Below are positions 1 through 64,000 of a DNA stretch of 64,000 nt, in pieces. Source of the stretch: Gemmatimonadota bacterium (GTDB lineage: Bacteria; Gemmatimonadota; Gemmatimonadetes; Gemmatimonadales; GWC2-71-9); contig JBGQLP010000009.1 in NCBI GenBank assembly GCA_041500125.1, positions 2,767 through 66,766 of the forward strand, read 5' to 3'. Numbering within the stretch: the first letter of the stretch is position 1; each line of letters opens with the position of its first letter. The notes below the pieces were generated by a model. It searched no databases and was not told the DNA's origin. It worked only from the letters and a program-made list of their open reading frames with translations. The position numbers were made by a program, and so were the translations under genes.

Positions 1-865
1 AGTGAGCCGTGGCGGCAACCAGCACTGCACCTGCGGGAAGCGGGTCGCCGTAGTCCTGCGCGAGACGGCGGCTGTACTCCTGATAGCCGATGGTGGCGAG
101 CGAGTGATTGGCCAGCGCGCGCTGTACATCCGGGTGCGAGGCGGATTGCCAGAGCAGCTCCCAGAGGTCAATGCTCGCCCTGCCCGGAATGTTCAACAGC
201 TCCCATAGCGACAGCTCGGTCGCAGGGGCGAACGTGCCCCCGGCGAGCCGAACCGGTAGCTCCAGTCCCAGCTCGCCGGCCGCTCCCGCGGCAGCCACTG
301 CGAGATACCGCACGCTTCGGGCAAGCCAGAGCGCCTCGAAGTTGGCGATGGTCCCGCCGGAGGTGAGATGCCCCCAGCTGGTCGCGGGGTCGTATCCGAT
401 CATGCGGGCGAGATCGGCGGCCACTTCCAGCTCGAGCCGGGTGGTGACCGGAGATATTTCGGCGGCGATGTTGTTGGGATTGTACAGCATGGTGGCGAAG
501 TAGCCGATCTGCGACGCAATCGTCTGCTCCGCCACCATATGGCCCTTATACCTGCCGCTGAAGAAGGGAACATCCCGCTTGAGCTCGGCCAGAAGACCCA
601 TGAGCTCCTGAGTCAGGACCGCTACGCTCTCCTCGTAACCTTCCTGTCGCTTGTCGGTTTCCCGAATGGTAAAGCCATCCTCCGGATGATAGTTCCGCCT
701 CCAGAAGACGTGGTCCCGCAGAGCTTCGACCACCAGCCGCTCGAGCAGGTCGGCGTTCTCCGCCCGCGGGCCCAGGAACCAAGCGCGCAGAGCCGCGCCA
801 GCATCCCCGGAGGATGACGCTCTGGGGCGGCCGGCCCGGTGGCGTTCCGACGCCAGGGCGCTCAT
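1..865 (-). CDS. PLP-dependent group II amino-acid decarboxylase (tyrosine decarboxylase-like), partial, runs off left edge
   Basis: Not in the ORF track; translated by hand from ATG 865, which overlaps the upstream TGA: ...WFLGPRAEN...PFFSGRYKGHM...MLYNPNNIAAEISPVTTRLE...WGHLTSGGTIANFEALW. Confidence 0.85.
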   Translation of the reverse strand, partial: MSALASERHRAGRPRASSSGDAGAALRAWFLGPRAENADLLERLVVEALRDHVFWRRNYHPEDGFTIRETDKRQEGYEESVAVLTQELMGLLAELKRDVPFFSGRYKGHMVAEQTIASQIGYFATMLYNPNNIAAEISPVTTRLELEVAADLARMIGYDPATSWGHLTSGGTIANFEALWLARSVRYLAVAAAGAAGELGLELPVRLAGGTFAPATELSLWELLNIPGRASIDLWELLWQSASHPDVQRALANHSLATIGYQEYSRRLAQDYGDPLPAGAVLVAATAH

Positions 866-1929
866 GCTATTCCGGGCTTCTGCACGATCAACGCGGTCAC
901 CATCCCGAACATGCCGTGCTCCGACTCCGCGTGCGGCAGGATGTGACAGTGAAACGCCCAGGTGCCGGGATTGGTGGCCTTTACCAGCACGTCCCACCGC
1001 TCGCCCGGCGCAATGTTCAGGGTGTCGCATTTCCACGGGGCCGGCTGGTCCCAGCCATCTTTGGCGATCACGGTCATATGCATGCCGTGGAGGTGCATCG
1101 GATGGATCATCATGCCCTCGTTCATGAACCGGAGCCGGACGGTCTGACCCTGCTTGCACACGACCGGCTCGGTGGCGGGAAAGCCCTTGCCATTGAGGGT
1201 GTAGCCATGGGAGCCGTCGTTCAGCACCATCACGTAGTCGACATCGGCGCGGTGCGCGGCCATCGGCCGTCTGGGCTCCACGATGAACGCACCCAGCAGT
1301 CCCTGGCCCACTTGCACCGCCGCGTTATGGTGCGAGTGGTACATGTGTGAGCCGGCATTCGGAACCGTGAACTCGTAGGTGTAGGACTCTCCCGGCTTGA
1401 CCGGAGGCTGGGTGATGAACGGCACGCCGTCCTGGTCGTTTGGCAACTCGAGCCCATGGAAATGAATCGCCGTGGACTCCGGCAGTTTATTGGTGAGGTT
1501 CACCCGAACCCGATCGCCTTCACGAACCCGGATTTGCGGGCCGGGAACTTGATGGTTGTAGGCCCATGCCTTCACTCGCCGGCCGGGCTCCACCTCCCAC
1601 TGGATTTCCTCGCAGGTCAGGTCGTATACCTTGACTCCCTTCTCGACTCGGGGATGGAGGAGCTGATTGCCCTTCCCATCCGTCTTCGCGGGAAAGGCCT
1701 TCACGCCTCTTTCGTGCATCGCATCCATGGCGTCGGCCTGGGTCCGGCGCGCGACCGCCGGATCTGCCGGCGGCAGGGAATCTAGTGTCCTGGCGCCGGT
1801 GTTCGCCGCCTTGGTCTCGGCACACGAGCCCAGGCTCGAGACGATAGCCGGCAGTGCGATGGCGGCGGCGGCTCCCCGGCGAAGAAAATCGCGGCGAGCA
1901 GTGCCTGCAGCGTTCCAGGTCTCCGACAC
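862..1929 (-). CDS. Tat-exported two-domain multicopper oxidase (small laccase, type B-like)
   Basis: RRDFL twin-arginine signal; HFHG, YHSH, HPMHLHG and HCHILPH...M motifs; T1 Cys only in domain 2. Confidence 0.9.
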   Translation of the reverse strand: MSETWNAAGTARRDFLRRGAAAAIALPAIVSSLGSCAETKAANTGARTLDSLPPADPAVARRTQADAMDAMHERGVKAFPAKTDGKGNQLLHPRVEKGVKVYDLTCEEIQWEVEPGRRVKAWAYNHQVPGPQIRVREGDRVRVNLTNKLPESTAIHFHGLELPNDQDGVPFITQPPVKPGESYTYEFTVPNAGSHMYHSHHNAAVQVGQGLLGAFIVEPRRPMAAHRADVDYVMVLNDGSHGYTLNGKGFPATEPVVCKQGQTVRLRFMNEGMMIHPMHLHGMHMTVIAKDGWDQPAPWKCDTLNIAPGERWDVLVKATNPGTWAFHCHILPHAESEHGMFGMVTALIVQKPGIA

Positions 1930-1974
1930 GGGATCCTCGGGCGTATGAGTGACGTGTAGCGGGGGGATGATGCA

Positions 1975-2028
1975 ACTCTATTCCCGGCTCGTGAAGCCTG
2001 TGTGGGGGAAGTATGAAGCTTGCTTCAT
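1975..2028 (-). promoter_or_regulatory. CTTCA-box array plus -10 for the multicopper oxidase/decarboxylase operon
   Basis: TGAAG at 1992 and 2014 (22 bp apart); palindrome ATGAAGCTTGCTTCAT at 2013-2028; TAGAGT (minus) at 1980-1975. Confidence 0.65.
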
Positions 2029-2053
2029 GGATGGGGTAGCGGTTCTTTCTCTC

Positions 2054-2536
2054 TCAGTCCCGTTCCACCGACTTGGATCCCTGCACTCCTGGGGCACCCG
2101 CTCGAAGCTCGGCATGCCGAATGGGCCCTCCGGTCCAAGCCGCAAGACCGAACAGCCCAGAGCTGACGATCAGTCCCAGGAGCACCAGCACCGAGAGGAC
2201 GCGCGTGCGGCGGGGCCTGTGCCTCTCTCCCCACAAGGCGAGGGCGGCCAACGCTCCGGTTGCGAGCACGGCGATCAGTCCAACCTTGGCATTTTCCTCA
2301 TGATCCTCTATGGTTGCCTTCTCAACCCCGATCATATCCTCGACCTGTTCCTCTGCCGGTTCTCCGGTCAGATAGACCGGTACCGTCAACACCGCCAGGA
2401 CTACCGTAGCCCACAGGGTGGTCCGGATCAGGCTGGGTGAGCTGCGTATCAGCCCCACTGCCAGGAGCAATACGAGCAGGACGGTACCCAGGACGGGAAT
2501 GTGGTTCGCCATCAGGTGGATATGGGCCCAGTTCAT
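2054..2536 (-). CDS. 4-TM membrane protein with conserved-looking His residues (DUF2231-like, possible heme b binding)
   Basis: HIHLMANHIP, IEDHEE, IRHAE; hydrophobic helices; SD GAGGAG. Confidence 0.7.
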   Translation of the reverse strand: MNWAHIHLMANHIPVLGTVLLVLLLAVGLIRSSPSLIRTTLWATVVLAVLTVPVYLTGEPAEEQVEDMIGVEKATIEDHEENAKVGLIAVLATGALAALALWGERHRPRRTRVLSVLVLLGLIVSSGLFGLAAWTGGPIRHAELRAGAPGVQGSKSVERD

Positions 2537-2572
2537 GTGGTGCTCCTCTCGTTCGCGCCGTATCGCTCTCCC

Positions 2573-2617
2573 AGTTTACACTGCGGTTTGTGAAGAAGCT
2601 CTGACCCAACTGTGAAG
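2573..2617 (-). promoter_or_regulatory. CTTCA-box array plus -10
   Basis: TGAAG/TGACC/TGAAG at 2591/2602/2613; TAAACT (minus) at 2578-2573. Confidence 0.7.
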
Positions 2618-2632
2618 GTCACGTTTGGAGCG

Positions 2633-5344
2633 ATGACCAGCTCAAAACCCTCGGTGTCCTGGCACTCCCTCGCGGCCGCGGAAACCCTGGCCGTCTTGGA
2701 CTCACGACCGGATGGACTGAGTCCGGCAGAAGCCGGGGAACGTCTCGCCCGTTATGGCCCCAATCAGTTTCAAGTGTCCCGCCCAGTATCGGCCTGGACC
2801 GTGCTCCTTGGCCAGCTGCGCAGCGTCATCGTGTTGCTGCTCGGCGCCGCCGGGATGGTCGCGTTCTATACCGGTGATGTCTTGGACGGCGCGGCCATCA
2901 TTGCGGTCCTCGTCCTCAATGTCGGGATCGGTTTTGCCACGGAGCTCCAGGCCCGCCGGGCCATGGCCGCTCTCCTGGCACTCGAGGTAGCCCGAGCCAG
3001 AGTGATCCGGGGAGGCCAGTTGATGGACATCGAAGCGCCCAACCTGGTCCCCGGTGATGTGCTGGAGGTCGCTGCAGGAGACGCCGTGCCTGCCGATGCC
3101 CGATTGCTCGAAGCCATCGAGCTGCGCACGCTGGAAGCGTCACTGACCGGCGAACCGATGCCGGCAGAAAAGGTGGCGGACGCAAAGCTCCATGGTGATG
3201 CCCCGCTGGCAGACCGGACCTCGATGATCTACAAGGCGACCACAGTCGTGGCGGGTCGCGGCCGCGCGGTGGTGGTGGCGACGGGAATGGCCACGGAGGT
3301 CGGCCGTATCGGTGCTTTGGTCAGCGGAATACCTGAGGAGCAAACCCCTCTCGAACGGCGGCTCGACGCGCTGGGCCGACGCCTGGTCGCAGTGGCCCTT
3401 GCCGTCGCCGGGCTGGTCGCCTGGCTCGGTATGCGTCAGGGAATGGCCGTCGGCGAGCTGCTCCAATCCGCGCTCGCCCTCGCCGTCGCCGCCGTCCCTG
3501 AGGGACTTCCCGTTGTCGCCACGATCGCGATGGCCGTGGGGGTCCGGCGGATGGCGCGCCGGCGGGCACTAATCCGGCACCTGCCGGTGGTCGAAACCCT
3601 GGGCTCGGCGACCACCATCTGCACCGATAAGACGGGCACTCTCACCGCCGGCGAGATGACGGCGACCGTAATCCAGCTGGACAATCTCGAGGTGTCGATC
3701 ACCGGAGCCGGTTATGCGCCCGAGGGTGAGTTTCGAGTCAAGGATGGCCGTATCGACCCCCTCGCCGATCCCCGGCTCGAGGCGGCGATCCGGATCTGCG
3801 CCCTGTCGATCAGGGGCGGGGTAAGCCGCGTGGGAGACTCCTGGGCCGCCGTGGGTGATCCGACCGAAGCCGCGCTTGCGGCCCTGGTGGGAAAGGCCGG
3901 ATTGAGCCGCTCTACGCTGCTTGCCGAATGGCCGCAGGTAGGGGAAGTGCCGTTCACCAGCGAACGGATGTTCATGGCCAGCTTTCACCGCACGCCATCC
4001 GGCCTTCTGGCCTGCGTAAAGGGGGCGCCCAGACGGGTACTCCAGCTCAGCAGCCGGGTTCTCACGAACAGCGGTTCCGGGGAGTTGGACGACCCGCAGC
4101 GCCAGCTGCTCCTCAACTGGAACAGCCGGCTCGCTGCCCGAGGATTGCGGGTGTTGGCACTGGCCCAGAAGCAAGTATCCAGTGCCGACGAGGCTGCGCT
4201 GGGCGGACTGACCTGGGTCGCACTGGTGGGCTTGAGTGATCCTCCAGCGCCGGGCGTCCGCGAGACTATCGCCACGTTCAGAGGCGCGGGGATCCGGACC
4301 GTCATGCTCACAGGGGATCAGCGCCTCACCGCCGAACGGATCGCGGAGGAGCTCGGGCTCCGCTCGCCGGGAGACACGATTCTCGATGGCAGTGAGATCG
4401 ACCGCCTGTCGGATCCGGAGCTTCGCGATAGGGTGCAGCGGACGGCAGGATACAGCCGAGTCAGCCCCGAGGCCAAACTGCGAATCATCAGCGCCTACCA
4501 GGCGTGCGGTGAGGTCGTGGCGATGCTGGGAGATGGGGTGAATGACGCAGCCGCGCTGAGGAAGGCGGATATCGGCGTCGCCATGGGCAGGCGGGGCACC
4601 GACATGGCCAAGGAGGCCGCCGATCTCATTCTGGAGGACGATCAGTTTCCCACGATCGCGGTGGCGGTGGAAGAGGGGCGGGTCGTCTTTGACAACATTC
4701 GGAAATTCGTGTTCTATCTTTTCAGCTGCAACCTGGCCGAGATACTGGTGCTCCTCGGCGCGGGGGCAGGGGGATTTCCTCTGCCGCTGCTTCCGCTGCA
4801 GATCCTGTGGCTCAACCTGCTGACCGATACCGTCCCGGCCCTCGCGCTCGCGGTGGAGCCGGCTGAACCCGAAATCATGCGGCAACCACCCCGCAACCCA
4901 CGGGAGGCAATTCTCTCGGCCCCGATGATCAAATCGATCCTCGGCTACGCGCTGCTCATCAGTGGGTGCACCCTCCTGGCCTTCTGGTGGGGACTCACGC
5001 ACTCACTGCACAGCACGCTCCACGCCACCACCCTGGCCTTCATGACGCTGGCCTTTGCCCAGATCTTTCATCTGGGCAACGCACGCAGCGCATCTCCGGT
5101 ACTGGCTCCAGCCCGAGTAGCCAGCAACCGCTTTGCCCTCCTTGCGGTGGTGATCACTGGTGGGTTGCAAGCCCTCGCGGTCAGCCTGCCCCCACTGGCT
5201 CACACGCTACGGCTATCTCCGCTGCGACTCGAGGATTGGGCGATGGTGCTGAGCCTGGCGGCCATCCCAGCGGTACTGGGACAAGGGATCAAAGTGTTCA
5301 GGAGGGCCGCCACCGCTTCGCCTTCTCACTTTAGCGTGTCGTGA
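2633..5344 (+). CDS. P-type IIA cation-transporting ATPase (CtpF/PacL-like)
   Basis: [32 protein letters not shown]; ATG 2633 after GGAG preferred to GTG 2612. Confidence 0.92.
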
Positions 5345-5781
5345 TGCTCGGCATGATCCCCGCTGTCCGCGGCAGGCGACTGCCCCGAAGTTGTGTCAGA
5401 CCCGCTCGGCTGCATGTTCTGCATCATCCCCTGGCGTCCTCCGCCTCCCTGTTCCATCATGCCACCGGCCTGCATCATTTCTGTCATATACGCGTGCATC
5501 TGCCTCCGCTGGGCCACCATCTGGTTGATCACCGCCGCCATCGCCGGGACTTTCTTGCTCCCCGAGCTCTGGTTCATCTGACTGACGAGCCGGTCGAGAC
5601 GGGCGTCGGACTCCTGGATCTTCTGCATCATCATCTGGCGATTCATCTGCATCTGGCGATTCATCTGCGGACCTGGCATGGCCTTGGTCGAGTCACCGTA
5701 GTGCCGGCCCGGTTGTTGAGCCGACGCTCCGCCGGCCAGCAGGAGCGAGCAAGCGAGTGAGAATACAGCCGATCGTATCAT
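5326..5781 (-). CDS. Secreted Met/His-rich protein (possible copper-binding)
   Basis: Signal peptide ending ASA-Q; QMNRQM repeats; C-terminal DHAEHH; ATG 5781 after GAGAGG. Confidence 0.65.
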   Translation of the reverse strand: MIRSAVFSLACSLLLAGGASAQQPGRHYGDSTKAMPGPQMNRQMQMNRQMMMQKIQESDARLDRLVSQMNQSSGSKKVPAMAAVINQMVAQRRQMHAYMTEMMQAGGMMEQGGGGRQGMMQNMQPSGSDTTSGQSPAADSGDHAEHHDTLK

Positions 5782-5809
5782 ACAGAGCCTCTCGGTCAAA
5801 GTCTCCGAC

Positions 5810-8266
5810 TCAGCATTCCGCCGGCCCGGCGGCGATTCGCGTCGCGACCTTGGCCAACGAGTCGGGATTGAGTGAAATGGAATCTATACCTAACTGAACC
5901 AGGTATTCCGCGAACTCGGGATAATCACTGGGTGCCTGCCCGCAGATACCCACCCGGCGGCCCTTCTTGTGCGCGGCTGCGATGACCATTTGAATCAGCC
6001 GCTTCACGCCCAGGTCCCGTTCGTCGAAGAGATGGGCGAGTAGCTCGGAGTCCCGGTCAACCCCGAGCGCAAGCTGGGTGAGGTCGTTGGAGCCGATGGA
6101 GAACCCATCGAATAGGTCGCTGAACTCCTCGGCCAGGATCACGTTGTTCGGGATTTCACACATGACGTAGACCTCGAGGCCGTGCTGCCCTCGGATCAGG
6201 CCGTTCTCCGCCATCTCGCGCAACACCCGCCGTCCTTCCTCGAGGGTCCGGCAGAAGGGCACCATCACCTTGACGTTGGTGAGGCCCATCTCCTCCCGCA
6301 CCCGCCAGATTGCAGCGCACTCCAGCGCAAAGGCGTCGCGGTAGCGTTCGTCGTAATAGCGGGACGCGCCCCGAAATCCGATCATCGGGTTGGACTCAAC
6401 CGGCTCGAACGCGCTCCCACCGAGGAGTCCGGCATATTCGTTGGTCTTGAAGTCGGAGAACCGGACAATTACCGGCCGGGGGTAAAAGGCCGCCGCGATC
6501 TGAGCCAGCCCCATGGTCAGGCGGCTGATGAAGAACTCCCAGGCGGGACGCAGGTCCCCGATCCGCTGCCGGATCTCAGCCAGCGCCTGCGGATCCGTGA
6601 CCCGCTCGGGATGGAGCAGCGCCATGGGATGAATGCCGATCCAGTTCGACACTATGAACTCGATGCGAGCCAACCCGACCCCCTCCGTCGGCAGCTGAGC
6701 CAGATAGAAGGCGCGCTCCGGGTTGGCCAGGTTGAGCATCAAGGGTACCGCGGGTGTGGGCAGGGTCGCGGGGTCGATTTCTTCACGGTCAAAAGGCACG
6801 ATGCCGGCGTACACCTTCCCGTCGTCTCCTTCAGCACAGGAGATGGTCACCTCCTGGCCATCCGTCAGGGTGTGGGTCGCCCGGACGGTGCCCACGACAC
6901 ACGGTATTCCCAATTCACGGGCAACGATGGCGGCATGACAGGTCCGGCCTCCTTCGTCGGTAACCACCGCCGCGGCTGCCTTCAGCACCGGCTCCCAGTC
7001 AGGATCGGTCATCGGTGCCACCAGAACCTCGCCGGGGCGAAACGCGCTCAACTCCTCGGCAGAGTGGATGACCCGTACCCGCCCGCTCGTCACCCGGTTG
7101 CCCACGGCCTGACCGGTCAGCAGCACCTCGCCCGCGCCCTGGCGGCGGAAGAACTCGAGCTTCGGACGAGTGACCTGGGAGTGAACGGTCTCCGGCCGAG
7201 CCTGGAGGATGAACAGCTCGCCGGTGTGACCATCTTTGGCCCACTCGATATCCATCGGGGTGGGACGTCCAGCCCGCTCGGAGTAGTGATCTTCGATGGC
7301 GAGGGACCAGTGAGCGAGGGTCAAGACGTCGTCGTCACTCAGCACCGCGCGCCGGCGGTCCCGCCGGGGCACCCGGACCTCTTTCACCGTCTTCGCGCTT
7401 TCCTCGGCATACACCAGCTTCACCGCCTTCTCCGGCACCTCCCGGCGGATGATGGACCGGTGTCCCGCACGAAGCGTCGGCTTGTGGACCCAGAACTCAT
7501 CCGGCCGTACTCGTCCCTGGACCACCGTTTCGCCCAGACCCCAGGCGCCGGTGATGAGGATTACATCGCGGAATCCGCTTTCCGTATCCAGCGTGAAGAT
7601 CACCCCGGCCGAGCCGAGGTCGCTGCGGACCATCTTCTGAACGCCGACCGACAGGGCCACGTCACGGTGAGCGAACCCGCGCTGAGCGCGATAGACGATG
7701 GCGCGGTCGGTGAAGAGGGACGCCATGCAGCCGCGAATCGACCGGTCCAGCGCCTCGCGGCCTCGGATGTTCAGAAAGGTCTCCTGCTGTCCCGCGAACG
7801 AGGCGCTCGGCAGGTCCTCCGCGGTTGCGCTGGAGCGAACCGCCACGTCGGTGCCTTCATCGTTCGAACCGGCGGAGAGTGCGGTGTAGGCCGCGTCGAC
7901 CGCCGCGGCCACCGGTGCCGGGAGCGGGGCGCCCGCGATCCGGGCGCGGATAGAGCGAGCCGCCGATGCCAGTGCGGTAATATCCGTAACATCGAGATGA
8001 TCCAGCTCGGCATAGATGGCGGAATCCAGTCCCGCTTCCTTCAGATGGAGTCGGAAGGCGTCGGACGTCAGAGCAAAGCCGTCGGGTATCCGGATTCCTT
8101 TCGGCGCCAACGCTCCGATCATCTCGCCCAGAGACGCGTTCTTGCCCCCGACCCGCGGCAAATCGTCCAGATTGAGCTTGCTAAACGGTACGACGTACTC
8201 AGGCACCGTGCTCGGCTCGGACTTCGAGATCTGCCGGCCCTGAATGGCCACAGTGGCGTGTCCCAT
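5810..8266 (-). CDS. ppsA: Phosphoenolpyruvate synthase (pyruvate, water dikinase)
   Basis: VGGKNASLGE, AVRSSATAEDLP, GGRTCHAAI phospho-His, SIGSNDLTQ, ICGQAPSD. Confidence 0.96.
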   Translation of the reverse strand: MGHATVAIQGRQISKSEPSTVPEYVVPFSKLNLDDLPRVGGKNASLGEMIGALAPKGIRIPDGFALTSDAFRLHLKEAGLDSAIYAELDHLDVTDITALASAARSIRARIAGAPLPAPVAAAVDAAYTALSAGSNDEGTDVAVRSSATAEDLPSASFAGQQETFLNIRGREALDRSIRGCMASLFTDRAIVYRAQRGFAHRDVALSVGVQKMVRSDLGSAGVIFTLDTESGFRDVILITGAWGLGETVVQGRVRPDEFWVHKPTLRAGHRSIIRREVPEKAVKLVYAEESAKTVKEVRVPRRDRRRAVLSDDDVLTLAHWSLAIEDHYSERAGRPTPMDIEWAKDGHTGELFILQARPETVHSQVTRPKLEFFRRQGAGEVLLTGQAVGNRVTSGRVRVIHSAEELSAFRPGEVLVAPMTDPDWEPVLKAAAAVVTDEGGRTCHAAIVARELGIPCVVGTVRATHTLTDGQEVTISCAEGDDGKVYAGIVPFDREEIDPATLPTPAVPLMLNLANPERAFYLAQLPTEGVGLARIEFIVSNWIGIHPMALLHPERVTDPQALAEIRQRIGDLRPAWEFFISRLTMGLAQIAAAFYPRPVIVRFSDFKTNEYAGLLGGSAFEPVESNPMIGFRGASRYYDERYRDAFALECAAIWRVREEMGLTNVKVMVPFCRTLEEGRRVLREMAENGLIRGQHGLEVYVMCEIPNNVILAEEFSDLFDGFSIGSNDLTQLALGVDRDSELLAHLFDERDLGVKRLIQMVIAAAHKKGRRVGICGQAPSDYPEFAEYLVQLGIDSISLNPDSLAKVATRIAAGPAEC

Positions 8267-8288
8267 TTCATCGATCCTCCTCGAATGA

Positions 8289-8332
8289 AATGTGACCTGC
8301 CATAGTGAAGGGGATATGAAGGCGAAAGGAAG
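8289..8332 (-). promoter_or_regulatory. CTTCA-box array upstream of ppsA
   Basis: TGAAG/TGAAG/GGAAG at 8306/8317/8328; CACATT (minus) at 8294-8289. Confidence 0.7.
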
Positions 8333-8344
8333 GTCTCTGAATTT

Positions 8345-9310
8345 TTACCTTGGCCCGGATAGCAGCCGCACTATCTCCCGGGTCCCAAGCAGGAAGACCG
8401 CCAGAGCCAGGGGAAGCAGGAAGTAGATGATGCGGTAGGCCACCAGGGCTCCCACCACTGCAGCCGGAGGCATGGTGGAGGAGAGCGATGCTAGCATGAC
8501 CGCCTCGAACACTCCGAGGCCGCCGGGAAGCTGAGCGATGAGAGCGGCTATCTGGCCGAGGAGAAAGACCCCGAAGAACGCCGGATACGACAGCGAGTGT
8601 CTACTGGATAGGAGAACGAAGAGAGCGGCTCCAGAGAGGAGCCAGTCCGCCAGAGAAACCCCGATCTGCCGGAGTGAGGTGGAGAGTGGCGGGGGGGTGA
8701 ACGCCCACTTCCCTACCCCCAGCCGCCCACCTCGCCTGCTCCACGCCAGGTATCCGACCACCAGTGCGGCTGCGGCCAGTCCCAGCGGCCGCGTCGAACG
8801 GAAGGGCAAACCGAGGAGACCCGGCACCGCTTCAGGATAGAGAGTGAATGCCAATGCCGCCGCGGTCACTAGTCCGAGCGAGTAGGTCAGGACATTGAGG
8901 AGCACCAGCGAGGCCGTATCCGCGCCGGAGACTCCCCACCCCGAGTACAGCCGGTAGCGAACCGATCCACCGACAAGGAAGGCAAGCGGAATGTTGTTGG
9001 CCAGGGCATAGCCGACAAAGGAGGCGAAGAACACCCGCCGCCGGGGCAGCGCCAGGCCGAGATGCTGCAGAGCGAGGAGATCGTACCCCGTAAGGGCCCC
9101 GTAGCCCAGGGTGGTGAGGAGGAGCGCTCCACCCAGGCGCACCGGACGGATGGAGCGCAGCTCGCGGACGACATCCTGAAAGGTGACTCTCTGTAGCTCG
9201 TGCCGAAGCACCCACAGCGCCCCAAGAAAGAGGCCCAGCCCCAGGATCGAGCCGAGCAGGCGAACCAGGCGGCTGCGGCCTTTGGCCTGGCGATGTTTGG
9301 CTGACGGCAT
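8345..9310 (-). CDS. MprF-type flippase / lysylphosphatidylglycerol synthase TM domain (UPF0104), without synthase domain
   Basis: LTGYDLLAL, GGSVRYRLYSGWG, PGGLGVFEA, AYRIIYFLLP; ATG 9310 has an SD. Confidence 0.85.
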   Translation of the reverse strand: MPSAKHRQAKGRSRLVRLLGSILGLGLFLGALWVLRHELQRVTFQDVVRELRSIRPVRLGGALLLTTLGYGALTGYDLLALQHLGLALPRRRVFFASFVGYALANNIPLAFLVGGSVRYRLYSGWGVSGADTASLVLLNVLTYSLGLVTAAALAFTLYPEAVPGLLGLPFRSTRPLGLAAAALVVGYLAWSRRGGRLGVGKWAFTPPPLSTSLRQIGVSLADWLLSGAALFVLLSSRHSLSYPAFFGVFLLGQIAALIAQLPGGLGVFEAVMLASLSSTMPPAAVVGALVAYRIIYFLLPLALAVFLLGTREIVRLLSGPR

Positions 9311-9352
9311 GATCTCCCAAGCTGCACGACTGGTGCACGATCGGGAAGAAGC

Positions 9353-9397
9353 CTTCATACAAGCTTCACCTTCGATTCAGCGCGGGACCGGCAGCTT
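9353..9397 (+). promoter_or_regulatory. CTTCA-box array upstream of CBS gene
   Basis: CTTCA/CTTCA/ATTCA at 9353/9364/9375; CAGCTT at 9392. Confidence 0.7.
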
Positions 9398-9427
9398 GCG
9401 AGCATCCTCCTTCCGAGCAGAGTTACC

Positions 9428-9829
9428 ATGAAAGTAGCCGAGCTGATGCAGACCGATGTGCAGACGGTTCGTCCCGACGCCGTGGTGAACGACGCGGTGG
9501 TCAGCCTCGCTGAATCCCATATCACGGGATTGCCCGTGGTGGACGGGCGCGGGCACCTCGTGGGAGTCATTTCCACAACCGACATCCTGGCATCGGAGGA
9601 AGAAGTGGAGGACCAGGCGGCGCGAGAAGCGCTGTTCGAGGAGACGTTCGTGCGGGACCTCATGACCCCGCGACCCCTGACCATCGCTCCGGACGCGACC
9701 GTCAAGGAAGCCGCCCAGGAAATGCTCTACGGGGACGTTCACCGGCTCTTCGTCGTAGACGGGGGACGAGTCGTCGGCGTGATTTCCACGACCGATATCG
9801 TGCGTGCGGTCGCCACTGGCCAGCTGTAA
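9428..9829 (+). CDS. CBS-pair protein
   Basis: Two CBS repeats (GLPVVD..LVGVISTTDI; RLFVVD..VVGVISTTDI). Confidence 0.92.
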   Translation: MKVAELMQTDVQTVRPDAVVNDAVVSLAESHITGLPVVDGRGHLVGVISTTDILASEEEVEDQAAREALFEETFVRDLMTPRPLTIAPDATVKEAAQEMLYGDVHRLFVVDGGRVVGVISTTDIVRAVATGQL

Positions 9830-11495
9830 CCACCGTCGCCGGCGGCTGAGCACCGTACCGGAGATCGCGACCCTCGTCCTGCTCATCCTCTGCGGAGGGT
9901 GCACACCCAGAGCAGCCACGGGGCAGGACGACTTTGCCTCAACCACCCGCGCGCTCATCGCAGCGGGCAGGGCGCCCTGGGCTCGGTGGCCGGACTTTGG
10001 CCGATATCGGGATGAGGTGACGCGGCTGTACGAGCTGGGGGCCAGTGCGCCGGTCTGGCTCGATGGCTTGCACGTCTCTGCCCCCGGGCAGGCAGCCATC
10101 GCGTCGTTGCTCAAGGCTGGCGAGCATGGTCTCGACCCTCGGGATTACGATGCGGATGCGCTCGACCGGCTGGCATACCAGTCCGTGCGCGTACCTCTCA
10201 GCGGAGTTGATCGGGCCCGCTTCGACGTCCTGCTAAGCGTCAATCTGATCCGCTTTCTCGATGACCTTCAATTCGGCCGGCTGCACCCCAGGACCCTGGA
10301 TCGGGGCGGTCTCGACCTCGGCCTCGACCTGGCAGGCGCCATCAGGGACGCGGTCGCCGGTGATTCCATTCCAAGGCTGGTATCCGTCACTGCACCGCAG
10401 TTGGCCCAGTACCGGAACCTCCAGCGTCTCCTGGCCAGCTATCAGCGGCTGGCCGCAGATTCGTCGCCCGGCCTCGTCTCCGAGACGCCTCCGGTGCAGG
10501 TTGGTGACCGGTACGCCGATGCGGTCAGCCTGCGCCGGCGACTCGCTGCCGTCGGTGATCTCCAACCTGATACCACCGCTCTTGCCGAGGTCTACACCGA
10601 GGGCGACGCAGCGGCGGTCCGCCGGTTTCAGACTCGCCATGGGTTGGCTCCGAGCGGAGTGCTGGACTCGGCCACAACCGCCGAGATCGACATTCCATTT
10701 CAGCGGCGGGCGCGGCAGATCGAGCTGGCGCTCGAGCGCCTCCGTTGGCTGCCACCGATCGGACGCCAACGGTTTGTGGTAGTGAACATCCCGGCGTTCC
10801 AGCTGTTTGCCTTCGACTCAGCAGGGGGCACCGGTGCGCCCGGGCTCAGCATGAGAGTCATCGTGGGCAACGCGCTCGACACCAAAACCCCAGTGCTCTT
10901 CGAGCGAATGCGCTACGTGGAGTTCCGGCCTTACTGGAACGTGCCGCTGAGCATTGCAGCCAAGGAGATCATTCCCCTGATGCAGCGCGATCCAGGTTAC
11001 TTGAGCCGGAATGACATGGAGCTGGTGGGCCCGGGGGACAGCGTCATTGGCAGCCCGGTGACATCGGAAACCTTTGAGCGACTGAGCCGGGGAGAGCTCC
11101 GAGTACGGCAGCGCCCGGGGGCCAGGAATCCTCTGGGACTGATCAAGTTCGTGTTTCCGAACTCGGCCGCGGTGTACCTGCACGGAACCCCGCGTCCCGA
11201 TCTCTTCGCTCAAACCCGGCGAGACTTCAGCCATGGCTGCATCCGTGTAGAGCAACCCACCGTTCTCGCGCTCTGGGTCTTGCGGGACCTGCCACGCTGG
11301 AACGACGAGCGCATTGCGGCCGCCCAGGAGGGCACCAGCACCACTCGCGCGTGGCTCAGCCATCCCATGCCCGTGATCGTCTTCTACACCACGGCCGTAG
11401 CCGCACCGAATGGCGATGCCTGGTTTTATAGCGATATCTACGGTCACGATCGTGAGCTCGATGAAGCCCTCCGAGGCGGACCGATTACACCCTGA
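9804..11495 (+). CDS. L,D-transpeptidase, YcbB/LdtD family (probable lipoprotein)
   Basis: PG-binding AVRRFQTRHGL, VNIPAFQL, PYWNVP, YLHGTP...FSHGCIRV; start uncertain. Confidence 0.88.
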   Translation: MRSPLASCNHRRRRLSTVPEIATLVLLILCGGCTPRAATGQDDFASTTRALIAAGRAPWARWPDFGRYRDEVTRLYELGASAPVWLDGLHVSAPGQAAIASLLKAGEHGLDPRDYDADALDRLAYQSVRVPLSGVDRARFDVLLSVNLIRFLDDLQFGRLHPRTLDRGGLDLGLDLAGAIRDAVAGDSIPRLVSVTAPQLAQYRNLQRLLASYQRLAADSSPGLVSETPPVQVGDRYADAVSLRRRLAAVGDLQPDTTALAEVYTEGDAAAVRRFQTRHGLAPSGVLDSATTAEIDIPFQRRARQIELALERLRWLPPIGRQRFVVVNIPAFQLFAFDSAGGTGAPGLSMRVIVGNALDTKTPVLFERMRYVEFRPYWNVPLSIAAKEIIPLMQRDPGYLSRNDMELVGPGDSVIGSPVTSETFERLSRGELRVRQRPGARNPLGLIKFVFPNSAAVYLHGTPRPDLFAQTRRDFSHGCIRVEQPTVLALWVLRDLPRWNDERIAAAQEGTSTTRAWLSHPMPVIVFYTTAVAAPNGDAWFYSDIYGHDRELDEALRGGPITP

Positions 11496-11602
11496 ACTCT
11501 GCGGTACGATTGCAGCTCATCCCTGTCTCCGTGACGCAGCTTGCCCGTCCGACCTCACACTTATCAGACGATCAGGGAGGCACGGCGGACGCACGAGTTG
11601 CG

Positions 11603-14218
11603 TCAGATCCAGCCGCGCCGCAGTAGCACATGCTTCACCATCTGTGTCAGGGCAAGGTAACAAAGCAACGTCAGCGCCAGAATTGGCCAGTACAGCCCCG
11701 GGAGCGGCACGAACCCGAGCGCGGGCGCCAGCGGCGACACCGGCAGCCAGAGTCCCACCGCCATCACGGCGACAGTGGTGGCCGCGAGCGGCCAACTCGC
11801 GTGGCTCTGGAGGAAGGGAATCTTGTTCGTCCGGATGACATGAATGATGAGCGTCTGCGTCATGAGCGACTCTACGAACCACCCGGTCTGGAATAGTGCC
11901 GCTTGGGCGGGGGTGGTCGCGCCGAACAGAAAGTACATGACCGCGTACGTGGTGTAGTCGAAGATGGAGCTGATCGGCCCGATGGCAATGATGAACCGCT
12001 CGATCTCGCCGATGTCCCACGGCCGCGGTCGGGCGAGTTGCTCGAGATCCACATTATCGGTCGGAATCGGCACCTGCGAGAAATCGTAGAGCAGGTTGTT
12101 GGTCAAGATCTGCAGCGGGGCCATAGGCACGAACGGCAGCAGCGCACTTGCCCCGAGCACGCTGAACATGTTGCCAAAGTTCGAGCTCGCCCCCATGCGG
12201 ATGTACTTGAGCACGTTGGAGAACACCTTCCGCCCTTCGAGCACCCCTTCCCCCAGGATGAGGAGACTCTTCTCGAGGAGGATGATGTCGGCCGATTCCT
12301 TTGCCACGTCGACCGCCGTATCGACCGAAATGCCCACGTCGGCCGCTCGGAGAGCTGCCGCGTCGTTGATGCCGTCGCCCAGGAAGCCGACGACGTGCCC
12401 CCGCGCCTGCAGGGTGTGAATGATGCGCTCTTTGTCCGTGGGTGATAGCCGGGCGAAGATCGTGGTCCGCTCGACGGCGTCGCCCAGCTCGACATCGCTG
12501 AGCCGGCCGACGTCGGAGCCGAGCAGCATGCTCTCGCCCAGGAGTCCCACGTGCTTGCAGATGGCGCGGGTGACGAGCTCGTTGTCGCCAGTGAGAATCT
12601 TGATGCTGACCCCGTGGTCCCGGAGCGCAGCGATCGCGGGAGCGGCCGTCTCCTTGGGGGGATCGAGGAAGGCGACGTAGCCGAGGAGAACGAGGTCGCA
12701 CTCGTCCTCCTTGCCGTAGGCCGGCTTGGGGGGCACGACGCGGTGGGCGACCCCCAACACCCGGAACCCATCCGCACTCAGGGCGTCGCATTCCTCGCGG
12801 AGGTCCTCGGCGAACCCCGGCGGACACGGAAACGTCTCGCCCTCGGCCTCGAAAGTCCCGCACCGCCGGAGGATCTCCTCCGGCGCCCCCTTGGCGAGGA
12901 GGCGACGCCGGCCGTCGGGCTCGTCCACCACGATGGACATGATCTTGCGCGAGAAGTCAAACGGCATCTCGTCCACCTTGCGGTAGCCGTCGAAGGACAG
13001 CTGGGGGTGGCGTTCCCTGTGCTTGAGGATCGCCTGATCGAGCGTGCTCTTGAGGCCGGTCTGTAAATGGCTGATCAGCAGGGCGTCGACCAGCACTCGC
13101 TCGCTCTCGGTGCCTTGCACGTCGCAGTGGCGCTCGAGGATGACCGTGTCCATCGTGAGCGTCCCCGTCTTGTCGGTGCAGAGGACGTCCATGGCACCGA
13201 AGTTCTGAATTGCATTTAGCCGCTTCACGATCACGCGCTTGTGCGACATCGCCATGGCCCCCTTGGAGAGGCACACGGAGACGATCATCGGAAGCATCTC
13301 TGGCGTGAGCCCGACGGCGACCGCGAGCGCGAAGAAAAACGCTTCGTGCCAGTTGTGCTTGGTCAGGCCATTGATGAGGAAGACAAGGGGCACCATAACG
13401 GCGATGAACCGGATCATGAGCCAGGTGAACCCGTGAATGCCGCGGTCGAACGCCGTCTCGGGCGCCGCGCCGGCAATTCCCCGCGCCATGGCGCCAAAGA
13501 GCGTGCGAGCCCCGGTCTCGACCACCACGGCCGAGGCCGTCCCGCTCTGCACGCTGGTGCCGAGGAAGCAGAGGTTGGGACATTCAAGCGGCGCGCGATC
13601 GGGCACGCCATGCAGCGCGTCTCCTTTCTCCACCGGTAGGGACTCGCCCGTGAGACTCGATTGGCTGACGAAAAGGTCCTTGGCCGTGAGGAGTCGCACG
13701 TCGGCGGGGATCATGTCACCCGCGGCGAGCACCACGACGTCACCCGGCACGATCTCGCGGAGTGGTACCTCGCGCGGCTTGCCATCCCGCAGCGCGGTCG
13801 CGGTCACCCGGATCATGGCGCGGAGCGCCGCTGCTGCGGCGCCGGCCCGCGATTCCTGCGCGAACCGCAGGGTGACGCCGAGCACGATCATGAGCATGAT
13901 GACGGTGGCAGCGCGGCCATCACCGGTGGCGAGCGACACCGCTGCCAGGACTGCGAGCAGGATCACCAGGGGATTGCGGAGCGTGCGCAGCAGCCGGAGC
14001 GGCCACCCGACGGGGGCTTGGGTGGCAACCTCGTTGGGGCCGTGGAGCTCGAGGCGTCGTTCGGCCTCGGCCTGCGTCAGCCCCTCCATGCCGGAGTCGC
14101 ATAGGCCGAGCGCCTCGTCACTATTGCTGCGGGCGGCTTGCTGCACCCGGGCTGAATCCCAGCGACCAGCGCTGGATGCCGGCGCCGTGCCGCGAGCAAG
14201 GTCTGGGGCAGTGGTCAT
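11603..14218 (-). CDS. mgtA: Mg2+-importing P-type IIIB ATPase
   Basis: [47 protein letters not shown]. Confidence 0.95.
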   Translation of the reverse strand: MTTAPDLARGTAPASSAGRWDSARVQQAARSNSDEALGLCDSGMEGLTQAEAERRLELHGPNEVATQAPVGWPLRLLRTLRNPLVILLAVLAAVSLATGDGRAATVIMLMIVLGVTLRFAQESRAGAAAAALRAMIRVTATALRDGKPREVPLREIVPGDVVVLAAGDMIPADVRLLTAKDLFVSQSSLTGESLPVEKGDALHGVPDRAPLECPNLCFLGTSVQSGTASAVVVETGARTLFGAMARGIAGAAPETAFDRGIHGFTWLMIRFIAVMVPLVFLINGLTKHNWHEAFFFALAVAVGLTPEMLPMIVSVCLSKGAMAMSHKRVIVKRLNAIQNFGAMDVLCTDKTGTLTMDTVILERHCDVQGTESERVLVDALLISHLQTGLKSTLDQAILKHRERHPQLSFDGYRKVDEMPFDFSRKIMSIVVDEPDGRRRLLAKGAPEEILRRCGTFEAEGETFPCPPGFAEDLREECDALSADGFRVLGVAHRVVPPKPAYGKEDECDLVLLGYVAFLDPPKETAAPAIAALRDHGVSIKILTGDNELVTRAICKHVGLLGESMLLGSDVGRLSDVELGDAVERTTIFARLSPTDKERIIHTLQARGHVVGFLGDGINDAAALRAADVGISVDTAVDVAKESADIILLEKSLLILGEGVLEGRKVFSNVLKYIRMGASSNFGNMFSVLGASALLPFVPMAPLQILTNNLLYDFSQVPIPTDNVDLEQLARPRPWDIGEIERFIIAIGPISSIFDYTTYAVMYFLFGATTPAQAALFQTGWFVESLMTQTLIIHVIRTNKIPFLQSHASWPLAATTVAVMAVGLWLPVSPLAPALGFVPLPGLYWPILALTLLCYLALTQMVKHVLLRRGWI

Positions 14219-14368
14219 CGTGGTCTCAAGCTGGGTGCGATCGGGGGCAGCAGTGGCGCAGACTTCAGGATGAAGGTTAGCTCCGACGCGACGTGAATGA
14301 GGGCGGCGAGGAGCGGGTTCAAGACCCCGAAGTTGACGGTGGTTCGCTCTTGAATCAATGTAGCAAGT

Positions 14369-14423
14369 GTGAAGACTCCTTCATGCCGGCTTCAGGCCTA
14401 GTTTGCAGGGGTGGAGGCATAGT
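14369..14423 (+). promoter_or_regulatory. CTTCA-box array upstream of acg-like gene
   Basis: CTTCA at 14379/14390; palindrome GTGAAGACTCCTTCAT at 14369-14384; CATAGT at 14418. Confidence 0.65.
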
Positions 14424-14457
14424 TGGTCCATCGTTTTCGCTGGCTCAGGAGCGGACC

Positions 14458-15468
14458 ATGACCACATTGAACAAGCGCTCTCCGTGGGAGGTTTCGCCCC
14501 ACCAGTTCCCTTCGGTCTTTCCCATCCAGAAGCAACTCGCATTCTTGCTCGAGTATGCGGTTCTGGCGCCCTCAACCAAGAACACCCAACCCTGGCGCTT
14601 CTCGATCGGTGAGAACACGATCGGCGTGTTTGCGGATCTCACTCGGTGGCAACCGGTGGCGGACCGGGGGCGCCGTGAGCTCTACATCAGTCTGGGCTGC
14701 GCGCTGGAGAACCTCCTCGTAGCCGGCGAACAGTTCGGGTTCCGCCCTGAGGTGAGCTACTTCCCCCAGTCCGCCAACGAGGAGCTCGCGGCGACCGTCA
14801 CCTTCCATCCGGATGGCCAGCCGCGGCCTGAACGGGCCGGTCTTGCCCTCGGGAATATCACCGCTCGCCATACCCACCGTGGACTCTATCGCGACGAGCC
14901 GGTGGCGAAGGAAGTACGAAAGCATCTACTGTGCCGCTGCATCGCCCCCGGGCTGCGAGTGGATCTGATCGACGATCCAGCTATCCGGTTCCGAGTGGTC
15001 GAGTTGAATCTGCATGCCGATGAGATGGAGTTCGCCGATCCGGAGTTCCGGAACGAATTGGGTCGCTGGGTGGGACAAGGAGTCTTCGGCACTCCGCGCT
15101 TTCTGTCCCGACTGAGTGGGCTCCTGCTGGCTCGGTTGAATCTGGGTCGAATGATCGGGAACCGGAACGCGGCCCTTCTGTCGAGCGCCCCTTTGGTCGG
15201 CCTGATCAGCGCGCGGACCGATGACCGAGCCTCTCAGGTCCGCACCGGTCAGGCTCTGGAGCGCTTGTGGCTGCATGCAACTGGCATAGGCATCGCACTG
15301 CAGCCGATGAGCCAAGCTCTGGAGATCCCCTCGCTTAGAGCGGAGCTGGCGGGGGTCATCCCGGAGTGTGGATGGGTTCCGGAGCAGGTGTTCCGAATGG
15401 GCTACGCGATGTGTCCCGAGAGGCGGCACACGCCCAGGCGTTCGGCGGACCAAGTACTGCTGGGTTAA
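14458..15468 (+). CDS. Acg-family FMN-binding nitroreductase-like protein
   Basis: AVLAPSTKNTQPWRF, ISLGCALENL, GQALERLWLHAT, FRMGY..HTPRR; ATG 14458 after AGGAG. Confidence 0.88.
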   Translation: MTTLNKRSPWEVSPHQFPSVFPIQKQLAFLLEYAVLAPSTKNTQPWRFSIGENTIGVFADLTRWQPVADRGRRELYISLGCALENLLVAGEQFGFRPEVSYFPQSANEELAATVTFHPDGQPRPERAGLALGNITARHTHRGLYRDEPVAKEVRKHLLCRCIAPGLRVDLIDDPAIRFRVVELNLHADEMEFADPEFRNELGRWVGQGVFGTPRFLSRLSGLLLARLNLGRMIGNRNAALLSSAPLVGLISARTDDRASQVRTGQALERLWLHATGIGIALQPMSQALEIPSLRAELAGVIPECGWVPEQVFRMGYAMCPERRHTPRRSADQVLLG

Positions 15469-15561
15469 GGGAGAGGGCATGGGCGAGAACGCCGAGAGAC
15501 GGCGTGCGGACAGCAATACAGTGAAACAACGGCTTACCATCTATCCCAGGAGCCTCGGCGT

Positions 15562-15843
15562 ATGACCGACAGTCAGAAGCGGTGCGAGGAGCACAAAGTG
15601 AGTGGAGAACGGCTGGTGACGCGGGTCAAGGAGCTGATCAGGGAAGGCAACGTCCGGCGCATCATCGTGAAGAACGAGGACGGTGAAACGATCATGGAGC
15701 TGCCGCTTACTATCGGGGTGGTGAGTGCGCTCCTGCTGCCGGCATTCGTTGCGCTAGGCGCTATCGCGGCTCTGGCGGCGCACTACACGTTGGAGGTGGA
15801 GCGGCAGGAAGCGGAGACCAAGGTGTCAGCATCGGTACCCTGA
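15562..15843 (+). CDS. DUF4342 protein
   Basis: VKELIREGNVRRIIVK...ELPLTIG. Confidence 0.85.
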   Translation: MTDSQKRCEEHKVSGERLVTRVKELIREGNVRRIIVKNEDGETIMELPLTIGVVSALLLPAFVALGAIAALAAHYTLEVERQEAETKVSASVP

Positions 15844-15855
15844 TTCCGTGATTTC

Positions 15856-15985
15856 CCGGCGGATGGCCTGAGATCTCCACATCCGCCGGCGGCCTGCGTG
15901 ACGAACCGCGCCATCACTTAGGCTTCTACTCGCACTCGATCCCGAGCAGTTCCTGATGGAACGGAAGATACTGCTCGGGATCGAG
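15856..15985. terminator. Two hairpins between convergent genes (bidirectional terminator-like)
   Basis: 10-bp stem 15856-15865/15880-15889; perfect 16-bp stem 15935-15950/15970-15985. Confidence 0.65.
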
Positions 15986-16016
15986 AGGCGAGCGGAGAGG
16001 CCAACCCACTAACAGT

Positions 16017-16679
16017 TTACCCGGTTATGGCCAGGTGGTCCTCCACGTTCTGCACGCCAGGCGCTGCCCACGCGGCGCGCTCCGCCTCCTCGCGCTCGGC
16101 CCAGCTACGGACGCTGCCGCGGAGGGTGATCGTGCTGTCCTTGGCCTCTACCTGGATGCCCCGAGCGTCGACCTCCGCGCTCCGGCGCAAAGCCGCTTCG
16201 ATCCGGTCCTTCACCTGGGCTGGCTGCACCGAAGGCTTGACCTGCAGCCGGATCTGGTTGGTGACACCCCGAATTCCACTCAACCGGCGCACTGCGTTCT
16301 CGGCCGCTGCCCGCTGAAACTGCAGGGCTACCTCTCCCTCGAGGGTGACCCAGCCATCATCCACTCGCGCCTTGATCTTCTCGTGGGGGACAGCGATGTC
16401 CCACTCCAGCGCGCGGAGCACCGCTTGTGCAATGTCCGTGTCGGTCCGCTTCATGGACCCCATCGGCCGCACCTCAATATCGTTGGCGACGGCGCGCGCC
16501 CCTGCTACCCGTTTCGCGGCGCGCTCGGCACTGATTTTCTCCACGTAGGTCGCCACCGTGCCGGTGAGGGTGATGACACCGGGCTGGGTGGCAGCGACTC
16601 CGATGTGCGAGGCGTCCACCGAGGGCTCCCACTCCAACTCCTCCTGGACCGCATGCTGTAGCTTGGTCGAATTGGTCAC
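16017..16679 (-). CDS. Triple BON-domain (OsmY-like) protein
   Basis: Three repeats of VTLxGxV...AAxxVxGVxxVxNxI; SD GGAGG, GTG start. Confidence 0.92.
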
Positions 16680-16705
16680 AGCTTCCTCCTGATATGAGTC
16701 GATCT

Positions 16706-16739
16706 AAGATCGCGGGAGGATAGTGAAACGAGTGTGAAC
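16706..16739 (-). promoter_or_regulatory. CTTCA-like array upstream of BON gene
   Basis: TGAAA/TGAAC at 16724/16735; GATCTT (minus) at 16711-16706. Confidence 0.55.
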
Positions 16740-16786
16740 GGCGGGACAAGATTGGTTCATGGGATTGCCCGTGACCGGAGGTCGAC

Positions 16787-17866
16787 ATGCGGCTCCTGGT
16801 GATCAACTGTGGAAGCACCAGCCTCAAGTACAAGCTTTATGAGGCGCAGGAGCACGGCCTCAGCCTACTCGCTGCCGCATCCGTTGCCATGAGACCGGGG
16901 GAGGAGCCTCCGGTTGCCGGCGTGCTGGCTGCACTCCCGGCGAGGCCGGACGCGGTGGCGCACCGTGTGGTCCACGGTGGCGATCGCTTCACTGCCGCCG
17001 TTCGAGTAGATGATGAAGTTCTCCAGGCCCTGACCGAGCTCACACCGCTGGCTCCCTTGCATAACGGCCCGGCGCTGTGCGCGCTCGAGATCACCCGGGC
17101 CCTGGGCATTCCCATCATTGCCGCCTTCGATACCGCCTTCTTTGCTGATCTTCCGGCGCGGGCCCGGCGGTATGCCTTGCCCGCAATACCCGGGGTGCAC
17201 CGCTACGGGTTTCACGGCTGGTCCCATCGCTTTGTGATGAAACGCCTGGCTGCGCTAAGCGGGGACCCGAACCCGACCTTCGTCAGCCTCCACCTGGGCA
17301 GCGGGTGTTCGGCCGCCGCGATTCGGCGGGGGAAGCCGGTCGATATCTCGATGGGCTATTCCCCCCTCGAAGGGCTGATCATGGGGACGAGAGCAGGAGA
17401 CGTGGATCCGGGAGTGCTGCTCCACTTGCTGCAGGAGGGCTGGGACGCAGAGAGAATGAGCCACCTGTTGCACTACGAGGCAGGGTTGAAGGCGCTGGCC
17501 GGCACGGCCACCATGCGGGAGCTGTTGTCCCGAACCGACCCAGAGGCCCAGGAGGCTGTCGAGCTCTTCTGCTACCGGGCAGTGAAATACACCGGGGCGT
17601 ACCTTGCCGCGCTCGAAGGCGAGACCCAGGCTCTTGCCTTCACTGGCGGAATCGGCGAAAACGCCCCGGAGATACGAGCGAGGATATGCCGGTCTCTTGG
17701 ATGGGCGGGTCTGCGGATTGACTCCACGCGTAACGCGCGTGGCGACGAACAGATTTCTCCTCCAGGCTCACCGCTCAGAGTGTACGCCATCCGGACGGAC
17801 GAGGAGGCTGGGATCGCCGAAGAGGCGCTCGGCCTCCTTCAGGACTGGCCCACTCCTCGGAGCTAG
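16787..17866 (+). CDS. ackA: Acetate/propionate kinase
   Basis: VINCGSTSLK, HRVVHGG, APLHN, YGFHGWSH, FTGGIGEN, TDEE. Confidence 0.93.
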   Translation: MRLLVINCGSTSLKYKLYEAQEHGLSLLAAASVAMRPGEEPPVAGVLAALPARPDAVAHRVVHGGDRFTAAVRVDDEVLQALTELTPLAPLHNGPALCALEITRALGIPIIAAFDTAFFADLPARARRYALPAIPGVHRYGFHGWSHRFVMKRLAALSGDPNPTFVSLHLGSGCSAAAIRRGKPVDISMGYSPLEGLIMGTRAGDVDPGVLLHLLQEGWDAERMSHLLHYEAGLKALAGTATMRELLSRTDPEAQEAVELFCYRAVKYTGAYLAALEGETQALAFTGGIGENAPEIRARICRSLGWAGLRIDSTRNARGDEQISPPGSPLRVYAIRTDEEAGIAEEALGLLQDWPTPRS

Positions 17867-17896
17867 GCTCCTGCCTTCTCCATTCTTCGTGGAGCC

Positions 17897-18904
17897 CTAG
17901 CCGGCCGAAGCGGGCACCAGCACCACGGCCCCTCGAACCAGCCCCGCCCTGAGCCGCTCGAGTCCTTCGTTCGCCTGGCCTAAAGGGAGCGTCTCCACCT
18001 CGACCCGAAGTGGGACCTGTTGGGCCAGCTGAAAGAACTCCTCCCCATCCTTTCGAGTCAGATTGGCAACCGAGCGGAGGATTCGTTCGCCCCAGAGTAT
18101 CTCATAGGGAAACGCCGGAATCGGGCTCATGTGGATCCCGGCGCACACCACCGTCCCACCCTTTACCACTGCCCGCAGCGCTGCCGGCACCAGATCCCCC
18201 ACCGGCGCGAAGATGATTGCCCCATCCAGCGGCTCCGGCGGAGGCTCGGTCGAGCTGCCGGCCCATACTGCACCCAGCTCGCGGGCGAAATCCTGCCCTT
18301 GCTGATCCCCTTCACGAGTGAAGGCAAAAACCTGCCGGCCCTCGAAACGGGCGACCTGGGCGATGAGATGGGCGGCCGCTCCGAAGCCGTAGAGGCCAAG
18401 CCGCTCGGCGTCACCCGCTGCCCGCAACGATCGATGTCCGATGAGGCCGGCGCAAAGCAGGGGCGCGGCGCGCGCGTTTTCGTAGTTAGTGGGGAGCGGA
18501 AAGCAGAAGCGCGCGTCAGCCACGGTATACTCGGCATACCCGCCGTCACGATGATACCCGGTGAACTGAGCCCGATCGCAGAGGTTCTCCCGCCCGCTCA
18601 GGCAATAGCGACAGGTCCCGCAAGTCCAGCCCAGCCAAGGCACTCCCACCCGGTCGCCGAGGCTGAAGCGCTCTACCTCCGGTCCAATCTCCAGGACCGT
18701 CCCGACGATTTCGTGTCCCGGGATCAGCGGCAGCTTGGGGTGGGCGAGCTCGCCGGCAACAATGTGCAAATCGGTTCGGCAGATCCCACAGGCTTGGACC
18801 CGGAGGACCACCTCGCCCCTTCCTGGCCGGGGCGGCGGCAGGCGACCCAGTCGGAGGGGGTACTTGGGGCGGTCGAGCACCATCGCGTCCATGGTGTTGG
18901 TCAT
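17897..18904 (-). CDS. Zn-dependent alcohol dehydrogenase (AdhP-like)
   Basis: CGICRTDLH, GHE, CGTCRYC..ENLC, LYGFGAAA. Confidence 0.93.
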   Translation of the reverse strand: MTNTMDAMVLDRPKYPLRLGRLPPPRPGRGEVVLRVQACGICRTDLHIVAGELAHPKLPLIPGHEIVGTVLEIGPEVERFSLGDRVGVPWLGWTCGTCRYCLSGRENLCDRAQFTGYHRDGGYAEYTVADARFCFPLPTNYENARAAPLLCAGLIGHRSLRAAGDAERLGLYGFGAAAHLIAQVARFEGRQVFAFTREGDQQGQDFARELGAVWAGSSTEPPPEPLDGAIIFAPVGDLVPAALRAVVKGGTVVCAGIHMSPIPAFPYEILWGERILRSVANLTRKDGEEFFQLAQQVPLRVEVETLPLGQANEGLERLRAGLVRGAVVLVPASAG

Positions 18905-18920
18905 TCGACGCCCTGGCGGC

Positions 18921-18986
18921 GTGAAGGGATTTTCATCGGTCCTTCATGACTGACTCAAGCCGGGTGGTTCACCTTACTCGTACCAT
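18921..18986 (+). promoter_or_regulatory. CTTCA-box array for the 19029-24741 operon
   Basis: TTTCA/CTTCA/ACTCA at 18931/18942/18953; TACCAT at 18981. Confidence 0.6.
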
Positions 18987-19028
18987 CAAGGGCTCGTCCC
19001 AAGATGGGTATATCTCCCGAGGTAAATC

Positions 19029-19517
19029 ATGACTGCTCATCAACTAGAACCAATTACTCCGGCTGAGGATCAATCCCTGGCTCGGGTGCTGCGGGCCGCT
19101 CACGAGATCTGGATCCGGGAGACGACTCTCTTTCTCTCCCCGGCTACCAAGGAGGATGCAGGATTCTGGGAGCGGTGGACCGCTGTGCGGTACCTCGCTG
19201 ACCAGTTTCAGGGGCCGTTCCACCGCGCGCGTGCGATGGCGGACGAGATGCGACCGTTTCTGCCGACTGAGACTGGTGACCGGCTATCCGGGGAGGGTGA
19301 ACGCATAGCTCAGTTGGGACAAGCCCTCGATAAGGTCGGGCGCCGCCGGGGTACGGCGCGCACGGTTGCGGTCGCAAGCCGCGAGTTTCTTCAGACGCTG
19401 CGGCAATGGTGCTCTGATATCGAGCTCGCTGCCCAGCAAATTCCGCGGGAGGAGCTTCCAGAGGAAGGGGCCCGGCTGGTTACCGAGCTCGAGACCTACG
19501 GACGAACCCACCCATGA
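19029..19517 (+). CDS. Hypothetical helical protein
   Basis: SD GAGG; ATGA overlap with the next gene. Confidence 0.7.
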   Translation: MTAHQLEPITPAEDQSLARVLRAAHEIWIRETTLFLSPATKEDAGFWERWTAVRYLADQFQGPFHRARAMADEMRPFLPTETGDRLSGEGERIAQLGQALDKVGRRRGTARTVAVASREFLQTLRQWCSDIELAAQQIPREELPEEGARLVTELETYGRTHP

Positions 19518-21061
19518 CGCTCGTTGCAGCATCGGCACCCGCGACCGTTGCCGTCACTGCGCTCCCCCGGCACCGGGCCCGGCGCCTCAGCATCGACACC
19601 GGTCAGGAAGCGGTGGTGTATCTCCATCGAAACTCAGAGGTCTGTCGTGCCGAGGGCTTCCAGTCGGAGACTCGGGTCTGGGTCCGGGTCGCGGCGCAGG
19701 CCATCCTCGCCACCTTGAACGTGGTCACCGGGGATCTGTTAGCGATCGACGAGGCTGGACTATCGGAAGGAGCCTGGGCGCGCCTCCAGGCTGCCGAGGG
19801 CGAGGCGGTAGAGTTCGCCCACCCACTTCCACTGGAGTCTCTCGGCCACGTTCGGGCCAAGATCCACGGTCAGCGGTTAGACGCGGCGGCGCTAACGGCC
19901 GTGGTGAATGATATCGCCGCAGGCTACTACTCCGACCTCCATTTGGCGTCGTTCCTCACCGCCTGCGCCGGCGACCGCCTCGACCGGCAGGAGATGATCG
20001 ATCTTACCCGCGCCATGATTGCCACCGGGGAGCGGTTGAGCTGGGAGCGCCGTCCGGTCATGGACAAGCACAGTGTAGGAGGACTGCCGGGCAACCGGAC
20101 CACACTGCTGGTGGTACCGATCGTTACCTCGGCTGGTGTTACCATGCCCAAGACCTCTTCACGCGCAATCACCTCTCCCGCGGGCACCGCGGACACCATG
20201 GAGATGCTGGCGCCCGTGGATCTCGACATCGCGACCATGCGACGTGTCGTCGAACGGGAGGGGGGATGCATCGTTTGGGGTGGCAACGCCCACTTGAGCC
20301 CTGCGGATGACGTGCTCATCCGGGTGGAGCGCCCGCTCGACCTCGACAGCACGGGACAGCTGGTGGCATCGGTCCTGTCGAAGAAAGCGGCGGCGGGTGC
20401 CACCGACGTGCTGATCGATATCCCGGTCGGACCCACGGCCAAGGTGCGGAGCGTCGCGGCAGCAAAGCGCCTTTGCGGGGACTTCCGGGCTGTTGGTCAG
20501 GAGGTCGGCCTGCACGTACTCCCCGTGTTGACCGATGGGACGCAGCCGGTGGGTCGTGGTATCGGCCCGGCGCTGGAGGCGCAAGACGTGCTCGCGGTCC
20601 TGCAAGGGGATCCGGATGCGCCGTCCGACCTTCGCGAAAGGAGCCTGCTGTTGGCCGGACACATTCTCGAGCTGGCCGCGGTCGTTCCCACCGGTGGGGG
20701 ACAGGCGCTGGCGCGCGAGATTCTCCAGGATGGCCGGGCATGGACCAAGTTTCAGGCGATCTGCCGGGCGCAGGGAGGCATGCGCGAGCCGCTGACGGCG
20801 CCATTTGCACGACCCTTTAACGCTGCCTGCGGGGGACGGGTTGCCCGCATTGACAACCGGCGTCTCGCCCGGGTGGCCAAGCTGGCAGGCGCACCTAGGG
20901 ATTCCAGCGCCGGGCTGGTTCTCCACGCGCGAGTCGGCGCGCGAGTAGAGGTCGGGCAACCGCTCTTTACCGTGCATGCCGAGTCCGAGGGAGAACTCGA
21001 CTATGCGCTCGCCCACGCGAGAGAAGCAGGCGAGATCATAGTCATCAAGGAGAACGTATGA
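19514..21061 (+). CDS. Thymidine-phosphorylase family, long AMP-phosphorylase-like type
   Basis: Extra N-terminal domain; DKHSVGGLPGNRTT, KTSSRAITSPAGTADTME, SVLSKK. Confidence 0.9.
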   Translation: MTLVAASAPATVAVTALPRHRARRLSIDTGQEAVVYLHRNSEVCRAEGFQSETRVWVRVAAQAILATLNVVTGDLLAIDEAGLSEGAWARLQAAEGEAVEFAHPLPLESLGHVRAKIHGQRLDAAALTAVVNDIAAGYYSDLHLASFLTACAGDRLDRQEMIDLTRAMIATGERLSWERRPVMDKHSVGGLPGNRTTLLVVPIVTSAGVTMPKTSSRAITSPAGTADTMEMLAPVDLDIATMRRVVEREGGCIVWGGNAHLSPADDVLIRVERPLDLDSTGQLVASVLSKKAAAGATDVLIDIPVGPTAKVRSVAAAKRLCGDFRAVGQEVGLHVLPVLTDGTQPVGRGIGPALEAQDVLAVLQGDPDAPSDLRERSLLLAGHILELAAVVPTGGGQALAREILQDGRAWTKFQAICRAQGGMREPLTAPFARPFNAACGGRVARIDNRRLARVAKLAGAPRDSSAGLVLHARVGARVEVGQPLFTVHAESEGELDYALAHAREAGEIIVIKENV

Positions 21062-21984
21062 GCGCTGTCGTCCTCGTCCTTCCCGAGAATGAGCGGATCG
21101 CCAACCGCATCGGAGCCTACCTCGATCTCGATGTCAGCTCCGTCGTCGTTCACCGATTTCCCGATGGCGAGGCACGGGTGCGGGTGAATCGCAGCGTCGC
21201 CGGGAAAGCGGTAATCCTGGTCGCGACCCTCGACCGAGCGGACCAGAAGGTCCTGCCGCTGCTCTTTACCGCTGCTGCCGCCCGGGACCTCGGTGCCTCG
21301 TCAGTCGGACTGGTAGCCCCATACCTGGCCTATATGCGCCAGGACCGCCGATTCGAGCCCGGCGAAGGGGTGAGCGCACGGCATTTTGCGCAACTCCTTT
21401 CCGGAGCATTGGACTGGCTGGTGACGGTGGATCCTCACCTCCATCGAACGGCCAGCCTGGAGGAGCTCTATTCGATACCGGCACGCGCCGCCGGTACGGC
21501 GCCACTCCTGGCGGATTGGATTGCAGCGCACGTGGAGCGGCCGATTGTCATCGGCCCTGATGGGGAGAGCATCCAATGGGTCCGGAGCGTGGCGGCCCGG
21601 ATCAAAGCACCCCACGCTGTGCTGAACAAGCGGCGGTCGGGGGATGCCAGCGTGACCATCAAGCTTCCCGATCTCAGCGCGGCTGTCGGGCACCACCCGG
21701 TTCTGGTGGATGACATCATCGCCAGCGGGGCCACCATGGTCGAGGCCACCCAGCTCCTCCGGCGCGCAGGTTGGCCGCCGCCGATCTGTCTGGGGGTGCA
21801 TGCGGTCTTCGCGGGCAATGCGTACGCATCGTTGCAAGAGGCGGGCGCCGCCCAGATCGTGACTTGTAACACCATCGCTCATCCCTCAAACCAGATCGAT
21901 GTCTCCGGGCTGGTTGCCGCCGCCGTTGCGCAGTCCCTCGAAATCGATCCAGTCACGGCGGGCCATCACGAGGTGGTCGGATGA
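21058..21984 (+). CDS. prs: Ribose-phosphate diphosphokinase (divergent)
   Basis: RFPDGE, PYLAYMRQD, GPD, LVDDIIASGATM. Confidence 0.88.
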   Translation: MSAVVLVLPENERIANRIGAYLDLDVSSVVVHRFPDGEARVRVNRSVAGKAVILVATLDRADQKVLPLLFTAAAARDLGASSVGLVAPYLAYMRQDRRFEPGEGVSARHFAQLLSGALDWLVTVDPHLHRTASLEELYSIPARAAGTAPLLADWIAAHVERPIVIGPDGESIQWVRSVAARIKAPHAVLNKRRSGDASVTIKLPDLSAAVGHHPVLVDDIIASGATMVEATQLLRRAGWPPPICLGVHAVFAGNAYASLQEAGAAQIVTCNTIAHPSNQIDVSGLVAAAVAQSLEIDPVTAGHHEVVG

Positions 21985-22490
21985 GCCTCGAGCGGGTGCT
22001 GATGCAATGCCTGGCGGTGAATGGGCTCGCCGCCTGCAACCCCTTGACCCAGCCGGCCCCGGTACGGATGGAGGGCGAGGCGGCCGATATCCGCCGGCTC
22101 GCCGGCACCTGGCGGGGGGAGTTTCACAACGCCCAGACCGGGAGAGTGGGGGCGATCTTCTTCGACCTGCGGGCCGACAGTGACACGGCCTACGGCAACG
22201 TCACTTTTGACCGGGTGGTACCGGTCGCGGCATGTACCGATATGGCTCGGCCCCAGGCGACCTCGAGCATCGTGATGCCCGTCGTGCTCCGGTTCGGAGC
22301 ACTGGCGACGTCCAGGGGCAGCCTGGGTGGGTGGCTGAGGCCCTATCGCGATCCGGACCTGGCATGCTGGATGGATACCTGGTTCGAGGGACGGCTGGTT
22401 CGAGACACCCTGGAAGGCAGCTTTTTCTCCCGCCGAACCGACACAGATACCGTGCGCACCGGCACCTGGTGGGCGGCAAGAACGAAATAA
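21981..22490 (+). CDS. Hypothetical lipoprotein
   Basis: LAAC lipobox; ATGA coupling with upstream gene. Confidence 0.65.
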   Translation: MSLERVLMQCLAVNGLAACNPLTQPAPVRMEGEAADIRRLAGTWRGEFHNAQTGRVGAIFFDLRADSDTAYGNVTFDRVVPVAACTDMARPQATSSIVMPVVLRFGALATSRGSLGGWLRPYRDPDLACWMDTWFEGRLVRDTLEGSFFSRRTDTDTVRTGTWWAARTK

Positions 22491-22526
22491 ACTGAGCGGG
22501 GTGACACTCGCGGGCAGGAGGATTGG

Positions 22527-24143
22527 ATGACACATAAACAGGTAGTCTTCGGTTCGGCTGCCCGGGAAAAAGTTCTCCGGGGGGCGACGGCGCTCGCGGA
22601 CGCGCTCCGGGTGACGCTGGGGCCCAAATCCAAGTGCGTGCTCATCGAGCAGAAGTGGGGCCGGCCTCTGGTCTGCAATGACGGAGTGACCATCGCCAAG
22701 CAGTTCGACCTGAAGAGCCCGGAGGAGAATCTTGGGGCTCAGACCTTACGCGAAGCCGCGGAACGCACCGGCGACGCGGTGGGCGATGGAACTACGACGT
22801 CGACCCTGCTCGCCCATGCCATCTTCGCCGACGGAGTGCGTAACATCGCGGCCGGGGCCAGCGCGATCGAGTTGAAGCGCGGCCTCGAGCGCGGACTGCG
22901 GGTGGCGGTAACGGCAATTCGAGCACTTTCCCGCCCGGTCCAGACGTCCCGGGAGCGAACCCAGGTCGCGACCATCTCGGCCCACAATGAACCGGAGATC
23001 GGCCGCCAAGTGGCCGACGCCCTGGACAAGGTGGGACCAGAGGGAGCGATCACGGTGGAAGAGGCCAAAGGTACCGAGACCTCGGTCGAAGTGGTCGAGG
23101 GAATGCAGTTCGACCGGGGGTATCTCTCGCCCTACTTCGTGACCGAGCCGGACAAGATGGAAGCGGTGTTGGAGAACGCCTACATCCTGCTGCACGAGAA
23201 GCGGATTGCCGCCATGAAGGACCTGCTTCCCATTCTGGAACAGGTCGCCAAGTCGGGTCAGCCGCTCCTGGTCGTCGCGGAGGAGGTGGAGGGTGAGGCC
23301 CTCGCCACCCTGGTGGTGAACAAGATCCGCGGCATCCTCGGCTGCGTGGCAGTGAAGGCCCCCGGATTCGGCGACCGGCGGAAGGCGATGCTCGATGACA
23401 TGGCGATTCTCACCAACACGAAGGTTGTCACCGAAGAGTTAGGCATCAAGCTCGAGGGGCTGACTCTGGCTGACCTGGGGCAGGCGAAGCGGGTCATGGT
23501 GCGCCGGGAGGATACAACGATCATCGGCGGAGCCGGCTCGAGAGCGACGATCGAAGGGCGCTGCCGGGAGCTCCGCAAGCAGATCGCCGACGCGACCTCC
23601 GACTATGACAAGGAAAAGCTGGAGGAACGCCTCGCCCGGCTTTCCGGCGGGGTGGGAGTCGTCCGGGTCGGCGCGGCCTCGGAGACTGAAATGAAGAGTC
23701 GCAAAGAGGCGTTCGAAGATGCGATCAGTGCGACCAAGGCAGCCATGGCGGAGGGGATCGTTCCGGGAGGCGGTCTGGCCCTGTTGCGCGCCATCAGCGC
23801 CGTCGCCGAGGAGGAGGCCAAGACCGAAGGGGACGAACGCACCGGCATTCGCATTCTCAAGCGTGCCCTGGAAGCGCCGACCCGGCAGATTGCCGAGAAC
23901 TCCGCAGTGGACGGGGGCGTGGTAGTGGACCGGATGCGTGCGGGGACCGGGAACTACGGCTTCGATGCCGCCACCGGTGTCTATGGAGATCTGGTTGAGG
24001 CTGGGATCATCGATCCGACCAAGGTGGTCCGGCTCGCTCTGGAAAACGCGGTATCGGTGGCCGGCGTTCTCCTGCTCTCGGAGGCGACACTCACCGAGCT
24101 GCCGGAAGCGAAGCCGGAACGGATGCCCACTGAGGAGTTCTGA
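22527..24143 (+). CDS. groL: Chaperonin GroEL paralogue (no adjacent groES, no GGM tail)
   Basis: [42 protein letters not shown]. Confidence 0.96.
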
Positions 24144-24153
24144 AAGGATACCC

Positions 24154-24741
24154 ATGGCACAGGTCCTGATCATCTATGGCACGGCCTACGGTCAGACCGA
24201 ACGCATAGCGCGGCGAATCGCGGGTCAACTGGAGAGTCACGGTCACACCGTCAGCATCTGGAAGGGCGATGCCTTGCCGGCGGACCTATCGCTGGCGCAG
24301 AACGAGGCGTTTGTCGTCGCCGCCTCCGTGATACGTGGTAAGTATCAGCGGTACATCGACGGCTTCATTCGCTGCCATGTATCCCAGCTCAACAGCAGCT
24401 CCTCAGCATTCGTGGCGGTGTCTGGCACAGCGGTGGCGGCGCCGGATGAGGCTCGGGAGCATGCAGCGGCGTTTCTGCGTCGGGTGGGCTGGCGCCCGGA
24501 CTTTATCGAGGTCTTCGGTGGTGCTATGGCCTACACTCGGTACGGATTTGTCCTCCGTTGGATCACGAAACTCATCAGCTGGAGACGGGGGGGTCCGACC
24601 GACACGAGCCGCGATCACGACATGACCGACTGGGGGGCGGTGGACCGATTTGCAAGCCGGCTGGCGGAGACTTTACCGCCTCTCCCCGAACGACACGAGG
24701 GTGCGAGTGTGCCGCTGCAGCGCGGCTCCCCGGCTGTGTAA
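24154..24741 (+). CDS. hemG: HemG-type flavodoxin (menaquinone-dependent protoporphyrinogen oxidase-like)
   Basis: YGTAYGQTERIA, GGAMAYTRYG, TDTSRDHDMTDWGAVDRFA; ATG 24154. Confidence 0.8.
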   Translation: MAQVLIIYGTAYGQTERIARRIAGQLESHGHTVSIWKGDALPADLSLAQNEAFVVAASVIRGKYQRYIDGFIRCHVSQLNSSSSAFVAVSGTAVAAPDEAREHAAAFLRRVGWRPDFIEVFGGAMAYTRYGFVLRWITKLISWRRGGPTDTSRDHDMTDWGAVDRFASRLAETLPPLPERHEGASVPLQRGSPAV

Positions 24742-25034
24742 AACGCCCCGAGCTTCTCATCGCCGGAGCGGTCGAGGGGAAGACATCGCACCAGTTCTGA
24801 ACCCGAGTGAGCGCTTGCGTCGGGCAGGAAATCTTCTGGCGCTGCTGAGGACGTAACACCGCTTTCGCCACGGCTATGGCGTCCAGATGGCCACCTACAC
24901 CACCCCTTGCCTGGCCGCCGCGCTCGGGAGCAAGGCAAGGGAGATAGCGAGGTAGCACCAAGCTACCCTCGCCAACGCGCCTACGCTCATCTTCACCCTG
25001 GTCCTTTCTCGTTGGCAGACTGGTGCGTCCGGCT

Positions 25035-25448
25035 TCATGGCCCTCCCACCCACGCCAGGACCCGCTGCAGCCGGCCACGGACTTCCTCCGCTATCGGTTG
25101 AACGTCCGGGTTACCGCTCAGGCTCAGTGCCTCGACCGGGTCGAGCGCGGCCACCACCGTGTGGACTGGATCGTCCGTCGCGTAGACCACGACGTTGCAG
25201 GGCAGCAGCAGCCCGATGTCCAGCTCGGCCTGGAGCGCGCGGTGCGCCAGGGACGGGTTGCAGGCGCCGAGGATGATGTAGGGCCGGAAATCGATCCCCA
25301 GTTTCTTCTGCAACGTGCCGGTCACGTCGATTTCCGTGAGGATGCCGAACCCTTCGCTGGCCAGGGCCTCGCGGGTCCGCGCCAGGGCCTGGTCGAAGGC
25401 AAGCGGGACGGTAGCACTCATGCCGTATCGGGTGGTGTGCTGAAGCAT
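25035..25448 (-). CDS. DUF302 protein
   Basis: GFGILTEIDV, ILGACNP, IGLLLPCNVVV. Confidence 0.9.
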   Translation of the reverse strand: MLQHTTRYGMSATVPLAFDQALARTREALASEGFGILTEIDVTGTLQKKLGIDFRPYIILGACNPSLAHRALQAELDIGLLLPCNVVVYATDDPVHTVVAALDPVEALSLSGNPDVQPIAEEVRGRLQRVLAWVGGP

Positions 25449-25476
25449 TGGTCTCTCACTTGGAGAAGTCGGGCTG

Positions 25477-25521
25477 AAGTTACTCGGCGGGGGCGTATCC
25501 CAGGGTGAAGCCAGTATGAAG
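25477..25521 (-). promoter_or_regulatory. CTTCA-box array for DUF302
   Basis: TGAAG at 25506/25517; TAACTT (minus) at 25482-25477. Confidence 0.65.
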
Positions 25522-25538
25522 ATTTCTTCGGATGAAGG

Positions 25539-25583
25539 TTTCACGGCAGGTTCAGCGATCCTTCATCTGCGCCGGATTACCAT
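25539..25583 (+). promoter_or_regulatory. CTTCA-box array for the PRTase-hydrolase-EreA-USP operon
   Basis: TTTCA/GTTCA/CTTCA at 25539/25550/25561; TACCAT at 25578. Confidence 0.75.
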
Positions 25584-25612
25584 GGGAGCAAACCTCTTGG
25601 AGGAGTGCTCCC

Positions 25613-26257
25613 ATGATTTTTCGAGACCGGTACGATGCGGGCCGCCGTCTGGCAGCAGCGCTGGAGCAGTATCGGGGCGATCACCCGGTGATCCTGGGAC
25701 TCCCCCGCGGTGGCGTCGTGGTAGGCTATGAGATCGCGAGAGCCCTCGCCGCTCCACTCGATGTTCTCATTGTCCGCAAGCTGGGTGCGCCCGGGGCGGA
25801 GGAATTCGCCATCGGCGCGGTGGCGCCCGGAGCGACGCTGCTCAACCGCCACCTGGTCGCGGCGCTCGGCGTTCCCAACGAGTATCTCGAACGCGTCATT
25901 GCCCGTGAAGCCGATGAGATGGTGCGGCGGGAACGGGTGTACCGCGGCAACCGCCCAGCCATCCCCGTCGAAGGCCGCACCGTCATTCTGGTGGACGACG
26001 GCCTGGCCACCGGTGCAACCGCCCACGCGGCGGTCGAGTCCCTCAGCCGGCGCCACCCCAAGAAGATCATCTTTGCCGCCCCGGTGTGCTCAGTGGATGG
26101 GGCCAAGGCACTCGAGTCGGTGGCTGATACCGTCGTGTGTCTGGAGTGTCCCCTGGATTTTGGCGCGGTAGGCTTCTGGTATCAGGAATTCGCGCCCACC
26201 ACCGACGCCGAGGTGATCGCGTGCCTGCGTGAGGTGGATACCGGGAGGGTCGCATGA
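25613..26257 (+). CDS. Phosphoribosyltransferase (Rv0571c/Rv2030c N-domain-like)
   Basis: FRDRYDAG, GLPRGGV, VRKLGAP, ILVDDGLATGAT. Confidence 0.9.
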   Translation: MIFRDRYDAGRRLAAALEQYRGDHPVILGLPRGGVVVGYEIARALAAPLDVLIVRKLGAPGAEEFAIGAVAPGATLLNRHLVAALGVPNEYLERVIAREADEMVRRERVYRGNRPAIPVEGRTVILVDDGLATGATAHAAVESLSRRHPKKIIFAAPVCSVDGAKALESVADTVVCLECPLDFGAVGFWYQEFAPTTDAEVIACLREVDTGRVA

Positions 26258-26931
26258 CGTCGGTTACCAGTGCCGCGGGCCAGCGCGAGGTATTGATCCC
26301 CGCCGGCGCGGCTCGCCTGCCGGGGACGCTGGCATGGCCGCTTGATCCAGTGGGGGCCGTACTCTTCGTGCATGGCAGCGGCAGTGGACGGCTGAGCCCA
26401 CGTAATGCCGCCGTAGCTCAGCAACTTCGTGGTGCAGGCGTAACCACATTGCTATTTGATCTGCTCACCGAACCCGAGGGCCGGGACCGCAGCAATGTCT
26501 TTGACATCGAATTCCTGGCTGGCCGCCTTCTCGAGGTCACCGAATGGCTTGCCCGCCAGCCGGAGGTGGCCGGGCTCGGATTCGGCTATTTCGGGGCGAG
26601 CACCGGAGCCGCCGCCGCCCTGAAGGCGGCCGCGTCGCGCACCGACATTGGTGCGGTGGTGTCTCGCGGCGGAAGGCCGGATTTGGCCGGCAGCGCGTTG
26701 CGGCGCGTCCTCGCTCCCACGCTGCTCCTGGTAGGAAGCCGCGACCCGATCGTGCTCCAGCTGAACCAAGCGGCATTGGCCCAACTGACCTGCCTCAAGC
26801 AACTGGTGGTGATCCCTGGGGCGAGCCACCTCTTCGAGGAGCCGGGCACCCTCATGGAAGCCGCGGGGTACGCTGCCCGGTGGTTCGTTCATTACCTGGC
26901 CAAGCAGCCCAGCAAGGCGGGTCATTCATGA
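26254..26931 (+). CDS. Dienelactone-hydrolase family alpha/beta hydrolase
   Basis: HGSGSGRLSPRN, GYFGASTG, SRGGRPDLA, GASHLFEE. Confidence 0.9.
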   Translation: MTSVTSAAGQREVLIPAGAARLPGTLAWPLDPVGAVLFVHGSGSGRLSPRNAAVAQQLRGAGVTTLLFDLLTEPEGRDRSNVFDIEFLAGRLLEVTEWLARQPEVAGLGFGYFGASTGAAAALKAAASRTDIGAVVSRGGRPDLAGSALRRVLAPTLLLVGSRDPIVLQLNQAALAQLTCLKQLVVIPGASHLFEEPGTLMEAAGYAARWFVHYLAKQPSKAGHS

Positions 26932-28259
26932 GCGGGCCGATCCCGCATGTCTCCAGCCAGCAGGCCTCGCTGGCCCGGCTGCTCACCGACTCGGTGGAGA
27001 CCTTTGCCGATATCGAGGGGGCGGAGCTGGGCGGTCTCCTGGAGCGAATCGGCGACGCCAAGGTCGTCCTGCTCGGCGAGGCGACCCACGGGACGTCGGA
27101 GTTCTATCAGATGCGGGCGCGGGTCACCCGCGAGCTGGTTACGCGGCTGGGCTTCACGCTGGTGGCCGTCGAGGCCGATTGGCCGGACGCCTGCTGGATC
27201 GATCGCTACGTCCGGCACGCCGAGCGGCCACCGGCCTCTGGAGAGCCGTTCCGCCGCTTTCCCACCTGGATGTGGCGGAACCGGGAAGTCGCCGAATTCG
27301 TCGAGTGGCTGCGGGTGCACAATGCCGCCGTCCCCGATCCCGCCGGCCAGACTGCTTTCTATGGGCTGGACCTCTACAGCATGTACGGCTCCATCGCAGC
27401 AGTCCTGGACTACCTGGATCGGGTGGACCCTTCCGCCGCGCAGATCGCGCGCGAGCGTTACGCCTGCCTCACGCCCTGGTCCGGCGACCCCGCGGCCTAC
27501 GGGCGCGCCGCGCTGACCGAACGCCAGCGGAGTTGCGAGGGTCCGGTGATCGCCATCTTGATGGACTTGCTGGACCAGCGCCTCGAGTATGCCCGTCGGG
27601 ACGGCGAGCGTTTCTTCGACGCGGTGCAGAACGCCAGGCTGGTGGCGAACGCCGAGCGTTACTATCGGGTGATGTACTACGGCTCGGTGGCGTCCTGGAA
27701 CCTCCGAGATCAGCACATGTTCGATACCCTGGCGATGTTGCTCGATGTCCGGCCAGGTGCGAAAGCCGTGGTGTGGGCGCACAACTCGCACATCGGAGAC
27801 GCCGCTGCGACGGAGATGGGTGTTCGGGGCGAGCACAACGTCGGACGGCTCTGCCGCCAGGCGTTCGGCGAGACGGCGTATCTCGTCGGGTTCGGCACCG
27901 ACCACGGCACCGTCGCGGCCGCCACCAATTGGGACGAGCCCATGGAGGTCATGCGAGTGCGTCCCGCCCATCCCGAGAGCTACGAGCGAATCTGTCACCA
28001 GAGTGAGGTGCCCGCGTTCCTGCTGCCGCTGCGTGAGCCAGCGAGGCCCGAGATCCGAGAAGAGCTGATCCCGGCCCGTCTGGAGCGGGCCATCGGCGTG
28101 ATCTACCGTCCCGAGACCGAACTGCAGAGTCATTACTTCCAGGCATCGCTGCCGCACCAGTTCGACGAATACGTCTGGTTCGACCGGACCAATGCCGTCA
28201 CCCCGCTGCGCGCGCGGCCGAGTGGCGGGGTTCCGGACACCTACCCGTTCGGGCTGTGA
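26928..28259 (+). CDS. Erythromycin-esterase (EreA)-like protein
   Basis: LLGEATHGTSEFY, VEADWPD, WNLRDQHM, VWAHNSH, ERAIGVIY; ATG 26928. Confidence 0.9.
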   Translation: MSGPIPHVSSQQASLARLLTDSVETFADIEGAELGGLLERIGDAKVVLLGEATHGTSEFYQMRARVTRELVTRLGFTLVAVEADWPDACWIDRYVRHAERPPASGEPFRRFPTWMWRNREVAEFVEWLRVHNAAVPDPAGQTAFYGLDLYSMYGSIAAVLDYLDRVDPSAAQIARERYACLTPWSGDPAAYGRAALTERQRSCEGPVIAILMDLLDQRLEYARRDGERFFDAVQNARLVANAERYYRVMYYGSVASWNLRDQHMFDTLAMLLDVRPGAKAVVWAHNSHIGDAAATEMGVRGEHNVGRLCRQAFGETAYLVGFGTDHGTVAAATNWDEPMEVMRVRPAHPESYERICHQSEVPAFLLPLREPARPEIREELIPARLERAIGVIYRPETELQSHYFQASLPHQFDEYVWFDRTNAVTPLRARPSGGVPDTYPFGL

Positions 28260-29218
28260 CCCACCCGGCACCCGAGCACCTGGGAGACGCGATGTTCCAC
28301 TCCATTCTTGTTCCCCTTGACGGGACCACGTTCGCGGAACAGGCGGTGCCCCTGGCGGCGGCCATCGCCGAGCGGACCAAGGCCGTGCTCAGTCTGGTCA
28401 TCGTGCATCCGTGTGGCCCTGAGGAGGATGCTCCTCGGCCGGGAACCGCAGCCGACCACGACTTCCGCGAAAGCGAAGGCATCTATCTGAATCGCTTCAT
28501 GCAATTTGTGGCCTCGACCTACCGCGTCCCGGTCTGTGAAGCCGTGCTGGATGGAGCCGCGACGGGACGCACTCTGGTCGAGTACGCCCGGCAGCGCGAC
28601 ATCGACCTGGTGGTGGCCAGCACGCACGAGCACGGAATTGTGGGACACTTCTTGTCGTCAGGCGTCGCACGTCGATTGGTTCGCCTCCTTGGCGCGAGCG
28701 TGCTGCTGGTTAAGCCCCAGGTCCGGGGCGTTCCTCTGAGCCTCGACGGCGGATTCGACCGGATCCTGGTCGCCCTCGACGGCTCGGCGCAGGCAGAGGC
28801 TGCGCTCCAGCCGGCGATGGCGCTGCGCTCAGCTCAGGCGGCCGGGCTTACGCTCATAGGAGTCATCTCTGGGAAGGGACCGGCCCTGGCTCAACGTCGA
28901 GCCCAAGCGGAGACCTACTTCGAAGGACTCGAGTCCCAGTTGCAGGATCGTGGATGTCCCGCCGAGGCCGTAGTGTTGTTCGCCAACAACCCAGCCACCG
29001 GGATCGCAAGATACGCAAAAGAGGAGGGGTTCGAGCTCATCGCGCTCACGACCCGGCCGCGCGGTTCCGCTGCCCGAACCCTGTTTGGCAGCACTGCCGA
29101 TGCCATAATCCGGAAGGCGACCGTGCCAGTGCTGGTTTGCCACGCAGGCCGTACCGAGCCACAACAGGCTCACCCGGCATCACCCGACGTCGCCGCCGCC
29201 CTGTTGCCCAACAGTTAG
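28256..29218 (+). CDS. Tandem universal stress protein (USP)
   Basis: ILVPLDG-type motif twice; FGSTADAIIRKATVPVLV. Confidence 0.9.
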   Translation: MTHPAPEHLGDAMFHSILVPLDGTTFAEQAVPLAAAIAERTKAVLSLVIVHPCGPEEDAPRPGTAADHDFRESEGIYLNRFMQFVASTYRVPVCEAVLDGAATGRTLVEYARQRDIDLVVASTHEHGIVGHFLSSGVARRLVRLLGASVLLVKPQVRGVPLSLDGGFDRILVALDGSAQAEAALQPAMALRSAQAAGLTLIGVISGKGPALAQRRAQAETYFEGLESQLQDRGCPAEAVVLFANNPATGIARYAKEEGFELIALTTRPRGSAARTLFGSTADAIIRKATVPVLVCHAGRTEPQQAHPASPDVAAALLPNS

Positions 29219-29226
29219 CGTCGAAC

Positions 29227-30138
29227 TCACCGCTGCTGCGGTCCGATGAGCACCGGCAGCTCGGCCCGGCGCACGATCCTGTCGGCCTCACTGCCCACGA
29301 CCAGGCGTTCAGCGCCCCGGCGGCTGTGGGTGCCCACCGCGATGCAGTCTGCCCCGAGCGCCTCGGCCAGTTGCAGTACCTGGGTGGCAATATTCCCACC
29401 TACCAGCACTTTGTAGGTCGTCTCCAAGCCGTGGGACCGTAGCTGGCCGCAGATTTTCTCCAGGTAATCCCGGGCTTGGGCCTCCAGCCGTTCGATCCGC
29501 TGGGGCTCGAGGGGACTGGGATAAGGCGCGAGTGGCGTCAGGATGGGCATGGCGGGCTCCACTACCCGGGTCAACGTGTAGTGCGCAGCCGGATAGAGCG
29601 ATCCTAGGGCAGTCGCCGGTCCCAGTACTTCGTCTTCTATCTCTCCATCCAGCGCGATCAGAATCCGCCGGAACTCGGTCGGCTGCGGCAGCTCGCTTGG
29701 ATGCAGAAGGAGCACCGGCACATGGGTGCGCCGGACGAGTTGGTCGGCCACACTCCCGATCAGCCATCGACTCAGGCCTCGACGGCCTCGCGTGGTCATC
29801 ACGATCAGATCTATGGGGTTGGTTTCTGCATACTCGCTGAGCGCGGCGGCTACGGGACCGTGAAGCACGGCGGTCTCGACGGCCCCTCCTTGCGTGTCCC
29901 GCACCGCATAGGCAATCGAGTCCAGGTACTGCCTAAGGTGATCGCATACTTCCAAGTCGACTTCGCTCGCCACGTCTGATGAGCCGGACGCAAGCGCCAG
30001 AGCCGGAAGCGGCGCCTCGACGGACACCAAGCGCAGCCCCGCACCCGAGCGGCGGGCGATCGAGGCCGCGACGGAGACTGCCTGTTCGGCGCAGTTGGAT
30101 TGGTCGAGCGGGACGAGGATGTTATGCAGGCCGTTCAT
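29227..30138 (-). CDS. Tandem universal stress protein
   Basis: MTTRGRRG..IGSVADQL; GTHSRRG..VGSEAD. Confidence 0.92.
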   Translation of the reverse strand: MNGLHNILVPLDQSNCAEQAVSVAASIARRSGAGLRLVSVEAPLPALALASGSSDVASEVDLEVCDHLRQYLDSIAYAVRDTQGGAVETAVLHGPVAAALSEYAETNPIDLIVMTTRGRRGLSRWLIGSVADQLVRRTHVPVLLLHPSELPQPTEFRRILIALDGEIEDEVLGPATALGSLYPAAHYTLTRVVEPAMPILTPLAPYPSPLEPQRIERLEAQARDYLEKICGQLRSHGLETTYKVLVGGNIATQVLQLAEALGADCIAVGTHSRRGAERLVVGSEADRIVRRAELPVLIGPQQR

Positions 30139-30200
30139 GTGACCATCCCTCCTAGGCTGTTCCCGTCTCCTTCAACGGCATGTCCTATCCCACAGACAGC

Positions 30201-30245
30201 ATACTGGTCGCTAAGGGTGGAAGCGGGTGTGAGGGCCAGATGAAG
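30201..30245 (-). promoter_or_regulatory. CTTCA-like array for the minus-strand USP
   Basis: GGAAG/TGAGG/TGAAG at 30219/30230/30241; CAGTAT (minus) at 30206-30201. Confidence 0.6.
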
Positions 30246-30260
30246 ATTCCTTGGTCATGG

Positions 30261-30293
30261 GTTCACGGGAGCTTCACGTCGTCTGGTGATCTT
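30261..30293 (+). promoter_or_regulatory. CTTCA-box array for the USP-archease-rtcB-hpf operon
   Basis: GTTCA/CTTCA at 30261/30272; GATCTT at 30288. Confidence 0.65.
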
Positions 30294-30313
30294 GGGATCG
30301 AAGGGAGCCCTCC

Positions 30314-31279
30314 ATGACACTCACGAAATCATCCCACTCACCCACGGGAGAGAGCGAAGAGCTCGCCGGTCTCCTTCTGGTTCCGCTTGACGGTTCCAGC
30401 ATTGCCGAGGAAGCCCTGCCGGCAGCGGCAGCCATCGCGCATCGAACCCGGGCCCGGCTTCATCTCGCGACCGTTATCCAGCAGGTGCCGGCGTTGCTCG
30501 CCTCGGGCGAGGAGCCAGCGGTCGATGCCGAGCTCGAGCAGGAGCTCCGCGATCAGGCAGGCGAGTACCTGAAGTCAACCGCCGAGGCGCTGGGAACTAC
30601 CCATGGGGTGGAGGTCAGCTACGCCGTGCTCGATGGTCTTGCAGCCCCGGCTCTGGCCGACCATGCCCGTGCTAAACGGGTCGGTCTTATGGTGATGACC
30701 ACGCATGGACACACCGGTCTCAACCGTCTGTGGCTCGGGAGCGTGGCCGACCGGCTGCTGCGTTGGGTCAAGGTGCCGGTCCTGCTGCTGCGCCCCAAGG
30801 CTGGCTCGCTCCAGGCCGAGTTTCGCCACACCGTCGTGGCCCTGGATGGGTTGAGCGAGGGCGAGCGGGTGCTGGATCCTGCCATCGAGCTGGGCTCCTT
30901 GTGCCCCAGCTCTCAATTCACCTTGGTTCAAGTCGTGGAGCCACCGGCCCCCTTGATCACCCGGCTGGCCCTGCAGCCTGCGACGATGCGGCCGCATTGG
31001 CGAGAGCTGCGGGAGAACTGCGCCCGGAGCTATCTCGAGCGGGTGGCAACGCGGATGCGGACCCGCGGCTTGCGGGTGAAGACCCAGATGATCTCCGCCC
31101 GCGGGGTCGCAGAGCAGATCCTCGGGCTGGCGGACGCTATTGGCGCTGACCTGCTCGTCGTCGGGACCCATGGTGCTCGGGGAGTCGAGCGTATGCTGCT
31201 CGGCAGCGTAGCCGACAAAGTCATCCGCGGCGCGTCGCAGGCGGTGCTGGTGGTGCCGACCCGGAGGGAAGAAGAGTGA
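30314..31279 (+). CDS. Tandem universal stress protein
   Basis: [16 protein letters not shown]; [15 protein letters not shown]. Confidence 0.92.
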
Positions 31280-31701
31280 CCGCGACGCCGCTGCTGCCGG
31301 CACACGAGATGCGGCAGCATACCTCGGAGATCGAGCTGCACGTCCGCGCCGGCTCGCTGGGTGATCTCTTAGCCGAAGCCGGCCGGGCTCTGGCCGAAGT
31401 GGAGCTCATCAAAGCTGACTGCGTGCCGGGCGGGCCGGTTCGAACCATTCGGGTCACCTCATCGGACCGGGAAGCATTGCTGGTTGACTGGCTCAATGAG
31501 CTGATCTTCCTGGCGGATTTCGACCGCTGGGTCGCTCTGGATTTCAGCATTAACCTGGCCGAAGAAACGGAGGTACGGGCGGGGGCGTCCGGCGTCACGC
31601 TGGAGTGGGGGCTGAGCCGGGTCAAAGCGGCGACATTCCACCGGCTGCGGGTCGAGGATGTCCCCGGAGGATTGGAAGCCAATGTCATCCTCGACGTCTG
31701 A
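31276..31701 (+). CDS. Archease
   Basis: HTSE, LLVDWLNELIF, VKAATFHRL, C-terminal ILDV; directly upstream of rtcB. Confidence 0.9.
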   Translation: MTATPLLPAHEMRQHTSEIELHVRAGSLGDLLAEAGRALAEVELIKADCVPGGPVRTIRVTSSDREALLVDWLNELIFLADFDRWVALDFSINLAEETEVRAGASGVTLEWGLSRVKAATFHRLRVEDVPGGLEANVILDV

Positions 31702-33136
31702 CGGTTCCTTGTCTGACTATGCCACGGTCTCCGTCAGTCCCCTTATCCGGGAGATCCCCGTGACTGCCCGACCGGATATGCGGGTGCCGGTACGAGTATA
31801 CGCCGACGAATACCTGTGGCAGCAGATCGTGAGGGACCGCTCTCTGGAGCAGGCGGTCAACGTGGCCACGCTTCCCGGCGTAACCGGGTGCGTCTACGCC
31901 ATGCCCGACGTCCATGAAGGCTATGGTTTCCCCGTTGGCGGCGTCGCGGCGCTCGACGTCGAGGAAGGCGTGATCTCCCCGGGCGGGGTGGGCTACGACA
32001 TCAACTGCGGGGTGCGGCTCCTCGCTTCGGACCTGGATCTCTCCGCGGCTCGACCCCGGCTGGAAGCTGTGGTTCACGATCTGAGCCGGAGCATTCCCTC
32101 CGGGCCGGGCCGGAATCCGCAGCTCGATCTCACTGCTACCGATCTCGATCGCGTGCTCGACGAAGGGGGGGCGCTCCTACTGGAGCGCGGGCTCGCACTG
32201 CCTGAGGATCTCCCCAACACCGAAGCCGGCGGCCGGCTCGCGGCCGCTCGGAGCGCGTGCGTCTCCGTCAAGGCAAAGCAGCGGGGTCACAACCAGCTCG
32301 GCACGATCGGCTCGGGGAACCACTTCGTCGAGGTCCAGGTGGTCAACGAGGTGTTCGAGCCAGAGGCCGCGGCCGCGTACGGCCTGCGTCGGGGACAGAT
32401 TACCCTGCTCATCCACACCGGATCACGAGGCCTGGGGCACCAGGTCTGCACCGACTACGTCCGCCAAATGGACCAAGCGATGGCCCGCTACGGCATCCAC
32501 CTGCCGGACCGCCAGCTCGCATGCGCTCCGTTCGACTCGCCCGAAGGGCAGGCGTACTTCGCCGCTATGTGTGCGGCAGCCAACTTCGCCTGGGCCAATC
32601 GGCAGACGATCACCAGCTCGGCTCGGCGGGTATTCGCGCGAGCGTATGGCACGGCCGGACGCCTGAAGCTGGTGTATGACGTCGCCCACAACATCGCCAA
32701 GGTGGAGGAGCATGGCGGTGCCAGCCTCTGTGTCCATCGAAAGGGTGCCACCCGCGCCTTCGGGCCATCCCATCCGGAGACACCAGCGCCGTACCGTGCG
32801 GTCGGGCAGCCGGTCTTCATTCCCGGCAGCATGGGAACGGCATCCTACGTATTGGCGGGCAACGACGCGGCCATGACTCTGAGCTTTGGAAGCACCTGTC
32901 ATGGTGCAGGCCGGGCCATGAGCCGGAGCGAGGCCAAGCGCACCCGTCCCGGCCATGAGGTCCGCCGCGAGCTCGAGCGCCAGGGGATTATCGTGCGCTG
33001 CCCGTCGAGCAGCGAGCTCGCGGAAGAGGCCCCTACCGCATACAAGGACGTCGAGCGGGTGGTCGGCGTCGTACACCAGGCGGGCCTGGCCCGTAAGGTG
33101 GCACGACTCAAACCGCTTGGCGTCGTGAAAGGCTAG
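31682..33136 (+). CDS. rtcB: RNA-splicing/repair ligase RtcB (archaeal/eukaryotic-like type)
   Basis: MPDVHEGYGFPVG, GYDINCG, GSGNHF, HTGSRG, HRKGAT, HGAGR, EEAPTAYK. Confidence 0.96.
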   Translation: MSSSTSDGSLSDYATVSVSPLIREIPVTARPDMRVPVRVYADEYLWQQIVRDRSLEQAVNVATLPGVTGCVYAMPDVHEGYGFPVGGVAALDVEEGVISPGGVGYDINCGVRLLASDLDLSAARPRLEAVVHDLSRSIPSGPGRNPQLDLTATDLDRVLDEGGALLLERGLALPEDLPNTEAGGRLAAARSACVSVKAKQRGHNQLGTIGSGNHFVEVQVVNEVFEPEAAAAYGLRRGQITLLIHTGSRGLGHQVCTDYVRQMDQAMARYGIHLPDRQLACAPFDSPEGQAYFAAMCAAANFAWANRQTITSSARRVFARAYGTAGRLKLVYDVAHNIAKVEEHGGASLCVHRKGATRAFGPSHPETPAPYRAVGQPVFIPGSMGTASYVLAGNDAAMTLSFGSTCHGAGRAMSRSEAKRTRPGHEVRRELERQGIIVRCPSSSELAEEAPTAYKDVERVVGVVHQAGLARKVARLKPLGVVKG

Positions 33137-33142
33137 ACACAT

Positions 33143-33481
33143 ATGGAGCTACCCTTGCAGATCACCGCCCACAATCTCGCCCTGGCTCCGGCCGATGAGC
33201 AGGCGATCAGGGGCGCCGCTACCAAGCTGGACGAGTTCGCGTCTCGCATTCTCAGCTGCCGAGTCGCCATCGAGGGTGAGGGCGGCGGACATAGCGGCCG
33301 CCAATATCGGATCCATATCAAGCTGGATGTTCCGGGCGAGGAGATCGTGGTGCGACGCCGGTCGGACGAGACAATCCCCGTGGCGGTGCAGAAGGCCTTC
33401 AAGGCCGCCGGCCGAAGGCTGCAGGATCACGTGCGGCGGCAGCGAGGAGACGTGAAGCTTTCAGGAGGGCGCCGCAATTGA
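33143..33481 (+). CDS. HPF/RaiA-family ribosome-associated protein
   Basis: LQITAHN, CRVAIE, IKLDVPGEEIVV, AFKAAGRRL. Confidence 0.85.
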   Translation: MELPLQITAHNLALAPADEQAIRGAATKLDEFASRILSCRVAIEGEGGGHSGRQYRIHIKLDVPGEEIVVRRRSDETIPVAVQKAFKAAGRRLQDHVRRQRGDVKLSGGRRN

Positions 33482-33489
33482 CAAGGGAC

Positions 33490-33534
33490 TTTCATCCCAA
33501 CTTCATGATCGCTTCACTAGGTCGACGATACTTT
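33490..33534 (+). promoter_or_regulatory. CTTCA-box array plus -10 leading into a structured non-coding region
   Basis: TTTCA/CTTCA/CTTCA at 33490/33501/33512; TACTTT at 33529. Confidence 0.75.
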
Positions 33535-33540
33535 GAATCT

Positions 33541-33770
33541 GAGAACGTTGCAATGGTGGAGCCAGTCGCGTGCTTCACCCATGTCGCGGCTGGCGTGGCG
33601 ACATGCAGTGCAAGACGACGGTCCGCGACCAGTCCGACTTGCAGCGCCCGCATGAGCGAACCAGACGGTGCGATCACACCGTATGGGAATAGAAGCCGGA
33701 GCTCTCGAGGCTCAACCGCCGAACATCAGATCAGCGGTGCCTAGAGAAGAAGAACAAGGAAGCGATTCTC
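33541..33770 (+). ncRNA. Candidate structured sRNA or long hemJ leader
   Basis: Hairpins at 33580-33605, 33609-33643 and 33665-33682 directly after a box promoter; no recognisable protein. Confidence 0.35.
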
Positions 33771-33836
33771 TGACCCCGGTAACTCGTGCGTAGGGCGGCC
33801 TGCATCCTGAGGTAACTCAGTCTGCGGGTCGCCTTT
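33701..33836 (+). repeat. Direct repeat copy 1 (~135 bp)
   Basis: 33701-33794 matches 40177-40270 at 93/94 nt; weaker similarity continues. Confidence 0.95.
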
Positions 33837-33865
33837 TGTCGGCGCTCATCCATTTATTCGAACGC

Positions 33866-34444
33866 ATGCTCTATCTCTGGCTCAAGACCTTCCACCTTGT
33901 CGGCATCGTGAGTTGGTTCGCCGGGTTGTTCTACCACGGCCGGCTGTTGGTCTATCACGCCGAGGCGCTCACCTCGACCGAGCCGCGGCGTGAGATCCTG
34001 GCCTCCCAGTACCAGATTATGGAATCGCGGTTGTTCCGCATCATCATGAACCCCGCCATGGGACTCAGCCTCGCCACTGCGGCCGCCATGCTTCTGACTC
34101 CCATTGGCCGCGGGTACATCACTCAGCCATGGATGCTGGCCAAGCTGGTCCTGGTGGCGGTCCTCGTCGCTTTCCACTTCTGGATGCGCCGGATCATGCT
34201 GGAGCTCGCGGAGAGTCGCGTGCGGGGGAGCACCGAATGGTTCCGGATGCTAAACGAGGTGCCGACGCTCATTCTCGTCCTTGTCACCCTGCTCGCGGTC
34301 TTCAAGGCTGCTGTCCCCTGGGGCGGTCTCGGCGCAACGGGAGCGGTGCTCGTGGTGGCCATCCTGATCGGCATAAGGGCCTATGGCCGGCATCGCAGGG
34401 AAGGCGAGCTCTCTCGATCCGCGACCTCTCCTGAAGGAACCTGA
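33866..34444 (+). CDS. hemJ: Protoporphyrinogen oxidase HemJ
   Basis: WLKTFHLVGIVSWFAGLFY, MESRLFRIIMNPAM, FRMLNEVPT. Confidence 0.9.
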   Translation: MLYLWLKTFHLVGIVSWFAGLFYHGRLLVYHAEALTSTEPRREILASQYQIMESRLFRIIMNPAMGLSLATAAAMLLTPIGRGYITQPWMLAKLVLVAVLVAFHFWMRRIMLELAESRVRGSTEWFRMLNEVPTLILVLVTLLAVFKAAVPWGGLGATGAVLVVAILIGIRAYGRHRREGELSRSATSPEGT

Positions 34445-34451
34445 CAACTTC

Positions 34452-34484
34452 CTTCACGGACTCTTCACCCTGGATAGTTAGCAT
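34452..34484 (+). promoter_or_regulatory. CTTCA-box array plus -10, probable leaderless hemN promoter
   Basis: CTTCA at 34452/34463; TAGCAT at 34479-34484; ATG 34491 with no SD. Confidence 0.75.
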
Positions 34485-34490
34485 CTGCTT

Positions 34491-35852
34491 ATGCTCGGCA
34501 TCCAGGTCACACCCGACCTCCTGGCCCGCTACGACGTGCCGGCACCCCGCTACACCAGCTACCCTACCGTCCCCGCCTGGAGCGCGCCGTTTGGGCCGGC
34601 GGAATACCGGGAAGCGTTGGGGGAGCTCGCTCGACTCGAGCGGGATCCGGCATCGGTCTACGTGCACCTCCCCTTCTGCGAGTACCGCTGCCACTACTGC
34701 GCCTGCAACGTCACCGTCGCCAAGCGTACCGATGTGGCGGACCGCTATCTCGACCGCTTGGAGCTCGAACTCGATCTGGTCACGGGCATTCTGGGTCGCG
34801 AACGCCGGGCCCTCCAGCTCCACCTGGGTGGCGGCACACCCAATTTCCTCACCGCGGCCCAGTTCGGCCGGCTTACCGACATGCTGGAGCAGCGGCTGGC
34901 CTTGGCGCCGGAGGCCGAGCGTTCGCTGGAGGCCGACCCCCGATTGGTGACCCGGGAGCAGCTCATCTCCGTGCGGGAGCTCGGCTTCCAGCGCATCAGC
35001 TATGGGGTGCAGGACTTGGACCCCCTGGTGCAGGCGGCGATTGGGCGGGTGCAGCCCGCAGCGCTGGTGACGGACGCGGTGGAGCTGGCGCGGGAGACGG
35101 GGTTTGAGGGGGTAAACATCGACTTGATCTACGGTCTCCCCGAGCAAACGGCGGTACGATTCGAGCATACACTCGACGCGGCCCTGGCGCTCATGCCGGA
35201 CCGGATTGCCTGCTACAACTATGCGCACGTGCCCCAGGTGCGACGCAACCAGCGGCTGATTGACGTGTCCGCGCTACCGTCGCGAGAGGACAAGTTCCAT
35301 CTCTTCCGGATGGCGGTGGACAGGTTTACCGGTAGCGGTTACGAGTGGATCGGGCTCGATCACTTCGCCCGGCCGGGGGACGCTCTGACCCGAGCCGCCC
35401 GCGAGCGGCGGCTGCACCGGGACTTCATGGGCTACACTACGCGCGCGACGCCGCACCTGCTGGCGTTCGGCATGAGCGCCATCGGGGATGTCGCGGGCTG
35501 CCTGGTGCAGAATGTGTCCCGCACCGTTCAGTACCAGCGTGTCGTGGACCAGGGGGAGCTTCCGGTCGAGCGCGGCCACCGCCTCACCGACGATGATCGG
35601 GGCCGCCGTCGCGCGATCCTCCACCTGATGTGCAACTTGGATCTACCACATCGCTTGCTTCCGCAGCCCGTGGAGCTGAGCCATATGCGTCTGCAGCCGC
35701 TGGTGAACGACGGGCTGATCGCAGCCGGCAGTGACGCTTATGAGGTGACGCCGACGGGCCGCTGGTTTCTCCGCAACATCGCCATGACGCTCGACGCCTA
35801 TTTCCCCGAGCAGGTCGCAGCGGCCCAGCCGGTCTTCAGCCGGACGGTGTGA
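34491..35852 (+). CDS. hemN: Oxygen-independent coproporphyrinogen III oxidase (radical SAM)
   Basis: PRYTSYPT, YVHLPFCEYRCHYCAC, GGGTP, DLIYGLP, C-terminal FSRTV. Confidence 0.95.
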   Translation: MLGIQVTPDLLARYDVPAPRYTSYPTVPAWSAPFGPAEYREALGELARLERDPASVYVHLPFCEYRCHYCACNVTVAKRTDVADRYLDRLELELDLVTGILGRERRALQLHLGGGTPNFLTAAQFGRLTDMLEQRLALAPEAERSLEADPRLVTREQLISVRELGFQRISYGVQDLDPLVQAAIGRVQPAALVTDAVELARETGFEGVNIDLIYGLPEQTAVRFEHTLDAALALMPDRIACYNYAHVPQVRRNQRLIDVSALPSREDKFHLFRMAVDRFTGSGYEWIGLDHFARPGDALTRAARERRLHRDFMGYTTRATPHLLAFGMSAIGDVAGCLVQNVSRTVQYQRVVDQGELPVERGHRLTDDDRGRRRAILHLMCNLDLPHRLLPQPVELSHMRLQPLVNDGLIAAGSDAYEVTPTGRWFLRNIAMTLDAYFPEQVAAAQPVFSRTV

Positions 35853-35934
35853 CCGCCCTTACCCCTTACCCGTCAGGGCTTCATTCCGTCCTGCGGCTTC
35901 CTTTCTCCCAAGCAGCACCCTTCCATAGGGGCGG

Positions 35935-37017
35935 ATGCGCATGACCAATACGGCGCTCTACCAGTCGTTGCGGGATATCAAGCTGACCACGGTGCGGCGG
36001 GCGATCTCGAGCGGCTGCTACCGGCGCTCCGCGCTCCAGACCTTCGGGTGGTTCGCGTTCGACCTAGCGCTTTACCTCGGCGCGCTCTGGGGGGTGTTCG
36101 CGAGTGAGAGCGCGGGGGCCAAGCTCGCCTTCGGCGTGGGGGCAGGGTGCGCGGTCGCGTTCATGTTCGTGTGGGCACACGATGCGGCGCACGGCGCCCT
36201 CTTCCGCCGCGAGTGGACGGCCGAGCTCTTGGGCACCGCCTTCATGCTCCCCTCGATGAACATGTACCGGCTCTGGTCCCACGGACATAACCGCGTGCAC
36301 CATGGCTTCACCTCGTACACGCCGGTCGACTGGATCTGGCGGCCGCTCACGCCCGAGGCCTACGCCGCGAAGCGCCGGTGGGGCCGGGTACTGTACCGGC
36401 TGGAGCGGAACCTGTTCACCTGCGCCCTGCACTATCTGCTCCGCGTCTGGTGGCCTGGGATGGTAACGTACCGGCCGGACAAGCACTCGCGTGAGCGGGC
36501 GGGATTCATGGTGAACAAGCTGGTGACGCTGGTCTTCGCGGTCGCGTTCACTACAGTGGCCTGGCGGTTCGCCGGTGGGGTGATGGGGGTAGCGGCGGCG
36601 GTGGTCTTGCCGTTCATCATCTTCAACTACTTCATTGCACTCTTCGTCTTCCTCCACCATACCCACCCAGAGGTGCCGTTCTTCGAGAACCGATCGGAAT
36701 GGAGCAACACTATCGGGCAGGTGTACTGCAGCATCGTGGTGCGCTGCTCGCGGCTGAGCGAGCTGCTCATCCACAACATCATGATCCACGTGCCCCATCA
36801 CGTGGACCCCCGGATCCCGTTCTATCGGCTCACGCGCGCCTACGCCGACCTGAAGCGGGAATACAGCGCGTACATCCACGAGTACCGCTTCCGCTGGTCC
36901 ACGGTATGGATGATCTTCCGCCGCTGCCAGCTCTACGATTTCGACAAGAAGACCTGGTACACCTACCGCCAGGCGTCGCAGCGCCGGCCTGAGCCCGCCC
37001 ATTCCGCCGCACCTTGA
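35935..37017 (+). CDS. Membrane fatty-acid desaturase (delta-12/omega-like)
   Basis: His boxes HDAAH, HNRVHH, HVPHH; IPFYRL. Confidence 0.9.
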   Translation: MRMTNTALYQSLRDIKLTTVRRAISSGCYRRSALQTFGWFAFDLALYLGALWGVFASESAGAKLAFGVGAGCAVAFMFVWAHDAAHGALFRREWTAELLGTAFMLPSMNMYRLWSHGHNRVHHGFTSYTPVDWIWRPLTPEAYAAKRRWGRVLYRLERNLFTCALHYLLRVWWPGMVTYRPDKHSRERAGFMVNKLVTLVFAVAFTTVAWRFAGGVMGVAAAVVLPFIIFNYFIALFVFLHHTHPEVPFFENRSEWSNTIGQVYCSIVVRCSRLSELLIHNIMIHVPHHVDPRIPFYRLTRAYADLKREYSAYIHEYRFRWSTVWMIFRRCQLYDFDKKTWYTYRQASQRRPEPAHSAAP

Positions 37018-37026
37018 ACCGCGTCG

Positions 37027-37140
37027 TCATTGTACCACGATCCGACCGGTCATGGGCGCACCGTGGATGTCGCAAAAGGTGGGCGTCCCGGTGGGCACGA
37101 TGTCGTGGGTGCCGCGCTCCATCCAGGTCCAGGTGACGAT
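37027..37140 (-). pseudogene. Cupredoxin (plastocyanin-like) C-terminal remnant
   Basis: VTWTW..GTHDI then FCDIHGAPMTGRIVVQ*: H...CxxH...M type-1 Cu ligands, shortened, no own start. Confidence 0.55.
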
Positions 37141-37175
37141 GCCGGACCACCCAGCTGCGCCGTGAACGAGACGCC

Positions 37176-38864
37176 ATGCGAAGAGACTTGGCAGCACTGA
37201 CGGGCGTGGAATTCGACCTGCTCGTGGTGGGCGGAGGGATCTGCGGCGCTGCGATCGCCTGGGATGCCGTCCAGCGCGGCCTCTCCGTCGCCTTGGTCGA
37301 GCGGGGAGATTTCGGGGCAGCGACTTCGGCAAACTCCCTGAAGATCGTGCACGGCGGGATCCGCTACCTGCAGCACCTTGATCTGCGGCGGCTCAGAGAG
37401 TCAGCGCGGGAGCGAAGGGCGCTGCTCCGAATCGCACCCCATCTGGTACAACCCCTTGCTGTGATGGTCCCCACATTCGGGCATGGCTGGCGTGGGAGCG
37501 GCGTACTCGGGGCAGGATTGCTCCTCTTCAATACGCTCACCTCGGATCGCAATTCCCGGGTCTTTGACCCTGCGCGCCGGATTCCCCCTGCCCGGCTGAT
37601 CTCGCGCCGCGAAGTCCTGGACTGGTATCCCGGTCTCGACCATCCGCAGCTTACCGGCGGCGGAGTGTTCTGGGATGGTCAGCTCTCCAACCCGCCACGT
37701 CTGGTCTGGGAGTTCCTCCGCACCGCTGGCCGGGCGGGAGCGGTCGCCGCGAACTATTGCGAGGTAGTCGGATTCCTCCGCCGCGGGACGCGGATCACTG
37801 GAGTGGCAGTCCATGATCGTCTAGGCGGCGAGCGCTTCGAGGCACGGGCAAGGGTGGTGGTCAACGCCGCTGGGCCATTCGCAGAGCAACTCTACGGGGA
37901 CACCGGGCTTCGGCGTAACGGCCGGGTTCCTCTGTCTCGGGACTTGGCGTTGGTGATCCGGCGGCCACTGGTGCGGGAGCGGGCCCTGGCGATCCAGACA
38001 AGATATTGGGATCCCAACGCCGTGCTGAGCCGTGGGCCCCGCCATCTCTTTGTAGTCCCCTGGCGCGAGGTCACCCTCATAGGCGTCAATAGCACCATCT
38101 ACCGAGGCGACCCGAATGCACTGACGGTGACTCAGCAGGAGGTTCAGGGGTTTCTAGATGAGATCAACGAGGCCGAGCCGTCCCTGGGGCTCACTCCCGA
38201 TGACGTAGCGTTGGTCCTCGCCGGCCTTCTGCCCATCAGCGCGGACCACCTCGTCAACGGGAACGTCAGCTTCGGCAAACGCCCGCTTATCGTGGACAAC
38301 GCGAGGAGCGATGGGGTGGAGGGGCTCATCACCGCCATCACCAACCGGTACACGATCGCGCGGCTCGTGGCGGAACGAGCAGTGGATCTGGTGCTCCGGA
38401 AGCTGGGCAAAGGGGCCCGCTCCTCCCGCACCGCCGAGACTCCACTCTATGGGGCGAATTTCGGTAGTGTCGCCGGGCTGGTGCATGAAGTCGCCGGGAG
38501 GACGAATGGTCAGCTCAACCCCGGGATCGCCGGCCGACTGGCCCGGAATCAAGGGTCCGCCTATGGCGACATACTAGGGGCGATGACCCAGGCGGCTGGG
38601 TGCGAAGGGACAATCGGAACGTCGGAAACACTGAAGGCCGAAGTGGTGCATGCCGTCCGCGCGGAAATGGCCGTGAAGCTCGCGGACTGCGTGTTCCGCC
38701 GGACCGAGCTGGGCACGGCCGGCGATCCGGGCTCTGACGCGGTCGAGACCTGCGCCAAGCTAATGGGTGGGGAGTTGGGGTGGACCGCGGACCGAATCGC
38801 GTCGGAGCTTACCGAGGTGCGGGCGCGGTTTCCCTCCGGCACGACAACCTGGACGACTGCTTGA
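37176..38864 (+). CDS. glpD: FAD-dependent glycerol-3-phosphate dehydrogenase/oxidase
   Basis: VVGGGICG, ATSANSLKIVHGGIRYL, VNAAGP, EMAVKLADCVFRRT. Confidence 0.85.
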   Translation: MRRDLAALTGVEFDLLVVGGGICGAAIAWDAVQRGLSVALVERGDFGAATSANSLKIVHGGIRYLQHLDLRRLRESARERRALLRIAPHLVQPLAVMVPTFGHGWRGSGVLGAGLLLFNTLTSDRNSRVFDPARRIPPARLISRREVLDWYPGLDHPQLTGGGVFWDGQLSNPPRLVWEFLRTAGRAGAVAANYCEVVGFLRRGTRITGVAVHDRLGGERFEARARVVVNAAGPFAEQLYGDTGLRRNGRVPLSRDLALVIRRPLVRERALAIQTRYWDPNAVLSRGPRHLFVVPWREVTLIGVNSTIYRGDPNALTVTQQEVQGFLDEINEAEPSLGLTPDDVALVLAGLLPISADHLVNGNVSFGKRPLIVDNARSDGVEGLITAITNRYTIARLVAERAVDLVLRKLGKGARSSRTAETPLYGANFGSVAGLVHEVAGRTNGQLNPGIAGRLARNQGSAYGDILGAMTQAAGCEGTIGTSETLKAEVVHAVRAEMAVKLADCVFRRTELGTAGDPGSDAVETCAKLMGGELGWTADRIASELTEVRARFPSGTTTWTTA

Positions 38865-38950
38865 TGGCTTGGCTACTCCCAGCAGGTCGGGCTCGGCTGG
38901 AGGCCGCCGCAGCCCGCCCACCCTCCATGGAGGTCACCACTTCACTGAAT

Positions 38951-39916
38951 TCAAATCTGTGCGCAAATGCTGAAGGAGCGCGGCACCACTGCTAAACGTT
39001 GCTGGGGAGCCTTGCGCAGCTGGACCCGGTTTCCCCCTTGGCGTTTTGCCAGATAGCAGGCTACGTCCGCGGCGCGCAAGACGTCGGCCGCTCCGGCGCT
39101 GTGGTCCGGGACTGGCACGATGCCAACGCTCGCTCCTACTCGGTAGGTCCTGGTCCCGCAGGTGAACCGATGACCGCTGATGGCTTTCCTGACGTGTTCC
39201 GCGATCCGGGCCGCCCTCGCCGGTGTACAACGCTCCAGCAGTATCCCAAACTCGTCTCCCCCCAGGCGAGCCACCGTATCGCGCGTGCGTATGCGCTGCC
39301 GAAGAATGCGGCTCAATTGCCGCAACAGCTCGTCCCCGGCGAGGTGGCCGCAGGCGTCATTGATCCGCTTGAAGCCGTCCATGTCCAGGAAGCCAAGCGC
39401 GTGCTCAGCCCCCTCTTCTGCCGCGCTGGCCAGCGCTCGGGCGAGGCGGCGTTCAAACTCGGCGCGATTGACGAGACCGGTGAGGGGGTCGTGAGTCGCC
39501 TCGTGAGTCAACCGCTGCGCCACCTGGCACTTGGTGGTCACATCCCGAGCAATGAGGATCGCCCCGGTTGGCCCCCGCCCGGCATCTCGCACCGGCGCCA
39601 CCGAAATGTCCAATACGCGACGATCGGCCTCGCCACCGTCCAGCAGCCTCGCCTGTAAGGGGCCGAGCGAGGTCTGGGTGCGAAGGCATACAGCGGCAAG
39701 GCTCTCCAGCGGGGTGCCGTCGGTCTCGCTCCCGAGCGGCAAGACGTTCCCCAAGGGGTGGCCTGCCACGGTCTCGCGATTCCGCCCGATCAGCTGTTCG
39801 GCGGCCCGGTTAAGAAACTGGACGTTGCCAGCCTCGTCGGACGTGAAAACGGCGTCAGGCAGTCCGTCGAACAACGCCGGCAACTCGTTGGTGTGGAGGA
39901 GATCGGGGTGCGCCAT
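38951..39916 (-). CDS. PAS-GGDEF diguanylate cyclase
   Basis: PAS (NRAAEQL), DPLTGLVNR, RxxD I-site, ARLGGDEF. Confidence 0.92.
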   Translation of the reverse strand: MAHPDLLHTNELPALFDGLPDAVFTSDEAGNVQFLNRAAEQLIGRNRETVAGHPLGNVLPLGSETDGTPLESLAAVCLRTQTSLGPLQARLLDGGEADRRVLDISVAPVRDAGRGPTGAILIARDVTTKCQVAQRLTHEATHDPLTGLVNRAEFERRLARALASAAEEGAEHALGFLDMDGFKRINDACGHLAGDELLRQLSRILRQRIRTRDTVARLGGDEFGILLERCTPARAARIAEHVRKAISGHRFTCGTRTYRVGASVGIVPVPDHSAGAADVLRAADVACYLAKRQGGNRVQLRKAPQQRLAVVPRSFSICAQI

Positions 39917-39966
39917 ATCGAAGTCCCACCCGGGTTGTTTGGATGCCTAAACTCGGGGTCCACTAA

Positions 39967-39993
39967 TGAGGCAATCATGAAAAGACTGTGAAA
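39967..39993 (-). promoter_or_regulatory. CTTCA-like array for GGDEF gene 1
   Basis: TGAGG/TGAAA/TGAAA at 39967/39978/39989; no clean -10 seen. Confidence 0.55.
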
Positions 39994-40176
39994 GACTGAT
40001 TAGATTAGGGACATCTTTCTTAAAACTTTCGACGCTCCCCCATATCCGGGCCTAGCAAGGCCTCGAATGCTGCTCTTCATTCAGAGCGCGGAAGCGGTGA
40101 TTTACCGACCTCCGGCCCAGGTGCTTGCGGGAACTGAGGTCAGCCTCGGAGCTCTTGCGTGCGTGGTGGTTCATGG

Positions 40177-40310
40177 GCTCTCGAGGCTCAACCGCCGAAC
40201 ATCAGATCAGCGGTGCCTAGAGAAGAAGAACAAGGAAGCGATTCTCTGATCCCGGTAACTCGTGCGTAGGCGGCCCGTAACTGAGGTGACTCAGCGCGGG
40301 TCGCCTTCTT
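40177..40310 (+). repeat. Direct repeat copy 2, overlapping the 3' tip of cls
   Basis: 93/94 nt identical to 33701-33794. Confidence 0.95.
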
Positions 40311-41853
40311 TTTGCTCCACCAGGGGTACCGGCTCGCCGGGGTGGGCCTGGGCTCGAGCCCGACGCTCCCGGCGAAGCTCATAGGCACGGGCGAGCAACG
40401 CGATCCCGACCCAACCGGTCAGCAGGGCGGTGGGAAGGGCAACGAGCAGGGGCCAGCGCACCGCAAGCGCCGCAGCGGCGAGGAGTACCACACCGAGCAT
40501 CGCTGCAATCCACCCTGTGGCCGGCGCCAGGATTCGCTGGTTACCAATCGCCGCCTTCACCGTGTGCCCGATCCGGAGCGCTCCCGCTGCGGCGCGCGAG
40601 GCACTGCCGGTGCTTCTCCCCGCTTTGGCTGTTCGCCGGCCCTGCTCGGCGATCGGCTCGGGTCCTTCCGCGGGAGTCCCGCGCTTGCGCCGTCCGGACT
40701 CCAGTACCAGCTCGGTAGCATGGCCGAGGTCGGCCAGGAACATCCGCTCCATCGTCTCGGCAAAGCGTTCATCCTCGACCACAACGTCCAGCTCGTAGTT
40801 GCCGATCCAGCTCGCGATGTTCAGGTTGCTCGAGCCCACCCGCGCCCAGCGGCCGTCGGCGACCGCGGTCTTGGCATGCATCATCGGGCCGTTCCACTCG
40901 TAGACTCGGACGCCGGCCTCGAGCAGAGGCCGGTACCCGAATCGAGAGAGCGGGCGGAGCCAGGGGAGGTCGCTCACACCCGGAACGAGGAGCCGAACGT
41001 CGACGCCGTCGAGGGCCGCTGCGCGGAGGGCCTGGACGTATGAAGGCATGCCCGCAAAGTAGGCATCTGCCAGCCAAAGGGTTTGCCGGGCGGCGGATGC
41101 GATCAACTGGTCCACCCGAAGCACTCCGGTTCTCCCAGGTGCGCTCGCCACGATCCGCAACGCCGTATCGCCAACGGCTGCGATTGCGCTCCGCTGGTGG
41201 AGCTCGCTCTCGGGAATCGGATCGCCGATAGTGGCCCAGACCTGGGCAAAGGCGCGCTCGATGTCCGCCACTGCGGGCCCGTGCACCTCCACGCCGGTGT
41301 CGCGCCAACCCTCGACTCCGCGCGCCGGATCACCCATCCACATCCGTCCGATGCAGAGTCCCGTGACAAACCCGATCCGACCGTCCACCGCGAGCATCTT
41401 GCGATGGTCTCGATTGACCCAGCCGAAAGGGCTTCCCAGCCGGGGCGGATTGAAGCAACGGACTTCTACACCGGCAGCGCTCAACCGTCGCCAGAAGCGG
41501 CGGGAGGTCTTACCCAAAGCACCCACCCAGTCATAGATGAGGCGGACTTGCACTCCAGCGCGGGCCCGCTCCGCCAGTGCGTCCGCGAACTCGGCGCCGC
41601 TTTCGTCCTCGTGGATGATGTAGCTCTCAAAGAAGATCGTTCGTTTGGCAGTCCGAATGGCCCCGAGCCACGCTGAGTAGTGATCGGCTCCGTCTTGGAG
41701 GACCCGGACTTGGTTGCCGCCAATCAGGGGTGCGCCGGCGGCCCGGGTAAGCGCCCGGTCTAGAAGGCCATCGCCGGGCGACGACTGTACGACGGCCAGG
41801 GCGGGGAGCCTCGTGCGGGCGTAGCTTCTCTGCGAGGAGCTGCTGGGGTGCAT
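40291..41853 (-). CDS. cls: Cardiolipin synthase (PLD family, ClsB-like)
   Basis: Two HKD motifs ([16 protein letters not shown]), GSSNLN; ATG 41853 after GAGGT. Confidence 0.9.
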
Positions 41854-41887
41854 CCCGACCTCACTGGAGGGACCGAATGCCTTAGCA

Positions 41888-41932
41888 AGGCTAGACAAAC
41901 TCGGATGAGGAAATCGTGAAGCAGCGGTGAAG
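41888..41932 (-). promoter_or_regulatory. CTTCA-box array plus -10 for cls
   Basis: TGAGG/TGAAG/TGAAG at 41906/41917/41928; TAGCCT (minus) at 41893-41888. Confidence 0.75.
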
Positions 41933-41951
41933 TTCGGCTTCCCCAGCAGCC

Positions 41952-43001
41952 TCACCATGTTTCAGCTGGCTGGCGCACCGGGCACCCGGACCGAGAGATG
42001 TCGGCATGAGCACCTCCGGGTAAAGGGATCTTCTTGGAACTCTGCGCGGTACTGCGAAGCCGCCGACCCGGCGGTAGGGCCCTATGGTGGATGCCGATGA
42101 GTTGGACCCGGTTGCCTCCCCGGCGTTTCGCTTGGTAACAGGCGGCATCCGCCGCGCGCAGCAGCTGAGTCGGAGAGCGCTCGCGGTCCCGGACCGGCAC
42201 GATGCCGATGCTCGCACCGATGCTGTAGGTCCTTCCGTCGCAGGTGAACTGATGATCACTGATGACCTTTCGGATGTTGTCCGCTATACGAGCGGCCTTC
42301 GCTGGGCTGCAATGCTCGAGGAGTATCCCGAACTCGTCGCCCCCCAAACGGGCCACCGTATCGCGGGCACGCATCAATCCACGGACCAGGCTGCTCAGTT
42401 CCTGCAGCAGTTGGTCGCCTGCGAGGTGGCCGCAGGCGTCGTTGATTCGTTTAAAGCCATCCAGGTCGAGGAAGCCGAGGGCGTGTTTACCGCCTTGCTT
42501 CGTCGCATTCACGACGGCCTGGGTCAGGCGGCGGTCGAACTCGGTGCGGTTCATGAGACCCGTCAGGGCATCGTGCGTGGCCTGGTGTGATAACTGCCAC
42601 GCCACCTGTCGCGCACGGGTGACATCTCGAGCAATCAGGATCGTGCCCGTGGTCGCCCCTGCCGGATTCCGAATCGGCGCCACCGAGACGTCAACCACGC
42701 GGCCGGCGGTGCCAGGGCCGTCCAGCAGTTTCGCCTCGAACGGTCCGAGGGGCCCCTCCCCGCGGAGACACACCCCTACGGGATTCTCCAGGGGAATGCC
42801 GTCGACCTCGTTCCCCAGCGGCAAGACCTCCTCCACCGGGCGGCCCAGAACGGTCTCGCAGCGGTGGCCCGTGAGCCGTTCGGCAGCCCGGTTGAGAAAC
42901 CCGACATTTCCGGCACTGTCGGACGTGAGAACCGCGTCGGGCAGTGCCCCCAGCAACGCCCGGAGGTCCGCTGTGGAGACTGAAGCCTAGGAAGTTGCCA
43001 T
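41952..43001 (-). CDS. PAS-GGDEF diguanylate cyclase 2, with in-frame TAG at codon 5 (or a TTG start at 42956)
   Basis: Paralogue of 38951-39916; ARLGGDEF intact; SD+ATG at 43001 followed by TAG at 42989-42987. Confidence 0.85.
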
Positions 43002-43032
43002 ATGGTCACCTCTGGGATCCGGGGGGCTACCC

Positions 43033-43077
43033 AACCTGGCTGCTCAACCATGAGGCGATCATGAAACCACCGTGAGA
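43033..43077 (-). promoter_or_regulatory. CTTCA-like array for GGDEF gene 2
   Basis: TGAGG/TGAAA/TGAGA at 43051/43062/43073; CAGGTT (minus) at 43038-43033. Confidence 0.55.
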
Positions 43078-43121
43078 CGGCGGATATGAGAGTCATAGCC
43101 CAAGTGGCGGACCACAAGTCT

Positions 43122-44060
43122 TCAGACGTGGATAATGAGATCGCTCAAGGAACGACCCCGATGGAGGCGGGTGATGGCATCCGCGATGAGCGGCGCTACT
43201 GTGACCCGCTGGACCGCCAGGTCCGCCAGCGCGGTATCGCTGACTGTGTCGGTGACCAACAGGTGGGTGATCGGCAGGGTAGCCAGCCGCTCCACCACGG
43301 ACCCGACGAACAAGCCGTGGGTGGCCGCCACCATAACCTCGGGCAGGGCCCCGGCCTCGAGTAGGACAGCGATAGCCGCGGCCAGGGTGCCGCCCGTGCT
43401 TATCATGTCGTCCACGATCAGTGGCCGCAGCCCACGAACCTCGCCGGCCAGACCGTGCGTCTCCACGATGTCGCCGCCGACCCGGATCTTGTGAACCACG
43501 GCCGCCGGAATCTTCATGACCCTGGCCCAGTCATGAGCCAGCTTGATGGCACCGGCATCCGGGGCGACTACCACGCCGGGTTTCTGCGGGAGTGACGCAA
43601 CCGCAGCCGAGAGTGCCGGCAATGCCGTGAGGTGCTCGAGCGGCATCGGGAACATCGCCTCGAGCCCCGCCGAATGCAGATGGACCGCCACCACGCGGTC
43701 GATCTCCGCGCCCCGGAGCATCTCCGCAATCACGTGCGATCCTACCGCTTCGCGGCCGGTGGCACGGCGATCTTGCCGAGCGTAGCCGAAATAGGGCATC
43801 ACCGCAGTCACTCGCATCGCGCCGGCGCGCCGGCAGGCATCGGCCAGCAGCAGCAGTTGAAGCAGGTTGGCTTCGATGGGAGGGGTCGTCGGCTGAAGGA
43901 GGTACACGTCGCCATCCCGTACGCTTCCCCGCACGTCAACGTGCATTTCGCCGTCGGGAAAACGGGATAACTCGCAGTCGGCGAGGGAAACGCCGAGAGC
44001 TCGCGCTATTGCTCGACCAAGCGGTGGATTTCCAAGCCCCGCCAGCAGGATCAGCCGCAT
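43122..44060 (-). CDS. prs: Ribose-phosphate diphosphokinase (second copy)
   Basis: RFPDGE, PYFGYARQDR, VVAPDAG, IVDDMISTGGT. Confidence 0.92.
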   Translation of the reverse strand: MRLILLAGLGNPPLGRAIARALGVSLADCELSRFPDGEMHVDVRGSVRDGDVYLLQPTTPPIEANLLQLLLLADACRRAGAMRVTAVMPYFGYARQDRRATGREAVGSHVIAEMLRGAEIDRVVAVHLHSAGLEAMFPMPLEHLTALPALSAAVASLPQKPGVVVAPDAGAIKLAHDWARVMKIPAAVVHKIRVGGDIVETHGLAGEVRGLRPLIVDDMISTGGTLAAAIAVLLEAGALPEVMVAATHGLFVGSVVERLATLPITHLLVTDTVSDTALADLAVQRVTVAPLIADAITRLHRGRSLSDLIIHV

Positions 44061-44066
44061 GGCGCA

Positions 44067-44110
44067 AATCTACCGGCAAGGTATGAAGTCAGGTTGAAGA
44101 TCGCACGAAA
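44067..44110 (-). promoter_or_regulatory. CTTCA-box array plus -10, probable leaderless prs promoter
   Basis: TGAAG/TGAAG/CGAAA at 44084/44095/44106; TAGATT (minus) at 44072-44067; ATG 44060. Confidence 0.75.
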
Positions 44111-44128
44111 TCTGCATGACTCGAGCGC

Positions 44129-44173
44129 CTTAACCTTGGTTTAACGGAAAACCCATCCCTACAGCTGTACCCT
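44129..44173 (+). promoter_or_regulatory. Variant (CTTAA) array for DUF2267/PRTase
   Basis: CTTAA/TTTAA at 44129/44140; TACCCT at 44168. Confidence 0.5.
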
Positions 44174-44215
44174 ATTCATCGGGTTATTGCCAACAGACTC
44201 TTGCGGGAGGCACCC

Positions 44216-44541
44216 ATGACGTCCCTTGCCCACATCTGGGACAAAGCCATGTCCAAGAGCAACGCGTGGCTTTCGGACTTGAGTTACGAGCTTGGCTCGG
44301 AGAACGCCCACCTCACCCTGGTCGCCTTGCGGGCAGTTCTTCACGCCCTGCGGGACCGCCTACCGCCGGACGAAGCGGTGGACCTTGCCGCCCAGATGCC
44401 GCTCATCATCAAAGGCGTCTACTTCGACGGCTGGGATCCGAGTGCGACACCGGGGAAATCCGCGACGTGCGAGGCGCCCTGACGGCCGAGCTGGCGGCGC
44501 TGTGGCCGGCAACAATCGGTGTGCCCTTGCCCAGTGCATAA
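44216..44541 (+). pseudogene. DUF2267 protein with internal deletion and frameshift
   Basis: N-part LRAVLHALRDRLPPDEAVDLAAQMP..GWDP; C-part GEIRDVRGALTAELAALWP in another frame from ~44452. Confidence 0.75.
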
Positions 44542-44554
44542 AGGGAGAATTGCC

Positions 44555-45223
44555 ATGCCACGTTTTCTGGAGACCGAACCGCTGTTCCATGATCGGCTCG
44601 ACGCCGGCCAGCGGCTGGCCAAGCGCCTCGAGTCGTTCCGCGATGCATCGCCGGTCGTGTTTGCTATTCCCCGCGGGGGTGTTCCGGTTGGCGCAGAGGT
44701 CGCTCGCCAGCTCGACGCTGAGCTCGACGTGGTGGTGGCTCGGAAACTCGGGGCCCCCTTCCGGGCTGAGCTCGCCATTGGGGCGGTGGCGGCCGATGGC
44801 GAACGGTTCCTGAACCAGGACGTCATCAGCCAACTGCGGGTGGACGAGGCTTATATCGAGCAGATCACGAAGGAACAGGGGGAGGAAGCACGGCGGCGGG
44901 AGCAGCGGTTTCGGGGGGGCCGCCCACCGGTGGACATCAAGGGCAGAACCGCCCTGCTGGTGGACGATGGACTCGCGACTGGGGCTACGATGCAGGCGGC
45001 TGCCCGCTCTCTCCGTAAGCGCGAGCCTGGCCGGCTGGTCGTGGCGGTCCCGGTGGGCTCCCGGGAAGCGTGCTGGGCCCTCCTCAAGGATGCCGATGAG
45101 GTGGTATGCCTTGCCCAACCGGATCCTTTCTATGCCATTGGTCTGTATTACGAAGTCTTTGAGCAGGTTGAAGATGCAGAAGTCCTACGCCTGCTGAAGC
45201 AGCCCGCCCCGCTGGGAAGCTGA
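44555..45223 (+). CDS. Phosphoribosyltransferase (paralogue of 25613-26257)
   Basis: AIPRGGVPV, ARKLGAP, LLVDDGLATGATM. Confidence 0.9.
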   Translation: MPRFLETEPLFHDRLDAGQRLAKRLESFRDASPVVFAIPRGGVPVGAEVARQLDAELDVVVARKLGAPFRAELAIGAVAADGERFLNQDVISQLRVDEAYIEQITKEQGEEARRREQRFRGGRPPVDIKGRTALLVDDGLATGATMQAAARSLRKREPGRLVVAVPVGSREACWALLKDADEVVCLAQPDPFYAIGLYYEVFEQVEDAEVLRLLKQPAPLGS

Positions 45224-45278
45224 AGCTTGGGTGCGAGAGCGTCGGGAGCGATATGATCTCCGACGCCCTTCGCGCCAC

Positions 45279-45680
45279 CTACGGTACTCGGCGGTGGCCC
45301 CGGGGCCCATGATGAGTCGGATCTGGTGGATGATCGGCATTGGGTCCCAGCCGATGCTCGGCCGGGTCGCCTTTGCCACGCCCGCGTGACGGATCGTGCA
45401 CCGGCTCGGGGCGACCCGGTCTTCCAGCCTCGACTTCCAGTCGTGCCCGGCTCAGCCAGCGGCGCAGCTCCCCGGGCGCCATGGCAACCACCACCCGGTT
45501 TCCGGCGTGGCTTACTTCGACTTGAACCGGGATGCCGCCCGCCTCAGGGGACGCCGGGCGGTCCGGTGTGAGCCATTGCGCGAGCTCTTCGGAGCCGAGC
45601 TCCAAACCGTAGCGTTCACCACCAGGCAGCCTCAGCGTGACGTGCTGAACGTTATGCGAGAGTTTGTGTGACACCGACAC
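45279..45680 (-). CDS. Hypothetical protein
   Basis: Strong SD GGAGGAGG before GTG; the C-terminal part is low-complexity and may be frameshifted. Confidence 0.5.
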   Translation of the reverse strand: MSVSHKLSHNVQHVTLRLPGGERYGLELGSEELAQWLTPDRPASPEAGGIPVQVEVSHAGNRVVVAMAPGELRRWLSRARLEVEAGRPGRPEPVHDPSRGRGKGDPAEHRLGPNADHPPDPTHHGPRGHRRVP

Positions 45681-45713
45681 CTCCTCCAGGGTTCTCCACC
45701 ACTCCGGGATGAA

Positions 45714-45860
45714 GATGCGCTGCGGGTGACGCGACCGGCTGTTCCGACCGGTCTCGAGAGGCCGATCCCCGACTGCTGGAGCGGTCCCGACGGCATGTAC
45801 CGTTGCTTAGCGACACGGTATACTGAACCGCCGACCTGATGGCGCCAGCCGCAGCGCATC
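45714..45860 (-). ncRNA. Candidate ~147-nt structured RNA (sRNA or leader)
   Basis: Perfect 12-bp terminal stem (45860-45849 with 45725-45714) extended by 6 bp, plus internal hairpins; starts just after TAGAAT -10. Confidence 0.55.
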
Positions 45861-45864
45861 AACC

Positions 45865-45908
45865 ATTCTACACCACCCGCCTGAAGCGCCCGTGAAGACC
45901 GCGCGAAG
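45865..45908 (-). promoter_or_regulatory. CTTCA-box array plus near-consensus -10
   Basis: TGAAG/TGAAG/CGAAG at 45882/45893/45904; TAGAAT (minus) at 45870-45865. Confidence 0.8.
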
Positions 45909-45988
45909 GTTCCGCTCGCTTCGTATTCCGACGCTATCAAATCGTGACTTCCGCGGCGGTCCTATTCACTCAGGCTCCCCCGGTTCCT

Positions 45989-46231
45989 TCACTCCTTATT
46001 TGAATCCGCTTCTGGCTCGGTCAGCTCGGCCTCGTTCTGCAAACCCTGCCGAAAGACCAGGGCCCGGAGTGCGGTTTCATCCAGCCCGCGGAACAACTCG
46101 GCGACCTTTTGCAGCGCCTGGGCTCGCCCGTTCGTGGCGAAAGTTCGCTCAATCTGTTCGGCCAGCAAGCGGACCAAGTGCTCGCGGGATATGACGTCGG
46201 CCTGGGCGCTCTTGCTCACGTGGTGTTTCAT
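45989..46231 (-). CDS. Small hypothetical protein
   Basis: ATG 4 nt after the baeRF stop; amphipathic helical sequence. Confidence 0.6.
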   Translation of the reverse strand: MKHHVSKSAQADVISREHLVRLLAEQIERTFATNGRAQALQKVAELFRGLDETALRALVFRQGLQNEAELTEPEADSNKE

Positions 46232-46235
46232 GGGC

Positions 46236-47432
46236 TCACCGGAATCGGAGTGTGGCTGCAAGACCGTCCACCGCGTCGGCCTCCGCACAGTCAGGGACTA
46301 GGACCACTCGCACTCGCTGGCGCAACGCCTCCTCGATGGCCTCATCAACCAGGTCGCGAACCGGTTTGGGCTGCCCCTCGTTCCGGCAGTCGCCCTTGGC
46401 CAGTACCAACCGGCCGGTGGCAGAACAGCGAAACCCCTGACCCTCGAGATTGTCGCGAAGGAACAGAGTGCGGACCTGGCCTTGGTGAAGCGCCCTCAAC
46501 GTCTCCCGTGCCCCGTTCACCGCCCATCCGCTGCCCACTGCATCATCCAGCCCCCTGAGCTCGGACTCGATGATCTTCCGGCTGTGCTCTTCTGCCAGCG
46601 ACAGGCTAGTCGCCTGGAGCTCGGTCGTACTGATGGCAGTCGGATTGAGCTTGACGGAACCCAACATGCGGTCGGCGATCCCCTCGGGGAGGAAGCGCGT
46701 CAGCGCGGCCGTATGGTCGGTTGATCCGGCGAGAACAACGCCGCGAACCGGGCGCGCCCGAAGAATCTCCTGGGCTCGCTGCACCACATTAGCGTAGTGC
46801 CGGTGGTGTTCCTCCTCCAGCCGGCGGTGATAGTCATGCTCACCCCAGCCGGGGGCGCCACCACGGTCAGAGTGAAACCCTCCACCCCGCGTGCTGGGAG
46901 CCGTCAGACATGCCTGCTCGGTAAGGCCCGCGGCGGTCACTTCGAAGAAGCGAGCATGCGCCCGATCGAACACGATAGTGAGAATGGGCTGGGCTTCCTC
47001 AACTGACGCGACCAGTTCTCCGATCCACGGAGTATCATCCAGCATCAGCCGGGTTCGGTGGACTCGGGTAAGGGCGGCTGCCTCGAACAGGCCCAATTCC
47101 TCGCAAGCAAAGATGGCCAGCCCGGGAGTATGCGGCAGATCGCGCGGATGGCCCAGGTAGCCAAGAATCTGGTTGAGGTCTCTCTCAACGGCCAGGCGCT
47201 CGTCGCGGGCCAAAGCCAGCACCATAGGATCGGCCCGCAAGGCCTTCACCCGGTCCTTGAATTCCGTGATGAGGTAGCTGGCTCGGGTGCGGTCCCGGGG
47301 CTTTAGCCTGATATAGCAGGACAGGATGTGATGACTGCCGGCCGGAATTGCCGTCAGCCGCTGGATCAATCCCGGCACATCGGTGGACACGCTCAGCGTG
47401 GCCGGCGACCTTCCTAATATCTGCCCTGTCAT
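46236..47432 (-). CDS. Bacterial archaeo-eukaryotic release factor-like (baeRF / eRF1-pelota fold) protein
   Basis: GLAIFAC, DRAHARFF, VVLAG, AVNGARETLRALHQGQVRTL, DLVDEAIEEAL, C-terminal GLAATLRFR; ATG 47432. Confidence 0.85.
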   Translation of the reverse strand: MTGQILGRSPATLSVSTDVPGLIQRLTAIPAGSHHILSCYIRLKPRDRTRASYLITEFKDRVKALRADPMVLALARDERLAVERDLNQILGYLGHPRDLPHTPGLAIFACEELGLFEAAALTRVHRTRLMLDDTPWIGELVASVEEAQPILTIVFDRAHARFFEVTAAGLTEQACLTAPSTRGGGFHSDRGGAPGWGEHDYHRRLEEEHHRHYANVVQRAQEILRARPVRGVVLAGSTDHTAALTRFLPEGIADRMLGSVKLNPTAISTTELQATSLSLAEEHSRKIIESELRGLDDAVGSGWAVNGARETLRALHQGQVRTLFLRDNLEGQGFRCSATGRLVLAKGDCRNEGQPKPVRDLVDEAIEEALRQRVRVVLVPDCAEADAVDGLAATLRFR

Positions 47433-47469
47433 GTGTTGCTCCCTCATCTGGTAGATTGATGCCAGATGC

Positions 47470-47907
47470 CTACGCCAGAATGCGGGGCTTCTGCTGCTCG
47501 AGCAGCTGGCCGATCGAGCCCGCCTCCCCCACGACCACCCCCAGAACGTCATCCATACTGAGAAGCCCGACGACCCTATTTTCCTCGCCGGTCACGACCA
47601 AGCGGCGAGTCCCCTGCCGCGCCATGATTGCAACCGCGTCCTCGATGGGGGTGTGCTCGTCCACACAGTGAACCGGGCTCGTCATCACCGCGGCGATTAC
47701 CGTCTCGTCAGGATCCAGGCGTCCGGCAATGCAACGCACTGCGAGATCTCGGTCCGTGAGGATGCCTATCGCCTGCCTGGGATGATCGGTTCCCACGACA
47801 ACCAGGGTTCCAACGTCGTGCTCGGCCATGCGGGCCGCGGCTCTCCTGATACTCTCGCCGCCGGATGCCGTCGCGACGACCCGGCTGCAGATCCTGCCTA
47901 CTGACAT
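47470..47907 (-). CDS. CBS-pair protein
   Basis: VGTLVVV..GILTDRDL; RRLVV..VGLLSMDD. Confidence 0.92.
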   Translation of the reverse strand: MSVGRICSRVVATASGGESIRRAAARMAEHDVGTLVVVGTDHPRQAIGILTDRDLAVRCIAGRLDPDETVIAAVMTSPVHCVDEHTPIEDAVAIMARQGTRRLVVTGEENRVVGLLSMDDVLGVVVGEAGSIGQLLEQQKPRILA

Positions 47908-47970
47908 ATCAGCCTCCTGACTCGATTGAGAACAACGATGTGCCTGCCCTCACCAGCGGACCGGTAGCGT

Positions 47971-48015
47971 AATGTGCTGCCGCGCGAGTGAAGGAATCAT
48001 GAAGTCTGGGGGAAG
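47971..48015 (-). promoter_or_regulatory. CTTCA-box array for the CBS-baeRF operon
   Basis: TGAAG/TGAAG/GGAAG at 47989/48000/48011; CACATT (minus) at 47976-47971. Confidence 0.75.
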
Positions 48016-48042
48016 TTCTGGCTCGCAAGGAGTGAAAGCGAG

Positions 48043-48087
48043 TCTCACGTGGGCTTCACCGTCACCTCAAGCCGGTGCAGCAACATT
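48043..48087 (+). promoter_or_regulatory. CTTCA-box array for hsp20
   Basis: TCTCA/CTTCA/CCTCA at 48043/48054/48065; CAACAT/AACATT at 48081-48087. Confidence 0.65.
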
Positions 48088-48141
48088 AGGGACCATGTCG
48101 CGGTTCTCTGATCGTCACCCCAACGTTTCCAGGAGGTAGAT

Positions 48142-48585
48142 ATGAAACTCACGAAGGCGCTGCCCACCTCGGTCGCCACGGTGCGCGACGAGTTCGATCG
48201 GCTGTTTGACCGATTCTGGAACACCGGCCTGTTCGGACCTACGCCCCGTGTCTTCGAGACGATGTGGCAGCCGAGCCTCGATTTCTCGGAGAATGACAAG
48301 GAGTACATCGTGCGGCTCGAGGTGCCGGGCATTCCCAAAGAGGACCTCGAGGTCAACGTGGATGGCCGGACTCTGACCGTCTCGGGACGGCGGGATTTCG
48401 AACGGGAAGAAAAGACGGAGGAGTACTTCTATCGCGAGCGGGAGGGGGGCAAGTTCGTCCGCACGGTCCAGCTCCCAGGATCGGTCGACCAGTCGAAGGT
48501 GGCAGCCACCTATCAGGATGGAATCATGACGATCCGGCTGCCGAAGACCGAGCCGAGCGCCAAGACGCGGATCCAGATCAAGTAA
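48142..48585 (+). CDS. Hsp20 / alpha-crystallin small heat-shock protein
   Basis: EVPGIPKEDLEV, RER.GGKFVRTVQLP, ATYQDGIMTIRLPK, terminal IQI. Confidence 0.95.
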   Translation: MKLTKALPTSVATVRDEFDRLFDRFWNTGLFGPTPRVFETMWQPSLDFSENDKEYIVRLEVPGIPKEDLEVNVDGRTLTVSGRRDFEREEKTEEYFYREREGGKFVRTVQLPGSVDQSKVAATYQDGIMTIRLPKTEPSAKTRIQIK

Positions 48586-48594
48586 GGGTGCTCT

Positions 48595-48636
48595 GAGACG
48601 GTTCGCGCTTCAGCAACTAGGCTCGCGGACCGTCTC
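48595..48636. terminator. Hairpin after hsp20
   Basis: GAGACGGTTCGCG ... CGCGGACCGTCTC stem. Confidence 0.55.
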
Positions 48637-48747
48637 GTTCCCCAAAACACATGATGCAACTACGGAGGGCCGGATGGACAGCAAGGAACTACAGAGCGGA
48701 GAAGGTAGCCGCGGACCATGCGAGCGGGCGGTCGCTTCACCGCCCGT

Positions 48748-50766
48748 TCAGATCGATCGAGGAGGGAAGGCTGCTCGGAGCGCGTTAAGGATCACGGCGA
48801 CGTCGATCGCCTCCTGCAGCAACGCCCCGGCTACCGGCGGGATGTAGCCGAAGCTTGCGACTACCATCGCCGCTCCACTCAGCCCCAGCCCCGCCCAGAT
48901 GCTCTGCCGGGCCAGTCGCAGGGTGCGGCGGCTGATCGTGATAGCCTCGGCAACCCGACTGGGGTCGTCCGCCAGGATCACCGCGTCGGCAGCCTCGGCG
49001 CTGATGCCTCCGCCGCCGGAGGCCAGCGCGATCCCAACCGTCGCGGTGCTGAGTGCCGGCGCGTCGTTGGTCCCGTCCCCAACCATGAGGACGCGCTCCC
49101 CTTCCTTCATGAGGCGTTGGACGTAGGCGACCTTCTCTTCCGGCAACAGGTCGCCATGCGCCTCTTCGATCCCCACCGCACGTGCCACTGCCGTAGCGTT
49201 GGCCTGATCGTCACCAGAGAGGAGGACGATCTTCGAGAGACCCAGGGAGCGGAGCTCGGGGATGAAGCCGACCAGCTCCGGCCGCAGCCGATCGGCGTAC
49301 TCGATCAATCCGGCTCCCTGCCCATTGACCGTGACGTAGGCTCTAAGTCCAGCGCCCGGTATCTGGGTCAGCAGGCCCTGGAGGGGAAGTTTAGCGGCAG
49401 GATGACGGTGCACCACAAACGACCACCCACCTACCGTCACCTGCTGGCCCTCCACCTGGCCACTGACTCCCTGGCCGGGTGCCTCGATGACGTTCTCCCC
49501 CGGTGGAAGCTCGATGCCGCGTTCGAGTGTTTCCTGGACTAACGTGCGGGCGAGCAGATGCCCGGACCCGTGCTCCACGCTGCCGGCAAGCCGGAGTACC
49601 TCAGGCTCGGTGAACCCAGGTGCGGGGAGCACCCGGGCGACCCGGGGCCGTCCGATCGTCAGGGTTCCTGTCTTGTCGAAGACGGCTACGCCGACCCGGC
49701 CGAGCTGCTCCAGCGCGCTGCCGTGGCGGAAGATGATGCCCCGGCGGGCGGCGCGGTTGATGCCACCGACCACCGCCACCGGCGTGGCGAGAATGAGCGG
49801 GCATGGGGTTGCGACGACCAGCACGGCGAGCACCCGAGTGGGATCGCCGGATAAGAGGTAGGCTCCGACACAAACGGCAAGGGTAATGGGGGTGAACCAG
49901 GCGGCGTATCGGTCGGCCAGCCGCTGGAGCGGCGACTTGCTCCCCTGAGCGGTGCGGACCAGGTCCACAATCCTGGCATATTGGCTTTCACTCGCGGGAG
50001 CCGTCGCGCGAACGGTGAGGGGACTCTCGAGGTTGAGGCTGCCACTGAGCAGCTTGATGCCGGCGTCAGCGCTCACCGGAACCGGCTCTCCCGTGAGCCG
50101 GGATGCGTCCACGTGGGAGCGGCCTTCGAGCACCACGGCATCGCAGGCCAGCAGCTCCCCAGGCCTGAGCAGGAGCTCGTCGCCCACCCTGACCATCTCC
50201 GCCGCCACGTCGGTCACCTCGCCACCCAGCATCCGATGGGCCAGGCGGGGAGCGGCTGCTTCGAGCTCTCGAACCGCCTCCGACGCCCGGCCTTGCGCGT
50301 ATCGCTCGAGCGCCTCGCCGCCGGTCTGCATGAGGACCACGATGAGACCGGCGAGCGGCTCCCGCAGGATCAGCGCGGTGATGATGGCCAGCATCGCCAC
50401 GAGATCCGCGGCGAAACGGCCCCCGGCAATGCCCCGCAGGGTCCGCCAGACGACTGGCGCGCCGGTGAGTGCCAGCCCCGCGCTCCACAGCAGGGACGCC
50501 ATGCCGGGGCGCCCCGCTATATGGAGGAGCAGCCCGGTCAGAATGAAAAGAAGAGCGCCGGCCGGAAGAAGGTAGAAACGGCCCGGCAGGTGGTGGGCTA
50601 GAGCGCGGGCGAGATCTCGGCCCCGTCCCCGCCGCGGCGGAGGCTGAACCCCACGCCCCGGACCGTGGCCAACAGCTGCTCCTTGGCGGCCTCGCTGAGC
50701 TTCCGGCGCAGATTGCCCACGTGGACGTCCACCACGTTGCTCTCCGGATCGAAGTGCATGTCCCAT
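48748..50766 (-). CDS. Heavy-metal P1B-5-type ATPase (start uncertain)
   Basis: ATPCP, DKTGT, QSIWAGLGLSGAAM (QX4GX3SX3M), PVAGALLQEAIDVAVILN. Confidence 0.88.
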   Translation of the reverse strand: MGHALRSGEQRGGRPRGQSAPEAQRGRQGAAVGHGPGRGVQPPPRRGRGRDLARALAHHLPGRFYLLPAGALLFILTGLLLHIAGRPGMASLLWSAGLALTGAPVVWRTLRGIAGGRFAADLVAMLAIITALILREPLAGLIVVLMQTGGEALERYAQGRASEAVRELEAAAPRLAHRMLGGEVTDVAAEMVRVGDELLLRPGELLACDAVVLEGRSHVDASRLTGEPVPVSADAGIKLLSGSLNLESPLTVRATAPASESQYARIVDLVRTAQGSKSPLQRLADRYAAWFTPITLAVCVGAYLLSGDPTRVLAVLVVATPCPLILATPVAVVGGINRAARRGIIFRHGSALEQLGRVGVAVFDKTGTLTIGRPRVARVLPAPGFTEPEVLRLAGSVEHGSGHLLARTLVQETLERGIELPPGENVIEAPGQGVSGQVEGQQVTVGGWSFVVHRHPAAKLPLQGLLTQIPGAGLRAYVTVNGQGAGLIEYADRLRPELVGFIPELRSLGLSKIVLLSGDDQANATAVARAVGIEEAHGDLLPEEKVAYVQRLMKEGERVLMVGDGTNDAPALSTATVGIALASGGGGISAEAADAVILADDPSRVAEAITISRRTLRLARQSIWAGLGLSGAAMVVASFGYIPPVAGALLQEAIDVAVILNALRAAFPPRSI

Positions 50767-51299
50767 ACTTTCTCCAGGAGCGTAGTGCGCCGGACGACTT
50801 CTTCGGGGTGAAGCAGGAAATACTCGAGCAGTTGAAACTCCTTGGGGGTGAGATCCAGCCGCTTTCCATCTATGGTCGCGACATGCCGGAGCCGGTCAAG
50901 CGCAATCGGAGGATAGCGCAGGACTTCCAGCCGCTCGGCACCCCCACGGCGGTGGAGGGCCCGGATGCGGGCCAGGAGCTCGTCAAACTCGAACGGCTTC
51001 GCGAGATAATCGTCGGCCCCGGCATCCAGCCCGCGCACGACGTCCTCCACCGCGTCGCGTGAGGTCAGCATCAGGATGGGCGTAGCCCGTCCCTCCCGCC
51101 TCAGCTCGGTCGCGACCTGGAAGCCGCTCTTCTTGGGGAGCACAATATCGAGCAGGATGACATCGTAATCGTACACGTGAGCCAGCAGGGTGGCCTCGTC
51201 GCCATCCGGCGCCACGTCCACGATATACCCTTCTTCCTTCAGCCCCTGTTCGATGAACCCGGCGACCTTCCGGTCGTCTTCCACCACGAGGATCTTCAT
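50598..51299 (-). CDS. OmpR/PhoB-family response regulator
   Basis: REC (VVEDD, LLD, GADDYLAKPF) plus winged helix (LTPKEFQLLEY, VW, SNVVDVHVGNLRRKL, TVRGVGF). Confidence 0.96.
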   Translation of the reverse strand: MKILVVEDDRKVAGFIEQGLKEEGYIVDVAPDGDEATLLAHVYDYDVILLDIVLPKKSGFQVATELRREGRATPILMLTSRDAVEDVVRGLDAGADDYLAKPFEFDELLARIRALHRRGGAERLEVLRYPPIALDRLRHVATIDGKRLDLTPKEFQLLEYFLLHPEEVVRRTTLLEKVWDMHFDPESNVVDVHVGNLRRKLSEAAKEQLLATVRGVGFSLRRGGDGAEISPAL

Positions 51300-51306
51300 G
51301 CGCGGT

Positions 51307-51361
51307 AATCTGGGGAGTAGTGGTTAAGGTCCTCCGGAAGCCTTCATGAAGCTTTCTTCAC
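51307..51361 (-). promoter_or_regulatory. Autoregulatory box array for the response regulator
   Basis: GGAAG/TGAAG at 51336/51347; palindrome ATGAAGCTTTCTTCAC at 51346-51361; CAGATT (minus) at 51312-51307. Confidence 0.6.
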
Positions 51362-52602
51362 GTTCGTGGGCTAGCGGGAAGCTCGAGCACAAAGCAGCCG
51401 CCGCCGCCGGCGGGCCGGGCCAGCGCCCGTAGCTCCCCGCCGAGCAGTCGGGCCAGCCGCCGGGAGAGAGGTAGCCCCAGCCCCATGCCGCGGGTGTCAC
51501 CCACGTCCTTGCTGATGTAGATGTCGAAAATTCGCTCGATCTCGCTCTCCTCGATCCCGGATCCCTGGTCCAGCAGGGTGTAGATCACGATGGATTCCCG
51601 GCCGGTGACCTCGAGGCGGACTGTGCTCCCCTCCGGCGTATGCTTGATGGCATTGCCCAGCAAGTTGATCAGGATCTGCTCCACCCTGCTGGCGTCGGTC
51701 TCGCAGCTGGGAAGATCCGGGGCGACGTCTACCTGGAGCAGGATCCGTTTGGCCTCTGCTGCTGGTGTGACCCGAGCGACCGCCCGCCCCGCCATGGAGC
51801 CTGGGTCGGTGGCCCGGATCACCGGTCGCAACCGGTCTTCGTCGAGTCGGCTCAGATCGAGCAGGTCGTTGATGAGTCCGACAGCCTGCTTGGCCGAGTC
51901 GAGCACCTCGAATGCGGCTTTGGGGACGGTGGCCGGGTCTTTCTTGCGCACCATCATCTCTGCCCAGCCGTGCACCGCGGCCAGAGAGTTCCTCAGTTCG
52001 TGGTTCACCATGGCGAAGAAGCGCTCCCGGGTTCGATGGAGCTGCTGCACTTCCTCCAGCAGCCGGGCGCTCTCTTCATGCAGCCTCGCGTTCTCGACCG
52101 CCGCAGCAGTGTTGGCCGCAAGGAGCACGGCGATGTGCTCATCCTCGTCGGTGAACCGCTCGCCCCCCAGCTTCTCCGTGAGATACAGATTACCGAAAAT
52201 GCCCCGTTTCCCCACGATCGGGACCCCAAGGAACGATTGCATTGGAGGATGGTGGGGCGGGAAACCGTAGGACTCGGGGTGTTTGGTGAGGTCGGGGAGG
52301 CGAATCGGTCTCGCCGCGCGGATTACCAACCCCAGAATGCCATGGCCCCGCGGCACGTCTCCGATAAGCGCACGTTGCTGGGCATCGATGCCGTGGGTGA
52401 CAAAGCTCTCCAAGAGCCGGCCATCCGGTGCCAGCACCCCAACGGCGGCGAATCGGGCTCCGATGACCTCGGCCGCCACCTCTACTACGCGCTCGAGCAC
52501 CCCTTCCAGGGAGACTTCGGTGATCAAGGAGGAGGCGGCTAAGACCAGCCGCTCCAGCCGTGGGCTGCCCGGAGCCGGACGGGCGATTGATGTCTGAGTC
52601 AC
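51358..52602 (-). CDS. Sensor histidine kinase: DosS-type heme-GAF + HisKA + HATPase
   Basis: GAF with HPESYGFPPHHPPMQSFLGVP..GNLYLTEK; H-box NHELRNSL; NLLGNAIKHT, DQGSGI, GMGLGL; GTG 52602 likely start. Confidence 0.92.
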   Translation of the reverse strand: MTQTSIARPAPGSPRLERLVLAASSLITEVSLEGVLERVVEVAAEVIGARFAAVGVLAPDGRLLESFVTHGIDAQQRALIGDVPRGHGILGLVIRAARPIRLPDLTKHPESYGFPPHHPPMQSFLGVPIVGKRGIFGNLYLTEKLGGERFTDEDEHIAVLLAANTAAAVENARLHEESARLLEEVQQLHRTRERFFAMVNHELRNSLAAVHGWAEMMVRKKDPATVPKAAFEVLDSAKQAVGLINDLLDLSRLDEDRLRPVIRATDPGSMAGRAVARVTPAAEAKRILLQVDVAPDLPSCETDASRVEQILINLLGNAIKHTPEGSTVRLEVTGRESIVIYTLLDQGSGIEESEIERIFDIYISKDVGDTRGMGLGLPLSRRLARLLGGELRALARPAGGGGCFVLELPASPRT

Positions 52603-52648
52603 TCCCAAAGCTATAGCGAAAGCTCGCCCGTCCGAAACCCCGAAAAAC

Positions 52649-52693
52649 ATTCGTACTGCCTTAATGCTTTCTTCACGGCCCCGCCGGTAGGCT
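52649..52693 (+). promoter_or_regulatory. CTTCA-box array plus -10 for the USP operon
   Basis: ATTCG/CTTAA/CTTCA at 52649/52660/52671; TAGGCT at 52688. Confidence 0.7.
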
Positions 52694-52713
52694 GCAAGCA
52701 AAGGAGGAGGCAG

Positions 52714-53574
52714 ATGAGACTACGGCACATTCTGGCAGCGACCGACGAGTCGGACGCGGGGCGGCAGGCGGTCAGGACCGCGACAGCTCTGGCGTCCCGC
52801 GCTTCTGCCCGGGTCACGATCCTGCGGGTGATTGCGGTCGAGGCTACGCGGCGTCTGGTGAGCGTCGGCCACGGCACGGCTCCCACGAATGGGGAGGACG
52901 AGGCTGCGCTGATGTATCTGCGCCGGTGGCTCGAAGCCGATGTCCTCTCGCCGGATGCGACCGAGGCGACCGAGCTTGCCATCGCCTGCGGGATCCCCGG
53001 TATCGAGATCTGCCGCTTTGCCGAGCAGGCCGAGGCCGATCTCCTGGTGCTCGGCCGCAAGCGCCATTCCCCAATGATGCGCCTCCTGTTGGGCGATACC
53101 GCCGACGCGGTGGCCCGGAGGAGCCGATTCCCCTGCCTGTTCGTACCTCCCGCAGCAGCTGAGATCAGGAAGGTGCTGGTGGCGCTGGACGGCTCGGACC
53201 GGGGCCTCAACGTACTGAACCAGGCCTGCGACTTCGCCCGGTACGCGGGCGCTGTGGTGGAAGCAGTCACGGTAGAACGGAGACCGGGGGACGAGCCCTT
53301 ACAGCTTGTTCCCATGCTGCCGGTGGCTCGGAGCTCCTCGCTGGAGATCCGGGTGCGCGAGGTGTTGGCCCGGGACGGGTTCCCCGACGCTGCCCTGGCC
53401 ATCCGGCGAGGGGAAATCCTCGAGCAAGTTGTGACTCAGGCGCAGGAGACTGGAGCCGACGTGCTGGCGATTGGCTATCACCGAGGTGGCCCGCCGGGCG
53501 TGCTCGAGGCCGGCAGCACCGCGCGGCGGCTGGCTCATGCGGCGCCGTGTGCCGTTCTAACCATCCCGCTCTAG
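52714..53574 (+). CDS. Tandem universal stress protein
   Basis: ILAATDES, LLGDTADAV, GSTARRLAHAAPCAVL. Confidence 0.9.
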   Translation: MRLRHILAATDESDAGRQAVRTATALASRASARVTILRVIAVEATRRLVSVGHGTAPTNGEDEAALMYLRRWLEADVLSPDATEATELAIACGIPGIEICRFAEQAEADLLVLGRKRHSPMMRLLLGDTADAVARRSRFPCLFVPPAAAEIRKVLVALDGSDRGLNVLNQACDFARYAGAVVEAVTVERRPGDEPLQLVPMLPVARSSSLEIRVREVLARDGFPDAALAIRRGEILEQVVTQAQETGADVLAIGYHRGGPPGVLEAGSTARRLAHAAPCAVLTIPL

Positions 53575-53582
53575 GAGAGTCC

Positions 53583-53795
53583 ATGACATGCAACGTGGGC
53601 AGGATCGAGCGGATCGCGCGATTGATCGTCGGCGTGATGATCCTCGGCCTCTATGGCGCCCTGACACCCCCGTGGCGTTACCTCACCCTCATCGGCCTTC
53701 TGCCCTTGGGAAGCGCCCTGACTGGCTTTTGCCCCATCTACGCGCGCCTCGGCTGGAACCGTTGCCAGCCACCTGCTGAGAGGAGGACCTCATGA
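53583..53795 (+). CDS. DUF2892 (YgaP-like) small membrane protein
   Basis: CNVGRIERIAR, TGFCPIY. Confidence 0.85.
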   Translation: MTCNVGRIERIARLIVGVMILGLYGALTPPWRYLTLIGLLPLGSALTGFCPIYARLGWNRCQPPAERRTS

Positions 53796-54775
53796 CCGCC
53801 ACCACCCCTGGACGGGTACAGTCCATCCTGGTGCCCCTCGACGGGTCCTCGCTTGCCGAGCAGGCTATACCGATAGCCGTCGCAATTGCCGAGCGTGCTC
53901 GGTGCAAGCTCAAGCTCGTGCTCATCCATGAGCCACTACTGCTGATGGAGCCGGGGCCGGCTTACACCAAGATTGAGCTTGCCATGCAAAAGGCTGATCG
54001 GGAATACCTGAAGTCGGTCACCGCTCGTCTCCGCGAGCGACTCGGGCGGTCCGTTTCGTCGGCGGTGCTTCGGGGGATGCCGCTTGCTCAAACCCTCACC
54101 ACCTACATCCGCGAGCTCGGGGCCGATCTCATAGTCATGACCACCCACGGGCGTGGCGGAATCCGCCGCGCATGGCTCGGCAGTATTACCGACCAACTGA
54201 TTCGCATGTCCGAGGTTCCCATCCTGGTGGTCCGACCTAGCGACGCCAAACCAGCCGAATCTTCTGTCCGTCTGACCGAAATACTGGTACCGCTGGACGG
54301 CTCGCCGCTGGCCGAAGCAGTCCTCGAGCCCGCGGCTGCACTCGCCCGCCTGTGGGATGCCGAAATGTCGCTGGTGCAGGTCGTCCATCCTGTCGTTTTG
54401 ACGAGCGACCCGCCGCTTCCTTTCCCCACCGGCTACGCTGACCAGATAACCAAGATCCGGCGCGAATCGGCTCAGGATTACATCCGGGACGTCGCGGAGC
54501 GCCTGCGGGAGTCAGGGGTAAAGGCTTCCGGGGTGGCGGTGATTGGTGGCGAGGTCGCCGAGACACTGCTCGACCTTGCGCGCCCCGAGCGCACCAGCCT
54601 GGTGGCTGTGGCGACTCACGGTCGGGGAGGTGTCCGCCGCCTGGTGGTCGGTAGCGTTGCCGACAAGCTGGTGCGTGGGGCGGAGGTGCCGGTGCTGGTG
54701 GTGAGGCCCGTTGGCCGGCGTTCACGCCGGACCTCGGAGGAGACCAACGTAACGGTCGGTGCACGTTCGTCCTGA
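53792..54775 (+). CDS. Tandem universal stress protein
   Basis: ILVPLDGS twice; THGRGG..GSVADKL. Confidence 0.93.
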   Translation: MTATTPGRVQSILVPLDGSSLAEQAIPIAVAIAERARCKLKLVLIHEPLLLMEPGPAYTKIELAMQKADREYLKSVTARLRERLGRSVSSAVLRGMPLAQTLTTYIRELGADLIVMTTHGRGGIRRAWLGSITDQLIRMSEVPILVVRPSDAKPAESSVRLTEILVPLDGSPLAEAVLEPAAALARLWDAEMSLVQVVHPVVLTSDPPLPFPTGYADQITKIRRESAQDYIRDVAERLRESGVKASGVAVIGGEVAETLLDLARPERTSLVAVATHGRGGVRRLVVGSVADKLVRGAEVPVLVVRPVGRRSRRTSEETNVTVGARSS

Positions 54776-54834
54776 ACCTCTCGCCCGGTCAGAGCGAACC
54801 ACTCGCTGGAGGCGCTAGGCCAAAGGAGTAGGTC

Positions 54835-55821
54835 ATGTCGCGGAGTACTTCATTCCGCTCTATTCTCGTGCCGGTTGACGGATCTCGGCTGGCCGAGCAG
54901 GCAGTGCCCATCGCGCTCGCGATTGCGGAACGGGCTCACAGCAAGGTGAGCCTGGTGCTGGTCCATCAGATCCACCAGCCGCACGTGTTGATGGAGCCCG
55001 CCCACGTATATACCCGGACTGAAGCGGCGCTTCAGAAGACCGAGCGCGACTACCTCAGGGCCCTGGTTAGTCGGGTGCGGCAGAGCATGGGACGGGCGGT
55101 CTCGTCCGCCATGCTCAAAGGTCGGGTGGCAGTGACCTTGGCGGAGTACGTTAAGGACCTCAGCCCGGATCTCGTCGTCATGACCACCCACGGCCGTGGC
55201 GGAGTAAGACGGGCATGGCTCGGCAGCGTTGCCGACCAGCTGATCCGCTCGTTGGACGTCCCCATTCTCCTGGTGCGCGCTGGCCCACCTGAGTCCACAG
55301 GTAGTCCGGCCAATTTCGGCGAGATTCTGGTACCGCTCGACGGGTCTCCCTTGGCCGAGGCAGCCCTGGAGCCGGCTATGGTCATAGCGCGGCTCTGGGA
55401 TGCTGAAATCTCACTGGTGCAGATTGTACAGCCGGTCCTCCTGGCTACCGATCCCCTGCTGCCGCTTCCCTCATGGTACGATGACCAACTCACGACCGTG
55501 GAGCGTGACGCCGCTCAGGATTATCTCCGGGACGTCGCCGAGCGCCTCCGCGAGCAAGGCGTAAAGGCCTCCGGAGTTGCGGTGATCGGCGGCGGAGTGG
55601 CTGAGGAGCTCCTCAGTCTTGCGCGTCCCGGGCGAGTTGGGCTCCTGGCCATGGCTACTCATGGGCGTGGCGGCGTACGGCGTCTCATGCTCGGCAGCGT
55701 GGCCGACAAGCTGGTGCGCGGGGCGGAAGTGCCGCTGCTGGTCTGCCGGGTTACCGGAAAGCGGGCGAAGCGGGCCCCAGGAAAAGCCAGTGCACCGGCC
55801 CATGCGCGCGCGGGAGTTTGA
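54835..55821 (+). CDS. Tandem universal stress protein (close paralogue of the preceding gene)
   Basis: Shares SAQDY/AAQDY-RDVAERLRE-GVKASGVAVIGG and GSVADKLVRGAEVP with 53792-54775. Confidence 0.93.
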   Translation: MSRSTSFRSILVPVDGSRLAEQAVPIALAIAERAHSKVSLVLVHQIHQPHVLMEPAHVYTRTEAALQKTERDYLRALVSRVRQSMGRAVSSAMLKGRVAVTLAEYVKDLSPDLVVMTTHGRGGVRRAWLGSVADQLIRSLDVPILLVRAGPPESTGSPANFGEILVPLDGSPLAEAALEPAMVIARLWDAEISLVQIVQPVLLATDPLLPLPSWYDDQLTTVERDAAQDYLRDVAERLREQGVKASGVAVIGGGVAEELLSLARPGRVGLLAMATHGRGGVRRLMLGSVADKLVRGAEVPLLVCRVTGKRAKRAPGKASAPAHARAGV

Positions 55822-55857
55822 GCGCTGCCGTGATCTCCGTGTGGATTGGAGGGTAAG

Positions 55858-56518
55858 ATGACCAACTCAAGACGAATCGCAGGACTGCCCGGTCAACGGC
55901 ACCTTGCTCTTTGTTGCCGGCCTCTCGATCGTCCGGGCTCACAATCGGTGGAAGGACGGCTGGCCCGTACTGGTAACCCTGATGGGGTGGTTTGCCATCC
56001 TGGGTGGTCTGGCCCGGATGTTTGCACCGGCGGGAGCATTCGTAGTCGGGGTCGGCCTCCCCTTTGTGTGGGGAGGCGGTGGGGAACGGTCGCTCGCCGG
56101 CCCCTTGGCGATGACCCTGGCGGTTGGCGTGCTACTCACCTTGGCCTTCACCGCGGTGGCGTTTCTGGTCTCTCTCCTGTTCGAGGACCGAGCCACGGGG
56201 CTGGGCGTTGCGATACTGCTCTGGCTTGCCGCAACCGCGCTCTATGACGCGTTCCTCGTGTTCGTGGTGACCGCATTCGCTGACTATCCGCTGGAAACGC
56301 CGCTCATCGGGCTGACCCTGCTCAACCCGGTAGATCTGGGACGGGTGCTTCTCATACTCCAGCTCGACACCGCCGCATTGATGGGATACACCGGCGCCGT
56401 GTTCGAGCGCTTCTTCGGGAGCATGCTCGGAGTTGCCATCGCAGCCTCCGCCCTGACGGCCTGGACGGTGTTGCCCTTTGGTCTGGGATTCACCCGGTTC
56501 CGGGCGAAAGACTTCTAG
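55858..56518 (+). pseudogene. Chimeric remnant: broken small membrane-protein gene fused to the C-terminal half of a NosY-type ABC permease
   Basis: SD+ATG 55858 is out of frame with 55904; from ~56030 YD..FADYPLE..LLNPVDLGRVLLILQLDTAALMGYTGA is NosY-like; N-half missing. Confidence 0.65.
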
Positions 56519-56934
56519 TCCCTGCGAGTCGCGGAGGAGACGCGGGCCCTTGACCAAGCGTGACGGGCAAAGGCGAGCGCCGCGGCCGATTCAGCCGCGC
56601 GGCCGGCTACAGGTACCCAGGAAGGGGCGGCGAATGCCTGCCCCAGACCAGCGGCCAAGACGCCAAGATTGAGAAGCAGGAGGGCAACCCAGGCGAGCCG
56701 TTCGTTGCCGCGCGCTAAAGGACCCCGAAGCCGCGGCAGGATCCAGTACGCCACACCGAACGCGAGCTGTACCACCCACCCTACCAGCAGGATCTCGGCA
56801 TGGACCGGGCGGAGGCGTAAAACTGTGAGGGGAAGTCGTAGTGCCGGAGCCGCCAGCATGATCGCCCCCAGGGTGAAGCCCAGCCCAAGGTAGAGGAGGG
56901 CGGCCCGGACGCACCAGACGCTCAAGCCCTGCAC
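56515..56934 (-). CDS. 4-TM membrane protein (heme-copper oxidase subunit-I-fragment-like)
   Basis: VRAALLYL, HAEILLVGWVVQLAFGVAYWILPR. Confidence 0.75.
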   Translation of the reverse strand: MQGLSVWCVRAALLYLGLGFTLGAIMLAAPALRLPLTVLRLRPVHAEILLVGWVVQLAFGVAYWILPRLRGPLARGNERLAWVALLLLNLGVLAAGLGQAFAAPSWVPVAGRAAESAAALAFARHAWSRARVSSATRRD

Positions 56935-56935
56935 G

Positions 56936-57334
56936 TCAGCGCTCCCTGACGCGAGGCCATGTGTTAATCACAAAGGCCCAGCCGCCCGCGAGCTGCAGGA
57001 GTGCGGCAACAACAAGGAGCCAGCCCGTCGGCGCCCCGATGGCCCGAGCCGGCTCACCGAAGATTCGGAGGAGCAGGCCGGCATTGAGCAGCCAGTAGCT
57101 CGCCCATCCCAGCCGTTGGCTCCCCCGTGATCCCTCGGATGACCGTTTCGGGAACATCCAGAACGCCACTCCGAAGATGAGCTGGGTCAGCCACCCAAGG
57201 ACGAGCATATGCACGTAGGTGGGCCAGAGGACCGAGCTCCAGGTGGTCAAGGCCACCTGGAGAATGCCAGTAAGCAGGGACGCCAACAGGTAAATGAGGG
57301 CGGTACGGATGAACCAGCGACTGAGTCCGGGCAG
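56936..57334 (-). CDS. 4-TM membrane protein, paralogue of the neighbour; CTG or mutated start
   Basis: In-frame extension LPGLSRWFIRTALIYL upstream of 57286; HMLVLGWLTQLIFGVAFWMFP. Confidence 0.65.
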   Translation of the reverse strand: MPGLSRWFIRTALIYLLASLLTGILQVALTTWSSVLWPTYVHMLVLGWLTQLIFGVAFWMFPKRSSEGSRGSQRLGWASYWLLNAGLLLRIFGEPARAIGAPTGWLLVVAALLQLAGGWAFVINTWPRVRER

Positions 57335-57473
57335 GGCGCTAAACCATCAGCTGTAGCAGATTCACTCGACCTCGCGAAGATGTCAGGCCGCGTCAGGTTG
57401 AAGCGCTAGTATAACCAGAAACGCGGTCCTGCCCCACCGGGAAGCTTCCTCACTAAATACCGAGGGACCAAGG

Positions 57474-58169
57474 ATGCCTCAGACGCCACACGTCGAGCGG
57501 CACTTCACCGCCGGCGAAACGGTTCGTGACATCGTCATCGGGATGTCGGATGGGCTTACAGTGCCGTTTGCCCTGGCCGCCGGGCTGTCCGGGGCAGTGG
57601 CTTCGTCACAGATCGTCGTCACCGCCGGATTCGCCGAGGTGGCCGCCGGATCCATCGCCATGGGCCTCGGCGGCTACCTGGCTGCTCGAAGCGATGCCGA
57701 GCACTACGCCAGTGAACTGGCCCGGGAGGAGCGCGAGATTGTCGAGGTCCCGGAGGTGGAGGCCACGGAGGTAACAGCGATCTTGCAATCGTATGGCGTG
57801 GAGCGAAGCGAGGCCGCTGTCGTGGTAGCGGCGATGCGCCGGAAGCCGGACAAGTGGCGGGATTTCATGATGCGCTTTGAGCTCGGGCTCGAGGAGCCGG
57901 ATCCCCGACGCGCTCTCCGGAGCGCGCTCACGATCGCCGGGTCCTATATTGTGGGCGGACTCATCCCGCTTTCGCCCTATCTCATCGCGCGCTCCGTGCC
58001 CCGGGCTCTTGCTGCTTCGGTCAGCCTGACCCTTCTGGCCCTGCTCCTCTTCGGCTACGTCAAGGGGCGGTTCACCGGCGCCGGCCCCTTACGGAGCGCG
58101 TTCCAGACCGCACTGATCGGCAGTCTTGCCGCCGGAGCCGCTTTTGCCATCGCGAGGGCGATCTCATGA
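57474..58169 (+). CDS. VIT1/CCC1-family Fe/Mn transporter
   Basis: RDIVIGMSDGLTVPFALAAGL, SIAMGLGGYL, FMMRFELGL. Confidence 0.93.
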   Translation: MPQTPHVERHFTAGETVRDIVIGMSDGLTVPFALAAGLSGAVASSQIVVTAGFAEVAAGSIAMGLGGYLAARSDAEHYASELAREEREIVEVPEVEATEVTAILQSYGVERSEAAVVVAAMRRKPDKWRDFMMRFELGLEEPDPRRALRSALTIAGSYIVGGLIPLSPYLIARSVPRALAASVSLTLLALLLFGYVKGRFTGAGPLRSAFQTALIGSLAAGAAFAIARAIS

Positions 58170-58216
58170 CAAACCCCGCCGAGCCGGAAGCTCTAGCGGG
58201 CGATCTACATCGAATA

Positions 58217-58258
58217 TGGGCCTGGGTAGAGTTGAACTACCGACCTCACGCTTATCAG
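58217..58258 (-). pseudogene. 3' half of tRNA-Ile(GAT), probable att-site scar
   Basis: Minus strand CTGATAAGCGTGAGGTCGGTAGTTCAACTCTACCCAGGCCCA = anticodon loop, T-arm and 3' acceptor strand; 5' half absent. Confidence 0.85.
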
Positions 58259-58358
58259 CTCGTCGTCGACCAGGACGGTGGCGCCGTGCCAAATCGGCCC
58301 GTGCGGGGACTGCGACTCGATCCATGCGGCCCTCCGGGTACACCGAAATTGCCAGCCC

Positions 58359-58631
58359 TTACTTCTTCTCAGGAGTCCTCTTCGCTGGCGGCTGGTCGCT
58401 CTTGAACACATGACGGTTCTTTGCGATGTACGACTCCCAGTTGGGCGGGACCTCCTCCTCCGTAAAGATCGCCGTGACCGGGCACTCGGGCACGCACGCC
58501 CCGCAGTCGATGCACTCGTCGGGCTCGATGTAGAGCTGGTCTTCGCCCTCGTAGATGCAGTCGACCGGACACACGTCCACACACGACCGGTCTTTAACGC
58601 CAATACAGGGTTCGGCGATCACGTACGTCAT
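58359..58631 (-). CDS. fdxA: FdxA-type dicluster ferredoxin
   Basis: MTYVIAEPC..SCVDVCPVDCIY..ECIDCGACVPECPV. Confidence 0.93.
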   Translation of the reverse strand: MTYVIAEPCIGVKDRSCVDVCPVDCIYEGEDQLYIEPDECIDCGACVPECPVTAIFTEEEVPPNWESYIAKNRHVFKSDQPPAKRTPEKK

Positions 58632-58671
58632 AGGTTGCTCTTCTGGGGTACCCCTGGCCAGCAGGCACCCT

Positions 58672-59022
58672 TCAGCGCAGTCCCCGCCGCTCCGCTGGTT
58701 TGGGGGCGGCTCGCTCGGCGAGGAGCTGCTCGACGCGCACCCACAGCTCCGGCCGGATGCTGTCGGCCAACTCGATGTTCAACTTGCCGAGCATCACGGC
58801 GATGGCCCCCGTGTCGAGCCCGGCGATCCGCGCCTCCTCGATCACTGCCGCGAAGTGGATGCGGGCCTCGCGGATCATACGCCCGAACACGGACCCGTCA
58901 GGGCGTTCGCCCAGAGCCAGCGCCAGGAGATAGAGGTCGCGCGCGCCATCCAGCCGCTGCGCTAAGTAGCCCCGGGTCTCGGGCGGCAGTTCCCTCGGCA
59001 GGTGAGGTGTCGGCTCAGCCAT
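58672..59022 (-). CDS. Hypothetical protein
   Basis: SD AAGGAG before ATG 59022; protein-like composition. Confidence 0.6.
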   Translation of the reverse strand: MAEPTPHLPRELPPETRGYLAQRLDGARDLYLLALALGERPDGSVFGRMIREARIHFAAVIEEARIAGLDTGAIAVMLGKLNIELADSIRPELWVRVEQLLAERAAPKPAERRGLR

Positions 59023-59176
59023 GGCGTGCTCCTTCCCGTGGGCTACTCGTCGCGCATCATGAACGCTGTGGCCAGGGCGAACACGACCGCCCCCGGGGAA
59101 TAACATCAGGGCCCCGGCCAGCTGCAGCTCTGCCAGAGCGGAGAGCCCCGCTGTATGAGCGGGTTAGGCCTCAGTC

Positions 59177-59431
59177 TCACGACAAATCATCAACTGAGCA
59201 ATCCTGCACTTGCCCATCGATGATGCGCCGTCCGCGGTCACAACAACCCGCGATAGCCCCCATTTCGGTGGAGTAGGTGATGGGAGCGCTGAAGGCCCGT
59301 AAACCCCTGCGCCGGCCTATTAGGAGATCTAGGGTCCAGCGTCCGGAGCCACGTATCTGAAACGTGCGCGCCGTGATTGCAAAGCCCTTATAGGAGACAG
59401 GATTCATCGGCATACTCGGGAACAGGGACAC
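59177..59431 (-). CDS. Small hypothetical protein
   Basis: YKGFAITA...W...GRRIIDG pattern. Confidence 0.5.
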   Translation of the reverse strand: MSLFPSMPMNPVSYKGFAITARTFQIRGSGRWTLDLLIGRRRGLRAFSAPITYSTEMGAIAGCCDRGRRIIDGQVQDCSVDDLS

Positions 59432-59767
59432 CCTGGAGTATAGCTAAGTGTTCGGGTGAACGAACTGAGGACTAAGCGATGGCGCGCACGACCGCGCAAC
59501 TGGAGGGCTGGATCGTACGTGGCAGCACAACCGCCGGGGTTCCGGCGGGAGGTGAGCCGGAGGCCAACGGACCGAATGGCCGAAGAGCCACGGAGACCGG
59601 CGATCGCGGGAACGGTCGAGGGAGAGGTCGGCGGAGGAAGGCATGCTTGTGCGGCTCCTGGCGACAAGCCCCCAGGATCGCCAGCCAACTGGCGGCGTTA
59701 GGTAGGTTAGGCGTTCAGCTTCTCCTCCTCCCTGTTAGTACCACCCCATTAACCAAGATTCGGAAGT

Positions 59768-60514
59768 TCACCCCGACTGAGTCCCCAGTAGCCGCTCGAA
59801 CTCTTGGCGGACGATCTCATAGCACTCGCAGGCAGCCCGCTCCAAGCCAGGTCCATTCCGGATCGTAATCACACCGCGCCGATAGCTGATCAGCTTAACC
59901 CGCTGGAGTGCCGCAGCGGTCTCGGATACAGTGGCTCGCCTCACGCCGAGCATTTGCCCCAAGAACTCGTGGGTGAGCAGATACTCGTTGCGCCTTACTC
60001 GATCACGGACGATAAGAAGCCAGCGCGCAAGACGCTGCTCGACGGAATGCGCGCGATTACAGGCGGTGCTCTGCGAGACTTGTGTCACTAACGCTTGAGT
60101 ATAGCGCTCCAGGAGCTGCCGAAGTCGCCCTTCCCTGTGCGCCTCTCGGCGGAAGACCGCAATGTCCAAACGTTCTCCTTCACCGGCGACCTGGACCATC
60201 GCCCTTCCCGTGGAAGTGATGGCGCCGAGGAATACCGGGAGTCCCACCAACCCCTCATTTCCGATGGTGCCGACCTCGACCGACCCGCCGTCAAAGAGGG
60301 CGAGTATCGAGGCGACGGCGTTGATGGGGAAGTACACTGCTTCGATAGGCCGGTTCGGCTCCCAGAGAATCTGCTTCTGTTTCATGGGCACCGTAGCCAG
60401 CTCGGACCGGAGTCGTGCGTAGTCCTTGGGCGGAAGGGCAGCGAGGAGCTGGTTTGCGTTCTGCTCGGCGCGGGGTGGCGGTTTGGTGGTTGACCTTGCT
60501 CTCGTCCTGGGCAT
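59768..60514 (-). CDS. Crp/Fnr-family transcriptional regulator
   Basis: NQLLAALP, EVGTIGNEG, ACNRAHSVEQRLARWLL, LTHEFLGQMLGVRRATV, ACECY. Confidence 0.93.
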   Translation of the reverse strand: MPRTRARSTTKPPPRAEQNANQLLAALPPKDYARLRSELATVPMKQKQILWEPNRPIEAVYFPINAVASILALFDGGSVEVGTIGNEGLVGLPVFLGAITSTGRAMVQVAGEGERLDIAVFRREAHREGRLRQLLERYTQALVTQVSQSTACNRAHSVEQRLARWLLIVRDRVRRNEYLLTHEFLGQMLGVRRATVSETAAALQRVKLISYRRGVITIRNGPGLERAACECYEIVRQEFERLLGTQSG

Positions 60515-60640
60515 CCTGTCGCTCCCTTCGGTACGCTAGCGTACCGAGTTCCGAAGGCGTATTATGTCGGCAAACGTACCGTTCTCCATAGCAGGCGCAA
60601 TATGCAGAACGGCCTACCAGCCGTATGCGGAGCATGCAGT

Positions 60641-60750
60641 TACGCCGTCTTTGATGTGATTGCGGTGGCAGCGTCCGTGGGCGGCCCCGCGGCTCTGGCC
60701 AGACTACCGGGAGCAATCCCATCCAGCCTTCACCACTCCTCGTCCCAAGC
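60641..60750 (+). pseudogene. CheB methylesterase N-terminal remnant
   Basis: FDVIAVAASVGGPAALARL resembles the CheB GxSxGG start; similarity is lost afterwards. Confidence 0.4.
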
Positions 60751-60889
60751 GATCGACAATGCACGTCACGCGGCAGAAGCGAAATGCATCCACCTCGCAC
60801 AGGATTCATGCTTGATGAGGTTACAGGCTCGTCCCCGCGCCTCTCCCCGCCTCGCGCTGGCTCGGCGAATATCGGTTTCGTGACCGGAA

Positions 60890-61330
60890 ATGAGGCAAGT
60901 GTCCGCGGCCGCAACTGAGGCGGCGCGCCAACTCTGGGCGCACGAGGGGCTCGACGCCGGTGGGCCCGAGGAAATGGCTGCGACCGCGGAACAGGGGTGT
61001 GCCCGGCTTCGGGCGGGGTTGACCCGCTGGATAGGGTCCGACGGCTACCGCGCGCTGGTCGATCGCGCGCTCGAGCAGGCGCGGGCGGGACACCCCGCGC
61101 TCACCGGCCTCCAGTGCCAGGCCGGCGACGTGCAGGGAGTCGCGGCGGCCATGGGAGTACATGGTGCCGCCCCGGTGATGGAGGGCATCTTGGCGCTGGT
61201 CGCGCTGCTGATCGAGCTGCTGAGCCGCGTCATCGGAGAGGAGATGGCCGTGCGATTGGTGGAACAGGCATGGGCTGGGAGCGCGCGCGCGACCGCAAGT
61301 GCCGCCACAGAAGGAGTGGGTGATGGTTAA
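60890..61330 (+). CDS. Hypothetical protein overlapping the start of the KaiC-like ATPase
   Basis: LTRWIGSDGYRALVDRAL..LLSRVIGEEMAVRLV; overlaps next start. Confidence 0.75.
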   Translation: MRQVSAAATEAARQLWAHEGLDAGGPEEMAATAEQGCARLRAGLTRWIGSDGYRALVDRALEQARAGHPALTGLQCQAGDVQGVAAAMGVHGAAPVMEGILALVALLIELLSRVIGEEMAVRLVEQAWAGSARATASAATEGVGDG

Positions 61331-63023
61331 GAAGGATGGCCGCACGAAGGCCGCGCCCAAGAAGGTCCCGCTCGATGCGCTAGCGACCGGGGTGCCGGGC
61401 CTCGACGAAGTATTGGGAGGAGGCCTGCCGCAGCTCTCCTTCAACCTGATCGCCGGCGATCCCGGCTCGGGCAAGACCACGCTGGCCATGCAGATGATGT
61501 TCGCCGGCGCCACCGTCGCGCGCCCCGGCCTGTACTTCACCCTCCTGGGCGAGCCGTCGTTGAAGATGCTGCGATACCAGCAGCAGTTCGACTTCTTCGA
61601 TGCGAGCCGCATCGGGTCGGAGGTGCACTTCCTCAACCTCAGCGAGCAGGTCCTGGCCGGGGATCTGAACGCCGTCCTGGAGCGGATCGTCGAGGAGGTC
61701 GGCCGCCTGCACCCTGGCATCGTGGTCATCGACTCGTTCCGGACGCTGGCACGCACGAGCCCGGCGGTCCAAGGAACGGATCCCCAGCTCGAGCACTTCG
61801 TGCAGCGGCTCGCACTCCACCTGACGACCTGGGACATCACGTCGTTCCTCGTCGGGGAGTACACCGAGCAGGAGTTCCGCAACCCGATATTCACCGTGGC
61901 CGACGGTATCGTCTGGCTGACCCAGGCGGTGCACCGAAATTCCGTGGTCCGGAAGCTCCAGGTGCTAAAGATGCGAGGCAGGGCAGGGATGCCCGGGGTC
62001 CACACCCTTCGGATGACCGACAAAGGGGTCCAGGTCTTCCCCCGGATACTCGAGCGTTCGCATGGCGCGCGCGCGAAGACCGATCGCCGACTGTCGACCG
62101 GCGTGCCGGGTCTCGACGAGATGATGGGGGGAGGCGTCCAGGCGGGGGACTCGATGATCTTGGCGGGGCCGACTGGAACGGGCAAGACGACGTTCGCGAC
62201 CCAGTTCGTCGCCGCCGGGCTCCGCCACGGCGAACAGTGCGTGATCGCCGTGTTTGAGGAACACCCGGAGGACTACCTGGAACGGGCGACGAGCTACGGG
62301 GTGGACTTCAGGGAGGCGGTGCGCCAGGGCAAGCTGCGCATCATCTATCTGCGCCCCCTCGATCTCTCGGTGGACGAGACCCTCGAGGAGATCCGCGTGT
62401 CGGTGAAAGAGGTCGGCGCGACCCGCGTCGTCATCGATTCGATCTCCGGCTTCGAGATGGCGCTGGCCCCGACCTTCCGCGAGGACTTCCGCGAGTCGCT
62501 CTACCGGCTGGTCGGCGCGCTCACCGGCCTCGGTGTCACCATGTTCATGACCGTCGAGGTCACGGAGCATGAGGGCCTCCAGTTCACCAACAACCGGGTC
62601 TCGTTCCTGACCGACATCATCGTCATCCAGCGCTACGTGGAAATCGAAGGCCAGCTCCGCAAGGTACTGGCGGTGGTCAAGATGCGCGGGAGCAGCCATA
62701 GTGGTGACTTCCGGGCCTACGAGATCACCGGGAACGGCGTGCTGCTGCGCGAGGGGCTCCGGGACTATCAGGGTATCACCACTGGCGTCCCCACCGGGCG
62801 GTTGCAGCGCCGGCAGCCGGCGTATCCGGGATTGACCGAGCAGGAGGGACGGGTACTCGAAATACTCATCCGGTCGGGGGCAGAGTCGGCGGAAGCGATC
62901 GCGGAGGAGGTGGGGCTGCCGCCAAGCGATCTCGATCCGATTCTGGAGCGTCTGACCCAGCTGGCCTACGTCAGCCGCAAAGGAACCCGCTACCAGGGCG
63001 TGGCGCGTCCCAGCAGTTCCTGA
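61323..63023 (+). CDS. Double-domain KaiC-like (RAD55/GvpD) ATPase with C-terminal wHTH-like extension
   Basis: TGVPGLDE twice; Walker A GDPGSGKT and GPTGTGKT; VIDS twice; KMRG twice. Confidence 0.92.
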   Translation: MVKKDGRTKAAPKKVPLDALATGVPGLDEVLGGGLPQLSFNLIAGDPGSGKTTLAMQMMFAGATVARPGLYFTLLGEPSLKMLRYQQQFDFFDASRIGSEVHFLNLSEQVLAGDLNAVLERIVEEVGRLHPGIVVIDSFRTLARTSPAVQGTDPQLEHFVQRLALHLTTWDITSFLVGEYTEQEFRNPIFTVADGIVWLTQAVHRNSVVRKLQVLKMRGRAGMPGVHTLRMTDKGVQVFPRILERSHGARAKTDRRLSTGVPGLDEMMGGGVQAGDSMILAGPTGTGKTTFATQFVAAGLRHGEQCVIAVFEEHPEDYLERATSYGVDFREAVRQGKLRIIYLRPLDLSVDETLEEIRVSVKEVGATRVVIDSISGFEMALAPTFREDFRESLYRLVGALTGLGVTMFMTVEVTEHEGLQFTNNRVSFLTDIIVIQRYVEIEGQLRKVLAVVKMRGSSHSGDFRAYEITGNGVLLREGLRDYQGITTGVPTGRLQRRQPAYPGLTEQEGRVLEILIRSGAESAEAIAEEVGLPPSDLDPILERLTQLAYVSRKGTRYQGVARPSSS

Positions 63024-63035
63024 AGCGGAGCTGAC

Positions 63036-64000
63036 GTGACCAAGCACGGCGAGAAGCGAGAGGACCCGGACCGGCGCACGGCCACTCGACGTGAAGTGGA
63101 TCGTGACGAGCGCTACGACCGTCTGGTGGAGCTCGCGCCGGACGGGATCCTGATCCACGACGGCGAGCAGATCGTCATGGCCAACACCGCCGCCGTGCGG
63201 CTTGCGGGCGCGGACCATCGCGACCAGCTCATCGGCCGGCCGATCGACACCTTCCTCAACCCGCCCTATTTCAAGGCTGTCCAGGAGCAGCTCGTTAGGT
63301 CCGGAGACCCGGCAGCACTGGTGCCGCCCGTGCGGGACACCTTTCGCCGGCTGAATGGTTCCGAGATCGAGGTCGAAGTGACGGCGATTCCCTTCATGGA
63401 CCGTGGGCGAGCCTCCGCACACCTCGTCATCCGGGACATTACGGAGCGCCTCGCCGCGCAGGAAACGGCGCGGCAGGCGGAGGAGTATCTCCGGCAGGCG
63501 CAGAAGATGGAGGCGGTGGGTGCGCTGGCGGGAGGCGTGGCCCACGAGGTCAACAATATGATGTCGGTGGCACTGGGGTTTGCTGACTTCCTGCTCCATG
63601 ACCCCACCATACCGGAGGACCGGCTTCCGGATGTCCGTGAGATCATGAAGGCGGCCGACCGAGCCGCGGCGGTCACCCGGGAGCTCCTCAACTTCAGCCG
63701 GCGCGCCTTCCACAAACCGGAAGTCCTCGATCTCAATGCGGTGGTGCGCGAGCTCGAGCCGATGATCCGGCGGCTGCTGGGCGAGGGTCGCCAGCTCACC
63801 GTCGCCCTCGGCAGCCCGGGTCGGGTGTGGGCCGACAGAGGACAACTGGAGGAGGTACTCGTCAACCTGGCCCTCAATGCGCGCGATGCCATGCTGTCCG
63901 GTGGCACGCTCACCATCACCACGGCGGAAGCCGCGGTCGAGAGCGGCGTCAGCGGATACCCCGGCGTTTCCATCCCGGGTGGCCACTACGGACTCATCGT
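63036..64000 (+). CDS. PAS sensor histidine kinase (CckA/NtrB type), partial
   Basis: Not in the ORF track; from GTG 63036: PAS (ELAPDGI..MANTAA..RDITER), QAQKMEAVGALAGGVAHEVNN, NLALNARDAM. Confidence 0.9.
   Translation, partial: MTKHGEKREDPDRRTATRREVDRDERYDRLVELAPDGILIHDGEQIVMANTAAVRLAGADHRDQLIGRPIDTFLNPPYFKAVQEQLVRSGDPAALVPPVRDTFRRLNGSEIEVEVTAIPFMDRGRASAHLVIRDITERLAAQETARQAEEYLRQAQKMEAVGALAGGVAHEVNNMMSVALGFADFLLHDPTIPEDRLPDVREIMKAADRAAAVTRELLNFSRRAFHKPEVLDLNAVVRELEPMIRRLLGEGRQLTVALGSPGRVWADRGQLEEVLVNLALNARDAMLSGGTLTITTAEAAVESGVSGYPGVSIPGGHYGLI

Follow-up and report, generated by a model that had tools for sequence, protein, structure and literature searches.

A DosT/DosS-like heme-GAF kinase with an OmpR-family partner in a Gemmatimonadales bacterium, and a direct repeat that may mark its targets

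Two adjacent genes of a soil bacterium of the Gemmatimonadales resemble a two-component switch built on the heme oxygen sensor of mycobacteria. What would such a pair sense, and which genes would it control? The genes lie in a stretch of 64 kb, hereafter the window, and all coordinates below are positions in it unless stated otherwise. The reading that we favour, with a probability of about 0.68, is that a cytoplasmic heme protein senses gas (O2, probably NO/CO) and signals through a HisKA domain to an OmpR-family regulator, which would act on the TGAAG-box genes of the surrounding island.

The sensor kinase and its partner

The kinase gene (51358..52602, minus strand) encodes a soluble sensor histidine kinase made of a GAF domain, a long helix, HisKA and HATPase_c, as judged from the ORF, Pfam and homolog lengths. 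The open frame extends up to a TTG at 52701 (ORF 51358-52701, minus strand). The GTG at 52602, giving 414 aa, is the likeliest true start, because homologs are mostly 412-415 aa long and the upstream ATG at 52650 falls within a conserved non-coding repeat; it is also the upper limit given in the original prediction. The motifs quoted there, GIDAQQRALIGDVPRGHGILG, HPESYGFPPHHPPM, GNLYLTEK and the H-box NHELRNSL, were all recovered in the translated ORF, and Pfam agreed that a soluble kinase with a single GAF (GAF_2, E 2e-18) is followed by a REC plus winged-helix gene. HisKA was matched (E 3.2e-13; 51838..52029, minus strand), and a HisKA_3 match, sought with Pfam, was not found in the kinase. 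By motif position, the predicted phospho-acceptor of this DHp domain is His201 in NHELRNSL. The catalytic HATPase_c domain (E 8.9e-20; 51373..51696, minus strand) has all of its N, G1, F and G2 boxes (NLLGNAIKH, DQGSGI, IFDIY and GMGLGL). In the AF2 model (mean pLDDT 82.9), the C-terminal helix of the GAF continues without a break into the DHp (residues 168-236, in the 430-aa form). The core of the modelled kinase resembles HK853-type structures, with a TMt of about 0.7 (Foldseek).

The GAF domain (52093..52515, minus strand, about residues 30-170 of the 414-aa protein; Pfam GAF_2, phmmer, Foldseek) retrieved DosT GAF-A (2vzw, E 3.9e-43) and DevS/DosS GAF-A (2w3d, E 7e-35) from the PDB with phmmer, a likeness that, at the level of sequence, lies far beyond chance. 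The modelled domain superposes on DosS GAF-A with a TMt of 0.89 and an rmsd of 1.6 Å (2w3h), or 0.91 and 1.5 Å (4ynr). In the alignment, the His preceding PPM and the Tyr of LYLT share columns with DosT and DevS. The former is His118, the second His of GFPPHHPPM (codon 52249..52251, minus strand), the predicted proximal ligand; the latter is Tyr140 in NLYLTEK (codon 52183..52185, minus strand), the predicted distal Tyr. The passages of PMC4082495 on these residues give His149 of DosS and His147 of DosT as proximal ligands, ascribe the distal roles to Tyr171 and Tyr169, and link Gly at the position of DosS Glu87, the DosT state, to a stable O2 complex. This position is occupied by Gly55 here, so that the alignment makes the domain DosT-like rather than DosS-like at this site. 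The DosS-type heme GAF originally proposed thus stands for GAF-A homology, ligands and fold, but not for this pocket residue.

Across 81 diverse heme-motif GAF sequences, HisKA_3 (Dos-type) ones included, the His118 column is invariant, that of Tyr140 nearly so, and PPM and the neighbouring columns of the pocket vary little or not at all; the same holds for ligand His, distal Tyr and Glu87-position columns in both the 81 and a set of 34 homologs. In a tree, the heme-motif GAFs group together in a single supported clade, apart from GAF-B-like domains (SH-aLRT 98). That heme is bound, by which ligand, and how the kinase is switched on and off are inferences from domains 44-55% identical to this one.

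The next gene (50598..51299, minus strand) encodes an OmpR/PhoB-family response regulator with REC (Response_reg, E 9.3e-30; Asp51 in ILLDIVLP) and a winged helix (Trans_reg_C, E 8.9e-27). It reached no NCBIfam equivalog cutoff: the best model was the heavy-metal family CopR/CztR/SilR (TIGR01387, 235.1 bits, below the cutoff of 279.2), and PhoB scored 199.4 against a cutoff of 296.2. Probably co-transcribed after it is a P1B-type heavy-metal ATPase (48748..50502, minus strand, likely start ATG 50502; Pfam and NCBIfam TIGR01525, 506.7 bits) with the transmembrane motif TPCP. Such an ATPase lies downstream of the regulator in 12 of 29 short loci, and also in G121, G122 and G045.

Is this wiring peculiar to the host? 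Of 124 genomes sampled from the host family, 101 had the kinase, and an OmpR-type regulator stood directly downstream in all 29 Gemmatimonadota loci surveyed (76-95% identity). The same held beside the kinase in 19 of the 21 HisKA-type loci of named genomes, a Chloroflexi MAG among them. HisKA was found in 22, and HisKA_3 in 36, of the 81 heme-motif GAF proteins. HisKA with OmpR and HisKA_3 with GerE are the usual class pairings, and HisKA-linked heme-GAF kinases are common and, in their tree, form several old clades. The architecture is therefore not unique: the proposal of a sensor swapped onto a HisKA/OmpR output is confirmed as to architecture, but this is no one-off event. The idea of a parallel switch had to be abandoned. 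The host genome (99.27% complete) contains no second DosS-type GAF, hence no HisKA_3 version of the sensor, and the pair is its only DosS-type switch. A literature search found no publication on heme-GAF with HisKA/OmpR wiring.

A direct repeat upstream of the kinase

The new result of the analysis is a direct repeat with a phase of 11 bp, RTGAAG-N5-RTGAAG(-N5-RCGAAG), which is conserved upstream of the kinase in 23 of 26 relatives. In the host, three such repeats, GTGAAG N5 ATTAAG N5 ACGAAT (52648..52676, minus strand, 28.2 bits), form a candidate regulator site between the kinase and a divergent tandem-USP gene (52714..53574, plus strand; Pfam Usp twice) that starts 38 nt away. A divergent USP gene was found upstream of the kinase in 17 of the 29 loci.

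We scanned the genome (3.48 Mb) with a matrix whose construction left out the window, taking 18 bits as the minimum for a strong site. Sixteen sites were found, compared with none in the reversed genome, whose maximum was 17.6 bits. Ten of the 16 fell inside the window (binomial p 3e-14); by the gene map, eight of these are intergenic, and the other two lie inside called N-termini (PLD and PRTase) whose starts are putative. Besides the kinase site, they are located between a CBS-pair gene (47470-47907, minus) and hsp20 (48142-48585, plus) (47988..48016, plus strand, 28.1 bits); after the RtcB-HPF genes and upstream of HemJ/HemN (33489..33517, minus, 26.4 bits), with a weaker second box (34440-34468) 23 nt before hemN; at the PAS-GGDEF/PLD junction, inside the called PLD N-terminus (41905..41933, plus, 26.5 bits); 50 nt upstream of PAS-GGDEF 38951-39916 (minus) (39966..39994, plus, 22.6 bits); in the intergenic region 45681-45988 (45881..45909, plus, 21.7 bits), where the flanking small ORFs gave no Pfam match; at the divergent starts of DUF302 (minus) and PRTase (plus) (25538..25566, minus, 20.8 bits); between Prs (43122-44060, minus) and DUF2267/PRTase genes (plus) (44083..44111, plus, 20.6 bits); between an LPG-synthase-like gene (minus) and a CBS-pair gene (9428-9829, plus) (9352..9380, minus, 19.3 bits); and 15 nt upstream of Zn-ADH (17897-18904, minus) (18919..18947, minus, 18.5 bits). 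Outside the window, the best site (29.9 bits) and another of 23.9 bits precede cytochrome c genes. Two small COX1-like membrane ORFs, as well as cytochrome c genes, are near or under boxes.

In relatives from other genera, too, boxes adjoin USP, CBS and Hsp20 genes; G121 and G045 have them beside CBS and Hsp20 genes. In five congeneric genomes bearing the kinase, exact matches to RTGAAGN5RTGAAR numbered 45 against 10 in the control, and in five without it 16 against 9, a modest contrast between related genomes, one of which (G057) is flagged unpublished. Kinase-less G031 has eight matches, four of them on one contig. The three relatives lacking the box upstream of the kinase belong to a single genus (g10); around the kinase of one of these (G161, 40 kb scanned) no site reached 18 bits, and in G039, which belongs to a different genus, just one did. 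Orientation is mixed: the repeats point towards the kinase gene, and away from the gene at most single-target promoters. In some relatives (L014 and L017) they abut a -10-like hexamer, replacing the -35. The kinase/USP intergenic region contains no sigma-70 consensus promoter, as expected for activator-dependent promoters.

Many promoters across the surrounding island are marked by the box that precedes orthologous kinases. The pair therefore very probably lies within its own regulon, as had been anticipated, and the switch appears to control these stress/dormancy-type genes. The box is assigned to the regulator only from its position at the pair's own operon and from its geometry as a direct repeat, and it could be the site of another OmpR-type regulator. 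Among DosR/OsdR regulon members, PMC5309233 and PMC5069765 name USPs, HspX, RtcB, the ribosome factor Rv0079, PRTase, PPDK, Zn-ADH and protoporphyrinogen oxidase, and the window holds counterparts of the families listed there; the best solved relative of its CBS protein in the PDB is Rv2626c. RNA libraries from rice paddy and soil (two studies) contain contigs, at least 95% alike, that overlap the CBS, hsp20, regulator, USP, baeRF and ferredoxin genes in part. Contigs of this kind are no proof of transcription, so that the evidence is weak.

Other explanations and the proposed mechanism

GAF domains bind many ligands, and the single-GAF context is unlike DosS/DosT, so this domain might be DosS-like in sequence and yet hold another small ligand or none, the kinase answering something else. 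We consider this highly improbable, given the near invariance of ligand His, PPM, distal Tyr and pocket across the 81 homologs, the separate clade and the superposition at 1.5-1.6 Å. Sensor and pairing could also be right and the signal be NO, CO, H2S or ferric/ferrous redox rather than O2 tension, the island being a nitrosative/redox stress regulon. NO and CO are ligands of the DosS/DosT heme as well, and PMC4082495 leaves gas versus redox unsettled even for DosS; a preprint claims a role for H2S binding by DosS (10.1101/2021.06.21.449194), and the COX1-like ORFs and cytochrome c genes at boxes would fit as well. This is nevertheless unlikely: Gly55 speaks for a stable O2 complex, and the boxed hemN (O2-independent) and USPs are genes typical of low O2. 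According to PMC11406998, hemN, a USP and cbb3 oxidase are induced at 10% O2 in Gemmatimonas phototrophica, which belongs to the same phylum.

Still less probable is that the pair controls its own operon only (the P1B ATPase, perhaps the adjacent USP gene), for example in metal or heme homeostasis, and that a different regulator uses the island repeats, be it another OmpR-family protein or the Crp-family protein encoded at 59768-60514. The sub-cutoff CopR/CztR/SilR match, the ATPase in 12 of 29 loci, the presence of the Crp-family gene in the island and the matches retained by G031 can be cited for it. Against a metal circuit, the kinase has a heme-GAF and no membrane or periplasmic metal-sensing part, and the box at the pair's promoter is the very box enriched across the island. 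Crp/Fnr proteins bind palindromes, whereas the island boxes are 11-bp direct repeats; moreover, the FNR-type palindrome TTGATN4ATCAA was not enriched (1 match with at most one mismatch, against 0.47 expected), and the Crp-family sequence has no N-terminal Cys cluster.

According to the gas-sensor reading, then, a kinase dimer would hold heme b in its single N-terminal GAF, with His118 as proximal ligand, Tyr140 as distal hydrogen-bond partner and Gly55 giving the open pocket of DosT. As in DosT/DosS, the O2-bound form would be kinase-off, and the deoxy or NO/CO-bound ferrous form kinase-on. The signal would travel along one continuous helix, with no second GAF between, into the class-I HisKA four-helix bundle (His201), and the phosphoryl group would pass to Asp51 of the adjacent regulator, a pairing evident from the invariant adjacency of the two genes. 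Once phosphorylated, the regulator would bind the RTGAAG repeats head-to-tail, at positions that overlap or adjoin the -35 region in promoters devoid of a sigma-70 consensus. Predicted targets are its own operon (kinase, regulator and P1B ATPase), five tandem-USP genes, hsp20, CBS-pair proteins, hemJ/hemN, PAS-GGDEF cyclases, Prs/PRTases, a PPDK-like gene, ADH and, elsewhere in the genome, two cytochrome c genes. This set resembles the actinobacterial DosR/OsdR dormancy regulon.

Comparison with known systems

The best full-length structural match of the kinase is to bacteriophytochromes (P. aeruginosa BphP, PDB 9eut, Foldseek E 7.4e-21), which share a tetrapyrrole-binding GAF-class sensor and a long helix to HisKA and HATPase_c. 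Phytochromes, however, sense light through a linear bilin bound in a PAS-GAF-PHY module, whereas the GAF here is of a heme b type, and identity is only 18%. The regulator, with REC and Trans_reg_C and a predicted tandem site of 11-bp period, recalls class II activation by PhoB/OmpR at the pho box, from which it differs by the RTGAAG repeat and the variable orientation to the target gene. CopR/CusR/CztR/SilR (TIGR01387) provide its top NCBIfam model, and a P1B ATPase follows it, but the score is under the cutoff and the partner kinase is a cytoplasmic heme-GAF protein, not a periplasmic metal sensor.

The closest systems are DosT (Rv2027c) and DosS/DevS (Rv3132c) with DosR/DevR in Mycobacterium tuberculosis, and OsdK/OsdR in Streptomyces coelicolor. 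The kinase is soluble like DosT/DosS, with a homologous GAF-A, the same proximal His and distal Tyr, and the same fold. Target families shared with DosR/OsdR are USP, Hsp20, the CBS protein, RtcB and a ribosome hibernation factor and, in the regulon accounts cited above, PRTase, PPDK, ADH, ferredoxin and P-type ATPase; in the same accounts OsdKR, too, is located among its targets, as is predicted here. The differences lie in the single GAF instead of GAF-A plus GAF-B, in HisKA (class I) instead of HisKA_3, in an OmpR/PhoB winged-helix partner instead of a NarL/GerE one, in a predicted operator of 11-bp TGAAG direct repeats instead of the GC-rich palindromic sites given for OsdR in PMC5069765, and in the phylum, Gemmatimonadota instead of Actinomycetota.

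A single-GAF kinase with a predicted heme domain

Pfam analysis of the open reading frame at 51358-52701(-), in its 447-aa frame, detected a GAF_2/GAF stretch at residues 63-203, followed by a HisKA domain (E 3.2e-13) and a HATPase_c domain (E 8.9e-20); HisKA_3 was absent from the matches. The adjacent gene, 50598-51299(-), encodes a receiver domain joined to Trans_reg_C. Both the domain order of the pair and its class assignments (HisKA rather than HisKA_3, Trans_reg_C rather than GerE) are thus as announced in the original prediction. The kinase has a single GAF stretch and not the tandem GAF-A plus GAF-B arrangement. Its H-box is present and its N, G1, F and G2 boxes are intact, which places it in class I (HisKA), and no membrane segment was evident in its sequence. 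Homologs are labelled 'signal transduction histidine kinase' (JGI) or 'GAF domain-containing sensor histidine kinase' (NCBI) in the databases, and the names on the close ones agree with the placement in Gemmatimonadales. The source genome, of which the window is contig C9, is 3.48 Mb long and 99.27% complete.

To what family the GAF belongs was asked by comparing the kinase with all PDB sequences (phmmer). The five top matches were GAF-A domains, that of DosT (2vzw, E 3.9e-43) and four DevS/DosS entries (2y8h, 2y79, 4ynr and 2w3d, E 6e-36 to 7e-35, with 4.2e-35 for 4ynr and 7e-35 for 2w3d), and the matches ranked after them were ordinary kinase cores. For a wider comparison, a HMMER scan with the GAF alone gave 1588 cluster representatives at E < 1e-30. 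From the best 150 of these, 80 proteins of 330-1100 aa carrying the motif G[FYW]P..HP.M were kept, leaving out 28 shorter motif-bearing fragments, 41 giants (3 with the motif) and 1 motif-less protein.

The proximal heme ligands are His149 in DosS and His147 in DosT, and the distal tyrosines Tyr171 and Tyr169 respectively, as given in a review of the system (PMC4082495). His118 of the kinase, the second His of GFPPHHPPM, aligned to the His before PPM in DosT and DosS/DevS, and its column is invariant in the 81 diverse homologs (the 80 and the query), as are the PPM motif and several pocket columns. Tyr140, in NLYLTEK, aligned to the LYLT tyrosine of DosT/DosS, in a column that is nearly invariant in the same 81 sequences. 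Ligand His and distal Tyr therefore both fall in register in the GAF-A alignment on which the heme claim was to be judged. At the position of DosS Glu87, a column located through the E87G and E87A mutant entries of DosS in the PDB, the kinase has a Gly, like DosT (Gly85), and this Gly is nearly invariant within its clade.

In an AlphaFold2 model of the kinase (mean pLDDT 82.9 overall, about 74-94 over the GAF blocks), the GAF superposed on DosS GAF-A with a TMt of 0.89 and rmsd of 1.6 A for 2w3h, and 0.91 and 1.5 A for 4ynr_B. The C-terminal helix of the GAF is predicted to continue without a break, over 69 residues, into the first helix of the DHp. Over the whole chain the model most resembles a bacteriophytochrome kinase; its core is closest to HK853 and also matches the WalK and ZraS cores. 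We conclude that this GAF is a Dos-type heme domain by sequence and fold, with heme binding itself as a prediction.

The partner regulator and the spread of the wiring

The regulator has the Response_reg and Trans_reg_C domains in Pfam, and the residues E7-D8-D9, D51, T78 and K101 are all present, as in the OmpR/PhoB family. Membership of the CopR/CztR/SilR heavy-metal subfamily (TIGR01387) was considered and rejected, the score of 235.1 bits being below the 279.2 cutoff. All 29 loci of the phylum have an OmpR-type regulator gene immediately after the kinase gene and on its strand, with 76-95% identity (2 of the 29 copies are cut by contig ends). In named genomes the regulator adjoins the kinase at 19 of the 21 HisKA-type loci, one of the two exceptions running to a contig edge; at the Chloroflexi locus it stands upstream of the kinase. 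As for HisKA_3-type kinases, all six scanned neighbours were REC plus GerE proteins. Regulator output class therefore follows DHp class, as is usual for two-component systems. By adjacency, kinase and regulator are probably partners.

A P1B ATPase gene, 48748-50502(-), comes after the regulator, and an in-frame query found it at this place in 12 of the 29 loci. The protein lacks an N-terminal metal-binding domain and has the membrane motif TPCP, which we take to indicate the little-studied P1B-5 group (perhaps for Ni or Fe).

Among the 81 proteins of the GAF comparison, Pfam outputs were HisKA_3 in 36, HisKA in 22, GGDEF in 4, and HisKA_2 and HWE_HK in 2 each. In a maximum-likelihood tree of 119 GAF domains, every heme-motif GAF falls in a single clade (SH-aLRT 98) that excludes the GAF-B-like domains. 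Within it, HisKA-linked GAFs occur in several clades, and the starred branches force at least 7 changes of label; the query's own clade (support 90) has 8 members, 7 of them HisKA-linked. The wiring of a heme GAF to HisKA is thus not very unusual. Some HisKA kinases carry two or three heme-motif GAFs in tandem (metagenome representatives P0122, P0124 and P0126), so that multi-heme versions of the sensor appear to exist.

The best 80 loci of named public genomes comprised 21 of the HisKA type (19 Gemmatimonadota, 1 Chloroflexi MAG and 1 Myxococcales MAG), 58 of the HisKA_3 type, all from Actinomycetota, and 1 cut by a contig end. In the phylum itself, 117 of 301 sampled genomes gave matches at E 1e-40 or better, a threshold that lets in some generic HisKA kinases of 29-37% identity. 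Matches to the kinase were found in 101 of the 124 sampled genomes of the window's family and in only 10 of the 17 of its genus; in 5 genus members without such a match, no Dos-type GAF of any kind was detected.

The window's genome contains no second Dos-type GAF. A second, canonical Dos system was accordingly rejected, as the other GAFs of the genome are just 22-29% identical. The switch had been called parallel, and this word has to be dropped: the pair holds the only Dos-type sensor of the genome. FNR/FixK control of the island, i.e. the stress and dormancy-type genes around the pair, was likewise rejected. The palindrome TTGAT-N4-ATCAA is not enriched in the 64 kb (1 match with at most 1 mismatch, for 0.47 expected), and the sole match, at 3020, is away from the island promoters.

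A candidate operator and the genes around it

The 350 nt upstream of the kinase were aligned by eye for 26 relatives and the window. A direct repeat, RTGAAG-N5-RTGAAG, with a period of 11 bp and in most cases extended in the same phase by RCGAAG as a weaker third unit, was found at a consistent place in 23 of the 26 relatives and in the window (52648-52676); 21 relatives agree with the core in 9 or all 10 of its letters. The repeat is missing upstream of the kinase at all three loci of one genus, g10 (L022, L029 and L031). Two of these (L029, L031), as well as the repeat-keeping L019, have a TGAAG...CTTCA-like inverted arrangement there, and the open frames of L022 and L029 are 689-714 aa long. 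The g10 loci may represent a fusion or an altered operator.

Binding by OmpR/PhoB-family regulators is typified by direct repeats spaced one helical turn apart. From this geometry and from its position, we infer that the box is a binding site of the adjacent regulator.

No sigma-70 consensus promoter was found in the region between the kinase and the divergent tandem-USP gene USP1 (searched over 52400-52800). At loci L014 and L017 two repeats occupy the place of a -35, directly adjoining a TAGAAT hexamer. In many relatives (L014, L017, L021 and others), a -10-like hexamer (TAGAAT, TATTGG) lies just 5-8 nt before the start codon of the kinase, which suggests leaderless transcripts in those relatives. 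Because of this short spacing, because most of 120 listed homologs are 412-415 aa long, and because the ATG at 52650 (used in a 430-aa database entry) falls inside the conserved non-coding repeat, we took the GTG at 52602, the upper end already proposed, as the true start, giving a kinase of 414 aa.

A 29-nt weight matrix was then built from the 23 relatives, with the window left out, and the whole genome was scanned on both strands. It gave 16 sites of at least 18 bits, for a maximum of 17.6 bits in the control, the genome reversed without complementing. Ten of the 16 are inside the 64-kb window, which makes up 1.8% of the genome (binomial p 3e-14). On a gene map curated by hand from Pfam-supported ORFs, the strongest of these ten lie between the kinase and USP1 (28.2 bits), between CBS and hsp20 (28.1), at a PAS-GGDEF/PLD junction (26.5), and after RtcB-HPF, ahead of hemJ-hemN (26.4). 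The others are 50 nt ahead of a PAS-GGDEF gene (22.6 bits), in an intergenic region at 45881 (21.7), at DUF302/PRTase (20.8), Prs/DUF2267-PRTase (20.6) and LPG-synthase-like/CBS (19.3), and 15 nt ahead of the Zn-ADH gene (18.5). Weaker sites of 15.9-17.7 bits, within the control range, occur at BON/acetate kinase and before the PPDK-like gene, hemN (23 nt), the other PAS-GGDEF gene and two divergent USP genes. In the rest of the genome, cytochrome c genes follow both the highest-scoring site overall (29.9 bits) and one of 23.9 bits.

Strong sites were also counted around the kinase in relatives. There were 4 and 3 in two members of the window's genus (G121 and G197); among other relatives, G122 and G045 had one each, G039 had one (18.0 bits) and G161 had none. 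The further strong sites of relatives adjoin homologs of USP, CBS and Hsp20 genes. Exact matches to RTGAAGN5RTGAAR numbered 45 versus 10 in the backward control for five congeners with the kinase, and 16 versus 9 for five congeners without it, a group that includes an outlier, G031, with 8 matches, and a genome flagged as unpublished (G057); as the genomes compared are kin, this co-occurrence of pattern and kinase is supporting evidence only. In G031, a congener without a Dos-type GAF, four exact matches are on one contig (C35), which hints at a related regulator using the same box with another sensor.

By Pfam, the island spans about 5.8-60.5 kb. Stress proteins comprise two CBS-pair proteins, a BON protein, five tandem-USPs, Hsp20 and a Cpn60/TCP1-type chaperonin, and central metabolism is represented by a PPDK-like enzyme, acetate kinase, Zn-ADH, a fatty-acid desaturase and GlpD. 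Nucleotide genes encode a nucleoside-phosphorylase-like protein with a Prs-like one, a further Prs, two PRTases and an erythromycin-esterase family protein. RtcB, a ribosome hibernation factor and a baeRF release-factor-like protein act on ribosomes or RNA, and HemJ-like (UPF0093) and HemN proteins in heme synthesis. Two PAS-GGDEF proteins, a PLD and a Crp-family regulator (signalling and lipids), a P2-type ATPase, the P1B-type ATPase, VIT1 and a ferredoxin (transport and redox), and the uncharacterised DUF302 and DUF2267 complete the set. The best solved relative of the CBS protein is Rv2626c; that of USP1, 52714-53574(+), is Thermus TTHA0350 and not a mycobacterial USP.

Several of these families recur in the DosR/OsdR regulon lists of PMC5309233 and PMC5069765, which include USPs, HspX, Rv2626c, RtcB (Rv2631), the ribosome factor Rv0079, the PRTase Rv0571c, PPDK, Zn-ADH, protoporphyrinogen oxidase and a Crp-like regulator. 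On account of these common families, the island appears to be functionally equivalent to the dormancy regulon of actinobacteria. In Gemmatimonas phototrophica, hemN, a USP and cbb3 oxidase are induced at 10% O2, and the available text of that report does not name the regulator responsible (PMC11406998).

Parts of the baeRF, CBS, hsp20, regulator, USP1-3 and ferredoxin genes were found, 95-99% alike, on contigs of RNA libraries from rice paddy and soil (two studies), contigs that neither prove transcription nor rank genes. For the kinase body (51616-52216), four runs gave no contig at least 95% alike, an absence that proves nothing.

Other features of the region deserve mention. The nucleoside-phosphorylase-like gene overlaps the Prs-like gene, 19514-21984(+), and the second Prs and two PRTases belong to the same island, a concentration of PRPP and nucleotide salvage genes that is unusual for a stress island. 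A PRTase gene sits beside the erythromycin-esterase-family gene, 25532-28259(+), and Rv2030c, a protein of the DosR regulon, combines these two domains in one chain. The chaperonin gene, 22527-24143(+) (E 4.2e-68), is apart from any groES. RtcB is followed by the hibernation factor, 31658-33481(+), and the baeRF (family 10) gene is elsewhere in the island, 46236-47552(-); PMC6514570 describes baeRF proteins as associated with hibernation factors, and the island content agrees with this. Two adjacent small membrane ORFs, 56515-57286(-), of 139 and 116 aa, weakly resemble COX1, with Pfam scores under the cutoff. Homologs of both are near the kinase in G197, and of one in G045; the pair may form a split heme-copper-oxidase-like or NO-related protein. 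Finally, a KaiC-like double ATPase with a C-terminal TrmB-like HTH precedes a PAS-HisKA kinase that runs off the window, 61299-64000(+), and these genes may constitute a separate clock-like or stress signalling module.

Proposed mechanism and relation to the Dos systems

On the observed architecture, homology, conserved ligand residues, adjacency of the pair, and conservation and genomic concentration of the box, we propose the following mechanism. By analogy with DosS/DosT, heme b would be bound at His118, O2 binding would keep the kinase off, and the deoxy or NO/CO-bound ferrous forms would allow autophosphorylation at His201. Going by the model, the signal would travel along the continuous GAF-DHp helix. 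The geometry and position of the boxes suggest that the phosphorylated regulator would bind the TGAAG repeats and activate its own operon, including the P1B ATPase, as well as genes of the island.

More generally, the DosS/DosT-type heme GAF may be an old modular O2 sensor plugged into several outputs, of which the single-GAF HisKA/OmpR form with its TGAAG operator, in Gemmatimonadota and sporadically in Chloroflexota and Myxococcota, would govern a partly accessory 'dormancy island' drawn from DosR/OsdR gene families. We give this reading about four chances in ten. If it is true, the dormancy genes form a module that can be transferred and whose regulator wiring was swapped from phylum to phylum, a directly testable hypothesis, and soil bacteria widely share the mycobacterial type of hypoxic dormancy. 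The wiring and its predicted targets also suggest how the abundant soil Gemmatimonadales survive oxygen fluctuations, for example in flooded paddy soils.

Searches of the main text of openly accessible articles yielded no account of a HisKA kinase that bears a Dos-type heme GAF and has an OmpR-type partner, nor of the operator. PolS-PolR, MSMEG_0244/0246 and PdtaS were considered as prior descriptions, and are other systems. The surprise is moderate, because domain shuffling of this sort is commonplace. To our knowledge, heme-GAF gas sensing has been studied almost only in mycobacterial DosS/DosT-DosR. Here the same sensor domain feeds a class I kinase and an OmpR-type regulator in another phylum, with a concrete predicted operator and list of targets that make the regulon prediction sharply testable, and a single-GAF system from a non-pathogen offers a simpler model of how heme ligation is transmitted to the kinase. 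In its sensor, the kinase is like DosS and DosT, within the Dos GAF-A family; that kinase family, however, has two GAFs, a HisKA_3 core and a NarL-type partner (DosR), and the kinase described here departs from it in all three respects.
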